From: Bacillota bacterium
GTDB taxonomy: Bacteria > Bacillota > Dethiobacteria > Dethiobacterales > Dethiobacteraceae
NCBI GenBank assembly: GCA_012521405.1
Contig: JAAYMK010000067.1
Span: forward strand, 7,393-71,392
Length of the DNA: 64,000 nucleotides
Reading direction: 5' to 3'
The translations under genes and the position numbers were made by a program. Below are positions 1 through 64,000 of the stretch, one piece after another. The first letter of the stretch is position 1. Each line of letters begins with the position of its first letter. Under the pieces are notes generated by a model, which worked only from the letters and a program-made list of their open reading frames with translations, ran no database searches and was not told where the DNA came from.

Positions 1-412
1 TTCCTGCGGTTGCTTCGAATGTATCTGCGGTATTGTTCCCGAAGCAAACGGGGTTATCATTGTCAACAGAGAATATGGCGATATTACACCGGTCGGTATG
101 ACCTTTGGTGAATTGGCATCCATGACCGGTGGCGGAGTGCAAACTCCAGGTTTTATGGGACACGGTAGACACTTTATCGGTTCGAAAAAATTCATGAGCG
201 CCGAAGGCGGACTGGCAAGAATTGTCTGGATGCCCAAAGAACTAAAAGACGATGTAAGGGATCGTCTAAATGCCGCAGCAAAAGAACTGTACGGTATTGA
301 CAATTTTACTGATATGATTTGTGACGAGACTATTGCTACGGAATCGGAAGGCCTGCTGAAATTCCTCGAAGAAAAAGGGCATCCGGCATTAAAATTAGAT
401 CCGATCATGTAA
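1..412 (+). CDS. acsB: Acetyl-CoA synthase (A-cluster subunit of CODH/ACS), C-terminal fragment; the 5' end lies outside the window
   Basis: Frame 2 is open from base 2 and starts SCGCFECICG (Cys-Gly-Cys Ni ligands). The last 104 aa are about 80% identical by eye to the C-terminus of the full AcsB at 4654-6780. Confidence 0.9.
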   Translation, partial: SCGCFECICGIVPEANGVIIVNREYGDITPVGMTFGELASMTGGGVQTPGFMGHGRHFIGSKKFMSAEGGLARIVWMPKELKDDVRDRLNAAAKELYGIDNFTDMICDETIATESEGLLKFLEEKGHPALKLDPIM

Positions 413-517
413 GTATCCCTCCGGTTCCATCTGAACCTTGCTTACCCCGTAATGTATGTTAAAATTTAAATTACGGGGTAAGCCAAATTTATTTTAATTA
501 TTAGGAGGCCAGATATT

Positions 518-1288
518 ATGTATAAAACAATTGCAGCGGCTGGAAAAGGTGGAACTGGAAAAACAAGTATCACCGGGTTAATCATAAGTTATTTAGTCGA
601 GGCAGGGAAAGGACCAATCTTAGCTGTTGATGCAGATGCCAATTCCAACCTAAATGAAGTCTTAGGTGTTGAAATAGAAGAAACTATCGGCAATATCCGC
701 GAGGAAGTCAATTGGGCGGAACGTACTGGTGAGCCCATTCCTGGCGGGATGACGAAAATGGATTATCTTGAATACCGGCTGAACCAGGCAGTTAGTGAAG
801 GCGACGGTTATGATATGTTGGTTATGGGCAGGACACAAGGTGAAGGTTGCTATTGCTATGTTAACGGTGTTTTAAAAAGACAAATTGAAAAACTTTCCGC
901 CAACTACAATCATGTCGTCATTGACAATGAGGCAGGGATGGAACATATCAGCCGGGGAACAGTGGGTAAAGTAGATTTACTGCTTCTTATCAGTGATTAT
1001 TCGCGCAGAAGTATTCAAGCTGTTGGCCGCATCAGGGAACTGGCCGATGAACTGAAGCTGGAAGTAGATAGAATAGGCCTCATCGTCAACAAAGCACCAA
1101 ACGGAGAATTAACGGAACCTATTAAAGAAGAAATTGAAAAACAGGGGCTGGAACTGATTGGCGTTATCCCGTTGGACCCAATGATTTCCGAGTATGATGC
1201 CAACGGTGAACCGTTGGTCAACATGCCTGAAGACAGCGCGGCGAAAAAAGCCATCAAAGATATACTTGCCAATCTACAGCTTATTTAA
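518..1288 (+). CDS. cooC: CooC/AcsF-type Ni-insertion ATPase (CODH/ACS maturation)
   Basis: P-loop GKGGTGKT at the N-terminus, MinD/CooC-like length (256 aa), CxC motif (GEGCYCYV), RBS aggagg 8 nt upstream, located inside the acs cluster. Confidence 0.85.
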   Translation: MYKTIAAAGKGGTGKTSITGLIISYLVEAGKGPILAVDADANSNLNEVLGVEIEETIGNIREEVNWAERTGEPIPGGMTKMDYLEYRLNQAVSEGDGYDMLVMGRTQGEGCYCYVNGVLKRQIEKLSANYNHVVIDNEAGMEHISRGTVGKVDLLLLISDYSRRSIQAVGRIRELADELKLEVDRIGLIVNKAPNGELTEPIKEEIEKQGLELIGVIPLDPMISEYDANGEPLVNMPEDSAAKKAIKDILANLQLI

Positions 1289-1302
1289 AGGAGGTCTAAA
1301 CA

Positions 1303-2250
1303 GTGGCTTATACGAAAGTCGCCAAAAAGTACAGTGGTAAAATTAATGAAGTTACACTGGGAACCGGTGATAAGGCAATAACCATCGGTGGCCGAAATGT
1401 ACTTCCTTTCCATCATTTTGACGGAGAAATTGGGCATCCCCCCAAAGTAGGTATTGAAATTACAGATATTGTGCCCGATGACTGGAACAATGCTCTCAAA
1501 AATCTTTATGGAGACGTTATGGGCGATGCGGCTAAATGGGCTAAATACGTAGAAGATAATTATGCCCCTGATTTTATTTGCCTGCATTTTGTCGGCGCTT
1601 CTCCTGACGGTGCCAACAAAAGTGTAGAGGAATGTGTTGAAGTTGCCAAACAAGTGGCGGCTGCCATTACGACCCCGCTGGTTGTAGCCGGGTGTAAAAA
1701 CGACGAAAAAGACGGCGAGCTGTTTGCTGCTGTGGCGGAAGCTTTACAAGGCAAAAATATCCTGATTTTGGCCGCCAAAGAAGAAAACTATAAGACAGTG
1801 GGCGCAGCCGGTGCCTTGGCATACCAACAAAAGGTTGCGGCAGAATCCTCCGTTGATATTAACCTGGCCAAGCAGTTAAATATTCTTATGAACCAATTAG
1901 GGGTTAAAGCGGAAGATATGGTAATGCATCTTGGTGTAGCCGCTGCCGGTTATGGATTTGAGTATTTATCTTCCACCATGGATAGGGTAGTTTTGGCCGC
2001 ACTGGGTCAGAATGATACGACACTGCAAATGCCCATCATTACCCCTGTATCCTTTGAAACTTGGGGTGTTAAGGAAGCCGTTGCCACGGAAGCTGACGAA
2101 CCTGAATGGGGCAGTGCGGAAGAAAGAGGTATTCATATGGAAGTTGCCACTGCCGCAGCTTGTCTCGTTTCAGGAGCCGATGCTGTCATCGTAAGACATC
2201 CGAAGTCTTTACAAACCGTTAAATCCCTCATTGAAGGCTTGTTAGAATAA
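1303..2250 (+). CDS. acsD: Corrinoid iron-sulfur protein small subunit (delta)
   Basis: 315 aa, GTG start after aggagg. TIM-barrel CFeSP small-subunit-like sequence with no Cys cluster, directly upstream of acsC. Confidence 0.8.
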   Translation: MAYTKVAKKYSGKINEVTLGTGDKAITIGGRNVLPFHHFDGEIGHPPKVGIEITDIVPDDWNNALKNLYGDVMGDAAKWAKYVEDNYAPDFICLHFVGASPDGANKSVEECVEVAKQVAAAITTPLVVAGCKNDEKDGELFAAVAEALQGKNILILAAKEENYKTVGAAGALAYQQKVAAESSVDINLAKQLNILMNQLGVKAEDMVMHLGVAAAGYGFEYLSSTMDRVVLAALGQNDTTLQMPIITPVSFETWGVKEAVATEADEPEWGSAEERGIHMEVATAAACLVSGADAVIVRHPKSLQTVKSLIEGLLE

Positions 2251-2283
2251 TAGCGCAACCACACTAAAGGAGGCCGAGAGCAG

Positions 2284-3624
2284 ATGGCTTTAACTGGTTT
2301 AGATATTTTTAAATTGACACCACGGAAAAATTGTAAAGAATGTGGTTTTCCTACTTGTATGGCTTTTGCCATGAAAGTTGCATCCGGTGCTGTTGAAATC
2401 GAAAAATGTCCTCATATTTCCGATGAAGCAAAAGCAAAATTATCAGAAGCCACGGCACCTCCAATGAGAACAATTAAAGTCGGTACCGGCGATTATGAAA
2501 AAGCTTTGGGCGGGGAAACAGTTTTATTTAGACACGAAAAAACTTTTGTTAACAGAAACTTATTTGCTGTGCAGTTTGCTGACCAGATGACAGATGATGA
2601 GGTGTCCGGTAAAATCGCCAATCTTAAAAAAGTGGACTACGAGCGTATTGGCGAACAAATGCATGTCGAGGCTGTTGCCGTTAAATATACCGGCAACAAA
2701 GAACGTTACTTGGATGTAATTAAGCAGTTAAAAGATTTAAATAAAGTCTTTATCTTGGTATGCGATGATGCAGCCGTAGCCGCTGAAGCCGTAGCTTTGG
2801 TCAAAGAAACTAAGCCTGTTTTGGTAGGAGCCAATGCCGGCAACCTTGACGAGATGGTTAAACTGGCCAAAGACAATGGCGTAGTTTTAGGATTAAGCGC
2901 TGACACCGTTGAAGACCTGTACGCACTGGCAGAAAAAGCCCAGGGTTTAGATTATAAAGAGTTAGTCTTAAATACAACAGGCGAAAATATTGCTAAGACT
3001 TTTGAAAAAACCATCGAAGTCAGAAGAACGGCTTTGGAAGGCAAGGACAGAACATTTGGTTATCCCTCAATCGTTTTTGTCAATGATTTAGCCAAAGACA
3101 ATGCTTACCTGCAAACAGCCCTTGCTGCAACATTCATCCTTAAATACGGTTCCATTATTGTCTTAGATGATATTGAATATGCCAATGCTTTACCTTTATT
3201 CGCACTTAGACAAAATATCTTTACCGATCCACAAAAACCCATGCGCGTTGAACCTAAAGTATATGAGTTCGCCAATCCCGATGCTGAATCTCCTGTGCTC
3301 TTAACAGTTGACTTTGCGCTCACTTATTTTGTTGTTTCCGGTGAAATTGAAAGGGCAAAAGTACCTGCCTACTTGGCGGTTCCTGATGCCGGCGGCTTGT
3401 CTGTACTCACATCCTGGGCCGCAGGCAAGTTGGGCGCAAGTGTCATTAGAGATATGATTAAAAATAGCGGTTTAGAAGAAAAACTAACAAGAAAGAGACT
3501 TGTTCTCCCTGGTAAAGTGGCAGTCTTAAAAGGTGAAGTGGAAGAAGAACTGCCCGGTTGGGAAATTATTGTGGGACCGGAAGAAGCAATGCAGATCCCC
3601 AAATTCTTGCGCGAACTTAATTAA
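2284..3624 (+). CDS. acsC: Corrinoid iron-sulfur protein large subunit (gamma)
   Basis: 446 aa. N-terminal CKECGFPTCMAFAMKVASG [4Fe-4S] motif typical of AcsC; size matches Moorella AcsC. Confidence 0.88.
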   Translation: MALTGLDIFKLTPRKNCKECGFPTCMAFAMKVASGAVEIEKCPHISDEAKAKLSEATAPPMRTIKVGTGDYEKALGGETVLFRHEKTFVNRNLFAVQFADQMTDDEVSGKIANLKKVDYERIGEQMHVEAVAVKYTGNKERYLDVIKQLKDLNKVFILVCDDAAVAAEAVALVKETKPVLVGANAGNLDEMVKLAKDNGVVLGLSADTVEDLYALAEKAQGLDYKELVLNTTGENIAKTFEKTIEVRRTALEGKDRTFGYPSIVFVNDLAKDNAYLQTALAATFILKYGSIIVLDDIEYANALPLFALRQNIFTDPQKPMRVEPKVYEFANPDAESPVLLTVDFALTYFVVSGEIERAKVPAYLAVPDAGGLSVLTSWAAGKLGASVIRDMIKNSGLEEKLTRKRLVLPGKVAVLKGEVEEELPGWEIIVGPEEAMQIPKFLRELN

Positions 3625-3630
3625 TGACAA

Positions 3631-3681
3631 AAGCAGGCAGAACAATATGCGCAACTTGCTCTGTTGTTGTTCTGTCTGCTT
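3631..3681 (+). other. 15-bp stem-loop between acsC and acsE (processing, stabilising or attenuating hairpin)
   Basis: aagcaggcagaacaa (3631-3645) pairs with ttgttctgtctgctt (3667-3681) with one G-U pair and a 21-nt loop. There is no clean U-tract. Confidence 0.4.
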
Positions 3682-3751
3682 GCCATAAATTTATCTTTTG
3701 CCGATAAAAAAGATAATTCCGGAAAAAATAAATAAGAAAGAAGGTAGAGAA

Positions 3752-4537
3752 ATGCAAAAGTTTATGATTATTGGTGAGAGAATTCACTGCATTTCACCGG
3801 TAATTCGCAAGGCCTTGGAGGAAAGAGATCCTGAGCCCATCTTAAAGCGGGCCAAGGAACAAATTGCTGCCGGTGCAGCATACCTTGACGTAAATATTGG
3901 CCCGGCGGAAAAAGACGGTGAAGAAATTATGCAGTGGGTTGTGCAACTGATCCAGTCTGAATGCGACAACATTCCCTTGGCTTTAGATACTGCCAATAAA
4001 AAGGCCATTGAAGCCGGCATTAAAGTATATAATCGCTCCAAAGGAAAGCCTATCATTAACTCTGCCGACGCCGGTGACAGGATTGACAATATTAACCTGG
4101 CAGCAGCCAATGATGCCATGTGCATTGCTTTATGCGCCAAGGAAGGAATTCCCAGAGATAATGATGAGCGCATGATGTATTGTCAGCAAATGCTGGAAAG
4201 AGCAATGGAAGCAGGCATGGATCCCGAAGACCTCTTGTTCGACCCGTTGTTCTTAGTAATTAAAGGTATGCAGGAAAAACAAGTGGAAGTGTTAGAGGCC
4301 ATTAAAATGATGAGCGAAATGGGTCTGAAAACTACAGGCGGTTTAAGTAACGTTTCCAACGGTGCTCCCAAACATTTACGGCCCGTTTTGGATGCTTATA
4401 CCTTGGCCATGGCCATGATGTGCGGATTGACCTCTGCCATTGCCAATCCTTGTGATCCCAAATTGCAGGAAGCTGTCAAAACTTGTGACATCATTTTAGG
4501 CAATACTCTTTATGCTGATTCTTACTTAGAACTGTAA
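3752..4537 (+). CDS. acsE: Methyltetrahydrofolate:corrinoid/iron-sulfur protein methyltransferase
   Basis: Pterin-binding fold sequence MQKFMIIGERIHC...YLDVNIGP...ALDTAN. ATG at 3752 follows gaaggtagaga; the TTG at 3698 in the track has no RBS. Confidence 0.85.
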   Translation: MQKFMIIGERIHCISPVIRKALEERDPEPILKRAKEQIAAGAAYLDVNIGPAEKDGEEIMQWVVQLIQSECDNIPLALDTANKKAIEAGIKVYNRSKGKPIINSADAGDRIDNINLAAANDAMCIALCAKEGIPRDNDERMMYCQQMLERAMEAGMDPEDLLFDPLFLVIKGMQEKQVEVLEAIKMMSEMGLKTTGGLSNVSNGAPKHLRPVLDAYTLAMAMMCGLTSAIANPCDPKLQEAVKTCDIILGNTLYADSYLEL

Positions 4538-4558
4538 TATTTGTACTACTATTCATAG

Positions 4559-4594
4559 AATTCAGATGGGACAAAAGTCCCATCTGAATTTCTT
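4559..4594 (+). terminator. Rho-independent terminator after acsE
   Basis: aattcagatgggac / gtcccatctgaatt forms a 14-bp perfect stem with an aaaa loop, followed by tcttgct. Confidence 0.75.
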
Positions 4595-4653
4595 GCTCCT
4601 GCAAGCTTTGACGGTTCCTATAAACACTTCATGAAGGAGGTTGAAAAGAGAAC

Positions 4654-6780
4654 ATGAGTCTAACTGCCGTTATTTTTTCAGGTGCTAAAGCGGCGCTGGA
4701 ATTGGCCAGGAAGGCCGTAGGCGACGCCATTGCCGCCACAGGAAAAGAACATAAAGTTGCTTTTCCGGGTACTGCTTATGCTTTACCGGTAATTTATGCG
4801 GCCACAGGAAAGAAAATTACTAATTTGGGAGAGCTGGAAGCTGCTTTAGACGTTGCCGCAAGCCTCATTGTGGAAGAGGATGATTTGGCTAAAGCGTTAA
4901 ATGCAGGTCTGGCAACTGCCGTCTGTGCCGAAATCATTGAAGCAGTTAAATACGCCACAGAGGAAAATGCTTATGAGGAAGAAGCCGGTATTGGGTTCAT
5001 TCCTGACCCTGTGATTCGTTCCCTTGGGGTACCGCTGGTGACCGGTGACATTCCCGGCATTGCCGTCATTGTGGGGGAAGCGGAAAATCAGCAAAATCTG
5101 GTGTCTATCGTTAAAGATTATCAAGAAAAAGGTTTACTGACTTTTCTTATCGGCAAAACTGTAGACCAAATCGTTAATTCAGACGTAAAAACAGGTTTGG
5201 AATTTAGAGTAATTCCCATCGGATACGATATTACATCCGTCATTCATGTGGTATCGGTAGCGGTACGGGCCGCATTAATTTTTGGTGCCCTCACACCCGG
5301 AGATTTAGACGGATTGTTGGCTTATACCAAAGAAAGATTGCCGGCCTTTGTCAATACTTTTGGTCCACTTAATGAAGTGGTTGTGGCTGCCGGTGCCGGA
5401 GCCATAGCGCTGGGCTTCCCTGTTATTGCTGATGTGGAAGTGCCGGAAGTGCCGGGGGCTTTGATTACGCAAAAAGACCATGCGCAAACTGTAAAAACTT
5501 CTTTGGAAGCGCGCGGTATTAAAATTAAAGTAAAAGAGATTCCCATTCCGGTAAGCTTCGCCGCCGCCTTTGAAGGGGAAAGAATTCGCAAAGACAATGT
5601 ATATGCAGAGTTTGGTAGTAAACGCAGCAAAGCTTGGGAATTGGTCAAAATGAGACCTTTAGCAGAAGTGGAAGACCATAAGATTGAGCTCATTGGGCCG
5701 GATATTGATGCCGTTGAGCCGCCAGTATACTTACCTCTGGCCCTCTTGGTGGAAGTGGCCGGGAAGAATATGGAAGAAGATTTTGAACCTGTGCTGGAAA
5801 GAAGAATACACTACTTCTTAAATTATATGGAAGGTGTCATGCATATCGGGCAGCGCAATATTGCCTGGATTCGTATCGGTAAAGATGCCTATGCTAAAGG
5901 CTTAAGATTAAAACATTTCGGCGAAGTTCTATATGCCATGATGCATGATGAATTTGGTACGGTGATCGATAGATGCCAGGTTACAATTATCACCGATGAA
6001 GAAAAAGTACATCAACTGGAGCAGGAATTGGCGCTACCCAGCTATAGAGCCAGGGATGAGCGTCTGGAGTCCCTGACTGATGAAAGTGTCGATACGTTTT
6101 ACACTTGCACACTTTGCCAGTCCTTTGCTCCCGCCCATGTATGCGTTGTCACACCGGAACGTTTAGGCTTATGTGGTGCAGTGAGCTGGCTGGATGCAAA
6201 AGCTACAAAAGAACTAGATCCCACCGGAGCTTGCCAACCTGTACCTAAAGAAGGTCTGGAAGACGAAGTTAAAGGTATCTGGTCAGCAGTCAATAAAGCA
6301 GTGGAAGAACGTTCCCAAGGAGCTGTTTCCAGAATTACTCTTTACAGCATTTTAGAAGATCCCATGACATCTTGCGGTTGTTTTGAATGTATTTGCGGCA
6401 TTGCTCCGGAAGGCAACGGTGTTATTATTGTGAACCGCGAATATGCCGGTACAACACCGGTAGGTATGACATTTGGCGAACTGGCCTCCATGACCGGTGG
6501 AGGTGTGCAGACGCCCGGATTTATGGGGCATGGCAGACATTTTATTGCCTCTAGGAAGTTTCTTGCTGCCGAGGGCGGTCTACAAAGAATTATTTGGATG
6601 CCTAAAGAATTAAAAGACGATATAGCGGAAAGACTTAATAAAACAGCTAAAGAACTGTACGGCATTGACAACTTTGCTGACATGATTTGCGATGAAACCA
6701 TAGCTACAGATATTGAAGATGTGGTAAACTTTTTGACCGCCAAAGGCCATCCTGCTTTGACCCTGGATCCCATTATGTAA
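4654..6780 (+). CDS. acsB: Acetyl-CoA synthase (A-cluster subunit), full length
   Basis: 708 aa. A-cluster motifs CTLCQSFAPAHVCVVTPERLGLCGA and TSCGCFEC; N-terminal FPGTAYALPVIY as in Moorella AcsB. Confidence 0.92.
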   Translation: MSLTAVIFSGAKAALELARKAVGDAIAATGKEHKVAFPGTAYALPVIYAATGKKITNLGELEAALDVAASLIVEEDDLAKALNAGLATAVCAEIIEAVKYATEENAYEEEAGIGFIPDPVIRSLGVPLVTGDIPGIAVIVGEAENQQNLVSIVKDYQEKGLLTFLIGKTVDQIVNSDVKTGLEFRVIPIGYDITSVIHVVSVAVRAALIFGALTPGDLDGLLAYTKERLPAFVNTFGPLNEVVVAAGAGAIALGFPVIADVEVPEVPGALITQKDHAQTVKTSLEARGIKIKVKEIPIPVSFAAAFEGERIRKDNVYAEFGSKRSKAWELVKMRPLAEVEDHKIELIGPDIDAVEPPVYLPLALLVEVAGKNMEEDFEPVLERRIHYFLNYMEGVMHIGQRNIAWIRIGKDAYAKGLRLKHFGEVLYAMMHDEFGTVIDRCQVTIITDEEKVHQLEQELALPSYRARDERLESLTDESVDTFYTCTLCQSFAPAHVCVVTPERLGLCGAVSWLDAKATKELDPTGACQPVPKEGLEDEVKGIWSAVNKAVEERSQGAVSRITLYSILEDPMTSCGCFECICGIAPEGNGVIIVNREYAGTTPVGMTFGELASMTGGGVQTPGFMGHGRHFIASRKFLAAEGGLQRIIWMPKELKDDIAERLNKTAKELYGIDNFADMICDETIATDIEDVVNFLTAKGHPALTLDPIM

Positions 6781-6791
6781 TGAGCTAGACT

Positions 6792-6811
6792 GGGCAGGCT
6801 TATGCCTGCCC
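6792..6811 (+). other. GC-rich 8-bp hairpin between acsB and the RACo gene
   Basis: gggcaggc ttat gcctgccc is a perfect stem with no U-tract. It overlaps the N-terminal extension proposed by the ORF track, which argues for the 6838 start. Confidence 0.4.
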
Positions 6812-6837
6812 ATGATCCCAAAAATGGAGGTGCACCA

Positions 6838-8781
6838 ATGATTGATTTAACCATAAAAACGCCAAATGAAACTCTACAAGTAAAAGTTCAGCAAGGTGAA
6901 AACCTGTTGCATGCGCTTCGCACAGCCGGGGTAAATATTGATGCACCGTGTAATGGAAATGGAACGTGCGGGAAATGCAGGGTAAAACTTGTGGACGGCT
7001 CCGTCAGGCAAAAAAGTATGTTTAAAAGCAAAGAAAACGGGACGGTTCTGGCGTGCTCCTGTGCTGTGGTTGAGCCCGTAACCATTTACGTTCCCCAAGA
7101 ATCTCTTTTAGACGTTAACAACATTCGTGTACAAAATAATACAGAAAAGTATGAACGGCAGTTTTATCAAGTTAGGGATAAATTTGCGTCAACCTTTACT
7201 ACGGAAAGTCATGTACGAAAAATTGAGTTGGAACTGGATGAACCGACTTTAGATGATAATATTTCTGATGTTACCCGGATAAAAAAGCATTTGCGACTTC
7301 AGTTAGGCTGTTCTAGGGTTGAAATTAATACGCACCTTTTACAAAGAATCCCTTTAATTTTAAGGGAGAATAATTTTAAGGTTGCGGTTGTATATACATG
7401 GCTAGATGATGATAAAATAAGGATTATTGAGATTAAGCCGCCAGGAAAAACGGCAGGATATGGAGTTGCCGTTGATGTTGGCACCACGTCTGTGGCTGCT
7501 TGTTTAGTAGATTTGGAAACCAAGCAAATTCTGGGTGAAGCAGCCTGTGCCAATGCACAATCAAAGTATGGTGCCGATGTCATTAATCGTATTATTTATG
7601 CCATCAAAGGTGACGGCTTAAAATTATTAAAGGATGCCGTGGTTAAAGAAAGCATCAACCCTTTGATTATGGAGTTGTGCAAAGCCAACAAGATTAGCTG
7701 TGAGGAAATAGTTATGTTCACAGCTTCCGCCAATACCACCATGACCCAGCTGCTGCTGGGAATTTATCCTGATTTTCTGAGAAAAGAGCCTTATATTCCA
7801 GCCTTAACCGACACAAGGGATTTAAATATAACAGCAGCTGATATCGGCCTTTGCATTAATAAAAATGCTGTCATTCATCTTTCTCCCGCCGTGGCCAGTT
7901 ATGTGGGCGGCGATATTAGCGCCGGCGTTTTGCCTGCCTTGATTCGAGAAAGTGAAAAAGTCAGTATTTTAATCGACTTGGGTACAAATGGAGAAATAGT
8001 GCTGGGTAATAGCGACTTTTTAATGACATGTGCCTGTTCCGCCGGGCCTGCCTTTGAAGGCGGTGAAATTTCTTGTGGTATGCGTGCGGCCCCCGGAGCC
8101 ATTGAAGCCGTAACCATTGGTGATGATTATAAAGCCCAATTAACTATTATTGGTGCGGAAAAGCCCTATGGCATTTGTGGTTCAGGGATTATTGATCTAA
8201 TTTCTGAATTAAAGCGCGTAGGCCTCATTGATGCCAGAGGCAAATTTAGGAAAGATGTGACAACCAAGTACGTAAAGTTTGACCAATATGGTATCGGGCA
8301 ATATATTGTGGCGGAAAAAGAACAATATGGTCTGGATGAAGATATCTATATTACCGAAGTAGATATTGATAATTTTATTCGAGCTAAAGCTGCCGTTTAT
8401 TCAGCTACTTGTGTCTTGTTGTCCAGTGTCGGCATGGATTTTGACGATTTAGAGGAAGTAAAAGTAGCCGGCGGAATCGGCAACCATATTAATATTAAAA
8501 ATGCCATTAATATTGGGCTATTTCCCGATATTGACCCGGAGAAATATACTTTTATCGGCAATAGCTCCTTAATCGGAAGTTATTTGAGTTTAATCAATAA
8601 AAAAGCCAAAGAATATATTGATGAGACGGCAGAGCAAATGACTTATATTGAACTTAGCGTTTATCCCGGATATATGGATGAGTTTGTTTCCGCCTCCTTT
8701 ATCCCGCATACAGACCTCCAACGCTTCCCTAACCATAACAAAATGGATGTTCCTTTGAAAGATGTAAAATCTGCTATTTAA
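6838..8781 (+). CDS. Reductive activator of corrinoid Fe-S protein (RACo-like; 2Fe-2S ferredoxin plus ASKHA ATPase)
   Basis: N-terminal plant-type [2Fe-2S] motif CNGNGTCGKCRV...C followed by an actin/HSP70-like ATPase (VAVDVGTTS, DLGTNGE). ATG at 6838 lies 7 nt after ggagg; acs context. Confidence 0.8.
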   Translation: MIDLTIKTPNETLQVKVQQGENLLHALRTAGVNIDAPCNGNGTCGKCRVKLVDGSVRQKSMFKSKENGTVLACSCAVVEPVTIYVPQESLLDVNNIRVQNNTEKYERQFYQVRDKFASTFTTESHVRKIELELDEPTLDDNISDVTRIKKHLRLQLGCSRVEINTHLLQRIPLILRENNFKVAVVYTWLDDDKIRIIEIKPPGKTAGYGVAVDVGTTSVAACLVDLETKQILGEAACANAQSKYGADVINRIIYAIKGDGLKLLKDAVVKESINPLIMELCKANKISCEEIVMFTASANTTMTQLLLGIYPDFLRKEPYIPALTDTRDLNITAADIGLCINKNAVIHLSPAVASYVGGDISAGVLPALIRESEKVSILIDLGTNGEIVLGNSDFLMTCACSAGPAFEGGEISCGMRAAPGAIEAVTIGDDYKAQLTIIGAEKPYGICGSGIIDLISELKRVGLIDARGKFRKDVTTKYVKFDQYGIGQYIVAEKEQYGLDEDIYITEVDIDNFIRAKAAVYSATCVLLSSVGMDFDDLEEVKVAGGIGNHINIKNAINIGLFPDIDPEKYTFIGNSSLIGSYLSLINKKAKEYIDETAEQMTYIELSVYPGYMDEFVSASFIPHTDLQRFPNHNKMDVPLKDVKSAI

Positions 8782-8810
8782 GTAACATAGAGACTGAACC
8801 AGGAAAATCA

Positions 8811-8843
8811 CCCCTCATACCAGGTATGGGGGGTTAAATTTTT
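8811..8843 (+). terminator. Probable terminator after the RACo gene
   Basis: cccctcatacc / ggtatgggggg stem (one G-U pair) followed by ttaaattttt. Confidence 0.5.
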
Positions 8844-8932
8844 CAGCAGAGAAAAATTATTGCGCGAAAGGTTATTTTTGTTTAAACGAGAATAAAAAAA
8901 TAAACCTGGAAAACTTAAACAGGGGTGATTGT

Positions 8933-9289
8933 ATGGAAAAGCGTAGATTTTCCCGGGTGCCTTTCCGGATGCAAGTTGAAATTGACACCGGGGAGGAAAA
9001 GTTTACCGGTAAAGTAAAGGACATTAGCTTAAAGGGGGCTTTTATTCTTTCTCAACCAACAGCTCCCCCAGAAAAGCAGGTTTCCATAAGCATTCATTTA
9101 ACCGGTACCAGTGCAAAACTTGTCATTACTATAAATGGAAAAGTTATACGAAATGATGCTGAGGGTTTTGCCGTTTATTTTGATGCTGTCGATTTAGATT
9201 CTTTTATCCTTTTAAAAAATATTGTTGATTATAATAGTGCGGATCCGGAAAAAATCCTGGCCGAGTATGCAGCCGCCATGAAGTCGTAA
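8933..9289 (+). CDS. PilZ-domain protein (putative c-di-GMP receptor)
   Basis: RRFSR (RxxxR) and DISLKGAF (D/NxSxxG) motifs at the canonical spacing; 118 aa single-domain protein. Confidence 0.75.
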   Translation: MEKRRFSRVPFRMQVEIDTGEEKFTGKVKDISLKGAFILSQPTAPPEKQVSISIHLTGTSAKLVITINGKVIRNDAEGFAVYFDAVDLDSFILLKNIVDYNSADPEKILAEYAAAMKS

Positions 9290-9294
9290 AAATT

Positions 9295-9323
9295 GCTGCC
9301 GGACAAACCGACAGCTTTTTTTT
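9295..9323 (+). terminator. Rho-independent terminator after the PilZ gene
   Basis: gctgccgg / ccgacagc stem (one mismatch) followed by T8. Confidence 0.6.
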
Positions 9324-9374
9324 GGCAAAAAAAAGCATATATTATTTTTACATAAAGAAAATAAGGTGAAAAAA

Positions 9375-9438
9375 TTGTGAAAATATTTACATTAATATAT
9401 AATGTAATTAATCTAAAATATCAGAATAAATGTAATTA
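9375..9438 (+). promoter_or_regulatory. Sigma-A-like promoter with overlapping operator-like repeats
   Basis: TTGTGA (9375-9380), 17-nt spacer, TATAAT (9398-9403). Inverted repeat TTACATTA (9387-9394) / TAATGTAA (9400-9407) straddles the -10, and a third AATGTAATTA copy lies at 9429-9438. Confidence 0.55.
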
Positions 9439-9485
9439 GACCGGCATTGCCAGGTTACATGGTAAGAAGAGAAAGGAGAAGGATA

Positions 9486-10997
9486 ATGCACAAAACAAAT
9501 TATTACTACGATGTACTAGTGGTTGGAGGCGGCGTAGGCGGTGTGGCAGCAGCCATCTCTGCAGCCAGAAAAGGCTTGCGCACAATGCTCATTGACAGTG
9601 CCCAGTCCGTAGGAGGCTTGGCTACAAACGGTTATGTCACAGGTATTGCTGGCGTGGTTGAAGGTTTATGTAAGGAGTGGTTGCAAAGGTTGGAGGCAGA
9701 GGGTGATGCTATAGATCGTCCCCATCTGCCCATGATAGATCCGGATAAAGGTAAATTGATGTTAGAAAGAATGCTGGTGGAAGCAGGCTGCCGCATTTTA
9801 TACGGTGTGACGGCCATTAAAGCCATTGTTGAGGAGGGCATAATCAAAGGAGTAGTCTGTCACGGCAAAGCAGGCGAATTTACCACCTGGGCAAAAATTG
9901 TGATCGACGGAACGGGTGACGGCGATGTGGCGGCTTCTGCCGGTGCCCCTTATGAGGTAGGGAGCCCCCATTATGCCGGGCTTAATATGTCCACCACCCT
10001 TGCTTTTCGTATGGCCAATGTGGACTTGGTCAAATATGGACAGGCCAATGCAAAATGGCGGGAAGAAAATGTAGGCGCAACATCTTTTGGCCTTTTGGCT
10101 GAACTGGAAGAGGAAGCCGTAAAAAACGGAGATCTGCCCTTTGTGATCTTTCCCACAGCCTTAATTTATCAAATCCCTAATACTGAAGCTACCGATGCCG
10201 ATATTACTGTAATGACTGCCCATAGTTTCTATACAAGGAATTTGGACCCGGAGGATTTAACAAGGCAAATTCTTGAACAGCATAATCAAATTTTGTGGTT
10301 AGAGAAGTTTTTCAAAAAGTATGTTCCCGGTTTTGAGCGGGCTAGATTAACGGGTATTGCCAATATGCATGGTGTGCGCGATTCCAGGCGTATTCTGGGC
10401 GAATATATTTTAAAAGACGCTGATGTGGCCAGCGGTAAGAAATTTACCGACGGCATAGCCCGTTTCCCCGAATTCTTTGATACTCACCATCCCACCAGTC
10501 CCCGAATCGGTTTTCTACGGCATATTCATGTTCCGGAACCGCTGGAGGGTGCCGTTTGCAGGGAATCCCAGTGTTCAGATGACATGCATATTTTCGGCAG
10601 ACCTGCCGGCGTGGAAGCACGCGTGGATCCCAAAAATTATTGTGAAATACCGTACAGAGCCCTTGTGCCGCTGAATGTCGATAATTTACTTGTGGTGGGG
10701 CGCTGTATTTCCTCGGAGTTTAATGCCCAAGCTGCCGTACGCATTATAGCCCCGTCCATGAGTACAGGGCAGGCAGCCGGTATCGCTGCTGCCATTTGCC
10801 TGGAAAAAGGAATTACCCCCAGGGAAGTTGACGGTAAACTGGTTAGACAAAAAATGATTGCCGACGGGGTGCCCCTTGATCAAGAGTTAACAGGTCACTG
10901 GGCAAAAGTCCGCGCTTTTGAAGGGGATTATGTGGTTTTAGCCGGCGATTTTATTGGTATTAAACAGCCGGATGGGAAAATTGTCACACACATGTAG
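9486..10997 (+). CDS. FAD-dependent oxidoreductase (GIDA/FAD_oxidored-like), substrate unknown
   Basis: Dinucleotide fold YDVLVVGGGVGGVAAAISAARKG. C-terminal STGQAAGIAAA motif. ATG at 9486 follows aaaggagaagg. Confidence 0.7.
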   Translation: MHKTNYYYDVLVVGGGVGGVAAAISAARKGLRTMLIDSAQSVGGLATNGYVTGIAGVVEGLCKEWLQRLEAEGDAIDRPHLPMIDPDKGKLMLERMLVEAGCRILYGVTAIKAIVEEGIIKGVVCHGKAGEFTTWAKIVIDGTGDGDVAASAGAPYEVGSPHYAGLNMSTTLAFRMANVDLVKYGQANAKWREENVGATSFGLLAELEEEAVKNGDLPFVIFPTALIYQIPNTEATDADITVMTAHSFYTRNLDPEDLTRQILEQHNQILWLEKFFKKYVPGFERARLTGIANMHGVRDSRRILGEYILKDADVASGKKFTDGIARFPEFFDTHHPTSPRIGFLRHIHVPEPLEGAVCRESQCSDDMHIFGRPAGVEARVDPKNYCEIPYRALVPLNVDNLLVVGRCISSEFNAQAAVRIIAPSMSTGQAAGIAAAICLEKGITPREVDGKLVRQKMIADGVPLDQELTGHWAKVRAFEGDYVVLAGDFIGIKQPDGKIVTHM

Positions 10998-11016
10998 CTA
11001 AGAAAGGATGGGGTTT

Positions 11017-11790
11017 ATGATTGATTATGGAATTGCAGGCAAAATTGCGCTTGTTACCGGTGCCGGTAAAGGCATAGGCCAGGAAACAGCCATACAACTG
11101 GCACAACAAGGAGCTGCAGTAGTGCTTGTTGGGCGCACAGCCCAACCATTGTCAGAGACGGAAAGGGAAATAAGAAAATTTTCGGAAAAAGTGTTGTCTA
11201 TATGCTGCGATGTGGCTGTACCGGAAAAAGTGCAAGCAGCTGTGCAAAAAACATTAGATCATTTCGGCAGAATAGATATTCTGGTCAATAATGCCGGAAT
11301 TGAGGTTGAGGTGGAACCCGGCCAAATGGGCGGGGATCTGTTAATGCATACTACCCTGGAACAATACCAGCGTGTACTGGCCACAAACTTGATCGGACAC
11401 TACAACTTTATGACGGCAGTGATTCCGCACATGCAAAAACAAAAATTCGGCCGCATTGTGAATGTCAGTTCCGTCACCGCCTTTAATGGCGGGGTGGGCA
11501 GCGCCGCTTATGTGGCCTCAAAGGCGGGAATTATTGCCCAAACTAAAAGTTTCGCCCGCAAATTTGGTCCGGATAATATTATAATCAACACAGTTTGTCC
11601 CGGCATGATAGATACCCCCATGCACAAAGCAACACCCAAAGAAGAATTTGAGCTGGTGGCAAAAATGACGCCACTAAGAAGAGTGGGAAAACCTGCCGAT
11701 GTGGCTAAACTCATACTCTTTTTAGTGCAAGAGGATCTTTACATGACGGGGGAAACCATTGCCGTAGATGGCGGGAGTAGCATGAGATAA
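11017..11790 (+). CDS. Short-chain dehydrogenase/reductase (FabG-like)
   Basis: TGAGKGIG cofactor motif, NNAG, and catalytic S...YVASK (YxxxK). The start at 11017 is preferred over 11008 on RBS spacing. Confidence 0.8.
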   Translation: MIDYGIAGKIALVTGAGKGIGQETAIQLAQQGAAVVLVGRTAQPLSETEREIRKFSEKVLSICCDVAVPEKVQAAVQKTLDHFGRIDILVNNAGIEVEVEPGQMGGDLLMHTTLEQYQRVLATNLIGHYNFMTAVIPHMQKQKFGRIVNVSSVTAFNGGVGSAAYVASKAGIIAQTKSFARKFGPDNIIINTVCPGMIDTPMHKATPKEEFELVAKMTPLRRVGKPADVAKLILFLVQEDLYMTGETIAVDGGSSMR

Positions 11791-11824
11791 AGCTAAAAAG
11801 TGGTGAAAGAAGGGGGAAAAGACT

Positions 11825-12934
11825 GTGAAATGTAAAGTGGCAGTGGTTGAAAAGATGGGAGCACCCTTTACCATTGAGGAAATGGAATTGGCAGAACCTA
11901 AAGAAAAAGAAGTTCGATTAAAAGTTATGACCTGCACCATCTGTCATAGTGATATTCACGGTATTCGCGGCGAGCATGGAAGTTATGAAGGTTGCGCCAC
12001 GGCAGGTCATGAAATTGCCGGTATTGTCGATGCCGTTGGCCCCGGTGTAACCTATGTAAAACCTGGTGACAGGGTTGTTTGTGCCATTATTCGTGCGGGC
12101 TGTGGCACCTGCGGTCCATGCCTTGCCGACAGGACTTGGTTTTGTGAAAATATTCCTCCCCTGGAGTTTCGTAAGCCGGGCCCTTATACGAGGGCAGACG
12201 GTCGGGTGCCTATCCAGACGGCTTCTTCGGCCACCGGCTTTGCAGAATACTGTAATTGTCACGAATCCACCCTTTGTAAAATTGATGACGACATTCCCTT
12301 CGCAGTGGCATCCGCCATGTCTTGTGGATTTATTTCCGGTTTTGGTGCCGTTTTAAACCGTTTGCAGGTAAAGCCCACTGAAAGTGTGGCTGTAATTGGC
12401 TGCGGCGGGGTGGGTATTTCCGCCATTCAGGGGGCACGCCTTTCCGGTGCTTGTCCCATTGTTGCCATTGATGTAATGGACAGCAAACTTGAATTGGCAA
12501 AAAAATGTGGTGCCACGCACACAATTAATCCCACCAAGAGTAATGTGGTGGAGGAAATACGCAAGATTAATAAATACGGTGTAGATTATGCCATTGTGGC
12601 CGTAGCCGCACAAGGCATTAAAAGACAGGCATTGGATATTACGGCGCCGTGGGGGACTGTTTGTGTCATTGGCCATGCGCGTTTTGAGGATGAAATGATG
12701 CATGATATAAGTGCTATGGAATTTTTGACCGGTAAGAAATTTACCGGCAGCGTCATGGGCGCCTTAAATTTACGTAGAGATTTTCCCAAATATATGGAAT
12801 TGTACAGGCATGGTTTAATTGATATTGAATGTATGCTGACACGTTATTATCCTTTGGAGCAGATAAATGAAGCTTTTTATGATGCCGAACATGGTGCCGT
12901 TAAAAATGTCATTGTGATTGGAGGGCTGGAGTAG
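11825..12934 (+). CDS. Zinc-dependent alcohol dehydrogenase (MDR family)
   Basis: Catalytic-zinc motif CTICHSDIHG...GHE, structural-zinc Cys cluster CGTCGPC...C, and Rossmann motif IGCGGVG. Confidence 0.8.
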   Translation: MKCKVAVVEKMGAPFTIEEMELAEPKEKEVRLKVMTCTICHSDIHGIRGEHGSYEGCATAGHEIAGIVDAVGPGVTYVKPGDRVVCAIIRAGCGTCGPCLADRTWFCENIPPLEFRKPGPYTRADGRVPIQTASSATGFAEYCNCHESTLCKIDDDIPFAVASAMSCGFISGFGAVLNRLQVKPTESVAVIGCGGVGISAIQGARLSGACPIVAIDVMDSKLELAKKCGATHTINPTKSNVVEEIRKINKYGVDYAIVAVAAQGIKRQALDITAPWGTVCVIGHARFEDEMMHDISAMEFLTGKKFTGSVMGALNLRRDFPKYMELYRHGLIDIECMLTRYYPLEQINEAFYDAEHGAVKNVIVIGGLE

Positions 12935-12939
12935 GTTTA

Positions 12940-13344
12940 ATGCAAAAAAGAAAAATTATCAACCCATGGCAGTGGAACGAGGAAATAGGTTTTGTGCAAG
13001 CGAATGATCTGACCGGCGTGAAAAGGATAGTTTATTGTGCTGGACAAGTATCTGTTGATGATGAAGGCAATCCTCTTTACCCCGGGAATATGGAGGCACA
13101 AATCAAGCAAGCTTTAAACAATTTGGAAACTGTTTTGCGTCATGCCGGGTTAGAATTGTCCGATGTGGTGCGATTAAATTACTATACAACCGATATTGCC
13201 GCCTTTAGAAAAGCAGAACCCATGTTAAGCGAACGGTTAAAAAAGGCCGGTTGCAGGCCGGTTTCCACCCTCCTGGGTGTGGCGGCGCTCTATCATCCGG
13301 ATGTGGTGGTAGAGATTGAAGCCACAGCAGTCCAACTGGACTAA
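12940..13344 (+). CDS. RidA/YjgF-family enamine/imine deaminase
   Basis: 134 aa with a YjgF-like pattern (AGQVS...DD G..., C-terminal VEIEATA). Confidence 0.7.
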   Translation: MQKRKIINPWQWNEEIGFVQANDLTGVKRIVYCAGQVSVDDEGNPLYPGNMEAQIKQALNNLETVLRHAGLELSDVVRLNYYTTDIAAFRKAEPMLSERLKKAGCRPVSTLLGVAALYHPDVVVEIEATAVQLD

Positions 13345-13360
13345 AGAGATAGCAGATTTT

Positions 13361-13406
13361 AAAAACGGAGGTTCTCCCCATCAGGGGGAAAACCTCCGTC
13401 ATTTTT
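13361..13406. terminator. Bidirectional terminator between the convergent RidA and SBP genes
   Basis: acggaggttctcccc / ggggaaaacctccgt stem flanked by an A-run on the 5' side and a T-run on the 3' side. Confidence 0.75.
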
Positions 13407-14983
13407 TATGGTTCTATCCACATTTCATGCATTTTCCAGCGGGTAAAGCCTTGTTTCGGGTAGCTGGTATGGACTGTGCCGTCATGGAGAAAACCGCTGG
13501 GTTGATTGAGAATAGGAATTACCAGTGCTTCATCGCCAATATATTTGACGATTTTTTCCGCCCATGCTTTTTTCTCATCTGTAGTCCTGGCCAATAAGGA
13601 GGCCCTTGACATTTCTATTAATTCAGCTGGGCGGATAAAACTAATGGATAGTGTGCCGTCATGCCCCCACCAGCGCTGGATGGAAGTCAAATAATTTGTA
13701 TCCTGCCCGGCAATACTTAAGGCCAGATGTTTCCAGCCGTCATTATACAGTGCTTGCCCAAAACGGCCCAGGTCGGCAAGGTCAATTTTAACATTAAAGC
13801 CCACAGCTCTTAGATAATTATAGATGGCTTCCGCCATATCATTTCTGCCACCGGCATTGCTTGCCAGTAAGATGACTTCCTCTCCGTTATAACCGGCTTC
13901 TTGTAGCAATTGTTTGGCTTTTTCCGGATCATAGTCACGCCATTTAAAGTGGCCGCCCCAATCTCCGGGAGGGGCTACAGCATAAATTGGTTCGCTGAAG
14001 CCATAACCCAAGGCATCGGAAATAGCCTGCTTGTCGATGGCATATTCAACGGCTTCCCGTAATCTCTTATCAGAGAAGAGTTCACCTTCTGCGTTGTTAA
14101 ACAAAATTACTGTCTGCATGCCGGCCCAACCTTCATTGCGCACGTAGCCTTTATCGACAAACTCCCGTGCATATTGATTGTCAGCATTGAGCCAAGCCCG
14201 AGCTTCGCCGGCCTCAAAGGCGGCGGCTGCGGTAGTGGGCTCCGGAATATCGATAATTTCAATACGATCCAAGTAAGGATAGCCTTCCTGCCAATAATCT
14301 TCATTTTTCACCCAATAAATGTGCGAATCGCGCACAAATTCTTCTAATTTAAAGGGGCCGGTACCAACTACGTTGGTACTGAACCAGCTTTCGTCATGTG
14401 TTTCCCAAGCCTGCTTGGAAAACATCTGCTTAATGCCCCATTCTTCTATAATTTGGTTGTGCCACTGATTAATATGGATGACGAGAGTATAATCGTCTAC
14501 AGCTTCAATACGGTCGATATGATCAAAGAATCTGAGGCGGTAACGTTCTGCGGCAATTTCAAAGTTCCATTTTGCCACTTCGGCATTAAAATCGGAGCCG
14601 TCATGAAATTTTATGCCTTCTTGTAAATAAAAAGTTATAGTTAAATTATCTGGATCTTCTTCCCAGGCCTTTGCCAGCACTCCTTCCAGTTCCCTTTCAT
14701 CAGAAACGGCCAGGAGAGGTTCTACCGCCGGATATACGGAAGCATAATCTCCTTCCGTGGGATGGCCCAGGTTTAAAGCAGAAGCTGTACCGATCATCTT
14801 CAAAGTGCCGCCGTATTGAGGTTCTTTGGCAGCTTGGTTGTTGTTGACGGGGCTTATGTTCATATTGGCACTGTTATTGTTATTATTGGCAGGTTCTGAA
14901 TTTCCGCTGCAACTTACCACCAAAAACATCAGCAACATCAGCAATAAACAACTGGCAAGTTTTTTGAACGATTGTTTTGACAT
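13406..14983 (-). CDS. ABC-transporter substrate-binding lipoprotein, family 5 (peptide/opine/nickel type); orphan, with no permease nearby
   Basis: Signal peptide plus lipobox LVVSCSG, an Asn-rich linker, and a family-5 SBP-like body of 525 aa. Confidence 0.75.
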   Translation of the reverse strand: MSKQSFKKLASCLLLMLLMFLVVSCSGNSEPANNNNNSANMNISPVNNNQAAKEPQYGGTLKMIGTASALNLGHPTEGDYASVYPAVEPLLAVSDERELEGVLAKAWEEDPDNLTITFYLQEGIKFHDGSDFNAEVAKWNFEIAAERYRLRFFDHIDRIEAVDDYTLVIHINQWHNQIIEEWGIKQMFSKQAWETHDESWFSTNVVGTGPFKLEEFVRDSHIYWVKNEDYWQEGYPYLDRIEIIDIPEPTTAAAAFEAGEARAWLNADNQYAREFVDKGYVRNEGWAGMQTVILFNNAEGELFSDKRLREAVEYAIDKQAISDALGYGFSEPIYAVAPPGDWGGHFKWRDYDPEKAKQLLQEAGYNGEEVILLASNAGGRNDMAEAIYNYLRAVGFNVKIDLADLGRFGQALYNDGWKHLALSIAGQDTNYLTSIQRWWGHDGTLSISFIRPAELIEMSRASLLARTTDEKKAWAEKIVKYIGDEALVIPILNQPSGFLHDGTVHTSYPKQGFTRWKMHEMWIEP

Positions 14984-15219
14984 TCTTCTCCTCCCTTAGA
15001 TCATATTTAGGATAAAATCTTGCTATGGCCTCCTTTCCGTCCTAAAATTGTAAGTATGCGTCACTATACTTACATTTTACTATATAGGGAAAATAATAAC
15101 AATCCCGCAATTGGAAATATTGCAAAGTGTCCAAATATTAAAAAATATGAAATTACCGCTTGGCGAAGGATTACAGTTTCTGCGCGGGGAAATAAAACTT
15201 GATATTGGAGGTGGATAAT

Positions 15220-15969
15220 ATGTGCCCTGTTTTAATTATGCCCTGCCTTGATATTAAAAACGGACGAGTAGTGAAAGGAGTGCATTTTACCAATCTGCAG
15301 GATGCAGGGGATCCTGTTGCTTGTGCCCAAGCTTATTGTGAAGCTCAGGCGGATGAACTGGCTTTTTTAGATATTACGGCTACGGTGGAAGGACGCCGGA
15401 CCATGTTGACGGTGGTGGAAAAAGTGGCTGCTGTGGTTACGGTGCCGTTGACTGTGGGAGGAGGAATTAGTTCTTTAGCAGACATAGAAGCAGTTTTGGC
15501 GGCAGGGGCAGATCGTGTGTCCATAAGCAGTGCGGCCTTTCGGAATCCCAATTTAATTACAGAAGCCGCCCAAGAATTTGGCAGCGACAGAATCGTGATC
15601 GCCCTTGATGTAGATAAAAACGCCAATCTTCCCTCCGGGTATGAAGTTTATATTAACGGCGGTATGACTGCCACCGGTAAAGATGCTGTTGCCTGGGCTG
15701 AAGAAGCGGCAGCCCGCGGGGCAGGGATGCTTTTGCCGACCAGTAAAGCCCATGACGGAGCGAAAACCGGCTATGCTTTGCCGCTGCTTAGAAAAATAAA
15801 AAAGGCGGTTAAAATTCCTGTTATTGCTTCCGGTGGTGCAGGACGCCTGGAGCATTTTCTGGAGGCGGCTCAAGCCGGTGCAGATATTCTGCTGGCAGCT
15901 TCAGTCTTTCATTTTGGTGAAATTACTATCCCGGAAGTAAAAGCATATTTGGCTAAACATGGTTTTTAG
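15220..15969 (+). CDS. hisF: Imidazole glycerol phosphate synthase cyclase subunit HisF (or a HisF-like paralogue)
   Basis: MPCLDIKNGRVVKGVHFTNLQDAGDP...FLDITAT...GGGI...ASGGAG are classic HisF motifs. ATG at 15220 lies 5 nt after ggaggtgg. Confidence 0.8.
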   Translation: MCPVLIMPCLDIKNGRVVKGVHFTNLQDAGDPVACAQAYCEAQADELAFLDITATVEGRRTMLTVVEKVAAVVTVPLTVGGGISSLADIEAVLAAGADRVSISSAAFRNPNLITEAAQEFGSDRIVIALDVDKNANLPSGYEVYINGGMTATGKDAVAWAEEAAARGAGMLLPTSKAHDGAKTGYALPLLRKIKKAVKIPVIASGGAGRLEHFLEAAQAGADILLAASVFHFGEITIPEVKAYLAKHGF

Positions 15970-16003
15970 AAAAAACGACGGTACTTTCGCCTGGGAGGAG
16001 CAT

Positions 16004-16552
16004 ATGCAAAGCGTAAAGCAAAATTTAGTATTAATCGGCATGCCGGGAGCCGGGAAAAGCACCGTGGGGGTGTTGGCGGCAAAAGCATTGGGTATGGCTT
16101 TTATTGATACGGACTTATTGCTGCAGCAAAGAGAAAAACGTCTGCTGCAGGAAATTCTTGTGCAAGAAGGTATGCAAAATTTTTTATCCCTTGAAGAAAA
16201 AACTGTACTTTCTGTGCACACACAAAATTGTGTCATTGCCACAGGGGGAAGTGTTATTTATAGCGAAAGGAGCATGCAGCACTTAAAACAGCATGGTCTT
16301 ATAGTTTATTTGGCGTTACCCTATGACGCGCTTGTACAAAGAATTCATAATATGGCGGCCAGAGGCATTGTCATGGGTAAAAATCAGACTTTAGCAGAAC
16401 TTTATGCTGAGCGTAAAAGTAAGTATGAAAAATATGCTGAAGTGACCGTTAATTGCACGCAATTAACCATTGAAGAGTCTGTGCAACAGGTATGTACCGT
16501 CTGGCAAAATTATCAAAAAAATTATTGTCCCCTTGAACTCAAGGATGATTGA
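16004..16552 (+). CDS. aroK: Shikimate kinase-like P-loop kinase
   Basis: LIGMPGAGKSTVG Walker A, DTD, and ATGGS (canonical form is GGG). The lid region is atypical. ATG at 16004 follows ggaggag. Confidence 0.6.
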   Translation: MQSVKQNLVLIGMPGAGKSTVGVLAAKALGMAFIDTDLLLQQREKRLLQEILVQEGMQNFLSLEEKTVLSVHTQNCVIATGGSVIYSERSMQHLKQHGLIVYLALPYDALVQRIHNMAARGIVMGKNQTLAELYAERKSKYEKYAEVTVNCTQLTIEESVQQVCTVWQNYQKNYCPLELKDD

Positions 16553-16556
16553 CCGG

Positions 16557-17087
16557 CTAAGGCGTAAAGCCAGAGCCAATCACCCAATGGCCGTCATCAC
16601 AAACCAAAACTAACTGGATGGTTTCCACCGCTTCATAAGAAGTAGGCACCATAAATTCAGCCACAACATTGTTGCCACTTTTGTTGAGTATGCGATACTC
16701 CAAAATATTTTCTGCTTTCCACAGCGGGAAAACAAAGCCTATTTCATAGCCCCAAGCTTGTAAGTGATGTTCGTAAAAATCTTTTAGTTCATTATCAACT
16801 ATTTGAGCTGACCAATATTGTAAAAGCTGTGGGCGCACTTCCGGCCAGGAGGACTTGCCACCATTATACAATTCGTCTTCAAAAGCCTGGCTAAAGAGTT
16901 TAACGGTAGCGTAGTGTGCTTGCGAAAAAAAAGCAAGAATTTCTTCCTCCGTTAAATTATCTGCATGCATACAAGGCTGCTTAACGGCAGAATGGCAGCA
17001 GATTTTTTGTGCAGAGATGATACCGACAAACAGTACCATTAGCAGTGGAAGCAAAATAAGTGTAAGGCGTTTTTGGCCTTTTTGCAT
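16557..17087 (-). CDS. Hypothetical membrane-anchored protein
   Basis: N-terminal TM helix LILLPLLMVLFVGII. ATG at 17087 is preceded by aggggg. No recognisable family. Confidence 0.45.
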   Translation of the reverse strand: MQKGQKRLTLILLPLLMVLFVGIISAQKICCHSAVKQPCMHADNLTEEEILAFFSQAHYATVKLFSQAFEDELYNGGKSSWPEVRPQLLQYWSAQIVDNELKDFYEHHLQAWGYEIGFVFPLWKAENILEYRILNKSGNNVVAEFMVPTSYEAVETIQLVLVCDDGHWVIGSGFTP

Positions 17088-17211
17088 GATCTGACCCCCT
17101 GTGTATTGCAAAACTATAGCTGAATAGTTGACGTAGCCTTTAGATAAATAAAGCCGGGAAACAAAACGTGAAAGTTTCACCGGCTAAATTTGTGTTGGCA
17201 ACATTTACGAT

Positions 17212-18387
17212 CTAGAGTTGGAAATACCGTGGTGGCGGGTTTAAATCCAGTTTGCGAAAGAGAGCTGCTTGCGCAGGGGAAAGAGGACTGGCTAAACCAA
17301 ACTCACCCTCCTCACACCTATGGTGACCAAGTTGCAAATTCTCCAGCTTGCTTTTTATTTGTGGCCAGCTTTGACCCAGTTGTAGTTCGGCCGTACGTAT
17401 CAAAAGCAAGCCGAGCCAGCAAAGTAGAACATGTATCTCAATGGATATTTCTAAACTTTGATAGAAGGGATTGCAATCAATAGTTGGTTTAAGTTGCTGC
17501 AAACTACGTTTTAGCGCAGAGAGCTGTTTGCGGCTGCTAAGATACTCTGCAATGTTTAAAGTTTCCGTGACCCTTTCCTTTTCTTCTGTGGCAATCCTAA
17601 TTGGCCGTTGTAAACCCCAGTCAGCCAATTCTTTTTGAGCAGCCGCCAGCACAGTTTGCGGGTCTGTATTTTCCGGCCACACCCGGCAGTAAACTGGAAT
17701 GCCTTCCTTGGTAAAGGCGTAAGCAATGATGATCCTCGTGGGCTGGTGATTATTTTTTGGTACAGCTGTAGTTTTGATCTTTAAACAGGTTGTGGTGAGA
17801 TAAATTTTTTCGGAGGTAAGATTTATGTTTTTGAGTGCTGAAGTAAAGACTTGTTTCTGTAAACTGTTACCTGCACGATGAAGAAAGTTTATGGCTTGGT
17901 GTAGTAGCTTTTTTTCAATTGTCGGCAAACCGTTGATAAAAACTTTATTTTCCGTCCATTGCTTTAAAGTAAGCGCACTTTTGGAGGCAAGGCAAGAATT
18001 TGCCACCAAGCCGAAAATTAAGCGTTCCAGCGATAAATAGTCTTCCCCCGTTAAACAGGTTTTTGCAATAATCTGCTTGATGCCAAGTTTCCTCCACAGC
18101 TCATCCAAAAACCACACACAGCCCAGCTGTTTTGCCCCCAGAAATTCCAGTTGCTGCCCCTGGGCAAGTATTGGTGGTACTGCGTGGGGCATATGTTGTT
18201 TTAAAAATTTCATAATGCTGGCAGCTAACCGTTTCAGGGCATCTACATCCAGCTTATCTATGCGCCCAAAATTATATAAAATCTTTGCCTGCGACTGACC
18301 TGTTTGGGGATGGCGATAATTATGTGCCAACTGCACATATTGCACTGTTTTATTTTTGTTTTTACGGGTTATGGTTCGAATATACAT
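17212..18387 (-). mobile_element. Decayed IS1634-family transposase gene (IS remnant)
   Basis: N-terminus MYIRTITRKNKNKTVQYVQLAHNYR...ILYNFGRIDKLD is IS1634-like. At 391 aa it is short, and the positions expected to carry DDE motifs read TTTCLKIK and RPIRIATEE. No terminal inverted repeats were found. Confidence 0.55.
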
Positions 18388-18479
18388 GGTACCTACATTA
18401 TACCATAAATAAGCCGAAATTTTAAGTTGTGTACGGCAAATCGTGTGCCTACAATTTTATCCTGATACGCAATTATACT

Positions 18480-18529
18480 AAAAAAAAAGCAGCCTACCGC
18501 TAAATGGACGCTGAAAATAGGTAGACTGC
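18480..18529 (-). terminator. Rho-independent terminator of the esterase gene
   Basis: On the minus strand, gcagtctacc ... ggtaggctgc is followed by T9. Confidence 0.7.
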
Positions 18530-18668
18530 ATTATATTCTAAAATTATCTCTTGCGTTATCATGATGGTTCTTCAGTAGCAGTTACTGAGGGTAACTTAAA
18601 GTGAAGACATAAATCATACTAAACTAAAATTTGCTTGGTTATTGTATTAAGGATGCGTTTTTCCTGTT

Positions 18669-19610
18669 TTATTTGAGATATTGATCTAAAAACTTAATGA
18701 CTTTATCCAGGTTTTCCTGGGCATAAAAGCGTGGATCTTCATGGACAGCTCCCGGTAATATTTCAAAAATTACCTTATCTTTACCAATGGCTTCCTCTAG
18801 TTTTTGGGCAAAAGAGATAGATTGCTGACAAGGAACAACAGTATCTTTATCGCCATGTTGAATCATAAAGGGCGGTGCCTCCGGGGTAAGATAAGTTGCC
18901 GGATCGGCCGGCTTGGCCTTTTCCGGTTCTTGAGATAAATCAGCACCGATAAATAAGTCCTCCATGGTGCAAGCCATTGAATCCCATGAAGGGAGGTTCA
19001 GATCCTGCAGTTGTTGTTGCATGGCGGCTAAATTTGTGGGTCCAAACCAGTCCACCACTGCTTGTACTTTACTTGATTGCTGAGGCCACCCCAGGGACAA
19101 ATCTTCCAGCGCCCCGGTAGCTCCAGAAGTTCCGGCCAGTGCAGCCAGATGGCCGCCGGCTGAATCGCCAAGGACGGCTATACGGTGGGCTTGTAGGTTG
19201 TAAATTTCAGCGTGTTGGCGCAAGAAGCGGATGGCTGTTTTAATTTCATAAATTTGTGTAGGAAATTCAGCTTGGTCGCTGAGAGTGTAATCAATGGAGA
19301 CGAGGGCATAGCCATGTTCCAGCATATAAAAGAGCGGTTCCATATAGGCAACGCGTTTGTGGCCAAGAAACCAGCCTCCGCCATGGATGTAGACAATCAC
19401 CGGGTACGGGCCTTCCGTACTTTCCGGAAGATAAATGTCCAATTTCGGTCCTTGGGGATTAGTAGTATAAGGAAGATCGAGCCATTTGCGTTTACGTGAC
19501 GAGACATCAATTTCCGGGGGGTTTAGCATTTCCGGGGGAAAAAGACGGCGCCATTTAGCAATATGTTCAGACTTGGGGATTCCTTTCAGAATAATATCGG
19601 AACTGCTCAT
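18669..19610 (-). CDS. Alpha/beta hydrolase (HSL-type esterase/lipase)
   Basis: HGGGW oxyanion motif, GDSAGG nucleophile elbow, C-terminal HGDKD...H. ATG at 19610 lies 8 nt after aggagg. Confidence 0.8.
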   Translation of the reverse strand: MSSSDIILKGIPKSEHIAKWRRLFPPEMLNPPEIDVSSRKRKWLDLPYTTNPQGPKLDIYLPESTEGPYPVIVYIHGGGWFLGHKRVAYMEPLFYMLEHGYALVSIDYTLSDQAEFPTQIYEIKTAIRFLRQHAEIYNLQAHRIAVLGDSAGGHLAALAGTSGATGALEDLSLGWPQQSSKVQAVVDWFGPTNLAAMQQQLQDLNLPSWDSMACTMEDLFIGADLSQEPEKAKPADPATYLTPEAPPFMIQHGDKDTVVPCQQSISFAQKLEEAIGKDKVIFEILPGAVHEDPRFYAQENLDKVIKFLDQYLK

Positions 19611-19731
19611 GGGGATTTCCTCCTGCATATGTAAAATTTTCCTCCTTTTTAATTATAAATGAGAAACACTGGCAAAGGCAATGAAAAAAAATATGACAGA
19701 ATAAGTTTGTGGCAAAACCTGCAACTTACAT

Positions 19732-19760
19732 TGAAAAGCAGGGAACCATTATGTATAATG
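19732..19760 (+). promoter_or_regulatory. Sigma-A promoter of the pyrB-aroD unit
   Basis: TTGAAA (19732-19737), 17-nt spacer, TATAAT (19755-19760). Confidence 0.65.
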
Positions 19761-19766
19761 ACAACA

Positions 19767-19959
19767 AGAAAGTCGCTTTGCGTTCTTTTTAATGATGCGT
19801 CTTTCTTGTCCTTGAGGGGACCACCCACAGGCGGCATGTGGTTTTGACCATCCTGCAAATTTAAGGGGACAACCCCTATCGGTTAGGCGAAAAGGCGTTT
19901 CAAAGTTGAGAAAATTTCCTATAACCGGTGATAAAAAGCCGTGGCAAATCACGGCTTTT
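19767..19959 (+). promoter_or_regulatory. Structured 5' leader of about 200 nt ending in an intrinsic terminator (attenuator or riboswitch candidate)
   Basis: acaagaaag (19774-19782) / ctttcttgt (19810-19818) helix, internal hairpins (gtcc..ggac, ccaca..tgtgg, gggg..cccc), then aaaagccgtg gcaaat cacggctttt (19934-19959) 10 nt before the gggagg RBS (19970-19975). Confidence 0.5.
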
Positions 19960-19981
19960 CATTAAGTTGGGAGGAATACAT

Positions 19982-20890
19982 ATGTACCATATATTAAGTT
20001 GTGATCAATTCAACCAAGATGAGCTGGAGGGTATTTTTAAACTAACCGATGCAATCCGTGCTAATCCGGAAAAATTCAGCACGTCCCTTAGCGGCAAACT
20101 GGTGGCCACAGTTTTTTACGAGCCCAGTACCAGGACAAGGTTATCTTTTGAAGCGGCCGTTTTACGTTTAGGCGGGAAAGTTATTAGCACGGAAAACGCC
20201 AGAGAAATGTCATCTGTAATTAAGGGAGAAAGCCTTTTTGATACTATCCGTGTCATTGGCGGCTACTGTGATGCCATTGTGCTGCGTCATCCGGACAGAA
20301 ACGCTGCCGGTGATGCCGCCAGTGTAGCGCGTGTGCCTATCATAAATGCCGGTAGTGGCAGCGGTGAACACCCCACTCAAGCACTTTTGGACGTCTATAC
20401 TATTTACAAATATAAAAAATCACTGGACGGGCTTTCCATTGCGGTGATGGGAGATTTACTTTTTGGCCGTACGGTCCATTCCCTGGTTAAACTTTTGGCG
20501 CTCTATAAAGATGTTACTATTTATGGTCTTAGCAGAGATGTCCTGGCACTGCCGGAGGAATATGTCTCTTACCTTGAGGAACGGGGTGTCCGCTATGTAC
20601 CTTGCCGCTCCTTTGAGGAACTGCCATCTGATTTGGATGTATTGTATCATACGCGTACGCAAACGGAACGTTTCCACACCGATCTGCATGTGGAAGAATT
20701 TGTCGTTGATCTAGAAGTTATGCAACGCTTTTCTGACCAGACAATTTTACTGCATCCTCTGCCGCGGAGACATGAAATTTCCCCTGCGGTGGATACCGAC
20801 AAACGCGCAGCTTATTTTGCGCAATCCCATAACGGTATGTATGTACGAATGAGTTTATTACACAGCATTATGGGGACAAGCACTAAATAA
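19982..20890 (+). CDS. pyrB: Aspartate carbamoyltransferase catalytic chain
   Basis: STRTR, HPTQALLD, GDLLFGRTVHS, TRTQTERF (Arg/Gln aspartate-binding pair) and HPLPR motifs. ATG at 19982 follows gggagg. Confidence 0.85.
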   Translation: MYHILSCDQFNQDELEGIFKLTDAIRANPEKFSTSLSGKLVATVFYEPSTRTRLSFEAAVLRLGGKVISTENAREMSSVIKGESLFDTIRVIGGYCDAIVLRHPDRNAAGDAASVARVPIINAGSGSGEHPTQALLDVYTIYKYKKSLDGLSIAVMGDLLFGRTVHSLVKLLALYKDVTIYGLSRDVLALPEEYVSYLEERGVRYVPCRSFEELPSDLDVLYHTRTQTERFHTDLHVEEFVVDLEVMQRFSDQTILLHPLPRRHEISPAVDTDKRAAYFAQSHNGMYVRMSLLHSIMGTSTK

Positions 20891-20921
20891 TGTGCACCCG
20901 GGAACAGGCAGGTGGTAAATT

Positions 20922-21686
20922 ATGCCTAAAATTCGCCAAGTGGAGATAAAAAGCTGCCGGCTGGAAACTTATAGTAGCAAAATATGTGTTCCGCTGCCGG
21001 CGCAAAATCTGCCGGAACTTCTTTCGGTAGCGCAAAAATTAAAAGAGCTTACTCCTGATTTAATTGAGTGGCGGGCAGATTATTTTAGCGCAAGCGACCC
21101 CAAAGAGATTATTGCCGCTTTAGAAAAATTGCGGGCAGTGATCGGGGATTTGCCCCTGATTTTTACCTATAGAGATTATGCTGAAGGCGGTTTTGTCAAT
21201 CTCAACCTAGAGCTGCGTGCTGCCATCATTGAGTCTGTACTTAAAACCGGCCTCATTGATTTGGTTGATCTGGAATGGCAAACAAAAGTACAGGTCCGTG
21301 AGCAGCTGTTACAGGTTGCTCGCGAAAACAAAGTCAGTGTAATTTTATCTTACCATGATTTTCAGCAAACACCGGCCAATGAGAGCATAATAAATATCCT
21401 CAAAGCCCAGCAAGAGGCCGGGGCTGATCTGGCTAAAATCGCTGTGATGCCGCAGCAGCGGTACGATGTCCTGCGTTTTATGGAAACAGTTCTTTACTTT
21501 AATACTCATTATGCCGAGATTCCTGTGGTGGCAATTTCCATGTCTCCTTTGGGCATGATTAGCAGAATGGCAGGCAGCCTTTTTGGTTCCGCCATTACTT
21601 TTGCCGTGTACGGAAAAGAATCGGCTCCCGGGCAAATCCCCATAGAAAAACTGCGTCCCTTACTTAACCTCATGAGTTCGCCTTAA
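20922..21686 (+). CDS. aroD: 3-dehydroquinate dehydratase, type I
   Basis: 254 aa. EWRADYF, FTYR..EGG, SYHDF..TP and AKIAVMP (Schiff-base Lys) motifs. Confidence 0.8.
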   Translation: MPKIRQVEIKSCRLETYSSKICVPLPAQNLPELLSVAQKLKELTPDLIEWRADYFSASDPKEIIAALEKLRAVIGDLPLIFTYRDYAEGGFVNLNLELRAAIIESVLKTGLIDLVDLEWQTKVQVREQLLQVARENKVSVILSYHDFQQTPANESIINILKAQQEAGADLAKIAVMPQQRYDVLRFMETVLYFNTHYAEIPVVAISMSPLGMISRMAGSLFGSAITFAVYGKESAPGQIPIEKLRPLLNLMSSP

Positions 21687-21706
21687 GGCAGCTAAACTTG
21701 TGCCAC

Positions 21707-22468
21707 CTAAACTGCTTTGACATTTTGGCTTTCCTTTGCTGCCGGTATTCCATTTTCTTTAGCCAGCTGCAAAATCCCGGCAGGACAGTTAACGGTACAG
21801 ACGGCACATTTAATACAAGCGGCATCTGTAAATTGATTTGTGGGTGGTAAACATAAATAAGGTTTAAGTTGCATGGGACAAACCTTGGCACATTTTTCAC
21901 ATCGGCGGCATACTTCCGGGTGGGATAGGGAAATTTTAACGTCAGTTTTGGCGGCAGCTCCCAACAGTTTGCCCAGTTTAGCGGAAATTGTTTGGATTAA
22001 CCCCATGGGGCAAAAGCTGCACCAAGTCCGGGAGCTAATGAACAAGCTCAAAAGAGTACCGGCAACAATAACCATTAGATAAGTGGTGACAAAGACAAGT
22101 CCCAATTGGTCCCAAAAGGACGGGGTACCTATTGCCGCAAAAGCATTGAGCATTTTTCTTGTCAGGTTAACGGCAAAAAAGACAAAAACAGCAGAGATAA
22201 ACCATTTAGATTTTAAAAATCCGGGGATTTTCTGATTTTTACTTAAAGGCAAAAGTGCATCAAAGAGACTGCCGTGGGGACAAAAATTACCGCACCAGTA
22301 CCGGCCTTTAAAAAAAGCCATAAGCGTTAAAGTTAACATTACGGGGATGACCAGAAGTCCCAGTTTAGGATAGAAAAAACCGCCAATCCCCACCAACAAA
22401 GTAAAAATCCAAGCAATTTTCCGCAGCGGTGTAAGCAGACGATTTGTTTTAAGATAAGTAGTTTTCAT
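21707..22468 (-). CDS. Polytopic membrane protein with 2x[4Fe-4S] ferredoxin motifs (NapH/MauN-like)
   Basis: Several TM helices with CxxC-type pairs (WCGNFCPHG, WCSFCPMG) and a C-terminal CRRCEKCAKVCP plus CIKCAVCTVNCP. Confidence 0.7.
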   Translation of the reverse strand: MKTTYLKTNRLLTPLRKIAWIFTLLVGIGGFFYPKLGLLVIPVMLTLTLMAFFKGRYWCGNFCPHGSLFDALLPLSKNQKIPGFLKSKWFISAVFVFFAVNLTRKMLNAFAAIGTPSFWDQLGLVFVTTYLMVIVAGTLLSLFISSRTWCSFCPMGLIQTISAKLGKLLGAAAKTDVKISLSHPEVCRRCEKCAKVCPMQLKPYLCLPPTNQFTDAACIKCAVCTVNCPAGILQLAKENGIPAAKESQNVKAV

Positions 22469-22501
22469 TTTGACTCCTCCTCGGCAAATATTGATACCCT
22501 A

Positions 22502-22546
22502 TACCCCTATATGGTATATAGTATGCTGTTTTCTTTTTGTTGTCAA
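22502..22546 (-). promoter_or_regulatory. Promoter plus operator-like repeat for the NapH-like gene
   Basis: On the minus strand: TTGACA (22546-22541), 17-nt spacer, TACTAT (22523-22518). It is followed immediately by TATACCATATAGGGGTATAGGGTAT (palindrome TATACC-N7-GGTATA plus tandem ATACCC units). Confidence 0.5.
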
Positions 22547-22646
22547 CATTTACTTCCTGCACAATGAAAATTGTACAGGCCGAACAGGATAGTAATGGTG
22601 CCCGCAAAAGGAAAGGTTAGCTTGGATATGAAGTGTTAAAAATCTA

Positions 22647-22701
22647 TGTTAACTTTTAGGTTTATGTTGGGTTGACAATAATATTATGTTTATGCTACAA
22701 T
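22647..22701 (+). promoter_or_regulatory. bioY promoter overlapped by a BirA-operator-like palindrome
   Basis: TGTTAACT-N15-GGTTGACA (22647-22677) resembles the TGTwAACC-N14/15-GGTTwACA BirA site. Its right arm contains the -35 TTGACA (22672-22677), then an 18-nt spacer and TACAAT (22696-22701). Confidence 0.55.
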
Positions 22702-22732
22702 CCTGCTAAATCTTTTCTTGGCAGGAGGGAGC

Positions 22733-23275
22733 ATGAAAGAAAAATTTTTGCTGCGTGATCTTGTTTATATTGCTTTTTTGGCTGCCTTGACCTCGGTTTT
22801 GGCCTATTTTGCCATCCCCATGCCCGGCGGCTTACCGCCTCTTACCGGGCAGTCGCTGGGGGTAATGTTGGCAGGACTGCTCTTAGGAGCAAAAAAAGGC
22901 GCAGCCAGCCAAATGGTATACCTATGCTTGGGCTTATTAGGTATGCCAATCTTCGCCAACGGCACTGCCGGCGTCGGTGTGTTGGCAGGGCCAACGGGAG
23001 GTTTTATTTGGGGATTTGTGGCGGGTGCTTTTGTCTGTGGAAAACTGACAGAAAAAAACAGCCACGCAACTTTTTTTTCTTTAGCCGTTGCAGCCGCTTT
23101 AGGCGGAGTTGTTGTGGTTTATTTACCAGGAATTTTACAGCTGGCGGCTGTGGCGTCTGTGACGTTGACGGAAGCTGTTGTCATGATGTTACCTTTTCTT
23201 CCCGGAGATTTAATTAAAGCGCTGCTGGCCGCCTCTTTGGCGCAAAAAATCCGGCCGTTAACAAAAAATAGCTAA
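22733..23275 (+). CDS. bioY: Biotin transporter BioY (ECF S-component)
   Basis: IPMPGGLPPLTGQSLGVMLAGLLLG...GPTGGFIWGF matches the BioY family pattern; about 180 aa with 5-6 TM helices. Confidence 0.8.
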   Translation: MKEKFLLRDLVYIAFLAALTSVLAYFAIPMPGGLPPLTGQSLGVMLAGLLLGAKKGAASQMVYLCLGLLGMPIFANGTAGVGVLAGPTGGFIWGFVAGAFVCGKLTEKNSHATFFSLAVAAALGGVVVVYLPGILQLAAVASVTLTEAVVMMLPFLPGDLIKALLAASLAQKIRPLTKNS

Positions 23276-23311
23276 AAAACGCATTGATACACTAAGTGAG
23301 GTGTAGCTGTT

Positions 23312-23956
23312 GTGGCCAAGTTCCCGCAAACAGATATTTACGGCATTACCTGTGAAAAGTTGTCTAAAGGCAGAGATAATCTTGAAGTGGTGAAGCAGTT
23401 GCTGGCTGCCGGCGTTAAAATTATACAATACCGGGAAAAAGAAAAGACCAAAAAAGAAAAGCTCCGCCAGTGCCTGGCCATTAGTAAAATGTGCCGGGAG
23501 GCGGGTGCTTTATTTATAGTTAACGATGATGTGGATATAGCCATGTTAACCGAGGCTGGCGGTATTCATGTGGGGCAAGATGATTTGCCTGCAGACGCTG
23601 TCAGAAAACTGGTGGGTTCGAAAATGCTTATTGGTGTTTCTGCCGGCACGCCGCAAGAGGCTGCCGAAGCTGTGGCGCGCGGTGCTGACTATTTGGGCAT
23701 TGGGCCGGTCTTTGGCACAGGGACGAAAGAAGACGCCGGTAAACCTGTGGGTTTGGAATTCCTAAAGTTTATGGTGCAAAATTACAGCTTGCCGCTGGTT
23801 GCCATTGGCGGTATTAATGCGGAAAATATTCACCTTGTCAGTGGAACCGGTATCACATGTTTTGCCATGGTTTCTGCCTTGGTGGCGGCAGAAGATATTG
23901 CGGCGGCTGTTCATAAACTGCGCCGGCAATTAAAACTTAGGCAAACTACAATTTAA
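23312..23956 (+). CDS. thiE: Thiamine-phosphate synthase
   Basis: IYGIT...IQYREK...FIVNDDVDIA...GIHVGQDD...IGPVF.T.TK...AIGGI motifs. Confidence 0.85.
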   Translation: MAKFPQTDIYGITCEKLSKGRDNLEVVKQLLAAGVKIIQYREKEKTKKEKLRQCLAISKMCREAGALFIVNDDVDIAMLTEAGGIHVGQDDLPADAVRKLVGSKMLIGVSAGTPQEAAEAVARGADYLGIGPVFGTGTKEDAGKPVGLEFLKFMVQNYSLPLVAIGGINAENIHLVSGTGITCFAMVSALVAAEDIAAAVHKLRRQLKLRQTTI

Positions 23957-24813
23957 AGGGGGCTTTTTTGCCTGCTTTCAGTTTTGTGGCGCCACTGGAG
24001 CAGGCTGGTTACTTTGGAGAGTTTATTTATGTGCGGTTTGCGAAAACCCAGGTACCAGAGGCGTCCATCAAATAATTCTTTTTGTTGGACTTCTTCCACA
24101 TTATCCGGAAGATGAAGTTCAGGGGCAGCCATGGCATTGGGATGTTTAAAAAATTCTTTGACGATAGGAATTTTGGCCAGTTTTTTCGTGAATTTGTCTG
24201 TTTCATCAACAACAACAATTTTGCTTCCAGGTTTAGCCACGCGCACCATTTCCTGTAATGCCAGTGCCGGATCGGAAAAGAAATTAATCCCGCCCATATG
24301 GAAAACAACATCAAATTGATTGTCGCTAAAGGGTAGATGTTCAGCGTCGCATAAAAACAGCTGGGCTGAAAGGCCTAGCTTCTTTAAATTTTTTTGGCAT
24401 TGTTTTAACTGCCCCCAGGAAATATCCAGGCCGAAATACTGCGCATAAGGGGGCAGCAAACATATATTACTTCCGGTTCCTACGGAAACTTCCAATACTT
24501 TCATTCCCGGCTCAATTTCCAGTTCACAGAGATACTGGCGCCGTACATCAGCTTCTTTTGCCCCCATGAGAAAAATGGCTGTTTTCGTAACAAAATTATA
24601 AAAAGGTGAAAGTAAGTCATATTGTTTTTGGTATTTTAAATTCAAGCCGGAAACTGGCCGCTGGTGGAGAAAATTAGGGATTCCGTTTTTTATGGGATAG
24701 ATTCTGCCGGATTTAGGCTCACATAAAAACTCTGCACCATTGGGGGCTGTTTGGTAAGAAAGGGGACAGCCGTTATCCGGGTCACGAAGCAACTTGAGAA
24801 TGTTTGCTTGCAT
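23953..24813 (-). CDS. Class I SAM-dependent methyltransferase with an N-terminal Trm112-like segment
   Basis: VLEVSVGTGSN (motif I) and DVVFHMGG. The N-terminal LLRDPDNGCPL...IPNFL is Trm112-like. ATG at 24813 follows aaaggag. The 3' end overlaps thiE by 4 nt. Confidence 0.7.
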   Translation of the reverse strand: MQANILKLLRDPDNGCPLSYQTAPNGAEFLCEPKSGRIYPIKNGIPNFLHQRPVSGLNLKYQKQYDLLSPFYNFVTKTAIFLMGAKEADVRRQYLCELEIEPGMKVLEVSVGTGSNICLLPPYAQYFGLDISWGQLKQCQKNLKKLGLSAQLFLCDAEHLPFSDNQFDVVFHMGGINFFSDPALALQEMVRVAKPGSKIVVVDETDKFTKKLAKIPIVKEFFKHPNAMAAPELHLPDNVEEVQQKELFDGRLWYLGFRKPHINKLSKVTSLLQWRHKTESRQKSPL

Positions 24814-24933
24814 AAGACTCCTTTCTGTGGAGTGAGTTCTCCACAAACCTTCTCAACTTATTACTGTTTGGTGGAAAACATCGGATTTAGTATATTATTT
24901 GTTGTGCATCCCAAGTTTATGCAAATTGGCATT

Positions 24934-24979
24934 AAAAAGGGCTGTTGCAAAACATGTCTTTTTTGCAACAGCCTTTATT
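24934..24979. terminator. Bidirectional terminator downstream of marR
   Basis: ggctgttgcaaaa / ttttgcaacagcc forms a 13-bp perfect stem with A- and T-rich flanks. Confidence 0.7.
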
Positions 24980-25462
24980 TTATGCTTTCTTAGTATCATT
25001 ATTATACGCTTCTGCTTCCATTTCTTTAAAAACGCGTAAGACGGCTTTTACGGATAAAACAAGCATTTCCCGTTCTTCCGGTGTGAGGCGGTTTGCCAGA
25101 TTGGTAAAGCGTAACGTGCGCCTTTCGAAAACAAGTCTTGCCAGCTGTCTGCCGTATGAAGTAAGATAAACTCGGACAACGCGCCTGTCGTGTTCATCAC
25201 CTTTGCGCCGCACTAAATCGGCTTTTACCAATCTGTCTACCAAACGCGTGGCAGCACTTTCTGCCAGGTATGTTTCGGCGCTAAGTTCACCCATGGTTAA
25301 ATCATCATGCATATAAAGAATTAAAAGTGCATTAATCTGGGCCGGTGTTATGTTTAACCCGGTTAACTCACGGATTTCTTCCTTTTCCAAGTAATGCATT
25401 AGTTTGGGAAAAATCTCCTGAAAGACAGTAGTAAATTCCTTTGGGTCTTTGAAATCAACCAT
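24980..25462 (-). CDS. MarR-family transcriptional regulator
   Basis: 160 aa. Winged-helix pattern LT.AQI.AL..L......T..ELS......SAATR.VDRLVK..LV.R..D..DRR. Confidence 0.8.
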   Translation of the reverse strand: MVDFKDPKEFTTVFQEIFPKLMHYLEKEEIRELTGLNITPAQINALLILYMHDDLTMGELSAETYLAESAATRLVDRLVKADLVRRKGDEHDRRVVRVYLTSYGRQLARLVFERRTLRFTNLANRLTPEEREMLVLSVKAVLRVFKEMEAEAYNNDTKKA

Positions 25463-25553
25463 CTTTTCCCCCCTTTCTTTGCAGAAATTTCATTTGATTA
25501 TAACATCCAGACATAAAAATATCCAGCATTGTAACAGAAATGTAAAATTATTG

Positions 25554-25619
25554 GAAGGAAATTTCCTTAACTAGCCGGCCTTGTTTTTCTTGTTTTTATC
25601 TATAAAAAAAGGAATTTCC
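25554..25619. promoter_or_regulatory. Two GGAA(A)TTTCC palindromes in the marR-coaE divergent region (candidate operators)
   Basis: AAGGAAATTTCCTT (25554-25567, a perfect 14-bp palindrome) and AGGAATTTCCT (25609-25619). Confidence 0.4.
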
Positions 25620-25667
25620 TAGGAGGCTTTGGTAGTAATTATAAGATAAAATAAGGGAGGACGTAAA

Positions 25668-26285
25668 ATGTTGGTTATTGGGCTCACCGGGGGAATTGCC
25701 ACCGGAAAATCTACTGTTGCCGCTTATTTCGAGCAATTAGGGGCTTTTCGCATAGATACTGATGAGTTGGCCAGATTGGTAGTTGAGCCGGGCCGTCCTG
25801 CCGTGGCAGAAATTGCCCGTCGCTTTGGCCGTGAAGTTATTGATGAAAAGGGGGCTTTAAAACGCCAAAAGTTGGCGGATGTGGTTTTTAAGGATGAGAA
25901 AAAACGCAAAGAACTAGAGAGCATTGTACATCCGCGGATCAGGGAGATGGTAATGTTAAAATTGGAAGAAGCGCGTAAGCTAGGCTATAGTATAGTTTTA
26001 ATTGAAGTTCCTTTGCTTTTTGAAACTGATTTTCACAAATTTGTCGACTATATTGTGGTGGTGGCCACCACCAGTGAGATACAAGTGGCCAGGCTGAAGG
26101 AACGTAATGCTTTGACTACAGAAGAAGCTTGGTTGCGCATAAATGCACAAATGCCCCTGGCGGAAAAAATTAAGCGTGCGCATTTTGTCATTGATAATAG
26201 CGGCTCTTTGGTCGAGACAAAGCGGCAAGTGGAAGAAATTTGGCAAATTTTAAAGCGGGAGTATGAAAATGACTGTCAAAAATAA
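25668..26285 (+). CDS. coaE: Dephospho-CoA kinase
   Basis: MLVIGLTGGIATGKSTV N-terminus, D.D, and CoaE-like length. Confidence 0.85.
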   Translation: MLVIGLTGGIATGKSTVAAYFEQLGAFRIDTDELARLVVEPGRPAVAEIARRFGREVIDEKGALKRQKLADVVFKDEKKRKELESIVHPRIREMVMLKLEEARKLGYSIVLIEVPLLFETDFHKFVDYIVVVATTSEIQVARLKERNALTTEEAWLRINAQMPLAEKIKRAHFVIDNSGSLVETKRQVEEIWQILKREYENDCQK

Positions 26286-26892
26286 TTTACTGCGGTTATT
26301 ATTTTTCACCCTTGTGATCACTGCAATCCTGGTGGCAGTGACACATACGCCGCAGTTTCTAAAATTTTATTATCCTTATCCTTACCGCAATTTAATTGAA
26401 TTGAATGCAAAGGAATTTGGGGTTGATCCGTTACTGGTGGCAGCCATTATCCGTACGGAGAGTCATTTTCGTGAAGATGCCGTTTCCCCCAAAGGTGCAC
26501 TAGGTTTAATGCAGATTATGCCTGAAACTGCACGCTGGGTTGCCGAACAATTAAATTTGGGCACGCTCACTGACGAACAAATATTGTCTCCCGAAATAAA
26601 TATTAAGTTGGGAACGTGGTATTTGGCTTCATTGCTCAAGGAGTTTAACGGGCGTCTTGATGTGGCCATTGCCGCTTACAACGGTGGGCGAGGGCGTGTA
26701 AGTAAGTGGCTGCATAATAATACTTGGTCGGGGCATTATCATGATCGTCACCAAATACCTTTCCCTGAAACCAGGCAGTTTTTATATAAAGTGCGTGCTG
26801 CCTATGAAAAATATCAGCGCCTTTATTCTCATGAGAAATCATTGTCGCCAACAAAGAATCATGTTAGAATAAATAAGGTACAAGATGAATAA
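26263..26892 (+). CDS. Lytic transglycosylase (SLT domain), membrane anchored
   Basis: ESHF (catalytic Glu), GALGLMQIMP and AYNGG motifs; N-terminal TM helix. Confidence 0.8.
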   Translation: MKMTVKNNLLRLLFFTLVITAILVAVTHTPQFLKFYYPYPYRNLIELNAKEFGVDPLLVAAIIRTESHFREDAVSPKGALGLMQIMPETARWVAEQLNLGTLTDEQILSPEINIKLGTWYLASLLKEFNGRLDVAIAAYNGGRGRVSKWLHNNTWSGHYHDRHQIPFPETRQFLYKVRAAYEKYQRLYSHEKSLSPTKNHVRINKVQDE

Positions 26893-26969
26893 GCCGGGAA
26901 TATTTGTGTAACTACGCTAAAACGCTTCTTGGGGGCGTAGGGTTGTTTTTTGAGCAGGAGGGATAAACA

Positions 26970-27728
26970 ATGGCTGGTCATTCAAAATGGGCAAATATAA
27001 AACATAGAAAAGCACGTCAAGATGCGCAAAAAGGGAAGATTTTTACTAAAGTATCTAAAGAAATTATGGTGGCGGTGAAACAGGGTGGCCCTGATCCGGC
27101 AGGTAACTTTCGTTTGCGCCTGGCACTGCAAAAGGCACGCGCCGTCAACATGCCCAATGATAATATTCAACGTGCTATCCAAAAAGGAAGCGGTGAACTT
27201 GAAGGCGTAAATTATGAAGAAATTATCTATGAGGGATATGGGCCTGCAGGAACAGCCATTATGCTTGAGATTCTCACAGATAATCGCAACCGGACTGCGG
27301 GAGAAATTCGCCATATTTTCTCAAGACATGGCGGCAGTTTAGGGGAAAGCGGTTGTGTAGCGTGGCTTTTTAAACGTAGAGGATTTCTAGCCGTTGCTCG
27401 CGAAGATTTCGCAGAGGATGACCTGATGCTTTTGGCGTTGGATGCAGGTGCAGCTGATTTTGAAGTAGAGGAAGAGCAATATGAAATTTATACGACACCA
27501 GAAGAGTTTGAAAGCGTGAAAGAAAAACTGGAAAATGACGGTGTAAAATTTGCCGAAGCTTCCATTACCATGATTCCGGAAAACATGGTAGAAATAACCG
27601 ATCTGGAACAGGCACGTAAAGCAATTACTTTAATTGAGCTCTTGGAAGATCATGATGATGTGCAAAATGTTTACACTAATATGGATATCCCGGCAGAACT
27701 GGTAAAAATGATAGAAAGCGAAAACTAA
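26970..27728 (+). CDS. yebC: YebC/PmpR-family DNA-binding regulator
   Basis: [25 protein letters not shown] is a hallmark N-terminus. Confidence 0.9.
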
Positions 27729-27739
27729 TTCTGTATAAA

Positions 27740-27786
27740 CCCCTCCTTCACGGGGAATTTATTAGTATAAGCCGTGAAAGGAGGGG
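27740..27786 (+). terminator. Terminator-like hairpin whose 3' arm contains the SD of the next gene
   Basis: cccctccttcacgg (27740-27753) pairs with ccgtgaaaggagggg (27772-27786), followed by attttgtg. Confidence 0.55.
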
Positions 27787-27791
27787 ATTTT

Positions 27792-28175
27792 GTGTTTACT
27801 AGGCAAAAATGGATTTTTCCTGCAAGTTTTCTCACCTTTGGCTTTTGCCTTGGTTTGGTAATAGGCGTGGCTGTGGCTCCAATACCTGCCGGCTCTAAAC
27901 AGAAAAATACAGCTGCGGCGGAAAGCGCCGGTATCTATATGTCCGAAGCGCAACAGCTTGACGCTTCCCCGGAAACACAGCAGCAATATCAGGGATACTT
28001 GGGGGTATATAATAACCATCTGGCTGTTTATGAGGGCTTGCCGCCCACTGGTACCCTGAAATATGTCATGATGGATTATGTGGCGCGCGATGATGTCCGG
28101 GCACAGTTGGAGCAAGGAGTTCCCTTTACTGATACATATGATTTGTTGCGTATCCTAGAAAACTATACAAGTTGA
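27792..28175 (+). CDS. Membrane-anchored protein with a BofC_C-like C-terminal domain (tentative)
   Basis: TM helix, then GYLGVYNNHLAVYEGLPP...LEQGVPF...LLRILE pattern. GTG at 27792 lies 7 nt after aggagg. Confidence 0.4.
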   Translation: MFTRQKWIFPASFLTFGFCLGLVIGVAVAPIPAGSKQKNTAAAESAGIYMSEAQQLDASPETQQQYQGYLGVYNNHLAVYEGLPPTGTLKYVMMDYVARDDVRAQLEQGVPFTDTYDLLRILENYTS

Positions 28176-28226
28176 ATAAGTCAGTGGATTTTGGTTAAAC
28201 TATACGGCATATTTGGAGGTACCATA

Positions 28227-28724
28227 GTGAAATTTTCCCGGGAAACAGTGGGATTACCTGTAATGCATTTTGACAGCGGTCGTGAATTGGGAAAAGTGCG
28301 CGAATGGCTTGTGGATGAATCCGGACAAGTTGTGATTGCTTTGGTGATTGAAGGGGGAGGATGGCTTCCCCAAAAACGGATTATACCTTACCGCGAGATT
28401 TTAAGCGTGGGGCCGGATGCCATTATGGTTAACGCAGTGGGTGAGTATGCCAGCGGTGATCCGCCCAGCTTGGCCGGCCAAGCGACCCGCCGCGTGCTGG
28501 GGATGCGCTTGTTAGCCGCCCATGGTGAGGAACTGGGTATAGTTGAAGATATTTTATTTGATGAAGAATCTGGCCGCATTACAGGTTGGCGCCTTTCTTC
28601 CGGTTTAATTGACGATCTTCTGCAAGGCAGGACTGTATTGCAGGAACCGCTGCAGCTGACCATGGGGGAAGATGCGCTGATTATTAATGATGTCATTTTT
28701 CAGAGAAATGAATTGCAGGAATGA
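28227..28724 (+). CDS. PRC-barrel domain protein (two repeats)
   Basis: G.PV......G..LG.V.....D...G.V.AL.. pattern occurs twice. GTG at 28227 follows ggaggt. Confidence 0.6.
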   Translation: MKFSRETVGLPVMHFDSGRELGKVREWLVDESGQVVIALVIEGGGWLPQKRIIPYREILSVGPDAIMVNAVGEYASGDPPSLAGQATRRVLGMRLLAAHGEELGIVEDILFDEESGRITGWRLSSGLIDDLLQGRTVLQEPLQLTMGEDALIINDVIFQRNELQE

Positions 28725-28733
28725 GGTGAAATT

Positions 28734-28934
28734 ATGCACTGCCCGTTATGCCATTGTAAAGATGTTGGCAGAGTAGGGACAGATCAATATTACTGCTGGA
28801 ATTGTCTCGTTGAATTTTCGCTCAAAGGTAAAGACGGACCTACTGCTTACTATGTTGATGAAGAGGGCACATTAATTTCTTTAAGTGAAATGGTGCAGAA
28901 CTCACAAATGCAGCAAGAGAGTATTCTGGGATAA
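28734..28934 (+). CDS. Small zinc-ribbon protein
   Basis: CPLC...CWNC Cys pairs; 66 aa, closely packed after the PRC-barrel gene. Confidence 0.5.
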   Translation: MHCPLCHCKDVGRVGTDQYYCWNCLVEFSLKGKDGPTAYYVDEEGTLISLSEMVQNSQMQQESILG

Positions 28935-28997
28935 AGGGTTATGGTATCCCTCTAGGCCGCATATAGATAGATACATAGACGGACGGGGGTGTGTTTG

Positions 28998-30062
28998 ATG
29001 CTGCACCTAAAGGAATACTCTCAGACAGGTTGGCGTTATGTGATCATCGGCATTATCTGTGCCTGCTTGCTTATTGTTTTTTTTCTGCTTTATCGTTTAG
29101 GGGTTTTGCTAGTTTCCGTTATTATGCCTTTTTTAATTGCAATTATGTTGGCTTATATTTTAAATCCTTTGGTAGAATTCCTGGAAAATCGGCATATACC
29201 ACGATCTCTGGGGATTCTACTTATTTATGCAGTCTTTTTTTCCGCCGCCTTTCTTTTTAGCCTCACCGTTGTACCCAAACTGATTAGTGAACTGCAAAAA
29301 CTGGGGGAAATGTTACCACAGTACACGGGGCAATTTCAAAAATTTCTCTTGCATTTGCAATCAGACTACCAACGTATTGCTTTGCCGGAAAGTTTGCGCA
29401 TGGCTTTAGATCAAAATATTGTTAATCTTCAGGCTGAAATACAAAATCTTTTGGAGCGGGTTACAGGCAGTGTCTTAAGCATTTTTTCCAATATGCTGGC
29501 TATTTTGGTGATCCCGTTAACTGTGTTTTATATTTTACGCGATATGGATAGTTTGAAGCGCTCTGCAATCATGTTATTTCCGAAAAAGTATCGTACTTGG
29601 ATAGTGTCCATGGGTAGTGAAATGGACAGGACTTTAGGTGCTTATTTTCGTGGGATGTTAATCATCTGCTTTCTGGTAGGGGTGTTTACCTATCTAGGTC
29701 TTGTTATTATCGGTTTAGACTATGCTTTAATACTTGGTATTGTGGCGGGGATTACCAACATTATTCCATATTTTGGGCCTATTATCGGTGCCGTGCCCGC
29801 CGTTTTGCTGGCGCTTTTAAAATCACCCGGGTTGGCTTTTAAAACTGTAATTGTTTATGTGGTGGTACAGCAGTTGGAAGGGCATCTCATTGCCCCGCAA
29901 GTATGGGGGCGTACTCTAGGTTTGCATCCATTGGTGGTGATTTTAGTGCTCCTGATTGGAGGAAAATTCTTTGGTTTGGCCGGGCTAATTTTTGCCGTTC
30001 CCTTTACGGCTATGCTTCGCATTTTCCTTAAACATGCCATTGATTTAGCCGCCAATCGTTAA
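28998..30062 (+). CDS. AI-2E family transporter (PerM/YhhT, UPF0118)
   Basis: About 8 TM helices. NIIPYFGPIIGAVPA and QQLEGHLIAPQV are family signatures. Confidence 0.8.
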   Translation: MLHLKEYSQTGWRYVIIGIICACLLIVFFLLYRLGVLLVSVIMPFLIAIMLAYILNPLVEFLENRHIPRSLGILLIYAVFFSAAFLFSLTVVPKLISELQKLGEMLPQYTGQFQKFLLHLQSDYQRIALPESLRMALDQNIVNLQAEIQNLLERVTGSVLSIFSNMLAILVIPLTVFYILRDMDSLKRSAIMLFPKKYRTWIVSMGSEMDRTLGAYFRGMLIICFLVGVFTYLGLVIIGLDYALILGIVAGITNIIPYFGPIIGAVPAVLLALLKSPGLAFKTVIVYVVVQQLEGHLIAPQVWGRTLGLHPLVVILVLLIGGKFFGLAGLIFAVPFTAMLRIFLKHAIDLAANR

Positions 30063-30074
30063 AGACAACATTTA

Positions 30075-30104
30075 TTGACATGCTTCGGATTCATCTTATA
30101 TAAT
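30075..30104 (+). promoter_or_regulatory. Sigma-A promoter of alaS
   Basis: TTGACA (30075-30080), 18-nt spacer, TATAAT (30099-30104). Confidence 0.6.
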
Positions 30105-30135
30105 GTTCTGTGATACGATTCAGGGGGTGTTTGGC

Positions 30136-32754
30136 ATGTTGTCCAAAGATATCCGTTCCACTTTTCTTAAATTTTTTGAAGGAAAAGATCATTTAGTTCT
30201 ACCCAGTTTTTCTTTAATCCCGCAAAATGATCCCACTTTGCTCTTAATCGGCGCCGGTATGGCGCCGTTAAAACCATATTTTACCGGAGAAAAAAAGCCG
30301 CCTCACCCGCGGATAGCAACTTGTCAAAAGTGTGTACGTACTCCGGATATTGAGCGTGTAGGTCGCACTTCCAGGCATGCAACTTTTTTTGAAATGTTGG
30401 GTAACTTTTCTTTTGGTGATTATTTCAAGGAAGAAGCAATTACTTGGGCCTGGGAACTCTTGACGACAGGTTATAAATTACCCGAGGACAAGCTTTACGT
30501 AAGTATTTACCAAGATGATGACGAAGCATTTGAAATTTGGCATAAAAAAATTGGCCTTTCTCCGGAACGTATACATCGTTTAGGAAAGGAAGATAATTTC
30601 TGGGAAATTGGACAAGGCCCCTGCGGACCGTGTTCAGAAATTTATTATGATCTAGGACCGGAGCATGGTTGCGGCCGTCCTGATTGTGCTGTGGGCTGCG
30701 ACTGTGACCGGTTTTTGGAAGTTTGGAACTTGGTTTTTACCCAGTTTAACCGCACGGAAAGCGGCGAATACCTGCCACTGAAGCAGAAAAACATTGATAC
30801 CGGGATGGGCTTGGAACGTCTGGCTTTAGTTATGCAGAACGTAAACAACCTTTTTGAAATAGATACTGTCCGTCCTCTTTTAGACTTTTTTTGCCAAGCA
30901 ACGGAGCAGGTTTACGGTAAAGATAATACTGTAGATGTTTCCTTAAGAATCTTAACTGAACATTTGCGCGGAATTACTTTTTTAATTGGCGACGGCGTGC
31001 TGCCCGGCAACGAAGGCCGCGGCTATGTTTTACGGCGACTGTTGCGGCGGGCGGTAAGACATGGCAAACTCCTCGGTGTTAATGAGCCCTTTTTGCATCA
31101 GGCCGTTAAAATTGTCGTCAGAGAGTACGGCGAATTTTATCAAGAATTAGTTACAAATGCCGGGTATATTGAAAAAGTTGTCCGGCATGAAGAAGAACGT
31201 TTCCATGAAACTTTGGAACAAGGCATGAAAATGTTGACTGACCTGATGAATGCCGCCGGCAAAAACGGTGTTATTTCCGGGGCTGATGCTTTTAAATTAT
31301 ATGATACTTATGGCTTTCCCATTGATTTGACTAAGGAGATTTTAACAGAGCATAAATTGACTTTAGATGAAGCAGGTTTTCAAGCTGCTTTAGAGGAGCA
31401 AAGACGGCGTGCCCGCAGTGCCCGCAGTGAAAATATTTTCGGTACTACTGGCCAGTCGTATCAACAGCTGAAAGGTTTAACCACTGAATTTGTGGGCTAC
31501 AATACCTTGGTAAAGAAGACGGAAATTCTTGCTATCCTTAAAAATGGTGAACTGGTGGATAAAGCCGCTGCAGAAGAGGAAGTTGAAATTGTTTTAAAGG
31601 CCACGCCTTTTTATGGAGAGCGCGGCGGTCAAGTGGGTGATACAGGTATTATTCAAGCTGAAAAGGCAACATTTGACGTTGCTGATACTATTGTTACGGC
31701 AGATGATGTGGTTGTGCACCGGGGAATTGTGGTCAGCGGCACATTCTCCGTGGGAGATGCGGTGCAGGCCATGGTGCATACGCCAAGACGCGGTGATATT
31801 TGCCGTAATCATACAGCTACCCATATTTTGCATAAAACGCTGCAGGAAGTGCTGGGTGAGCATGTGAAACAAGCCGGGTCTTTGGTTGCTCCTGACCGCT
31901 TACGCTTTGATTTTAACCATTTAAGTGCTTTGACAGCAGAACAGTTAAAAGAGATTGAGACGCGGGTTAACGAGATTGTCTGGGGAAATTATCCGGTTAC
32001 GGTAACAGTCACCGGTTTAGAAGAGGCAAAAGAAATGGGTGCCACAGCTTTATTTGAAGAAAAATACGGTGATGCTGTACGCATTATCCGGGTAGGAGAT
32101 TACAGTATGGAATTGTGCGGGGGCACCCATGTAAGCAGTACAGGAGAAATTGGCTTGTTTAAAATTGTTTCTGAAGCAAGTATTGGTGCCGGTTTACGGC
32201 GGATTGAAGCCATTACCGGGAAGGCCGCTTATAACTGGTTTACAGCCCGCAATGAGCTCTTGGAACGTGCAGCCTCGGCACTGAAAACAAAACCTGAACA
32301 ACTGCTTGACAGGATCAGTGCACTGCAGGCGGAAAACAAGGAGCTTGAGCGGGAGAAGCAGCAACTGCAACTTAAATTGGCCGGAGAAAAAGTGGATGAA
32401 CTTCTTCCCTTGGTTTCAGAAAAAACCGGTGTACCTGTGCTGGCGGCAGAAGTAAGCGCCGGCAACATGGAAATGTTGCGTGATTTGGCGGATCGTTTGA
32501 AAAATAAAATGTCGTCAGGTATTATAGTTTTAGGCGCTGTCTCCGAGGGGAAAGTCTTACTTGTGGCCGCCATAACCAAGGATTTGGTAGAAGCAGGCTA
32601 CCATGCCGGTAAGCTCATTGGCCAAGTGGCTAAAATTGCCGGCGGTGGCGGTGGCGGACGTCCCGATATGGCGCAAGCAGGCGGAAAAGACCCCGCAAAG
32701 CTTAAAGAAGCCTTGACAAAAGTAGAAGAATTTGTACAAGCGCAACAGAAATAA
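30136..32754 (+). CDS. alaS: Alanine--tRNA ligase
   Basis: [14 protein letters not shown], editing-domain HTATHIL...H, C-terminal DHHA1 with [14 protein letters not shown]. Confidence 0.95.
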
Positions 32755-32815
32755 AGGAAATATTTGCCCTTTCCTAGAATACTTTAGTATTGATCCTACC
32801 ACGGGGGGTGAAGTT

Positions 32816-33094
32816 GTGGGTTCATTTGATCAAACCATGAAATATAAGCGAACAGGTGATGAAGCTTATCAAGCCAGGGATGTATTTGCTGTGGTGTATG
32901 CGGCACTGAAAGAGAAAGGATATAACCCTATTAATCAAATCGTCGGTTATCTCCTTTCCGGTGATCCGGCATACATTACGAGCCATCAAAATGCCAGGGT
33001 GCTCATACGTAAGCTGGAAAGAGATGAGCTGCTGGAGGAACTGGTAGGATCGTACTTAAGAACATTGGACTTGGATAATAAAGATAAAAAATAG
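32816..33094 (+). CDS. IreB/UPF0297-family protein (YrzL homologue)
   Basis: SFDQTMKY...[44 protein letters not shown] is near-identical in pattern to B. subtilis YrzL. GTG start at 32816. Confidence 0.85.
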
Positions 33095-33103
33095 GAGGAA
33101 GAG

Positions 33104-34051
33104 ATGGAATATCGCGTTTTGGGAAAGACGGGGATCCGTGTTTCCCGTCTTTGTTTTGGCACACTAACATTAAGCCCCCTACAGGGGAATATCCCTGTGG
33201 ATGTGGGGGCAGATTTATTATTATATGCGTACGAGCGGGGAGTTAATTTTTTTGATACGGCTGATCTGTATGAGACTTACCCCTATTTGCGTAAAATGTT
33301 AAAACACTGCAAAGAGCAGCCGGTATTGGCATCAAAATCTTATGATTATACACGTGAAGGCATGGAAAAAAGTTTAATGCGGGCTTTAAGGGAGATGGAT
33401 ATTCCCTATATTGATATTTTCCTTTTACATGAACAAGAGTCTCACTTAACTTTAGCCGGTCACCGCCCGGCTCTGGAATATTTGCTGGAAGCGAAAGAAA
33501 AGGGGCTTGTACGCGCTGTAGGTTTTTCCTGTCATACAGTGGCTGCCGTCAAGGCGGCGCTGGAAATGCCAGAAATTGACATTATTCACCCCCTGGTCAA
33601 CCTGCGGGGCATTGGTATAAACGACGGTAGTGTGGAAGACATGCTTTATGCCATAAAACAAGTGCATCAAAAAGGTACCGGTATTTATGCCATGAAGCCA
33701 TTGGGCGGCGGACACCTGATCAAAGAAAGCGAAGCGGCTTTACGTTTTGTTTTGGACCAGACTTGTTTAGATGCCATTGCCGTGGGAATGGCTACCAAAG
33801 AAGAGATAGAGTATAATTGTGCGCTTTTTGTCGGGGAACCTGTTTCCCCGGCAATGGGGGAAAAATTGCGGAGGCGAAAAAGAAGCCTGCAAGTACAAGC
33901 TTGGTGTGCCGGCTGCGGCAAGTGTGTGGCACACTGCCCGCAAAAGGCGTTGCAGGTTGTGGACGGAAAAGCCGTGGTGGATGCGGGAAAATGCATTCTT
34001 TGCGGTTATTGCGGTGCCTATTGCCCTGATTTTTGTTTAAAAATTTATTAA
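33104..34051 (+). CDS. Aldo/keto reductase fused to a C-terminal 2x[4Fe-4S] ferredoxin domain
   Basis: AKR N-terminus [19 protein letters not shown]...[10 protein letters not shown]-terminal [12 protein letters not shown] and [12 protein letters not shown]. Confidence 0.75.
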
Positions 34052-34064
34052 GTTGAGGAGATTT

Positions 34065-34499
34065 ATGCGTATACTGGGACTGGATGTTGGTGAACGCACA
34101 ATTGGTGTGGCCGTCAGTGACGCTTTAGGTTTGACGGCACAAGGATTGGAAGTGATAAGACGTCGTACTTGGGAAGAAGATGTAAAACGACTCCGGGAAA
34201 TTAGTGAGCAATATGATGTGTCTACCATTGTTGTGGGTTTTCCCAAAAACATGAACGGCACCATTGGGCCACAGGCACAAGCGGCGGCCGCCTTTGCCGA
34301 ACGACTGGCAGCAGAATTAGGGTTGCCCGTTAAATTATGGGATGAGCGTTTGACAACCATGGAGGCGGAACGTCTCCTGCTGGCAGCGGACGTAAGCCGT
34401 AGCAAGCGGCGTAAAGTCATTGATAAAATGGCTGCTGTACTTATATTGCAAAGCTATCTGCAAGCTCATCCACTATCCAGTATGGATAGAAATTGGTAA
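34065..34499 (+). CDS. ruvX: Putative pre-16S rRNA nuclease / Holliday-junction resolvase-like YqgF
   Basis: [19 protein letters not shown]...DERLTT motifs. Confidence 0.88.
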
Positions 34500-34552
34500 A
34501 TTAGTAAAAAATAAGAGCGTTTACTCCATTTTAAAAAGAGGTGTATAATTAA

Positions 34553-34840
34553 ATGACGGAGATGCAAAATGACCTGATTACATTGGTGGATGAAGAAGGT
34601 AATGAGCATCAGTTTATGCTGCTTGATATTATCAATGTTAATAACAGCGATTATGCCATTATGGTTTCCACCGAAGAATTGGCCGCCGATGATGATATCG
34701 ATGAACAGGAAGCTGTGATTTTCCGCATCGAGGAAGACGGAGATGGGCAGCAAATGCTCATTGTGGTGGACGAGGATGAAGAATGGGAAGCTGTAGTTAC
34801 GGCTTGGGAAGAACTTATAGGATTGGACGAGGAAGAGTAG
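34553..34840 (+). CDS. DUF1292 protein (YrzB-like)
   Basis: Acidic 95-aa protein with LVDEEGNEHQF.LLD pattern. It occupies the conserved position after ruvX. Confidence 0.75.
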   Translation: MTEMQNDLITLVDEEGNEHQFMLLDIINVNNSDYAIMVSTEELAADDDIDEQEAVIFRIEEDGDGQQMLIVVDEDEEWEAVVTAWEELIGLDEEE

Positions 34841-34862
34841 GAGTAAAAACGGAGGCTTAAGC

Positions 34863-35900
34863 ATGACAAAGGGGAAGAAGCTGCTGGTAGCTGCGGGAAT
34901 AGTATTTTTCCTGTTTGCTGCCGCTGTAGGAGTTTTTGCCTTTCAAGTTCATAAGTGGCTACAACCGGTTCCTGCCATGGCTGCTGAACCTGTCTTGGTT
35001 ACCATTCCGGCGGGTTCTTCCTCAACCGGGATAGCGAAAATTTTAGCCGATCACGGTTTGATTCGTAACGCCACGGTCTTCCGCCTTTATGCTAAATACC
35101 GTGGGTTAGATCAGAAATTACAGGCCGGCGACTATTTGTTTCATTTCGGCATGACCATGGATGAGATTTTAGAGCAACTCAGGAAAGGAAATGTCTACAG
35201 ACCGACTGTAACCGTTACTATTCCTGAAGGTTTTAATGTGGAACAAATTGCCGAACGGCTGCAAGCGCAAGGTTTGGTTGAATATGATGTGTTTATGGGC
35301 TTGGCAAGACAGACAGTGCCGTCACTAGGGCAGGTTAGGGAAGGACAACGTTATGCGATAGAAGGCTACCTTTTTCCTGACACATATGAATTTGACGTCA
35401 ATGCCACCCCAGAACAAATCTTAGACCGGATGTTAAGGCGTCTAGAAGAGATTTTTACTCCGGATATGCGTAAACGTTGCCAGGAATTGGGCTTGGAAAT
35501 TCATGATGTTATGACGCTTGCCGCTTTAGTGGAAAGAGAAGCCCAAGTTGCCGCCGAGCGGGAGTTAATTGCCGGCGTCATGCACAATCGTTTACAAAAA
35601 AATATGCCATTACAAATAGATGCATCGGTAATTTACGCCCTGGGTAAGCATAAACAAGTTGTATCCCTAGAAGATTTAAAAGTGGATTCACCTTACAACA
35701 CCTATAAGTATCCGGGACTGCCTCCCGGTCCTATTGCTTCACCCGGTAAAGCAGCCATTATGGCCGTACTTTATCCTGCCGAGACAGATTACTTGTATTA
35801 TGTGGCCAAAGGAGACGGTTCCGGTGAACATTATTTTGGTCGGACGTTATCAGAGCATAACGCCAATATTAAAAAAGCCAATGAAAATCGCAAACGGTAG
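34863..35900 (+). CDS. mltG: Endolytic murein transglycosylase MltG (YceG)
   Basis: N-terminal TM helix, LEGYLFPDTY, and ASPG...YYFV-like motifs. Confidence 0.88.
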   Translation: MTKGKKLLVAAGIVFFLFAAAVGVFAFQVHKWLQPVPAMAAEPVLVTIPAGSSSTGIAKILADHGLIRNATVFRLYAKYRGLDQKLQAGDYLFHFGMTMDEILEQLRKGNVYRPTVTVTIPEGFNVEQIAERLQAQGLVEYDVFMGLARQTVPSLGQVREGQRYAIEGYLFPDTYEFDVNATPEQILDRMLRRLEEIFTPDMRKRCQELGLEIHDVMTLAALVEREAQVAAERELIAGVMHNRLQKNMPLQIDASVIYALGKHKQVVSLEDLKVDSPYNTYKYPGLPPGPIASPGKAAIMAVLYPAETDYLYYVAKGDGSGEHYFGRTLSEHNANIKKANENRKR

Positions 35901-35909
35901 GCGTGGCTT

Positions 35910-37127
35910 ATGAAAAAACCTGAAATTCTCGCACCTGCCGGGAACCTGGAAAAATTAAAAATGGCCGTTCTTTATGGCGCCGATGCCGTTTATCTGGCGG
36001 GAAAAAGTTTTGGTATGCGTGCCTTTGCCGGTAATTTTAATGATGCCCAGATGCAGGAAGGTATTGCCTTTGCTCATCAACACGGCGCCAAAGTCTATGT
36101 AACCGTCAATATCTTTGCCCATAATGAAGATATAGAAAAGTTGCCGGCGTATTTAAAAAAATTAGCTGCTTATGAAGTAGACGGGTTAATACTAGCCGAT
36201 CCGGGCGTACTTGCTTTGGCGCAAGAAATTGTACCTCACTTGCCATGCCACTTAAGTACACAGGCTAATACCATGAACTGGCGCAGTGCACTTTTTTGGG
36301 AGAGAGCCGGCATTTCGCGAATTATTTTAGCCAGGGAGTTGAACCTGGAGCAGATTGCCGAGATTAGGCGGCACACTAGCGTTGAACTGGAAGTATTTGT
36401 TCATGGGGCAATGTGCTGGGCATATTCTGGACGCTGTTATTTAAGTCACCATTTGGAGGGTCGCAGTGCAAACCGCGGTCAGTGCGCACAAGCATGCCGC
36501 TGGAAGTACTACTTGGTAGAACAACGGCATCCGGGTGAATACATGCCCATTGAAGAAGATGAGCGGGGAATTTATATTTTAAATGCCCGCGACCTTTGTT
36601 TACTTGATTATATAGGAGACTTGGCAGCGGCCGGGGTCAATAGTTTTAAAATAGAGGGTCGCATGAAAAGTGTTTATTATGTGTCTTTAGTAACCAGAGT
36701 CTACCGCCAAGCATTGGATACCTATTGGTCAGATCCGGAAAACTTTGTGGTTGATCCGGTATGGCGGCAAGAGCTGGAAGCCGTTAGTCATCGCCCTTAC
36801 TCAACCGGTTTTTTAGTAGAAAATCCCGGATTGGAAGGGCAGGTTTTTGAAAGCACAGAACAAATATCCACCCATGAATTCGTTGGGGTTGTCCAAAGTT
36901 ATGATAAAAAAACAGGACAAGCGGTAGTGGAAATGCGTAACCGGTTTGCCGTGGGAGAAAAGTTGGAGGTAGTAGGTCCGAAAACAGATCCGCGGGAATT
37001 TACAGTGAAAAGCCTTATTAACAGTGCCGGACAAGCCATTGAAGAGGCAATTCTGGTGCAGGAACATGTAACCATGCCTGTACCTTTTCCGGTGGAGCCT
37101 TATGCCATCGTCAGACGAAAAAAATAG
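35910..37127 (+). CDS. Peptidase U32 family protein (YrrN/YrrO-like; RNA hydroxylation family)
   Basis: PELLAPAGN start, E..VHGA.C...SGRC.LS and CAQ.CRW motifs. Confidence 0.8.
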   Translation: MKKPEILAPAGNLEKLKMAVLYGADAVYLAGKSFGMRAFAGNFNDAQMQEGIAFAHQHGAKVYVTVNIFAHNEDIEKLPAYLKKLAAYEVDGLILADPGVLALAQEIVPHLPCHLSTQANTMNWRSALFWERAGISRIILARELNLEQIAEIRRHTSVELEVFVHGAMCWAYSGRCYLSHHLEGRSANRGQCAQACRWKYYLVEQRHPGEYMPIEEDERGIYILNARDLCLLDYIGDLAAAGVNSFKIEGRMKSVYYVSLVTRVYRQALDTYWSDPENFVVDPVWRQELEAVSHRPYSTGFLVENPGLEGQVFESTEQISTHEFVGVVQSYDKKTGQAVVEMRNRFAVGEKLEVVGPKTDPREFTVKSLINSAGQAIEEAILVQEHVTMPVPFPVEPYAIVRRKK

Positions 37128-37189
37128 TATAAGAAAGCACCTTGGTGGACAGACTAAATATTTGGATCAAGTTCACGAGGTGCTTTTTT

Positions 37190-38749
37190 ATGCGTAGGCA
37201 GTGGCGCCAGCAAAGAATTGTCATGATGATTTTTGTTTTTATGTTAGCCGTGGGGTTACTCCTGGGGAGAATTTTTTATTTACAATTATGGCGGGGGAAA
37301 GAATTTGCCGCCCGGGCTGTAGCACAAAGGACCGGTTCGTATGTTTATGCTTCCGGACGGGGACAAATTTTTGACCGTAACGGTATATCACTACATGCAA
37401 AACTGGAACCTATTTCTGCTCTTGCCAGGGAAGAGCTTGCTGCTTACCATCTTCCTTTAGAAGTAATGAGTAATTATACTCTGCAGGAAGAAATTCGCTA
37501 TTATGCAGGATCACTGGCAACCCACGTCACAGGTTATATTAAAAAACCTCGCAATCCTTTGCAGCCGCAAAACGGGCTTAGCGGATTGGAACGCTCTTTT
37601 AATGAAGAGCTGTGGGGAACTCCTTCCGCTGTGGGAGTTACTGTTGATGCCAAAGGGAAAGCTGTACCGGGTTTGGGGATGATGGAATGGCAGTATCAGC
37701 ATTTTCGCCGTCCTTATAATGTAATTACTACTATTGATGCCAAGTTGCAGGAGATAGTTGAAAGAGTAGCTGCCGGCAAAATCAAAAAAGGTGCTGTGAT
37801 ATTTTTGGATCCGGCAAGTGGAGATATTTTAGCCCTGGCTTCATATCCGCGTCTGCCGGTGGAGAAACTGTATCAAGGCGGCATTACGGCAGAGGAATTA
37901 AAGCAACTGGAGGTTAACAATCCCTATTTAAACAGGGCCATTATGCAATATCCTACCGGTTCAGTTTTTAAAGTGATTCTTGCCGCCGCTGCCTTGGAGC
38001 AAAATGTGCCCGAACCGGAAGGTTTATATGTTTGTAAAGGTAGGTATGAATTGGGAGATACAGTTTTTCGTTGTTACCAGGATACTGCACATGGTGTACT
38101 GGATTTGCATGCGGCGCTGGCACTGTCATGCAACGGTTATTTTATTGATTTGGCTCTACGTCTTGGAAAAGATGTAGTTTTGGAGATGGCGCGCCGCTTT
38201 AAATTGGGACAGCCTACAGGTATTCCTTTGGGACAGGAAGCCGCCGGAAATCTTCCCACTTTGTATGATTTGCGCTATGGTGGCGATGTGGCCAATATGG
38301 CTTTGGGGCAAGGAAAGGTTGCGGCTACTCCGCTGCAGCTAGCTCGCGTCATGGCCATCATTGCCAATAACGGCCGGGATGTCTATCCCCGGCTAGTGGC
38401 AAAAGTTGTGGATAAAAACGGTAATCCGGTAAAAATTTTTCCCGTACAGTATGGAGCTCGCATTATCTCACCGGAAATTTCTGCTGCGCTGCAGAAAATG
38501 CTCATGACCGTGGTCGAAGAAGGCACGGCGCAATATGCTAAAAGTCACCTCTATCAAGCTGCCGGTAAATCGGGGACGGCTGAAGTGGCCGGCACAGATT
38601 ATAATCATTCTTGGTTTGCTACCATCGTAAAAACGGAAAAACGCCAAATGGTTGCCGTCGTTTTTATTGAAGAGTGGCGGCCGCTGAATGATACCGCTTC
38701 AGCTGTATTTAAAAATATTATGGAGACAGTTATCAAAGAAAACGTTTAA
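37190..38749 (+). CDS. Class B penicillin-binding protein (PBP2/SpoVD/PbpI-like transpeptidase)
   Basis: N-terminal TM helix; SxxK (GSVFK), SxN (SCN), KSGT. Confidence 0.85.
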   Translation: MRRQWRQQRIVMMIFVFMLAVGLLLGRIFYLQLWRGKEFAARAVAQRTGSYVYASGRGQIFDRNGISLHAKLEPISALAREELAAYHLPLEVMSNYTLQEEIRYYAGSLATHVTGYIKKPRNPLQPQNGLSGLERSFNEELWGTPSAVGVTVDAKGKAVPGLGMMEWQYQHFRRPYNVITTIDAKLQEIVERVAAGKIKKGAVIFLDPASGDILALASYPRLPVEKLYQGGITAEELKQLEVNNPYLNRAIMQYPTGSVFKVILAAAALEQNVPEPEGLYVCKGRYELGDTVFRCYQDTAHGVLDLHAALALSCNGYFIDLALRLGKDVVLEMARRFKLGQPTGIPLGQEAAGNLPTLYDLRYGGDVANMALGQGKVAATPLQLARVMAIIANNGRDVYPRLVAKVVDKNGNPVKIFPVQYGARIISPEISAALQKMLMTVVEEGTAQYAKSHLYQAAGKSGTAEVAGTDYNHSWFATIVKTEKRQMVAVVFIEEWRPLNDTASAVFKNIMETVIKENV

Positions 38750-38804
38750 AAATATTGCACGAGTGTCCCTGATCTGATAAACTATGAAGCAAAACAGAAT
38801 ATTT

Positions 38805-38968
38805 CCGATATAGGTACTCGCAAGAGTTTAATAGGGAATCAGGTGCAAAGCCTGAGCGGTCCCGCCACTGTAACCGCGAGTTTCAAAGCAAGATGCCACT
38901 GGCCGTTACGGCGGGGAAGGCGCTTTGAAATTATGACCGGGAGCCAGGAGACCTGCCTGTATCATAAA
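38805..38968 (+). promoter_or_regulatory. Cobalamin (AdoCbl) riboswitch aptamer
   Basis: AAUAGGGAAUCAGGUGCAAAGCCUGAGCGGUCCCGCCACUGUAA core, GCCACUGG...GGGAAGGC, and B12 box AGCCAGGAGACCUGCC. Lies upstream of cbiB-cobD. Confidence 0.92.
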
Positions 38969-39016
38969 GATCGTGCCCTCGGGTTAAGGGAAACGTGTAT
39001 TTTTTTGCGCATTTCT

Positions 39017-39040
39017 CAGGCCGTCGGCCTGGTTTTTTTT
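39017..39040 (+). terminator. Riboswitch expression-platform terminator
   Basis: caggcc gtc ggcctg followed by g + T8, 28 nt before the cbiB ATG. Confidence 0.7.
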
Positions 39041-39068
39041 GTATCCGGTCGCGGGGAGGGAAGAGAAA

Positions 39069-40034
39069 ATGTTGATAATTATCCTTGCTTTTCTCATAGA
39101 TGCACTGCTGGGTGATCCGGACTGGCTCCCGCATCCGGTAGTGCAAATGGGCCGTTTAATCATCTGGACGGAAAAACGCCTTTACGCAAAAACAAAATCT
39201 GATTGCAGGCAGATAATTGCCGGTTTTTTGCTTGTTTGCTTTGTTTTGCTGACAACTTTTGCCCTAACTTGGGGTGTACTTTTTCTTTGTCAGCGCGTCC
39301 ATAAAATTTTCGGGTTTGTGGTGGCCATTATTTTACTGTCAACAACTTTTGCGGCCCGGGGTCTGCAGGAGGCTGCCGAAAGGGTACTTGTACCTTTAAA
39401 AGCGGGTAATTTGCCGGCGGCACGGCAGGCCGTGGCCATGATTGTGGGACGGGATACAGAGAACATGTCAACCGGGGAAGTAGTGCGGGCAACCATAGAA
39501 ACTGTGGCGGAAAACACGATTGATGGCGTTACTGCTCCGCTTTTTTATGCCCTACTTGGTGGAGTACCGTTGGCAATGCTTTATAAAGCCATTAATACCA
39601 TGGATTCAATGCTGGGTTATAAAAATGAGCGCTATCTCTATTTTGGCCGCGTGGCCGCCAAATTGGATGATCTGGCCAATTGGCTGCCAGCCCGCCTCAC
39701 TGCGCCCGCCATGATTTTGGCCGCATTTTTTTTGCGCTACGATGCAAAGGCAGCTTTGCAAGCAATGCGACGTGACAGCCGCCTGCATGCCAGCCCCAAT
39801 AGTGGTTTTGCAGAAGCCACAACGGCCGGCGCCCTTAATATTGTTTTAGGGGGGGCCAGCAGTTATTTTGGGCGGGTCAGCGAGCGGCCGCGGTTGTGGC
39901 CGGAGGGATGTCCACCGCAAGTTTTAGATATTGAAAAAACTATCAAACTAATGCGCGCAACTTCTGTGATTTTTTTAATCTGCGGTTTGGCTGTGCGAGC
40001 ATTAATTATTTTTTGTCTGAGTCTGAACAGGTAA
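39069..40034 (+). CDS. cbiB: Adenosylcobinamide-phosphate synthase
   Basis: LIDALLGDPDWLPHPV, and NTIDGVTAPLFY...MLGYKN motifs of CobD/CbiB. ATG at 39069 follows ggggaggg. Confidence 0.88.
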   Translation: MLIIILAFLIDALLGDPDWLPHPVVQMGRLIIWTEKRLYAKTKSDCRQIIAGFLLVCFVLLTTFALTWGVLFLCQRVHKIFGFVVAIILLSTTFAARGLQEAAERVLVPLKAGNLPAARQAVAMIVGRDTENMSTGEVVRATIETVAENTIDGVTAPLFYALLGGVPLAMLYKAINTMDSMLGYKNERYLYFGRVAAKLDDLANWLPARLTAPAMILAAFFLRYDAKAALQAMRRDSRLHASPNSGFAEATTAGALNIVLGGASSYFGRVSERPRLWPEGCPPQVLDIEKTIKLMRATSVIFLICGLAVRALIIFCLSLNR

Positions 40035-40050
40035 AACTGGAGGAGATAGT

Positions 40051-41187
40051 ATGTCTAAAAGAGCAGATCTGCATCCCTTTGGGCACGGCGGAGATCTTAT
40101 TTCTGCTGCGGAAGCTTATGGTTTGGAAGCCGGGCAAATTATAGATTTTAGTGCCAACATCAATCCTTTAGGACCGCCCCCGGGTTTAAAGGAATATTTA
40201 ATGGAACATTTGACCGCTATTACAACCTACCCTGATCCAGCTTGCCGCGACCTTATTGCCGTCATCAAGGAATGTTTTCAACCTAACCATACCGTGATTG
40301 CCGGTAACGGCGCAGGAGAATTAATTTATGATCTCATGCGCAGCCTCCCGCCGGGGCCTGTTTTGCTTCCGGCACCTAGCTTTACACTTTATGCCAAGGC
40401 AGCACAAGCTGCAGGAAGGCCTGTAATCTATCATTATCTGCGGCGGGAAGATGATTTTAGACTGCAGCTAGACTGTTTTTGCCAAGAGATCCGCGAGAAG
40501 CGCCCGGCACTGGTGATGATTTGTAATCCCAATAATCCCACCGGGACAAATTTGACACGCCTTGAAATTTTAGAAATTAGCAAGGTATGTGCGCAAAGCC
40601 GGGCATATTTGATCATTGACGAAGCATTTTTAGAATTTTGTCCCGAGTGGCAGCAACGTACCATGTTAAACTCTGCTCCGGAAAACGTACTTGTGCTTTG
40701 TTCTTTAACAAAAATGTACGCCATTGCCGGCCTGCGTCTTGGTTTTTTAACTGTACCTGCGCATCTTAAAGAGAATATTTTTAACTCTAAACACCCTTGG
40801 AATGTCAATGCATTGGCTCAATTAGCCGGCCAATATGTTTTACGTCAGCGGGAATATGTCAAGCAAACCGTAGCATATGTGAGCCGGCAAGCGGCGGAAC
40901 TTTACCTGGCAATAAAAAAAATACCCGGCCTTAATCCTTTTTGGCCCACGGCAAATTATCTATTTCTGGAAACGAAAAAGTTTTCTTCCCTTGAGTTGCA
41001 GGCTAAATTAATGCAAACAAAAATTTTAATCCGCGACTGTGGGAACTACCCGGGGCTGAATGAACGCTATGTGCGTGTGGCTGTACGTAATGTTGCCGAC
41101 AATCAAAGATTAATTGCCGCCCTTACTGCTGTTTGCGGCGCTACCAAGTTAACTAATTCAAGCGACATTAATTTTCAGGAAAGTTAA
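40051..41187 (+). CDS. cobD: L-threonine-O-3-phosphate decarboxylase (aminotransferase class I/II fold)
   Basis: HGGD N-terminal motif, NPNNPTG, and SLTKMYAIAGLRLG (PLP Lys). Context with cbiB behind a B12 riboswitch. Confidence 0.8.
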   Translation: MSKRADLHPFGHGGDLISAAEAYGLEAGQIIDFSANINPLGPPPGLKEYLMEHLTAITTYPDPACRDLIAVIKECFQPNHTVIAGNGAGELIYDLMRSLPPGPVLLPAPSFTLYAKAAQAAGRPVIYHYLRREDDFRLQLDCFCQEIREKRPALVMICNPNNPTGTNLTRLEILEISKVCAQSRAYLIIDEAFLEFCPEWQQRTMLNSAPENVLVLCSLTKMYAIAGLRLGFLTVPAHLKENIFNSKHPWNVNALAQLAGQYVLRQREYVKQTVAYVSRQAAELYLAIKKIPGLNPFWPTANYLFLETKKFSSLELQAKLMQTKILIRDCGNYPGLNERYVRVAVRNVADNQRLIAALTAVCGATKLTNSSDINFQES

Positions 41188-41230
41188 CACAATTGACACA
41201 TGGCGGCATATACTGTAAAGAGGACATCTC

Positions 41231-41950
41231 GTGGGGGGTGCTTTTTTGCTTGGTATAGTTGCCGCCATCGCTACCGTTGTTCGTGGAATTACGCTCCTGG
41301 TTTCTTACCTGAACAATAATTCTTTTCCCCAACCGCTATCCCCTGAGGAAGAAAAAAAATACCTGGAAAGGCTGGCAGCAGGTGATCCGGAAGCCCGCAG
41401 TGTTTTAATTGAACGTAATTTGCGTCTGGTGGCCCATGTCATAAAAAAATTCGAAAACACCGGCGAGGATCAAGAAGACCTTATCTCCATCGGCACAGTC
41501 GGTCTCATTAAAGCCATTGATTCGTATAAAAGCAATAAAGGAACCAAGTTAGCCACTTATGCCGCTAAATGTATAGAAAATGAAATCCTTATGCACCTTC
41601 GCGTTGTCACAAAACGTAAAGCAGAAGTCTTACTTCAGGATCCTATCGGTACCGATAAAGAAGGTAATGAAATTACTCTTATGGATATTTTGGGTACAGA
41701 TGCGGAAGAAATTTTGGACGAAGTAGATAAAAAAATACTGGAAGCTAAACTGTATAAAATTATTCGCCGTCTGAAAAAAAGAGAGCGTACAGTACTTGCG
41801 CTGCGTTTTGGTCTACCCATGGGACGGCGGCAAACACAAAAAGAAATAGCCAAACGTTTGGGTATTTCACGTTCTTATGTCTCACGTATTGAGAAAAAGG
41901 TGATCGCCAAAATTGCAGAAGAATTCCGCCAAGAAGAGGCGACCTTGTAA
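41231..41950 (+). CDS. sigK: Sporulation sigma factor SigK (pro-sigma-K), uninterrupted
   Basis: Pro-sequence, then [58 protein letters not shown] and [19 protein letters not shown]. No skin-like insertion is present. Confidence 0.85.
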
Positions 41951-42081
41951 TTATTTGCTTTATATTTAACATAGCATACCACAAGCAAGCTGCAGCTCGG
42001 CTGTGATTTTAACACATGTTTAGGTTTTTATAGAAAGTAAACAACAGAAAAACTTGAGAAAAACAAGCTAATGTTTTGCAG

Positions 42082-42118
42082 AAAAAACTCCGGCAGTTCA
42101 ACTGCCGGAGTTTTTTTG
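42082..42118. terminator. Bidirectional terminator between sigK and the convergent ABC gene
   Basis: aaaaaactccggcag ttcaa ctgccggagttttttt. Confidence 0.8.
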
Positions 42119-42132
42119 GAATATAGTTTAAA

Positions 42133-43929
42133 TTATGCTTCCTGGGCTTGGACGGTATCACTTCCGCCGGGAGGTCTCCAGGTTTTAGTGACGTCAACAA
42201 ACTCAAAATTACCTTCGGGCCGCTCTTGTGCAACCACCAATCTCTTGTGGAATTTTTCCAGTGATGAGCGGTGGCCAATGGAGACAATGGTGGTATCTTT
42301 CATGCGCTCTAAAAGCATATTATATAGAACTTCCTCTGAATCTTCGTCCATGCTTGCCGTGGCTTCGTCAAAGAAGAGATAATCGGGTTTATAAAGCATT
42401 GCCCTGGCAATTCCGACCCTCTGCTGCTCACCGCCGGACAGAACACGGTACCAGTGAGCTTCCTCATCCAATCTATCAACAAACTGCTCAAGACCGACAT
42501 CACGTAGGACTTGCTCCATTTCTTCGCGGCTGTACTTATCAGGCGGCTCGGGATAACTGATAACTTCTGCCAAGGTTCCAATGGGGAGGTAAGGTTTTTG
42601 TGGTAAAACGATAACTTTTTTGTCTTTAGGGGTGAGAACTTTTCCGTTACCAAAGGGCCAAATACCTGTTAAGACCCTGAAGAGCGTTGTTTTCCCGGCG
42701 CCTGTCTTACCTTTAATGAGAATTTTTTCGCCCCGGTTAAACTGCAAATCTCTAACGATAGCTTGTAATTCGCCTGAGGGTAGGAAGATATCCATTGTGG
42801 GGATGGAAACATTATCTTCATCGTGCTCATTGATGACAATATTGGATGCTTTTGTGATTTTTTCTGCTTCTTCGTGACTGTCAAGGAAGCCGACAAGACG
42901 GTTGATAACGGCTTTCCACACGGCCAAGTCGGCGTAAATGGTTTGGAAGAATTTAAAGGTTATCAGCACTTGTTGGAAAGCGTTTGCAATCTGCATAATG
43001 GAACCGTAACCGCCAGGAATTGCTCCCATAAAATAGGCAGGTCCCAAGAGAATGGAAATGACGACGCCGTCAGCAAAAGAGAAACCTAAAGTAATAAATT
43101 GCAGTTTCATCCGCCGCATTGCCATTCTAAAAGTATTGGCAATGACGTTGTTGAAAATCTCCATAACACGGGTATGTTCTACTTCTTCGCCGCCAAGCAG
43201 GGAGATTTGCTCACTGTTCTCTCTAATTTGCACCAGGGAAAAACGGAAGTCGGCTTCGTATCTTGTTTGGTCATAAGTGATACCAATTAAAGATTTACCA
43301 ACAAAGTGTGCACCCCAGGTGCCGATGACTGCCCAAATAAAGGCAATGACAATGAAGTAACCGGGGAAGGACCAATCTCTGCCGAAAAGAATCATGGGAA
43401 TTGTGGCAGACAAATTCCATAAAATAACAATAAAGGATCCTAAAGTCAAGAGGTTTTGCAACAGCTGGAAGGTGTATCTCCAGGTGAACTCAAGGAAACG
43501 GTTAATATCTTCTGCAATCCGCTGGTCAGGGTTATCGATTTTGCTGCCTGTAAACTGCATGCGATAGTGGTTGAAATCGGTCATCCAGTTGTCGATAAAC
43601 CGGGAAGACATCCATCTCCGCCAGCGAATGGCGATCCATTGGTCAAGATACATTCTTAAGCCACCACTAACGGTGGCAACCGTGGCAAAGAGGGCGAACA
43701 CTACAAGTTGCTGATTCCATAACGGACGGTCAACATTAACATAAGCGTTTGTCCAGTCTGAATACCATGCGTTAATACGGATTAAAGCAATCACGGAAAC
43801 GACCATTAAGAGCACATCAGCAATTAAAAGTAACCAGCTACCCAGACGTTCCTCAGAATAGAGCCAATATGGAGCCGCCAATCTCCATAATTGTTTAAAG
43901 GAGCGAATAATTTTTCTCATTGTCGTCAT
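42133..43929 (-). CDS. Fused TMD-NBD ABC half-transporter of the SbmA/BacA-YddA-ABCD type, paralogue 1
   Basis: 598 aa. TMD carries IDNPDQRIAEDINRF. NBD has Walker A GKTGAGKTT, LSGGEQQR, Walker B YLFFDEATASMD and H-loop SIGHR. Confidence 0.8.
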   Translation of the reverse strand: MTTMRKIIRSFKQLWRLAAPYWLYSEERLGSWLLLIADVLLMVVSVIALIRINAWYSDWTNAYVNVDRPLWNQQLVVFALFATVATVSGGLRMYLDQWIAIRWRRWMSSRFIDNWMTDFNHYRMQFTGSKIDNPDQRIAEDINRFLEFTWRYTFQLLQNLLTLGSFIVILWNLSATIPMILFGRDWSFPGYFIVIAFIWAVIGTWGAHFVGKSLIGITYDQTRYEADFRFSLVQIRENSEQISLLGGEEVEHTRVMEIFNNVIANTFRMAMRRMKLQFITLGFSFADGVVISILLGPAYFMGAIPGGYGSIMQIANAFQQVLITFKFFQTIYADLAVWKAVINRLVGFLDSHEEAEKITKASNIVINEHDEDNVSIPTMDIFLPSGELQAIVRDLQFNRGEKILIKGKTGAGKTTLFRVLTGIWPFGNGKVLTPKDKKVIVLPQKPYLPIGTLAEVISYPEPPDKYSREEMEQVLRDVGLEQFVDRLDEEAHWYRVLSGGEQQRVGIARAMLYKPDYLFFDEATASMDEDSEEVLYNMLLERMKDTTIVSIGHRSSLEKFHKRLVVAQERPEGNFEFVDVTKTWRPPGGSDTVQAQEA

Positions 43930-43977
43930 AAACCTCCATAGATATAATTAAACTTTCGTAAACAACTTTCCCAAAAG

Positions 43978-44817
43978 CTAAATCTTTCTGCTCTTTTGCC
44001 AATGTATAGCTTCTTGTTTTTTACCGATGAAAACGATGGCAAAGATAATGGGGATAAAAACGGCAAGTCCGCCAAAAGTCATGATCTGTAAAAGGGTGTC
44101 TCCTTCAAAAATCGGTAAAGCTTCTTCTGGTTGTGCAACAGGTGCTGCTGCCGGATCTTCAGTACCGGAACCGGCGCTGCCGTCTACCGGAATGGCTGCA
44201 AGTCCTTCCACGGCCACGACACCGGTGGCAGGAACGGTAATATTGCCTTCTGCATCTGTTGTGCCTAAAACTTCACCTGTTTCCGGGTCAGTGACTTGGG
44301 CATTTGCCAGCGGGGTAGAACTATAGGTAAAGGTTGTGAAGTCTAAGATCCACTCAGTGGCGGTAACTGTGGCCGAATCGCCGGAAACAGAAACCTTTAA
44401 AGCTACTGCACGGGCCGGCACCATGGGGTCGCTGGAGAGGGACATGATGATGTTGTCACCGCCCTTGACTGCTGTGGTGTCGGCAGTCCCCGGGTTCTCG
44501 GGAGCGCCCAATGGTGCGCCGTTGAGAATGACAAATGGGGTTGTGTTGACGCCCCAAGCTTTGGAGATTAAAAACATATTCCACATGGGATCAATACCTG
44601 CTTCATAACCGCTTTCCCCGCCCGGGAAAAAAGCTGCGTGGGCTGCTTTCAACACGCCGTCTACTGTCATTTCCGTGGGGGAGACGGGCTGGGCAGCAAT
44701 GATTAATTCCCCGTCAACACTGACGGTAATAAAAACAGTATTATCTTCTGCCGAAGCAACTGTCGTCATTGCTATCAACATTATGACAGCAATGGAAAGT
44801 ATGAGTGCTTTTTTCAT
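43978..44817 (-). CDS. Secreted, C-terminally TM-anchored protein with a DUF4430-like domain (tentative), paralogue 1
   Basis: Signal peptide MKKALILSIAVIMLIAMTTVASA. Conserved core TVDGVLKAAHAAFFPGGESGYEAGIDPMWNMFLISKAWG...ILNGAPLG...GGDNIIMS, then a second beta-rich domain, a P/A/G linker, a C-terminal TM helix and a basic tail. RBS aggagg. Confidence 0.6.
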   Translation of the reverse strand: MKKALILSIAVIMLIAMTTVASAEDNTVFITVSVDGELIIAAQPVSPTEMTVDGVLKAAHAAFFPGGESGYEAGIDPMWNMFLISKAWGVNTTPFVILNGAPLGAPENPGTADTTAVKGGDNIIMSLSSDPMVPARAVALKVSVSGDSATVTATEWILDFTTFTYSSTPLANAQVTDPETGEVLGTTDAEGNITVPATGVVAVEGLAAIPVDGSAGSGTEDPAAAPVAQPEEALPIFEGDTLLQIMTFGGLAVFIPIIFAIVFIGKKQEAIHWQKSRKI

Positions 44818-45300
44818 GTGATATCCTCCTAAAAGTAGATTTTTTTACATGCTTTTTAGAGCGTCTTCAATTTTCAGCCCATGAAAAAATACCCCTATAC
44901 AAGCAAATAGCCTCACCTCACTGCAGACTTTGTTAAATTTAATTTAAGTTTTAAGTAATGCCCTTGCATTACCAAAAACTTTCGACAAGTCTGAAATTTG
45001 CGAAAACTAATGTCGCAGTGGTACTTTGACCAATATCATAATGTGGTCAAATGCGGTGAGTCTACCCTGCTAAAATAATTTGGGGTATTTTGCTGCATTC
45101 CCATTGCCAATATTGTAAAGCAAAATAAGTAAAAAGTGTGCCTAAATATGTCGATACAAATGTATTACTTGTGATATTTTTTTTCCTAGGAGTAATTTCC
45201 ACAAAAAAATTTTTTTTCCTCTAGGATATAAAAAATTTATATATCTTCCCTCTATTAAAAAAGTTATGTCTATATTTTTTAATGTATGTACATTGTGGGA

Positions 45301-45342
45301 AAAGAAAGAGGGTGCTGCAAAGGGAAAAAGTTTGCGGCACCC
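45301..45342 (-). terminator. Terminator of the paralogue-2 ABC gene
   Basis: gggtgctgc (45310-45318) / gcggcaccc (45334-45342) stem with one G-U pair. On the minus strand it is followed by ctctttcttt. Confidence 0.55.
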
Positions 45343-45351
45343 TAAATTTAA

Positions 45352-47145
45352 TTATGCTCCACTTTGGGAAACTGTTTCCTCACTGCCCGGCGGGGTCCAG
45401 TCTTTGCCCACATCCACAAACTTAAAGTTGCCGCTTGGTTGCGGTTCAGCCACCACTAATCTTTCGTGGAATTTCTCCAGTGATGAGCGGTGTCCGATAG
45501 AAATAATGGTTGTATCTTTCATCCGTTCTAACAGCATTTTATATAATACTTCTTCCGAAGGCTCGTCCATGGAAGCAGTAGCTTCGTCAAAGAAGAGATA
45601 GTCCGGTTTATAGAGCATGGCCCGGGCGATTCCTACCCTCTGTTGTTCACCACCGGACAGGACGCGGTACCAGTGGGCTTCTTCATCCAGCCTGTCCACA
45701 AATTGAGCTAGATCAACATCACGTAGTACTTGTTCCATTTCCTCCCGGCTGTATTTTTCAGGCGGTTCCGGATAACTGATAACTTCTGCCAGCGTGCCGA
45801 TGGGTATGTACGGTCTTTGTGGCAGAATAATAACTTTTTTGCCTTTGGGTACAACAACTTTACCTCTACCAAAGGGCCAGATACCGGAAATAACCCTAAA
45901 GAGTGTGGTTTTACCGGCGCCTGTTTTCCCTTTAATCAGTACTTTTTCGCCTTTCTTAAAGACCATATCCTTAGCTGTTACTTGCAATTGACCGGTGGGA
46001 AGGAAGATATCCATTTGCGGAACTTGAATTTCATCTATATCGCGCTCTTCAATCTCAATTTTGGATTGACGTGTAATTTCAGCAGCTTCTTCACGGCTGT
46101 CCAAGAAACCGCAGAGACGGTTAATGACAGCTTTCCACTGGGCCAGCTGTTCATAAATTTGCTTAAAGAACTTAAAGGTGGTTAAAACGGTGGCAAAAGC
46201 TTGTGATATCTGCATAATGGCACCGTATCCACCGGGAATGGCACCCATAAAATATGAGGGGCCTAAAAGGATGGAGATAACCACGCCGTCTGCCATATCG
46301 AAACCTACGGAAACGATGGTTAATTTCATTCTCCGTAACATAATTCTAAAGTTGTTGGCAATGACGTTGTTAAAGATGGACATCAGTTGTGAGTGCTCAA
46401 CTTGTTCGCCACCCAAAAGGGCAATCTGCTCACTGTTTTCACGCACGCGCACCAGGGAAAAACGGAAGTCAGCTTCAAATCTGGTCTGGTTGTAGTTTAA
46501 ACCGATTAAAGATTTTCCAAAAGTATGGGAGAGGAAAGTTCCCAAAATAGCCCACACTAAAGCAATGACAATGAAATACCCGGGGAAAGATAAGTCGCGA
46601 CCGAAAAGCATTAAAGGAATATCATTGGAAAGGTTCCACAAAATAACGAGGAAAGAACCTAGTGTCAATACCTGTTGCAACAAGTTGAAAGTAAACATCC
46701 AGGTGTAGTCAAGAAAAATTTTGACATCCTCGGAAATACGCTGGTCAGGGTTGTCAGTTGATTTGGTAAACTGCATTCTGTAGTAGTTAAAATCTGTCAT
46801 CCAGTTGTCAATAAATTCGGAAGTCATCCATCTTCTCCACCGGATGGCAATCCATTGGTCAATATAGTTTCTGAAACCGGTACCAAAGGTCATCACAATA
46901 CCGACAATGAAAAAGACCCAAAGCTGCTGGACCCATAAAGGATAGTTCATTTCCACGTATGCGTTGGTCCAGTCCAGGTACCATCTGTTCATGCGTACCG
47001 AGGCCGCCACGGTTAATATCATAATGGAGACACTGGCCAGCATGAGCAACCAACTGCCTACGCGTTCCTCAGACTTTAACCAGTAAGGAACTGCCAGTCT
47101 CCAGATCTGTTTGAACATATGAATAATTTTTCTCATTGTCTTCAA
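45352..47145 (-). CDS. Fused TMD-NBD ABC half-transporter of the SbmA/BacA-YddA-ABCD type, paralogue 2
   Basis: 597 aa, about 70-75% identical by eye to 42133-43929. TDNPDQRISEDVKIF and the same NBD motifs. Confidence 0.8.
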   Translation of the reverse strand: MKTMRKIIHMFKQIWRLAVPYWLKSEERVGSWLLMLASVSIMILTVAASVRMNRWYLDWTNAYVEMNYPLWVQQLWVFFIVGIVMTFGTGFRNYIDQWIAIRWRRWMTSEFIDNWMTDFNYYRMQFTKSTDNPDQRISEDVKIFLDYTWMFTFNLLQQVLTLGSFLVILWNLSNDIPLMLFGRDLSFPGYFIVIALVWAILGTFLSHTFGKSLIGLNYNQTRFEADFRFSLVRVRENSEQIALLGGEQVEHSQLMSIFNNVIANNFRIMLRRMKLTIVSVGFDMADGVVISILLGPSYFMGAIPGGYGAIMQISQAFATVLTTFKFFKQIYEQLAQWKAVINRLCGFLDSREEAAEITRQSKIEIEERDIDEIQVPQMDIFLPTGQLQVTAKDMVFKKGEKVLIKGKTGAGKTTLFRVISGIWPFGRGKVVVPKGKKVIILPQRPYIPIGTLAEVISYPEPPEKYSREEMEQVLRDVDLAQFVDRLDEEAHWYRVLSGGEQQRVGIARAMLYKPDYLFFDEATASMDEPSEEVLYKMLLERMKDTTIISIGHRSSLEKFHERLVVAEPQPSGNFKFVDVGKDWTPPGSEETVSQSGA

Positions 47146-47215
47146 CCATCCCCCAAAATAATTTTTACCACTAAAACAGCATTAGCTTACGACCAAACTG
47201 TTGTTTGAGTTGAGG

Positions 47216-48109
47216 TTAAGAAATTTTCTTGCTTCGTTGCTCGTAGATATGTTCCTGCTTCCTGCCGATGGTCATAATGATAAGAAAAATTGGCAACAGC
47301 AGAATGATTCCCCAGATGACGATTTGCATTAAAAGCTTGTCACTGGTCAGAGAATAATCCTCCTCCGGTGCGGTAGGTTGTGCCGGCGTTTGCGGAGCGG
47401 CAGGAGCTGCGGGCGCTGCCGGTGCGGCAGGAGCGCCAGTACTGCCAGGAACAGAAGCTGAAGATCCGTCTGCGGGGATAGCTGCCAGACCGTTGATGGC
47501 CACTACGCCGCTTTCCGGAATAGAAATGGTGAGGCTACCGTTGGCATCCGTAAAGCCTAGGGAAGTCCCAGTCTCAGGGTCAATAACTTCGGCATTGGCA
47601 AGGGGAGAGGAACTATAAGAAAAGGTGGTAAAATCAAGTACCCAGTCGGTGGCTGTAATGGTTACTTCAGCGCCCTCCACTAAAGCTGTGAGGGAAACAG
47701 CTTTTGCCGGTACCATCGGGTCACTGGACAGGGACATAATAATGTTATCCCCGTTTTTAACCGGGGTAACATCGGCTGTACCAGGATTTGCCGGAGCCCC
47801 CAGAGGCGCGTCGTTTAGGATGACAAAAGGAGTAGTGTTTATGCCCCATGCTTTGGAGATTAAAAACATGTTCCACATCGGATCAATGCCTGCTTCATAG
47901 CCGCTTTCTCCACCCGGGAAAAAAGCTGCGTGGGCTGCCCTCAAAACGCCGTCTACAGTCATTTCCGAGGGGGAGATAGGCTGAGCGGCAACTACGAGCT
48001 GTCCGTCAACACTTACAGTTACATAGACAGTTGCTTCTTCTGCCAATGCAACGGTAGTCAGCGCCAACGTCATAATCATGGCGATGACAAGTACGAATAC
48101 TTTTTTCAT
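47216..48109 (-). CDS. Secreted, C-terminally TM-anchored DUF4430-like protein, paralogue 2
   Basis: Same architecture as 43978-44817, with the core about 85% identical. ATG at 48109 lies 7 nt after aggagg. The linker contains (APA)n. Confidence 0.6.
   Translation of the reverse strand: MKKVFVLVIAMIMTLALTTVALAEEATVYVTVSVDGQLVVAAQPISPSEMTVDGVLRAAHAAFFPGGESGYEAGIDPMWNMFLISKAWGINTTPFVILNDAPLGAPANPGTADVTPVKNGDNIIMSLSSDPMVPAKAVSLTALVEGAEVTITATDWVLDFTTFSYSSSPLANAEVIDPETGTSLGFTDANGSLTISIPESGVVAINGLAAIPADGSSASVPGSTGAPAAPAAPAAPAAPQTPAQPTAPEEDYSLTSDKLLMQIVIWGIILLLPIFLIIMTIGRKQEHIYEQRSKKIS
47393..47434 (-). repeat. In-frame Ala-Pro-Ala tandem repeat in the linker of paralogue 2
   Basis: Encodes APAAPAAPAAPAAP (residues 232-245 of the track ORF). 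It is absent from paralogue 1, which has AGSGTEDPAAAPVAQPEE instead. Confidence 0.85.
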
Positions 48110-48572
48110 AGTGTTTCCTCCTGACAACGTTTTTGTTTGTTTAGTAGAGCTGCAAAAGTATGGGGCGGATAACGTGCGTTATATCCGCGTTTGCTGCAAA
48201 CAACCAATTTCTATCCGGTTTTTACATGACTACACGCAAAAACATCACCTCTCAGATTTTTTTAGCGGCTTGACCCCCGTTTTTCCATAACTATCGACAA
48301 AATAAGCTTGTACAACTTTGCACAAGTCCAGATGCTTTTGGGCATAAAAGAGAGAGCAGGGAGAGATGTTTAAGCACAATCATAGGGATTTTCGTAAGAT
48401 GATTATATTTTCTAATTTGCGTGAATCTTTGCTTGGGATTAATCCTCGCATCCATGGGACATTGTAAAGCAAAATGCGCGCAAAGTGTGTTATATTTTGT
48501 CGAATATTAAGAATTTCATAAGCCTTTAAAATAATTTAACAATTGGCAAAACTACAGTAATATAATAAATGC

Positions 48573-48596
48573 AAAAAAAAACCGGGGATGCCGGTA
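48573..48596 (-). terminator. Probable terminator after the mntR-like gene
   Basis: On the minus strand, a short accgg/ccggt stem is followed by T9. Confidence 0.45.
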
Positions 48597-48602
48597 TTAT
48601 TT

Positions 48603-49079
48603 TTAATCGGTTATACTGTGTTTAAATTCCCAAGCCCTCAGCAAATTTAAATTATCTTCCGGTTCGTGTTGATGTTCTGCTTGTAATTTGTGTAATGCTT
48701 GTAAAAGGTGAGGATTAGACTCAAAAAATGTAATTAAATTGTCAATAAGTTTCATGGTTTTGGGAGTGATATAATGCTCAATACCCTCAACTTGTTCATC
48801 AATTCCAGATTGGGCATTGAGCATGGTCAAAAATTTTTTTAAAGTGGCATCGCGCCAAACTAAAAATTTGCCATATTTATCTCCCAAGGGGGTAAGCGCA
48901 ATATTCCGGTATTTTTCATATTTAATAAAGCCGGCTTCGTCAAGCTTTTGTATCATTTTCGTTACGCTAGAAGCCTGAAATTGCAGTGCCTCTGAAATAT
49001 CAACGGCACGTACATACCCTTTTTCTTTAATCAAGCGATAAATCATTTCCAAATAATCTTCCATGCTTTCCGTAAGCAA
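48603..49079 (-). CDS. mntR: DtxR/MntR-family metal-dependent transcriptional regulator
   Basis: SMEDYLEMIYRLIKEKGYVRAVDISEAL...SSVTKMIQKLD...EKYR...VEGIEH aligns closely with B. subtilis MntR. The position of MntR His77 is Asp here. Confidence 0.85.
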   Translation of the reverse strand: MLTESMEDYLEMIYRLIKEKGYVRAVDISEALQFQASSVTKMIQKLDEAGFIKYEKYRNIALTPLGDKYGKFLVWRDATLKKFLTMLNAQSGIDEQVEGIEHYITPKTMKLIDNLITFFESNPHLLQALHKLQAEHQHEPEDNLNLLRAWEFKHSITD

Positions 49080-49116
49080 AATTTTTCCTCCATTCTTCGC
49101 TTAGTGGAACCTTACA

Positions 49117-49134
49117 ATTTTAGACTATGCTAAA
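49117..49134. promoter_or_regulatory. AT-rich palindrome in the mntR promoter region (candidate autoregulatory box)
   Basis: TTTTAG-N6-CTAAAA, overlapping a putative GTGACA-N16-TAAAAT promoter on the minus strand. Confidence 0.35.
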
Positions 49135-49170
49135 AAGTTGTCACTAATGACTTCTAATCTTCGAGATTTA

Positions 49171-49200
49171 TAAAAAACACTGCCGGTTACCGGCAGTGTT
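49171..49200 (-). terminator. Rho-independent terminator after feoB
   Basis: aacactgccgg tta ccggcagtgtt forms an 11-bp perfect stem. A T6 run follows on the minus strand. Confidence 0.8.
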
Positions 49201-49252
49201 GAAAAGACTGAAACAAATAGGCGTATCCAGTCTGTGTGCATTTGCAGCCATG

Positions 49253-51400
49253 TTATACCAGTCCTAGGATGCGGGCCCCTTGAGCCACAAGAAAACAAAT
49301 TATTATCCCGGTCACGGTAGGAATAATGAAGGAGAGTAGCGTCCATTTGAAGCTTTGCGTTTCCTTGCGTATGGTCCAAAGGGTCGTGCCGCAAGGCCAG
49401 TGGTTAAGTGTAAACAGCATCATACAAACTGCCGTTACCCACGTCCAACCGTGATCTAAAAATAATTGTTTTAATTCCAACAAACTATCCAACTCAAGCA
49501 TGGAGCTTTCCGCCATATATCCCATAATTAAAATGGGGATGACAATTTCGTTGGCCGGCAGGCCTAAAATAAAAGCCATTAAAATATAACCGTCTAAACC
49601 CATAAGTTGGGCAAAGGGGTGTAAAAATTGAGCGCAATGGGCAAGCAAGCTTTGCCCCTGCACGGAAAAGTTAGCCATGACCCAAATAATTAAACCTGCA
49701 GGAGCGGCAATGGCCACGGCACGGCCGAGGACAAAAAGCGTGCGGTCAAAGATGGAGCGGATAATAATTTTGCCGATCTGTGGTTTTCTATAAGGCGGCA
49801 GTTCCAAAGTGAAGGAGGAAGGCAGGCCTTTTAAAATAGTAGAGGACAAAAGCCTGGAAGTCAGAAAAGTGAGCAGGATGCCCAGAATGATGGTAGACAA
49901 AACGGCAATTGTTGCCGCCAAAGAGCTAAAAATACCGGCGCTTCCCACCAGGAAAATGCCGGCCAGGGCTATTAAAGTAGGGAAACGTCCGTTGCAGGGA
50001 ACAAAATTGTTGGTAAGAATGGCAAGCAAACGCTCCCGGGGAGAATCAATAATCCTGCAGGCAATTACACCGGCAGCATTGCACCCAAATCCCATGCACA
50101 TTGTCAGAGCTTGCTTGCCGTGTGCACAGGCTTTTTTAAAATAGTGATCTAAATTAAATGCCACCCGCGGCAAATACCCCAGATCTTCCAGGAGGGTAAA
50201 GAGGGGGAAAAAGATAGCCATCGGCGGCAACATGACGGAAACAACCCAAGCTAAAGTGCGATAAACACCATGAATGAGAATCTCGTGTACTAAAGCGGGT
50301 GCGCCCAGCCAATGTAAAAAAAAGGTTAAATATCTTTCCACGTGAAAGAAAATAGTGGCCAGGAGAGCAGAAGGGTAGTTTGCCCCTTTGATTGTTAGCC
50401 AAAAAACAACACCCAAAAGGGCAATCATAATGGGGATACCGAAAAAACGGGAAGTTAAAATTCCGTCTAGGGTACGGTCGAAGTAGTTATAATTTTTGTT
50501 TTCCACGATAACAACTTGCTTACTAATTTTTTCCGCTGTTTTAATGAGAGAAGCAACTATACGGTCGCGCAATTCATTAAGATCTATGTGGTTCTTTTTT
50601 AAAAACAGCTGTGCTTTCGCTAAATTTTCCGCCAAGGCTTCATCTGCGGATAAAACAAAATTGAAAAAATGATCCATTACTTCAAAGAGAGCTTGATCCG
50701 AGTCTAAAAGGCGTAATGCCACCCAACGGCTATTAATTTTATCTCCTAATAATGCATGCACACGGGGTTCAATTTGCTCAACTGCTTCTTGTAATAAGCG
50801 GTCGTATTCGATGTGCCTTGGTCTTGTCTGAATCTGCCCTTTGGCAACAGATTTTATTGTTTCCTTTAACTCCAATAAGCCTTCACCCGTTCTGGCGGCG
50901 GTGCCGACAACAGGAATTCCCAGCAAAGTAGACAGCTTATTTAAATTAACGTGAATACCTTTTTTTCTGGCTTCATCCATTAAATTTACACACAGGATTA
51001 CTTTATCGGTTATCTCCATAATCTGTAAAACCAAATTTAAATTTCTTTCCAAGCAGGTGGCATCCGCCACCACCACGGTAACATGGGGTTGCCCAAAGCA
51101 AATAAAATCCCTGGCAATCTGCTCTTCCACCGAATTTGCCAGTAAGGAATATGTCCCGGGCAAATCAATAAGGATATATTTATCTCCGTCATAAGTATAT
51201 TTGCCCTGGGCATTAGTGACAGTTTTGCCCGGCCAGTTTCCCGTATGCTGTTTAAGGCCGGTGAGGCTGTTAAAAACGGTGCTTTTGCCTGTATTGGGAT
51301 TACCCGCCAAGGCCACAATCAAATCGGCCTGTGAGTCTGTTTGCACAGCAAACATTTCTTTTAAGATGCTTGCGCCCGTAGATTGGAGTGTTAAGCCCAT
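49253..51400 (-). CDS. feoB: Ferrous iron transporter FeoB
   Basis: N-terminal G-domain GNPNTGKST...DLPG, followed by a large polytopic permease; 715 aa. Confidence 0.9.
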   Translation of the reverse strand: MGLTLQSTGASILKEMFAVQTDSQADLIVALAGNPNTGKSTVFNSLTGLKQHTGNWPGKTVTNAQGKYTYDGDKYILIDLPGTYSLLANSVEEQIARDFICFGQPHVTVVVADATCLERNLNLVLQIMEITDKVILCVNLMDEARKKGIHVNLNKLSTLLGIPVVGTAARTGEGLLELKETIKSVAKGQIQTRPRHIEYDRLLQEAVEQIEPRVHALLGDKINSRWVALRLLDSDQALFEVMDHFFNFVLSADEALAENLAKAQLFLKKNHIDLNELRDRIVASLIKTAEKISKQVVIVENKNYNYFDRTLDGILTSRFFGIPIMIALLGVVFWLTIKGANYPSALLATIFFHVERYLTFFLHWLGAPALVHEILIHGVYRTLAWVVSVMLPPMAIFFPLFTLLEDLGYLPRVAFNLDHYFKKACAHGKQALTMCMGFGCNAAGVIACRIIDSPRERLLAILTNNFVPCNGRFPTLIALAGIFLVGSAGIFSSLAATIAVLSTIILGILLTFLTSRLLSSTILKGLPSSFTLELPPYRKPQIGKIIIRSIFDRTLFVLGRAVAIAAPAGLIIWVMANFSVQGQSLLAHCAQFLHPFAQLMGLDGYILMAFILGLPANEIVIPILIMGYMAESSMLELDSLLELKQLFLDHGWTWVTAVCMMLFTLNHWPCGTTLWTIRKETQSFKWTLLSFIIPTVTGIIICFLVAQGARILGLV

Positions 51401-51439
51401 GGAGCGGAACTTTCCTTTCTTTATAAATTGTTTTTTATT

Positions 51440-51685
51440 TTAATCATGTATGATTTCCACAAAAAGTTTTGCTGCTTCTTCTGCCCGCAATGCTATGACG
51501 GCACCTCTAATTTGATATGCTGTGGGATCTCCTGCCGGACTTTTTCTTAAAACTTCGACCACAGTGTCGTTAATTAAGCCTAAATCAAGCAATCTGCGAC
51601 GTGCCTGACCTTCGGCAATTAGTTTTTTTACTTTACCGTAAAAGCCTGTCGGTACCTGATTTAGGGGAATTAATTTTCTGTTCAT
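51440..51685 (-). CDS. feoA: FeoA-family protein
   Basis: SH3-like FeoA pattern L..VP.G..G.V..L......RRRLLDLGL..DT.VEV. ATG at 51685 lies 6 nt after gggagg. Confidence 0.8.
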   Translation of the reverse strand: MNRKLIPLNQVPTGFYGKVKKLIAEGQARRRLLDLGLINDTVVEVLRKSPAGDPTAYQIRGAVIALRAEEAAKLFVEIIHD

Positions 51686-51904
51686 AAAAATCCTCCCGTC
51701 GGTCATAAATCTACTCTGAGGCAACATCTTTCGCCAAAGCTAATTCACAATATGCCATTAGGAAAATACATGTTACAGTTTTTGCATGACCGGCAGAAAT
51801 AAAATAAGTTTCTACCCCTTAACACTGGGGAAATTAGTAAGAGCATGAGGAGCAGATAAAATGACGCTAACATGAAAAAACTTCTTAATATGGTGTTAAA
51901 ACAG

Positions 51905-52081
51905 ATTGACACTATTGGTTGTTTATGGTATAAAAAAATTAAAGCAATAAATTATTTTTATACCACATCACAAGTGAAATTTTTAGCAATCCTGCGCCAA
52001 AATAGTTTACTCACCAAAAAAAGAAGTTGAAAACAAGCAGTGGACGCTTACCTTTTGCCTTTGTGCAGGGTAAGCGTTTTT
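51905..52081 (+). promoter_or_regulatory. Promoter-to-terminator unit without an ORF (candidate sRNA or hydE leader/attenuator)
   Basis: TTGACA-N17-TATAAA at 51905-51933. An 11-bp hairpin tggtataaaaa/tttttatacca lies at 51926-51965. Terminator acgcttacc/ggtaagcgt plus ttttgc lies at 52044-52081. Confidence 0.4.
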
Positions 52082-52176
52082 GCAAAAATTACCAAAAAAG
52101 CAGGCTAGTTTTTATACATCTTCTTGGATATACAAGTATAGTGAATTGATGCCCGATAAAGCAAAGGGTGATTTAT

Positions 52177-53238
52177 ATGAAACAAAATATACAGAAAGTT
52201 ATTGATAAAGCGGTAAGAAAACATGAATTAACGAGAGAAGAAATTATTGTTCTGCTTTCATGTGAATTTTTCCACAAAAACAGTCTCTTTGTAGCCGCAA
52301 ATCGTGTCCGTGAAAAGTATCTGGGGGATGCAGTTCACCTGCGGGGGCTGATTGAATTTTCCAATTACTGCCGGCGCAACTGCAGCTACTGCGGTTTGCA
52401 GTGTGCAAATAAAAAACTAAAACGTTATCGTATGTCAATGAAGGAAATTTATCAAGCTGCTTTAGGTGCCTATGCTTTAGGCTACCGCACAATAGTGTTG
52501 CAGTCAGGTGAAGATTTTTACTACGATGCAGATAAAATTGCCGATTTGGTGCGTCGCATAAAAAAACTTGGCCTTGCTGTGACATTAAGCTGCGGGGTAA
52601 GGAGCTTCGAAGAATACCGCCTCTGGCGTGAAGCCGGGGCAGATAGATATCTTCTCAAACATGAAACTGCCGATCCGGCTTTATATCAAACATTGCATCC
52701 TGATTCCAGCTTTTCTGAACGACTGGAGGCTCTCATACATTTGCGCAGGTTAGGGTATCAAGTAGGTTCCGGTTGTATTGTGGGACTACCGGGACAGACC
52801 CTGGAATCATTGGCAGATGATCTGCTTTTCTTAAAAGCATTGGATGTGGAAATGGCCGGAATCGGTCCCTTTATTCCCCATCCTGATACACCCCTGATGT
52901 CCTTTCCTCAAGGTTCGGCGGAAATGGTATTAAAAATGGTGGCTGTTTTGCGACTGCTTTTGCCCCTTGCTCATCTTCCCGCAACCACTGCTTTAGCCAC
53001 CGTGGGAAATGATTTTAGAGCGCAAGCGCTGCGCTGCGGTGCCAATGTGATAATGCCCAATGTAACGCCCCGTAAGTACAGGCAACTTTATGCCATTTAT
53101 CCCCATAAAGCCGGTGTTAAGGATACACCTGTAAAGAGCCGGCAGCAAATTGTGGAAATGATTACGGCTTTGGGCAGAAAAATTGCTACGGATCAGGGAC
53201 ATAGCCCCAAAGAAAAATTCTGCCAGGCTGTAAGTTAA
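52177..53238 (+). CDS. hydE: [FeFe]-hydrogenase maturase HydE (radical SAM)
   Basis: CRRNCSYCGL radical-SAM motif, BioB-like body, located next to hydF and hydG. Confidence 0.85.
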   Translation: MKQNIQKVIDKAVRKHELTREEIIVLLSCEFFHKNSLFVAANRVREKYLGDAVHLRGLIEFSNYCRRNCSYCGLQCANKKLKRYRMSMKEIYQAALGAYALGYRTIVLQSGEDFYYDADKIADLVRRIKKLGLAVTLSCGVRSFEEYRLWREAGADRYLLKHETADPALYQTLHPDSSFSERLEALIHLRRLGYQVGSGCIVGLPGQTLESLADDLLFLKALDVEMAGIGPFIPHPDTPLMSFPQGSAEMVLKMVAVLRLLLPLAHLPATTALATVGNDFRAQALRCGANVIMPNVTPRKYRQLYAIYPHKAGVKDTPVKSRQQIVEMITALGRKIATDQGHSPKEKFCQAVS

Positions 53239-53259
53239 GTGTAGGAAGGAGTGCCTTTT

Positions 53260-54492
53260 TTGCAGACAACACCCAGAGGAAACCGCCTGCACATTGCTTT
53301 GTTCGGTCGTCGCAATGTAGGTAAATCCAGTATAATTAATGCCATCACCAGCCAGGAAATCGCTTTAGTGTCACCTATCCCCGGTACAACTACTGATCCT
53401 GTTTTTAAAGCCATGGAAATTCCCCCCCTTGGACCTGTTGTCTTAATTGATACGGCAGGTTTAGATGATGAGGGCAGCTTGGGAGAATTGCGGGTTAAGC
53501 GTTCTCGCCAAATTTTACAACAGGCAGAGATGGTGCTTGTAGTGTTGGAAGCCGGCTGTCCGCTGACTGTCCAAGAGCGGGAATTTCTTTTGCTTTGTAA
53601 AGAAAAGAAACTGCCTGTAGTGGCTGCAGTGAATAAAATTGATCAACAAGAATTTGTTGCAGATTTAGCAAAGCAACTAAAAGAATTGGCAATACCCGCC
53701 GTTCCTGTCAGTGCTTTAACCGGAGAGGGCATTACCGCATTAAAAATTGCTTTAATCCAAGCGGCTCCTGCTGACTGGGATGAGCGGCCTTTGGTGGGAG
53801 ATTTACTGGAGCCCGGTGAGGTGGCTGTTTTGGTTGTGCCCATTGACAAGGCGGCACCAAAAGGAAGGCTGATTTTGCCGCAGGTGCAAACTTTGCGGGA
53901 TCTTTTAGACAATAATGCCCTTGCTGTTGTATGTAAAGAAGATAAATTACAAAGCGCCCTTCAGGGGAGGAAAGTGAGAATTGTCATTACCGATTCGCAA
54001 GTCTTTGCCAAGGTGGAAGCGCAAACACCGCCGGATGTGCTTTTAACTTCCTTTTCCATTCTTTTTGCGCGACAAAAGGGGGATTTATTAACTTTGGCCG
54101 CCGGTGCAAAGGCAATTGAGCAATTACGTCCGGGCGACAAAGTTTTAGTGTCGGAAGCTTGCACACACCACCGCATTGAAGATGATATTGGGCGGGTTAA
54201 ACTGCCACGTTTATTAGAGCGGAAGGTGGGTGGCAAGTTACAATTTGCTTTTTCTAGCGGGGGCTCTTTTCCCGAAGAGCTGCCTGCATATAAACTGATT
54301 TTGCACTGTGGCGGTTGTATGATTAACAGGCGGGCCATGCTATCTCGCATTGCCCAAGCAAGAGAAGCCGGTGTTCCCATCGTCAATTATGGAGTAGCCA
54401 TTGCCCATCTCTTGGGAATTCTGCCGCGTGCTCTGTCTCCTTTTCCCGAGATTGGCCGGCAGTTATTCCCGCAAATATATAAAGAAAGGTAG
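53260..54492 (+). CDS. hydF: [FeFe]-hydrogenase maturation GTPase HydF
   Basis: GRRNVGKSS P-loop, DTAG, NKID, and C-terminal CTHH...HCGGC cluster motif. A TTG start at 53260 is preferred on RBS spacing; the track start at 53251 abuts the RBS. Confidence 0.85.
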   Translation: MQTTPRGNRLHIALFGRRNVGKSSIINAITSQEIALVSPIPGTTTDPVFKAMEIPPLGPVVLIDTAGLDDEGSLGELRVKRSRQILQQAEMVLVVLEAGCPLTVQEREFLLLCKEKKLPVVAAVNKIDQQEFVADLAKQLKELAIPAVPVSALTGEGITALKIALIQAAPADWDERPLVGDLLEPGEVAVLVVPIDKAAPKGRLILPQVQTLRDLLDNNALAVVCKEDKLQSALQGRKVRIVITDSQVFAKVEAQTPPDVLLTSFSILFARQKGDLLTLAAGAKAIEQLRPGDKVLVSEACTHHRIEDDIGRVKLPRLLERKVGGKLQFAFSSGGSFPEELPAYKLILHCGGCMINRRAMLSRIAQAREAGVPIVNYGVAIAHLLGILPRALSPFPEIGRQLFPQIYKER

Positions 54493-54500
54493 ATGCAGAA

Positions 54501-55943
54501 ATGGGAAAAAATACTCAAAGAGCAAAGGAGTGGGAGGCAGCCGCATTTATTCGGGAAGAAGAAATAGAAAAATTATTGACAGCTGCCCAAAATGCTTCCA
54601 AAGAAGAAATAATGGCCATTATTGAGAAAGCAAGACAAGCGCAAGGTTTAACACTGCCGGAAGTGGCGGTGTTGCTGCAGATTACCGATGGGGAATTGCT
54701 AGATGAAGTTTTTGCTGCAGCCAAAGAAGTTAAACAGCGTATTTATGGTCAGCGCGTCGTAATTTTTGCTCCCCTTTATGTCAGTGATTTTTGTGTTAAT
54801 AGTTGCCGCTACTGCGGTTACCAAAGAAACAATAAATTTAAGCGACGGAAACTTACCCGTGAAGAATTAATTCAGGAAGTAAAACTGCTGGAGAGTATGG
54901 GGCATAAACGTTTGGCTTTGGAAACGGGAGAACATCCAACGGAATGTCCACTGGAATATGTCTTGGACTGTATTGAAACCATCTACGGTATCAAATTTGA
55001 GAATGGCAGTATTCGGCGCATTAATGTCAATATTGCCGCCACCACCATCGACGAGTACCGGCGCCTTAAAGCTGCAGGAATTGGCACATATATTCTTTTC
55101 CAAGAAACATACCACCGGGATACTTATGCCAAAATGCATCCTGCAGGCCCAAAGGCCGATTATGACTGGCATACCACGTCTCATGACCGGGCCATGCTAG
55201 GTGGCATTGATGATGTCGGTTTGGGAGTTCTTTTTGGCCTCTATGATTACAAATTTGAAGTGTTGGCTTTACTGCAGCATGCACAACATTTAGAAGCACG
55301 TTTTGGTGTGGGACCGCACACCATTTCCGTACCCCGTTTACGCCCGGCCCATGGGGTTGATTTGACTACTTTTCCCTATTTAGTCGGTGATGAAGATTTC
55401 GCCAAAATAGTTGCCATCCTGCGCTTGGCCGTACCTTATACAGGATTAATTCTTTCTACCCGCGAGACGCCGGAGTTTCGTGATCGGCTTTTAAATTACG
55501 GTATCTCGCAAGTTTCTGCCGCCAGTTCCACCGGTGTGGGAGGTTATATGGAAAAGCAAAAAAGGATCGGCAGCGATGAAGAGGCAGAGGAAGGATCACC
55601 ACAGTTTGTCGTGGAAGATACGCGCAGTATGGATGAAGTGCTAACCAGTATTTGTGCTTCAGGTTACCTGCCCAGTTTTTGTACTGCATGTTATCGTCAA
55701 GGGCGGACGGGAGATCGTTTTATGGCACTGGCGAAAACAGGGCAAATTCAAAATGTTTGCCAACCAAATGCCATTTTAACCTTTAAAGAATATTTACTGG
55801 ATTATGCCTCACCTGAAATGCGTCAATTGGGGGAAAAAGTAATTAACCGCCATTTGCTGCAGATAGAAGATGAAACGATCCGGGCCCTGACAAAAGAGCG
55901 ATTACAGCAGCTTGAACAGGGAAAACGTGACTTATACTTTTAA
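54501..55943 (+). CDS. hydG: [FeFe]-hydrogenase maturase HydG (radical SAM tyrosine lyase)
   Basis: CVNSCRYCGY N-terminal motif and C-terminal CTACYR auxiliary-cluster motif; 480 aa. Confidence 0.88.
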   Translation: MGKNTQRAKEWEAAAFIREEEIEKLLTAAQNASKEEIMAIIEKARQAQGLTLPEVAVLLQITDGELLDEVFAAAKEVKQRIYGQRVVIFAPLYVSDFCVNSCRYCGYQRNNKFKRRKLTREELIQEVKLLESMGHKRLALETGEHPTECPLEYVLDCIETIYGIKFENGSIRRINVNIAATTIDEYRRLKAAGIGTYILFQETYHRDTYAKMHPAGPKADYDWHTTSHDRAMLGGIDDVGLGVLFGLYDYKFEVLALLQHAQHLEARFGVGPHTISVPRLRPAHGVDLTTFPYLVGDEDFAKIVAILRLAVPYTGLILSTRETPEFRDRLLNYGISQVSAASSTGVGGYMEKQKRIGSDEEAEEGSPQFVVEDTRSMDEVLTSICASGYLPSFCTACYRQGRTGDRFMALAKTGQIQNVCQPNAILTFKEYLLDYASPEMRQLGEKVINRHLLQIEDETIRALTKERLQQLEQGKRDLYF

Positions 55944-56090
55944 TTTACAGTTTTTCTTTTTTATTGACAGAGATAGAAAGAAAGTTTATCATAAAAATAA
56001 TGGTAATGTTAGCTTTTTTAACCGTTTTAGTTAAATTTTTCACGATATTTTAAGTATTGTTGGTTTTAAGGGGCAAAAGGAGCTGTATAG

Positions 56091-56444
56091 ATGAAAATTA
56101 GAGAAATTGCGCAAGTATTGGAAGCTAAAATTGAAGTAGAAGGTGATAGTTTAGATCTGGAAATAGAAGCAGCTTGTGGGGCTGATCTCATGAGTGATGT
56201 TATGGCTTATGCCAAAGATAATGTGCTCTTGCTAACCGGCCTTGTCAGTCCACAAGTTATTCGCACTGCAGAAATGTTGGATATTAAGGCAGTAGTGTTG
56301 GTGAGGGGGAAAAAACCGGATGCAACCATGCTCAAGATGGCTGCGGAAAAAGGTATTACCCTTCTTACCACAAAAGAATCCATGTTTACTTCCTGCGGTA
56401 AGCTGTATAATCTGGGGCTAACTAAAAGGGGTATTCGGGATTGA
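56091..56444 (+). CDS. DRTGG-domain protein
   Basis: GADLMSDVMAY...VLLLTGL..PQVIRTAEM pattern; 117 aa. Confidence 0.7.
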   Translation: MKIREIAQVLEAKIEVEGDSLDLEIEAACGADLMSDVMAYAKDNVLLLTGLVSPQVIRTAEMLDIKAVVLVRGKKPDATMLKMAAEKGITLLTTKESMFTSCGKLYNLGLTKRGIRD

Positions 56445-56863
56445 GTAAATCCATCCAACTTCATTTTGAACTGCCGGGCAATGACCTTGCCCTGGCGGGA
56501 GAAGCTTCCAGCAAGGTGAAAAAAACACTAAACCAGCTGGGCCTTAAACCGGCAGTGGTAAAAAAGACTGCGGTTGCCATGTACGAAGCAGAAATTAATG
56601 CTATTATCCATGCCGGTGGGGGTACGCTAGCGGCTACTATTGATCAAGAAAAAGTCGTGGTTGTTGTGCGTGACCAGGGACCGGGGATAGCCGATTTGGA
56701 ATTGGCGATGCAGGAAGGTTACTCAACGGCGCCGGAAAAAATCAGAGAAATGGGCTTTGGTGCCGGGATGGGATTGCCCAATATGAAAAGGCATGCGGAT
56801 CTTTTAGAAATAGAGTCGGCGGTAGGGCAGGGTACAGTGGTAACCATTATTGTTTATTTGTAA
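56441..56863 (+). CDS. Anti-sigma-factor-like HATPase_c protein (RsbW/SpoIIAB-type Ser kinase fold)
   Basis: E...NAIIHA (N-box), RDQGPGI (G1) and GFGAGMGLPNM (G2). The TTG start overlaps the upstream stop codon (ATTGA). Confidence 0.7.
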   Translation: MSKSIQLHFELPGNDLALAGEASSKVKKTLNQLGLKPAVVKKTAVAMYEAEINAIIHAGGGTLAATIDQEKVVVVVRDQGPGIADLELAMQEGYSTAPEKIREMGFGAGMGLPNMKRHADLLEIESAVGQGTVVTIIVYL

Positions 56864-56900
56864 CACATTGTACCTTGAGAAGGGATAATGTAAGAAAAGG

Positions 56901-58265
56901 GTGCTGGAAGTGAAAAAATATTTTCATTCCGTGACGCTGGACGAAGAAAAATGTCGTGGTTGCACAAATTGTATTAAAAAATGCCCCACAGAGGCAATCC
57001 GCGTCCGGAAAAGTAAAGCGCGTATTATTGAAGAACGCTGCATTGATTGTGGGGAATGTTTACGCGTCTGTCCTTACCATGCCAAAAAAGCCATTACCGA
57101 TGATTTTGCCAAATTAAATGCGTATAAATATAAAATAGCTTTGCCTGCACCGTCTTTTTACGGCCAATTTAAAACAGACTATTCCCGCAGCGATATTTTG
57201 GCAGCGCTTTTGCAAATCGGCTTTGATGAAGTATATGAAGTGGCTCGAGGAGCGGAAATTGTCACAGAGGCAACGAAAAAGCTTTTTCAGCGGGAAAAAT
57301 TAAAAAAACCTGTAATTTCCTCAGCTTGTCCGGCTGTAGTGCGCCTAATTCAGGTCCGTTTTCCTAGCTTAATCGATAATTTGTTAAAATTGGAGTCTCC
57401 CATGGAAGTGGCGGCTGCCATTTCCCGAAAAAAGGCAGCAGAAACACAAAACCTTGCAGACAGTGATATAGGCGTATTTTTTATTTCTCCCTGTGCAGCT
57501 AAAGTAACCAGTGTCAAAGCCCCTTATGGAAAAGTAAAATCACATGTGGACGGTGTATTGTCCATGCAGGATGTGTACCTGAAAGTGGTGGCAGTCTTGG
57601 AGAAAGGTATGGGGGCAGAAACACTGGAACAGGCAGGTTATGCAGGCATCCGTTGGGCCAGTTCCGGCGGTGAAGGCCTGGCTTTGGGTACGGAACAGTT
57701 TTTAGCTGTGGATGGGATCCAAAATGTTTTAACCATTTTGGAAGAGATTGAAAACGGCCAGCTTGAAGATGTGGAGTTTGTAGAAGCCTTGGCTTGCTAC
57801 GGCGGCTGTTTGGGCGGACCGTTGACGGTGCAAAATGCCTTTGTAGCTAAAACAAGACTGAAAAAACATATAGATAAGGCCAAAAATAAAGATATTGCCA
57901 TTACTATACCCAGACATGATGAGTTGATGTGGACCTTGGATATAGAGCATCGACCGGTAATGAAACTGGACGATGATTTGGATAAAGCCATGAAAAAACT
58001 AGAAGCATTGGAGGAAATTTATGAAAAGCTGCCGGGACTGGACTGTGGTTCCTGCGGTGCTCCCAGCTGTAGAGCCTTGGCAGAGGATATTGTCCGGGAA
58101 ATTGCCAATGAAACAGATTGTATTTTCCTTTTGCGTGAAAAGGTGCGCGCTTTAGCTATGGAAATGATGGAACTGGAAGCAAAAATGCCACCGGTTCTGG
58201 ATAAAGGGCAAACTAACGGCAAGGGGGAGAATAGGGCAAGGAGGGAAGGAAATGACGGTGGCTGA
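56901..58265 (+). CDS. HydS-like [FeFe]-hydrogenase homologue without a PAS domain (putative sensory or regulatory)
   Basis: 2x[4Fe-4S] (CRGCTNCIKKCP, CIDCGECLRVCP). H-domain motifs are SSACP (canonical TSCCP), SPCAAKVTS (canonical MPCxxKxxE) and ALACYGGCLGGP. C-terminal CGSCGAPSC FeS domain. Confidence 0.7.
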   Translation: MLEVKKYFHSVTLDEEKCRGCTNCIKKCPTEAIRVRKSKARIIEERCIDCGECLRVCPYHAKKAITDDFAKLNAYKYKIALPAPSFYGQFKTDYSRSDILAALLQIGFDEVYEVARGAEIVTEATKKLFQREKLKKPVISSACPAVVRLIQVRFPSLIDNLLKLESPMEVAAAISRKKAAETQNLADSDIGVFFISPCAAKVTSVKAPYGKVKSHVDGVLSMQDVYLKVVAVLEKGMGAETLEQAGYAGIRWASSGGEGLALGTEQFLAVDGIQNVLTILEEIENGQLEDVEFVEALACYGGCLGGPLTVQNAFVAKTRLKKHIDKAKNKDIAITIPRHDELMWTLDIEHRPVMKLDDDLDKAMKKLEALEEIYEKLPGLDCGSCGAPSCRALAEDIVREIANETDCIFLLREKVRALAMEMMELEAKMPPVLDKGQTNGKGENRARREGNDGG

Positions 58266-58581
58266 ACTGGCGACAAAGCTAAATTTGCGCCTTTTAACAA
58301 AAACTGAAGCCACAAAAAAAGTAACGGGCGTGTACACCGGGGATTTGTTAAGCTGGGTCATGTCCCATGCCAAAAAAAATGACGCCTGGGTCACCGTACA
58401 TACTCATGTCAATATTGTGGCAGTGGCAGTATTGGCGGAGCTTGCCTGTATCATTATCCCGGAGGGTATTGCAGTAGAAGCCGCAACACTGGCCAAAGCG
58501 GAAGCAGAAGGCGTGATCCTGCTTGGGTCTGATTTAACTGCGGCTGAACTTTGCTGGAGAATTTATGAAGTATTACATTGA
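58252..58581 (+). CDS. DRTGG-domain protein (second copy)
   Basis: TGDLLSWVMSHAKKNDAWVTV.THVN pattern; 109 aa. RBS ggaggg. Confidence 0.65.
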   Translation: MTVAELATKLNLRLLTKTEATKKVTGVYTGDLLSWVMSHAKKNDAWVTVHTHVNIVAVAVLAELACIIIPEGIAVEAATLAKAEAEGVILLGSDLTAAELCWRIYEVLH

Positions 58582-59278
58582 TTTGCACATTCATTCCGCT
58601 TTGTCGCCGTGTGCCGAGGAGGAAATGACACCAAATAATATTGTCAATATGGCAGCCGTGCATGGACTGGATATTATTGCTATTACCGATCATCATACCG
58701 CCGGTAATTGCGAGGCTGTCATGCACTGCGGCATGTTAAGGGATATACTTGTAGTTCCCGGTATGGAAATAGAAACGGCGGAAGAAGTCCATCTGGTTTG
58801 CCTGCTGCCGGATTTAAAGCAGGCGCGGCTTTTGCAGACATATGTGTATGCTGCTCTGCCGCAGCGAAAAAACCGGGAAGATATCCTTGGCAAACAGCTT
58901 TTATTCAATGCAGCTGATGAAATCATCGGTGCTGAATCACGTTTGCTGCTTACTGCCGTGCAATTCAGTTTAGAGGAAACGGTGCGGTTGGTGCGGACTT
59001 TAGGTGGTGCCGCCATCCCTGCCCATATTGACAGGCGGGCAAACAGCTTGCTGTCCAATTTAGGTTTTATCCCGCCGGATTTAGATTTTCATTATCTGGA
59101 ACTATCTGCAGCTTGCCGTGTTAAAGAATTTTTAGTACTGCATCCGCACTTGCAAGCTTATCGATTTATTCAATCGTCGGATGCTCACCGGCTGGAGGAG
59201 ATGGTGAAATGCACCGGTTCCATCGAGCTAGAAGAAAAAAGCATCCCCTGCTTACTAAACAAGCTTAACGGTGGTTAA
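58565..59278 (+). CDS. PHP-domain phosphoesterase
   Basis: YIDLHIHSALSPC...AITDHHT...E(V)H metal-binding motifs. Confidence 0.75.
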   Translation: MKYYIDLHIHSALSPCAEEEMTPNNIVNMAAVHGLDIIAITDHHTAGNCEAVMHCGMLRDILVVPGMEIETAEEVHLVCLLPDLKQARLLQTYVYAALPQRKNREDILGKQLLFNAADEIIGAESRLLLTAVQFSLEETVRLVRTLGGAAIPAHIDRRANSLLSNLGFIPPDLDFHYLELSAACRVKEFLVLHPHLQAYRFIQSSDAHRLEEMVKCTGSIELEEKSIPCLLNKLNGG

Positions 59279-59369
59279 CTATGTTAAAAAATTCTACATA
59301 ATTTTTTGTAGGATTTTTTGACAGTTTATTATGTGAAAAAGTTAACATATATGTTTAGGAGGGATTCTA

Positions 59370-59861
59370 GTGAGTGCAACCTGCAGCTGCAGCAAAGAGT
59401 ATGTGGATGAAAGGGAAGAAAGACTAACAGAGGTTATCAAAAAGTATCGCGGAGTAAAAGGAGCACTGATTCCGGTACTGCATGAAGCCCAGGAGATCTA
59501 TGGTTATCTGCCGTTTCATGTGCAGAAAAGAATTTCCCAAGAACTGCAGATCCCTATGAGCGAAATTTACGGAGTGATTACTTTTTACACGCAATTTTCC
59601 CTGGAGCCAAAAGGACAGTATCAGATTCAGGTCTGCCTGGGGACGGCTTGCTATGTGAAAGGAGCCAATCTTATCCTGGAAAAATTTAAGGAAAAACTCG
59701 GCATTGATGTTGGCGGCTGTACAGAAGACGGCAAGTTTTCCTTGCAAGCCTGTCGTTGTGTCGGTGCTTGCGGCCTGGCCCCGGTGGTTATGATCAATGA
59801 TGATGTTTACGGCGGTCTGAAACCAAGTGAAGTAGAAAAGATCTTGAAAAAATACCAATAA
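59370..59861 (+). CDS. hydC: NuoE-like [2Fe-2S] subunit of the bifurcating hydrogenase (HydC)
   Basis: Thioredoxin-like [2Fe-2S] motif CLGTAC...CRCVGACGLAP. GTG start lies 6 nt after aggaggg. Confidence 0.8.
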   Translation: MSATCSCSKEYVDEREERLTEVIKKYRGVKGALIPVLHEAQEIYGYLPFHVQKRISQELQIPMSEIYGVITFYTQFSLEPKGQYQIQVCLGTACYVKGANLILEKFKEKLGIDVGGCTEDGKFSLQACRCVGACGLAPVVMINDDVYGGLKPSEVEKILKKYQ

Positions 59862-59889
59862 GATAAATTTTTTGCGTGGTGTGGGCTTG

Positions 59890-60456
59890 ATGCGGGATAT
59901 TTCTTTGCATCTACTGGACATTCTACAAAATTCACTAACTGCTAAAGCTACAAAAATTTCTATACACGTTGGTGCACTACCGTCTCAAGATTTGCTCTAC
60001 TTAACTGTGACAGATAATGGGAGCGGTATGGAGGCAGAACTGCTCCGGCGCGTTTTTGATCCTTTTGTCACCACCAGAAAAACGCGTCCTGTCGGCTTGG
60101 GGCTGCCATTACTAAAAGAGGCGGCCAAACGCTCCGGCGGTGATTTAATTATAGAGTCAGTTAAAGGACGCGGCACAAAACTTAAAGCTACTTTTGGTCT
60201 TTCCCATATTGATCGTCCGCCGCTGGGCGATATTGCCGACACCGTTGTGATGGTGGTAACGGCTCATCCAGACCTGGACCTGGCAGTCTGTTTTTCTAAT
60301 CAAACTGCTTCTCGAGAATTGCAATTGGCAGAGATTCGCAAGCACCTGGGAGATATTCCGCTAAATCACGCAGAAGTCTTAAATTGGATAAAAGACTATC
60401 TCACAGATAGTCTCAAAGCAATTTTTGGAGGTGTATTGGATGAAGTCAATTGCTGA
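59890..60456 (+). CDS. HATPase_c-domain protein (histidine-kinase-like ATPase without a sensor or DHp domain)
   Basis: LLDILQNSL (N-box), TDNGSGM (G1) and GLGLPLL (G2). Lies between hydC and the ferredoxin, as in Thermoanaerobacter-type hyd operons. Confidence 0.7.
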   Translation: MRDISLHLLDILQNSLTAKATKISIHVGALPSQDLLYLTVTDNGSGMEAELLRRVFDPFVTTRKTRPVGLGLPLLKEAAKRSGGDLIIESVKGRGTKLKATFGLSHIDRPPLGDIADTVVMVVTAHPDLDLAVCFSNQTASRELQLAEIRKHLGDIPLNHAEVLNWIKDYLTDSLKAIFGGVLDEVNC

Positions 60457-60814
60457 GTTGGAGGAAATTAGAAAGAAAACTTTGGAAGAGATTGGTTTGC
60501 GCAAAAATAAAGACGGTTACAGAATTGTAGTAGGCATGGCGACTTGTGGCATTGCTGCCGGGGCCAGGCCGGTGATGCAAGCCTTTGTGGAAGAATTGAA
60601 AAAACGCAATCTTCATGACGTGCAGGTGACCATGACAGGCTGCATCGGTGTCTGTCGCCTTGAGCCCATCGTGGAAGTAATCAGCCCGGATGGCAGTAAA
60701 GTAACGTATGTGGAAATGACTCCGGAAAAAGCAGTACGCGTAGTTGCGGAACATATTGTTAACGGCAGAGTTTGCCGTGATTTAACCATCGGTGAAGCAG
60801 AAGGGGTAAAATAA
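60440..60814 (+). CDS. Thioredoxin-like [2Fe-2S] ferredoxin (HydD-like)
   Basis: CGIAAGA...GCIGVCRLEP motifs. ATG at 60440 follows ggaggtg. Confidence 0.7.
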   Translation: MKSIAELEEIRKKTLEEIGLRKNKDGYRIVVGMATCGIAAGARPVMQAFVEELKKRNLHDVQVTMTGCIGVCRLEPIVEVISPDGSKVTYVEMTPEKAVRVVAEHIVNGRVCRDLTIGEAEGVK

Positions 60815-60863
60815 TTTGAGTTTTCTCATTAGACAAATTAATTAAAACCGGGAGGTTTTATTA

Positions 60864-62657
60864 ATGCAAATATATAGAGCACATGTATTGGTGTGCTGCG
60901 GTACAGGGTGTTCTAGCAATAAATCCGAAGAAGTATTGCGCGAGTTGGAAAAACAACTGCAGGAAAACCAGCTGCAGCATGAAGTTAAAGTGGTTAGAAC
61001 AGGCTGTTTAGGTTTGTGTCAAAACGGCCCTAACATTGTTGTTTATCCTGAAGGTACTATGTACAGCATGGTGAAAGTGGAAGATGTGGAGGAAATTGTT
61101 TCGGAGCATCTATTGAAAGGTAGAATCGTCAAGAGACTTTTATACGGCGAACCGGAAGCAGAGGGTATTAGATCTGTAGATGAAGTGGATTTCTTTAAAC
61201 GGCAAAAACGTATTGCTTTACGCAATTGCGGCATTATTAATCCGGAAAATATTGATGAATATATCGCCTTTGACGGTTATAAAGCTTTGGTTAAAGTACT
61301 GACGGAAATGAAACCTGCCGATGTTATTGACCTTTTGAAAAAATCTCAACTGCGCGGCCGCGGCGGTGCAGGTTTCCCCACCGGTCTGAAATGGGAATTT
61401 GCCGCTAAAGCGGAATCAGAGCAGAAGTATGTTTGCTGTAACGCCGATGAAGGAGACCCGGGCGCTTTTATGGACAGAAGTATTCTTGAGGGGGATCCGC
61501 ATTCAATAGTAGAAGCCATGGCCATTGCCGGCTATGCCATTGGCGCAGACAAAGGTTTTATTTATATCAGGGCTGAATATCCCATTGCAGTAAAAAGGCT
61601 ACGGCTTGCTATTGAACAGGCCAAAGAGTATGGACTTTTGGGGGAAAATATTTTAAATACAGGTTTTAACTTTGATCTAGAAATTAGATTGGGTGCCGGT
61701 GCCTTTGTTTGTGGTGAAGAAACGGCGCTTTTGACATCCATTGAAGGTAAACGGGGAGAGCCTAGACCCAGGCCGCCTTTCCCTGCCGTTAAAGGTCTTT
61801 GGGGCCAGCCTACACTTTTGAATAATGTGGAGACTTATGCCAATGTGCCCCCCATTATCCTTAACGGTCCCGAGTGGTTTACGCAAATCGGCACGGAAAA
61901 AAGCAAAGGAACCAAAGTTTTCGCCGTGGGCGGTAAGATCAATAACACCGGCCTGGTGGAAATTCCCATGGGTACAACTTTACGTGAAGTTATCTATGAC
62001 ATTGGCGGCGGAATTCCCAATGGGAAAAAATTTAAAGCGGCGCAAACAGGCGGTCCTTCCGGCGGCTGTATTCCTGCCAGCCATATAGACACACCAATCG
62101 ATTACGATACATTGGTTGAGCTGGGATCCATGATGGGTTCGGGCGGTATGATCATCATGGACGAAGATACATGTATGGTAGACATTGCTCGCTTCTTCTT
62201 GGAGTTTACCGTAGATGAGTCATGTGGTAAGTGTCCGCCCTGCCGCATCGGTACAAAACGGATGTTGGAGATTTTAAATAAAATTACAGCAGGTAAAGGC
62301 GAAGAGGGCGATATTGAAAAACTGGAATCCCTGGCAAAAAATATTAAAGCAGCCGCGCTCTGCGGTCTCGGGCAAACAGCACCAAACCCGGTTTTAAGTA
62401 CATTAAGATATTTTAGAGATGAATACGAAGCACATGTCAGGGAGAAAAAATGCCCGGCCGGTTCTTGCAAAGCTCTTTTGGATTATGTGATTGATGCAGA
62501 AATTTGTCGAAGCTGTGGCCTTTGTGCCAAAGAATGTCCTGTGGGAGCAATTGAAGGTGAGAGGAAGAAAGGTCCCTTTGTGATTATTCAGGAAAAATGT
62601 ATTAAGTGCGGAACTTGTATAGAAAAATGTCCCTTTGAAGCCATCAGCAAAAAATAA
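60864..62657 (+). CDS. hydB: NuoF-like flavoprotein subunit of the bifurcating hydrogenase (HydB)
   Basis: N-terminal [2Fe-2S] (CCGTGC...CLGLC), GRGGAGFPTG FMN/NADH site, SCGKCPPCR N3-type cluster, and C-terminal 2x[4Fe-4S]. Confidence 0.9.
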   Translation: MQIYRAHVLVCCGTGCSSNKSEEVLRELEKQLQENQLQHEVKVVRTGCLGLCQNGPNIVVYPEGTMYSMVKVEDVEEIVSEHLLKGRIVKRLLYGEPEAEGIRSVDEVDFFKRQKRIALRNCGIINPENIDEYIAFDGYKALVKVLTEMKPADVIDLLKKSQLRGRGGAGFPTGLKWEFAAKAESEQKYVCCNADEGDPGAFMDRSILEGDPHSIVEAMAIAGYAIGADKGFIYIRAEYPIAVKRLRLAIEQAKEYGLLGENILNTGFNFDLEIRLGAGAFVCGEETALLTSIEGKRGEPRPRPPFPAVKGLWGQPTLLNNVETYANVPPIILNGPEWFTQIGTEKSKGTKVFAVGGKINNTGLVEIPMGTTLREVIYDIGGGIPNGKKFKAAQTGGPSGGCIPASHIDTPIDYDTLVELGSMMGSGGMIIMDEDTCMVDIARFFLEFTVDESCGKCPPCRIGTKRMLEILNKITAGKGEEGDIEKLESLAKNIKAAALCGLGQTAPNPVLSTLRYFRDEYEAHVREKKCPAGSCKALLDYVIDAEICRSCGLCAKECPVGAIEGERKKGPFVIIQEKCIKCGTCIEKCPFEAISKK

Positions 62658-62676
62658 GGAAAGGAGCGAGCAAAAT

Positions 62677-64000
62677 ATGGAAATGGTTACAGTAACCATT
62701 GATAATAAAAAAGTGCGGGTGCCAAAGGATTACACAGTATTGCAAGCGGCACGGGAAGCAAATATAGAAATTCCCACCTTATGTTTTCTCAAGGATATTA
62801 ATGAAATTGGTGCTTGCCGTATGTGTTTAGTGGAAATTAAAGGCGGCAAAAAATTGGAAGCAGCTTGTGTCTATCCTGTTTCCGACGGTATGGAAGTATA
62901 TACACAAACACCGCAGGTCCGGGAAGCCAGAAAAACAACGCTGGAGTTAATTCTTTCAAATCATGATCGTAACTGTCTGACCTGTGTGCGCAGCGGAAAT
63001 TGTGAGCTGCAAAAGCTGGCAGAAAAACTGCAAATTGAAGAGTTGCCCTATGAAGGTGAGACATATAAACGTCCTTTAGACAATTTTTCACCTGCCATTG
63101 TGCGTGATCCCAACAAATGTATTTTGTGCCGCCGTTGTGTGAGCATGTGTAAAAATGTGCAAACAGTTGCTGTTATTGATGTGGTAGAACGTGGTTTTGA
63201 CACAATTGTTTCACCCATTTATGAAAAATCATTAAATGAAGTGCCATGTGTTAATTGCGGCCAATGCATTACAATTTGTCCCGTAGGGGCCTTGCGGGAA
63301 AAGAATGATACGGAAAAAGCCTGGACTGCTTTGGCCGATAAAGATTTGCATGTAATTGCCATTACGGCGCCGGCCATCCGGGCGGCTTTAGGAGAAGAAT
63401 TTGGTTTCCCCATGGGTACGCCTGTTACCAGCAATATGATTACGGCGCTGCATAATCTGGGCTTTGACAAAGTCTTTGACGTTGATACCGCCGCGGACCT
63501 GACCATTATGGAAGAAGGGACGGAGCTTTTGCACAGGCTGAAAAACGGTGGCAAACTTCCGCTCATTACTTCCTGCAGTCCCGGCTGGATTAAATTCTGT
63601 GAACATAATTTCCCGGAATTTTTAGATAACCTTTCCACCTGTAAATCACCGCAGCAAATGTTTGGGGCGGTGCTGAAAACTGTCTATGCGGAAAGAATGG
63701 GTATTGACCCGGCGAAAATTTTTGTGGTCTCCATCATGCCTTGTACGGCAAAGAAATTTGAAATCACGCGGCCGGAAATGACTTCCAGTGGCTACCCCGA
63801 TATTGACGTAGTTTTGACCACCAGGGAGCTTGCACGTATGATTAAAGAAGCAGGTCTTGATTTTACTGAAACCACCTGGGAGCATTTTGATGACCCCATG
63901 GGTGATGCTTCCGGCGCAGGCGTCATCTTCGGTGCCACAGGCGGCGTGATGGAAGCCGCTTTACGTACAGTGGTGGAAATACTGACCGGCAAACCTTTGG
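62677..64000 (+). CDS. hydA: [FeFe]-hydrogenase catalytic subunit HydA, 5' portion (continues past the window; absent from the ORF track)
   Basis: My own translation from ATG 62677 (RBS aaaggag) is open to base 64000. It reads MEMVTVTIDNKKV...[2Fe-2S] CRMC...C, the His-ligated cluster region NHDRNCLTC..GNCELQ, 2x[4Fe-4S], then H-domain motifs ITSCSPGW and MPCTAKKFE. Confidence 0.9.
   Translation, partial: MEMVTVTIDNKKVRVPKDYTVLQAAREANIEIPTLCFLKDINEIGACRMCLVEIKGGKKLEAACVYPVSDGMEVYTQTPQVREARKTTLELILSNHDRNCLTCVRSGNCELQKLAEKLQIEELPYEGETYKRPLDNFSPAIVRDPNKCILCRRCVSMCKNVQTVAVIDVVERGFDTIVSPIYEKSLNEVPCVNCGQCITICPVGALREKNDTEKAWTALADKDLHVIAITAPAIRAALGEEFGFPMGTPVTSNMITALHNLGFDKVFDVDTAADLTIMEEGTELLHRLKNGGKLPLITSCSPGWIKFCEHNFPEFLDNLSTCKSPQQMFGAVLKTVYAERMGIDPAKIFVVSIMPCTAKKFEITRPEMTSSGYPDIDVVLTTRELARMIKEAGLDFTETTWEHFDDPMGDASGAGVIFGATGGVMEAALRTVVEILTGKPL

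Follow-up and report, generated by a model that had tools for sequence, protein, structure and literature searches.

The window, the whole 64,000-nt stretch of Bacillota DNA that we analyzed, carries two consecutive operons on its minus strand, each consisting of a gene for a small anchored protein followed by a gene for a TMD-NBD ABC half-transporter (597/598 aa). We lean, with modest confidence, toward reading each module as a two-component uptake system for corrinoids (cobamide/cobinamide-type cofactors), in which a tethered capture protein feeds an exporter-fold importer; both the ligand and the direction of transport are what we infer. A tethered protein paired with a BacA-type ABC transporter would most likely be an undescribed uptake route for B12-like cofactors. 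The features of the two modules are as follows.

42133 to 43929, minus strand: ABC1, a 598-aa TMD-NBD half-transporter of the BacA/Rv1819c-ABCD type, type IV fold
43978 to 44817, minus strand: small1, a 279-aa tethered surface protein, 48 nt upstream of ABC1
44413 to 44745, minus strand: small1 domain 1 (aa 25 to 135), a predicted ligand-binding β-grasp
44818 to 45297, minus strand: leader/promoter region of module 1, no Rfam match
45298 to 45342, minus strand: intrinsic-terminator-like hairpin, GGGTGCCGCAAA ... TTTGCAGCACCC plus a T-run, read from the sequence
45352 to 47145, minus strand: ABC2, 597 aa, paralogue of ABC1
47216 to 48109, minus strand: small2, 297 aa from the ATG, paralogue of small1, 70 nt upstream of ABC2
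48110 to 48580, minus strand: leader/promoter region of module 2, no Rfam match

All four open reading frames are as described in the original prediction of a tandem two-gene module, and each feature named there was confirmed: the quoted core, the DNPDQRI.ED motif, the signal peptides, the Pro/Ala linker, the C-terminal TM helix, and the basic tail. ABC1 and ABC2 are 73% identical, in agreement with the 70 to 75% estimated by eye. The small proteins are indeed duplicates, but their identity is slightly lower than the estimated 65 to 70%, at 61% over the full length (BLASTP) and 86% within domain 1. The Pro/Ala linker is longer in small2 than in small1. The open reading frame list has small2 at 47216 to 48127, starting from a TTG at 48127. 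However, translation almost certainly begins at the ATG at 48109, which GGAGG precedes; the TTG start takes in that Shine-Dalgarno sequence. The tandem duplication may have yielded two specificities or raised the dose.

The two modules are separate transcription units: a hairpin with a T-run (45342 to 45298) lies directly after the ABC2 stop codon. In the orthologous locus L003, substitutions preserve its base pairing. A further terminator (48595 to 48581), 3′ of the upstream DtxR-family gene, parts that gene from module 2. Neither leader matches any Rfam family. Leader 1 contains a 44-nt block (44928 to 44885) that is 100% conserved with L003 and includes GAGGTGA and a tiny open reading frame, TTG CTT GTA TAG (44906 to 44895). 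The z-score of its predicted RNA structure is −4.4; leader 2 is not unusually structured (z = −0.2) and has a tiny open reading frame at 48239 to 48222. Two blocks are common to both leaders, ACACACTTT..ATTTTGCTTTACAAT and GAGGTGA.G..TTTGC.TGTA.

Both ABC proteins match PF06472 (1e-44 to 1e-48) and PF05992 (about 1e-25), which places them in the SbmA/BacA-ABCD clade as proposed. For ABC1, the values are 4.7e-44 for PF06472, 1e-26 for PF05992, and 1.3e-20 for PF00005, and DNPDQRIAED occupies residues 132 to 141. The closest solved relative is PDB 6tqe (Rv1819c/BacA; E = 8.5e-76 over the 552 residues 12 to 563), followed by plant ABCD1 (9wfg, 5.2e-69) and then by ABCD4, named "lysosomal cobalamin transporter." Neither is a PF00664-type peptide/bacteriocin exporter. 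Read from the sequence, both paralogues have a full set of NBD motifs (Walker A G407-T415, Q444, signature L497-R504, Walker B with E522, and H553).

Small1 consists of a signal peptide (aa 1 to 23), domain 1 (aa ~25 to 135), domain 2 (aa ~136 to 212), a flexible linker, and a TM helix from about aa 240, followed by the basic tail KKQEAIHWQKSRKI. The signal peptide cleavage sites of the small proteins fall between ..ASA and ED and between ..ALA and EE. In the AF2 model of small1 (pLDDT 87.9, above 95 in the core and about 53 in the linker), domain 1 is a transcobalamin-β/SLBB-like β-grasp, and domain 2 is a β-sandwich that is CarboxypepD_reg-like in relatives. A model of small2 domain 1 alone reached a pLDDT of 95.0 and a pTM of 0.87. 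Foldseek searches with these two confident models matched domain 1 of both paralogues almost exclusively to transcobalamin β-domains. These were the top matches for small1, and for small2 domain 1 the top 15 were transcobalamin β-domains or 3u7z (prob 0.99 to 1.00), followed by a sharp drop. The E-values are modest (3e-3 to 1e-2), with a TM of about 0.5 to 0.6, and the search selected the transcobalamin clade, not Wza or ComEA. The models show that the anchored protein adopts the transcobalamin β-domain fold in domain 1. The original prediction had also likened the protein to DUF4430, and at the level of sequence this was not supported: neither small protein of the window matches PF14478 (DUF4430) at E ≤ 1, and small1 has no Pfam match of any kind. 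Only 3 of 48 family members match PF14478, all below threshold (best E = 0.025), and a profile search of the small proteins against PDB sequences returned nothing.

Small1 has 66 homologues. In the domain 1 alignment, G67, G70, W88, G89, P94, and D121 are invariant, and H60, Y71, D76, N99, and N122 are nearly so. Position 78, in a hairpin, is an aromatic residue (W/Y/F), within the peptide pattern GID[PSK][MTA][WYF]NM[FY].

The two gene families are conserved neighbors elsewhere, in two phyla: the two genes stand together at 29 of the 42 informative loci, which come from Bacillota and Dehalococcoidales. Carriers of the module include the cultured Sporobacter termitidis DSM 10068. The gaps between the small gene and the ABC gene are short, with one to three tandem small genes ahead of each ABC gene, and another lineage (L041) carries a tandem module duplication of its own. 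The pairing is strictly confined to a single ABC subclade. ABC relatives of at least 48% identity with readable flanks (L050 to L052) all adjoin a small gene, whereas none of the 76 relatives at 36 to 43% identity has one next to it. The two partners co-diverge (Mantel r = 0.77, a value reached in 0 of 2,000 permutations). Moreover, 15 of the 22 TMD residues whose conservation is specific to the subclade lie in or adjoin predicted extracellular loops, against 8 of the 53 shared with unpartnered relatives (Fisher P = 1.4e-5). A literature search found no paper describing the pairing, in line with the original prediction.

A larger sister family shares the layout of the window proteins, from signal peptide through domain 1, domain 2, and linker to TM helix and basic tail, and is clearly homologous to the window family (hhalign prob 99.9, E = 2.3e-32). 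Its genes lie beside those for PF14478 DUF4430 proteins, some of which bear a prenyltransferase-like domain; most of these operons encode CbiQ, a double ATPase, and an ECF S-component as well. In all four independent contexts, a cobalamin riboswitch is found immediately upstream, with scores of 89 to 94 bits in L132, L134/L135, and L136 and a weaker match of 40.1 bits in L130. The family matches the "second paralogous extracellular SLBB protein" that Burroughs et al. (2007, PMC1796856) noted in predicted B12-scavenging operons. Because a homologous family sits in such riboswitch-controlled operons with DUF4430 proteins and mostly ECF genes, the corrinoid idea gains support. It has two independent links to cobalamin, one through the nearest relatives of the ABC protein (Rv1819c and ABCD4) and one through the transcobalamin β-domain fold of the small protein.

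We propose that the small protein would be secreted via Sec, lose its signal peptide, and stay tethered by its C-terminal TM helix and positive-inside tail, a topology suggested by its sequence features. The flexible Pro/Ala linker, with its low pLDDT, would keep the ectodomain off the membrane. The modeled ectodomain, a transcobalamin-β-like (SLBB) β-grasp packed on a β-sandwich, may capture its ligand on the face made by the post-helix β-hairpin, and the sandwich may replace the transcobalamin α-domain. Because the subclade-specific residues cluster in extracellular loops, the loaded ectodomain probably docks on those loops of a homodimeric ABC of the BacA/Rv1819c type (type IV, exporter fold) and would release its ligand into the large ABC cavity. 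ATP binding and hydrolysis at the intact NBDs would then move the ligand into the cytoplasm, a direction suggested by homology to Rv1819c/BacA. The cassette probably derives from the additional SLBB protein found in transcobalamin-like/ECF operons for B12 uptake under riboswitch control. In this scenario, a BacA-type ABC replaced both the ECF transporter and the α/β transcobalamin-like protein, and riboswitch control was lost.

The clade, the fold, and the conserved pairing claimed in the original prediction stand, but the PF14478 test proposed there gave no match and the argument from genomic context is not supported. The cited cobalamin riboswitch is real (38795 to 38974, plus strand, 128.9 bits) and heads cbiB-cobD. 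However, its link to the modules is weak: it belongs to cbiB-cobD, a unit of the other strand that runs toward the modules with a sigma-factor gene in between. The same-strand neighbors are FeoA, FeoB, a DtxR-family regulator, and then HydE/F/G (hydrogenase maturases). No cobalamin riboswitch adjoins any member of the window family, module or orphan, in about 42 loci (about 550 kb). The search works in these loci, because T-box, lysine, and SAM riboswitches were detected there. No corrinoid gene recurs in the family neighborhoods, and the flanks differ everywhere. The absent riboswitches, the iron-related neighbors, the PF14478 failure, and the modest Foldseek E-values count against a corrinoid ligand, as does the lack of an α-toroid partner in the module. 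In transcobalamin, the α-toroid gives much of the B12 contact. BacA/SbmA-type transporters are also promiscuous (bleomycin, Bac7), which counts against corrinoid specificity.

It is possible, if doubtful, that the same machine of tethered capture protein and BacA-type importer handles another ligand, such as heme or another metallo-tetrapyrrole, a metal chelate, or some other large hydrophilic solute. A module lies directly downstream of FeoA-FeoB and the DtxR-family regulator and near HydEFG, with synteny kept in L003; however, this adjacency occurs only in the window and that close relative, the DtxR-family gene and module 2 have a terminator between them, and inspection of the leaders found no convincing DtxR/IdeR-type operator. 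A ligand change would explain why the whole family lacks the B12 riboswitches of its sister family, and the organism carries cbiB and cobD and so makes at least the late pathway steps itself. SLBB-carrying B12 producers may scavenge "a distinct metabolite" (PMC1796856), and the nearly invariant His60 and Tyr71 are as typical of heme as of corrinoid ligation. Heme uptake has been claimed for a transcobalamin-like ECF system of L. sakei (bioRxiv 10.1101/864751), but this claim rests largely on docking, and the nearest characterized relatives of both partners handle cobalamin.

We think it unlikely that the ABC protein is an exporter or flippase, with the tethered protein as extracytoplasmic acceptor or chaperone of the exported molecule, as in CcmAB-CcmE heme delivery or a Lol/Lpt-type hand-off; the cargo could then be a corrinoid for partner organisms. 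Membrane-tethered acceptors beside ABC exporters have precedents, type IV is predominantly an exporter fold, and missing riboswitch repression fits a nonscavenging function. With ATP, BacA reportedly moves cobalamin both ways across the membrane (PMC10960864). Nevertheless, Rv1819c/BacA, SbmA, and ABCD4 move substrate toward the cytosol, the sister family in B12-riboswitch-repressed ECF systems (importers only) follows uptake logic, and multiple tandem and orphan capture copies per transporter resemble scavenging receptor arrays. It is very improbable that the partners are neighbors that do not cooperate physically, the small protein being a generic wall or surface protein (an adhesin or glycan-binding SLBB protein like ComEA or Wza) and the ABC protein acting alone like Rv1819c, which works without a partner. 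The remaining 13 of the 42 informative loci are orphan small genes with no ABC gene nearby, modules characteristic of surface proteins (SLH, choline-binding, LysM, dockerin, and Big_2) occur in relatives of the small protein, and other SLBB clades bind polysaccharide (PMC1796856). However, orphans come from MAGs in which a paired copy is present as well, and the orphans examined lack the TM anchor that paired proteins keep. The subclade specificity and co-divergence of the pairing, the extracellular-loop residues, and the Foldseek preference for the transcobalamin clade also argue against this explanation.

Among known systems, SLBB surface proteins with ECF (CbiQ/CbiO) transporters (PMC1796856; L. 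sakei lsa1836-1840, bioRxiv 10.1101/864751) and the sister family (L130 to L136) resemble the window cassette in having a secreted or anchored transcobalamin-β-like β-grasp, often in paralogous copies. Both serve a transporter class that normally lacks a substrate-binding protein. The SLBB-ECF systems differ in having an ECF transporter, a full α-toroid plus DUF4430 protein, and a cobalamin riboswitch (4/4 contexts); the window cassette lacks all three and has a type IV ABC instead. The human transcobalamin/intrinsic factor β-domain (5no0, 2bb5, and 2bb6) matches in fold (TMq 0.51 to 0.56, prob 0.99 to 1.00), with 21 to 24% identity over about 110 columns for most matches. Its strand and helix order, including the post-helix hairpin, is shared by the modeled domain 1. 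In contrast to transcobalamin, the small protein has no α-domain and falls below Pfam thresholds, its domain 1 is followed by a β-sandwich and a membrane anchor, and its ligand contacts are predicted. ABCD4 is a member of this ABC clade, carries the name cobalamin transporter in its PDB entries, and matches the window ABC at the NBD level (E about 3e-40); however, it is eukaryotic, and only its NBD aligns significantly. ABCD4 works with a membrane partner, LMBD1, which is a polytopic membrane protein, not an SLBB ectodomain. The Bacteroides BtuG/BtuH B12-capture lipoproteins (PMC6143338 and PMC10404256) follow the same logic: a surface capture protein hands corrinoid to a transporter, BtuB, with multiple paralogous loci per genome. 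The folds there are unrelated, the transporter is a TonB-dependent outer-membrane protein, and the envelope is Gram negative. The closest parallel to the window ABC is M. tuberculosis Rv1819c/BacA (6tqe/6tqf; also M. marinum BacA), a TMD-NBD half-transporter with PF06472, PF05992, and the DNPDQRI motif that imports cobalamin and other hydrophilic solutes (PMC3603451 and PMC10960864). ABC1 lacks about 37 N-terminal residues of Rv1819c, and its subclade, unlike Rv1819c, has its own conserved extracellular-loop residues. Rv1819c works without a binding protein, whereas the window cassette co-encodes a dedicated tethered ectodomain protein.

The window carries two copies of a two-gene cassette, and the four minus-strand open reading frames lie where the original prediction had placed them. 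Each module pairs a gene for a tethered surface protein (small1, small2) with a gene for an ABC half-transporter (ABC1, ABC2):

42133-43929, minus strand: ABC1, half-transporter of module 1, 598 aa
43978-44817, minus strand: small1, tethered protein of module 1, 279 aa
45352-47145, minus strand: ABC2, half-transporter of module 2, 597 aa
47216-48127 as listed, minus strand: small2, tethered protein of module 2, 297 aa from its likely true start

Translation of small2 very probably begins at the ATG at 48109, given a GGAGG 7 nt upstream of it, within the TTG-initiated reading. ABC1 and ABC2 are 73% identical. For small1 and small2, identity is 61% across the full length and 86% within domain 1. 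Gaps of 48 and 70 nt separate the small genes from the ABC genes. A hairpin with a T-run (45342-45298) is located 3' of ABC2, and its pairing is preserved through substitutions in L003, the orthologous locus of the closest relative. A terminator (48595-48581) follows the DtxR-family gene that precedes module 2. Therefore, the modules are two separate operons of one design. A long palindromic hairpin (42017-42130) between the converging ends of a sigma-factor gene and ABC1 is probably a bidirectional terminator; it weakly matched several unrelated Rfam hairpin models on both strands. L003 has the same tandem pair, and its MAG, Bacillota bacterium AS23ysBPME_351, has a third, more divergent module (L004) on a separate contig. 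The window's genome may therefore also have a third copy outside the window.

The TMDs of the ABC paralogues are matched by PF06472 (4.7e-44 and 2.4e-48) and PF05992 (1e-26 and 4e-25), and PF00005 also matches. In both sequences we found DNPDQRI.ED, Walker A, the Q-loop, LSGGEQQR, Walker B with the catalytic Glu, and the H-loop. The TMD families, the DNPDQRI motif, and the complete NBD assign both proteins, by sequence, to the SbmA/BacA-Rv1819c-ABCD clade. Among solved structures, the nearest in sequence is 6tqe/6tqf (E = 8.5e-76, residues 12 to 563), which we take to be Mycobacterium tuberculosis Rv1819c (the PDB title reads only "ABC transporter ATP-binding protein/permease"). Plant ABCD1 comes next, and then ABCD4, the "lysosomal cobalamin transporter." PF00664, the classical exporter TMD family, reached only E = 0.008, below its threshold. 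With 6tqe as their best relative, the proteins did not cluster with peptide or bacteriocin exporters, a placement named beforehand as contrary to the uptake proposal. No binding protein is needed for Rv1819c/BacA to import cobalamin, bleomycin, and Bac7 (PMC3603451, PMC10960864, PMC8442886). By homology, the window ABC proteins may import cobalamin or other hydrophilic solutes. We considered and rejected a type I/II binding-protein-dependent importer, since the TMD is the PF06472/PF05992 exporter fold and not BPD_transp/FecCD. A cluster A-F SBP as the partner was also rejected, because the small protein is modeled as a beta-grasp plus a beta-sandwich, with no SBP fold.

Searches of small1 and small2 against Pfam and NCBIfam gave no significant family over the conserved core, and the family profile had no match among PDB sequences. 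Membership in DUF4430 had been proposed, but hmmscan with PF14478 found no match at E <= 1 for either protein. Across the family, PF14478 matched 3 of 48 members, all below threshold (best E, 0.025). A transitive sequence bridge to DUF4430 via remote relatives was also rejected, since the second-tier proteins of the profile search reached CarboxypepD_reg and DUF4198, by way of domain 2, rather than DUF4430. The domain 2 of relatives is recognized as CarboxypepD_reg-like.

We modeled small1 with AlphaFold2, using a 48-sequence alignment as input. The model has a pLDDT of 87.9 (core, >95) and is arranged as follows:

Residues 1-18: signal-peptide helix
Residues 28-127: domain 1, beta-beta-alpha, hairpin, then more strands
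Residues 137-210: domain 2, all-beta
After domain 2: linker, low confidence
Residues 239-278: C-terminal helix

A Foldseek search of the PDB with the full-length model placed transcobalamin beta-domains on top (5no0, prob 0.97), and there was no other specific match. As a replicate from the other paralogue, we modeled domain 1 of small2 by itself (pLDDT 95.0, pTM 0.87). Its top 15 hits (prob 0.99 to 1.00, TMq 0.48 to 0.59) comprised only transcobalamin beta-domains, from human, rat, or bovine proteins, and 3u7z. The latter is a Ruminococcus gnavus protein that stands alone, and it matched with a TMq of 0.59, a TMt of 0.67, and an rmsd of 3.0 A. Below these 15 hits there was a sharp drop to generic ubiquitin-like beta-grasps (prob <= 0.57). 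The DSSP order is the same in both models: beta-beta-alpha, hairpin, beta ... beta. The transcobalamin-like fold that had been anticipated for the anchored protein is thus recovered in two models. On this modeling, domain 1 is a member of the transcobalamin-like clade of the SLBB beta-grasp superfamily (PMC1796856). In that clade, the structure is closest to the C-terminal domain of transcobalamin, a beta-hairpin is inserted behind the helix, and conservation extends to two glycines and to a hydrophobic residue of the hairpin, which stacks on the lower base (PMC1796856). In the family alignment of domain 1, G67, G70, W88-G89, P94, and D121 are invariant; H60, Y71, D76, N99, and N122 are nearly so; and position 78, in the predicted hairpin, is an aromatic W, Y, or F. 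These residues are compatible with a predicted ligand-binding face. The signal peptide and anchor represent the secreted or surface trait of the clade. We found no ECF (CbiQ/CbiO) genes beside the window's family at any locus examined; a type IV ABC is the partner instead.

The small-protein family comprises 66 clusters at 90% identity, and a profile search of 1.84 billion representatives returned 54 proteins at E <= 1e-30. We scanned contigs for further loci with a profile from a 12-sequence alignment. As had been expected, the two families are neighbors elsewhere: an ABC orthologue (49 to 91% identity to ABC1) lies directly 3' of the small gene or genes in 29 of the 42 loci with enough downstream sequence. 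They belong to Bacillota (Sporobacter termitidis DSM 10068 and MAGs of Oscillospiraceae and Clostridiales) and to Dehalococcoidales/Chloroflexota MAGs. A single ABC gene can have one to three tandem small genes upstream, and at one locus, L041, the entire module is independently duplicated in tandem. The 13 orphan small genes form a distinct group, and those examined have no TM anchor and carry Big_2 or Cu_amine_oxidN1 modules. Over 26 pairs, small and ABC pairwise distances are correlated (Mantel r = 0.77; 0 of 2,000 permutations as high).

From the ABC side, a scan of metagenome contigs that used an alignment of the TMD only gave 80 loci. A small gene was adjacent in all three loci with an ABC identity of >=48% and readable flanks (L050 to L052), and in none of the 76 loci at 36 to 43%. 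One locus at 55% identity (L053) was left out, with only 8 bp upstream. Of the 22 TMD positions conserved only in the partnered subclade, 15 are in or beside the three predicted extracellular loops (59/71/73, 177-194, and 295-308), versus 8 of 53 positions shared with unpartnered relatives (Fisher P = 1.4e-5). Because these loops come from a hydropathy-predicted topology, this result is suggestive of, rather than proof for, docking of the small protein on the ABC.

The second-tier proteins of the profile search belong to a sister family. They are homologous to the small proteins over both ectodomain domains (hhalign prob 99.9, E = 2.3e-32), and many have the identical architecture of signal peptide, domain 1, domain 2, linker, TM helix, and basic tail. 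This family has >900 clusters at E <= 1e-10, and PF14478 matched 1 of 63 of its proteins and then 0 of 10 further ones. In four of four independent contexts inspected, the sister gene abuts or overlaps one for a genuine DUF4430 protein (PF14478), which sometimes has a prenyltransferase-like alpha-toroid. CbiQ, a double ATPase, and an ECF S-component are encoded in most of these operons, too. A cobalamin riboswitch is directly upstream in all four contexts (L132, 94.4 bits; L134/L135, 89.4 bits; L136, 92.9 bits; and a weaker match at L130, 40.1 bits). Neighbors at L134 include B12-binding, PocR, and URO-D genes. The sister proteins at these loci (P0174, P0244, P0266, P0311, and P0229) belong to an unannotated family. 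The sister family seems to represent a third extracellular component, so far undescribed, of ECF-type B12 uptake systems.

The modules in the window have these surroundings:

38795-38974, plus strand: the window's single RF00174 match, ahead of cbiB-cobD
41231-41950, plus strand: sigma-70 family gene with regions 2 and 4 and an N-terminal hydrophobic pro-sequence, between cobD and the converging ABC1; we take it to resemble pro-sigma-K
48603-55943 and 56901-58265: iron-centered block, with a DtxR-family repressor, FeoB, and FeoA on the minus strand and HydE, HydF, HydG, and an [FeFe]-hydrogenase-like protein on the plus strand

The original prediction drew a corrinoid link from the nearby riboswitch. 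That argument fails: the riboswitch heads cbiB-cobD and not the modules, and the sigma-factor gene lies between them. Permissive cmscan detected no RF00174 in 41900-49300, and the module leaders matched no Rfam family at E <= 10, only noise. No cobalamin riboswitch was found near the window's family in about 42 loci (about 550 kb), in which T-box, lysine, and SAM riboswitches were detected. Of the two leader RNAs, only that of leader 1 has unusual stability (z = -4.4; leader 2, z = -0.2), and we rejected an unknown riboswitch in these regions. A leader 2 hairpin with a T-run (48326-48307) was rejected as an attenuator because it is not conserved in L003. By inspection, the leaders contain no convincing DtxR/IdeR- or MntR-type palindrome.

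Two sequence blocks are common to both leaders. The block GAGGTGA.G..TTTGC.TGTA (minus strand, 44928-44885 in leader 1 and 48253-48222 in leader 2) reads as a strong Shine-Dalgarno sequence and a tiny ORF (MLV*, 44906-44895; MRVVM*, 48239-48222), and its leader 1 copy is 100% conserved with L003. It occurs in the window and L003 only, besides one probably chance match in L041, and is absent from 22 other module leaders. The promoter-proximal block ACACACTTT-N8-10-ATTTTGCTTTACAAT (within 48128-48602 and 44818-45351, minus strand) is about 250 to 330 nt 5' of the start codons and is also conserved in L003. It is not a clean match to a sigma-70 -35/-10 pair and may loosely resemble sporulation-sigma -10 elements.

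The flanking genes of the modules vary in every lineage. In L001, L002, and L043 and its duplicate L044, the four Dehalococcoidales/Chloroflexota loci with gene calls, a conserved protein of about 340 aa, which gives faint MarR/TrmB/PadR-type HTH matches, is encoded ahead of the module. This protein is a candidate regulator in place of a riboswitch. The module loci of this group are L001, L002, L010, L021, L035, and L043. After the module, L001 and L002 encode an SBP_bac_5 protein and an Opp/Nik-type ABC transporter. In L009, L010, L017, L021, and L035, there is a tRNA gene just 3' of the ABC gene.

We suggest that the window's small protein would derive from the accessory SLBB protein of riboswitch-controlled ECF B12 operons. 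A BacA/Rv1819c-type ABC would replace the ECF transporter and the alpha/beta transcobalamin-like protein, and riboswitch control would be lost. The small protein would capture corrinoid at the cell surface and then pass it to the exporter-fold importer. Corrinoid capture is the likeliest function, because the nearest characterized relatives of both partners handle cobalamin. We lean, if only slightly, toward this scheme of surface capture and hand-off, for which we infer the ligand, the docking, and the direction of transport.

The identical machine could serve another ligand, such as heme, another tetrapyrrole, or a chelate. The loss of riboswitches in the window's family, the late cobamide-synthesis genes in this organism, and the iron context of the modules would agree with such a ligand. 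That context includes same-strand FeoA, FeoB, and a DtxR-family repressor (158 aa, without an SH3-like domain). The Feo-DtxR-module synteny is common only to the window and L003, and among the loci compared, Feo, DtxR, CbiB, or CobD recurred near no other module. We regard a different ligand as rather unlikely. The exporter fold, together with reports that BacA transport is bidirectional, would also accommodate an ABC exporter that loads a tethered acceptor; beside the import known for Rv1819c/BacA, this seems improbable. That the two genes are mere neighbors, with no physical coupling, we consider highly improbable. Orphan small copies do exist, and they stem from MAGs that also carry a paired copy; the correlated distances and the loop positions are consistent with coupling. 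Returning to corrinoid capture and hand-off, we propose tentatively that the cassette could be the first type IV ABC importer dependent on its own membrane-tethered binding protein, a transcobalamin-beta-like SLBB receptor recruited from ECF-type B12 systems. In this wider proposal, it would also be a third, riboswitch-independent corrinoid route in anaerobic Bacillota and Dehalococcoidales.

The BacA/Rv1819c type is the textbook exporter-fold ABC that imports bulky hydrophilic molecules, with a large unspecific cavity and no binding protein. The field question touched here is where selectivity and directionality come from in such machines. A subclade in which a dedicated tethered receptor co-evolves with the transporter would offer a natural experiment in adding specificity to the BacA scaffold, and the small/ABC pair would be tractable for structural work. 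The carriers are Clostridia of anaerobic digesters and sediments and Dehalococcoidales MAGs. Corrinoid cross-feeding is considered important in such communities, and the Dehalococcoidales include corrinoid-dependent organohalide respirers. Because it has no riboswitch, the cassette route escapes regulon predictions that start from riboswitches. The analysis also links the much larger, unannotated sister family to riboswitch-controlled B12 uptake operons.

The sister operons correspond to the B12-scavenging system predicted by Burroughs et al. 2007 (PMC1796856), including its "second paralogous extracellular SLBB protein." They share their layout with the L. sakei lsa1836-1840 operon, for which heme was proposed. 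Co-encoding with CbiQ/CbiO (ECF), a clade trait in Burroughs et al., is seen in the sister family, whereas it is not in the window's family. BacA/Rv1819c-type importers without partners were already known, as were transcobalamin-like SLBB surface proteins co-encoded with ECF transporters and B12 surface capture proteins in Bacteroides. In the open-access literature and bioRxiv, we found no published description of an SLBB receptor paired with a type IV ABC. The new element is this combination, which spans two phyla, belongs to a single ABC subclade, and is riboswitch independent.
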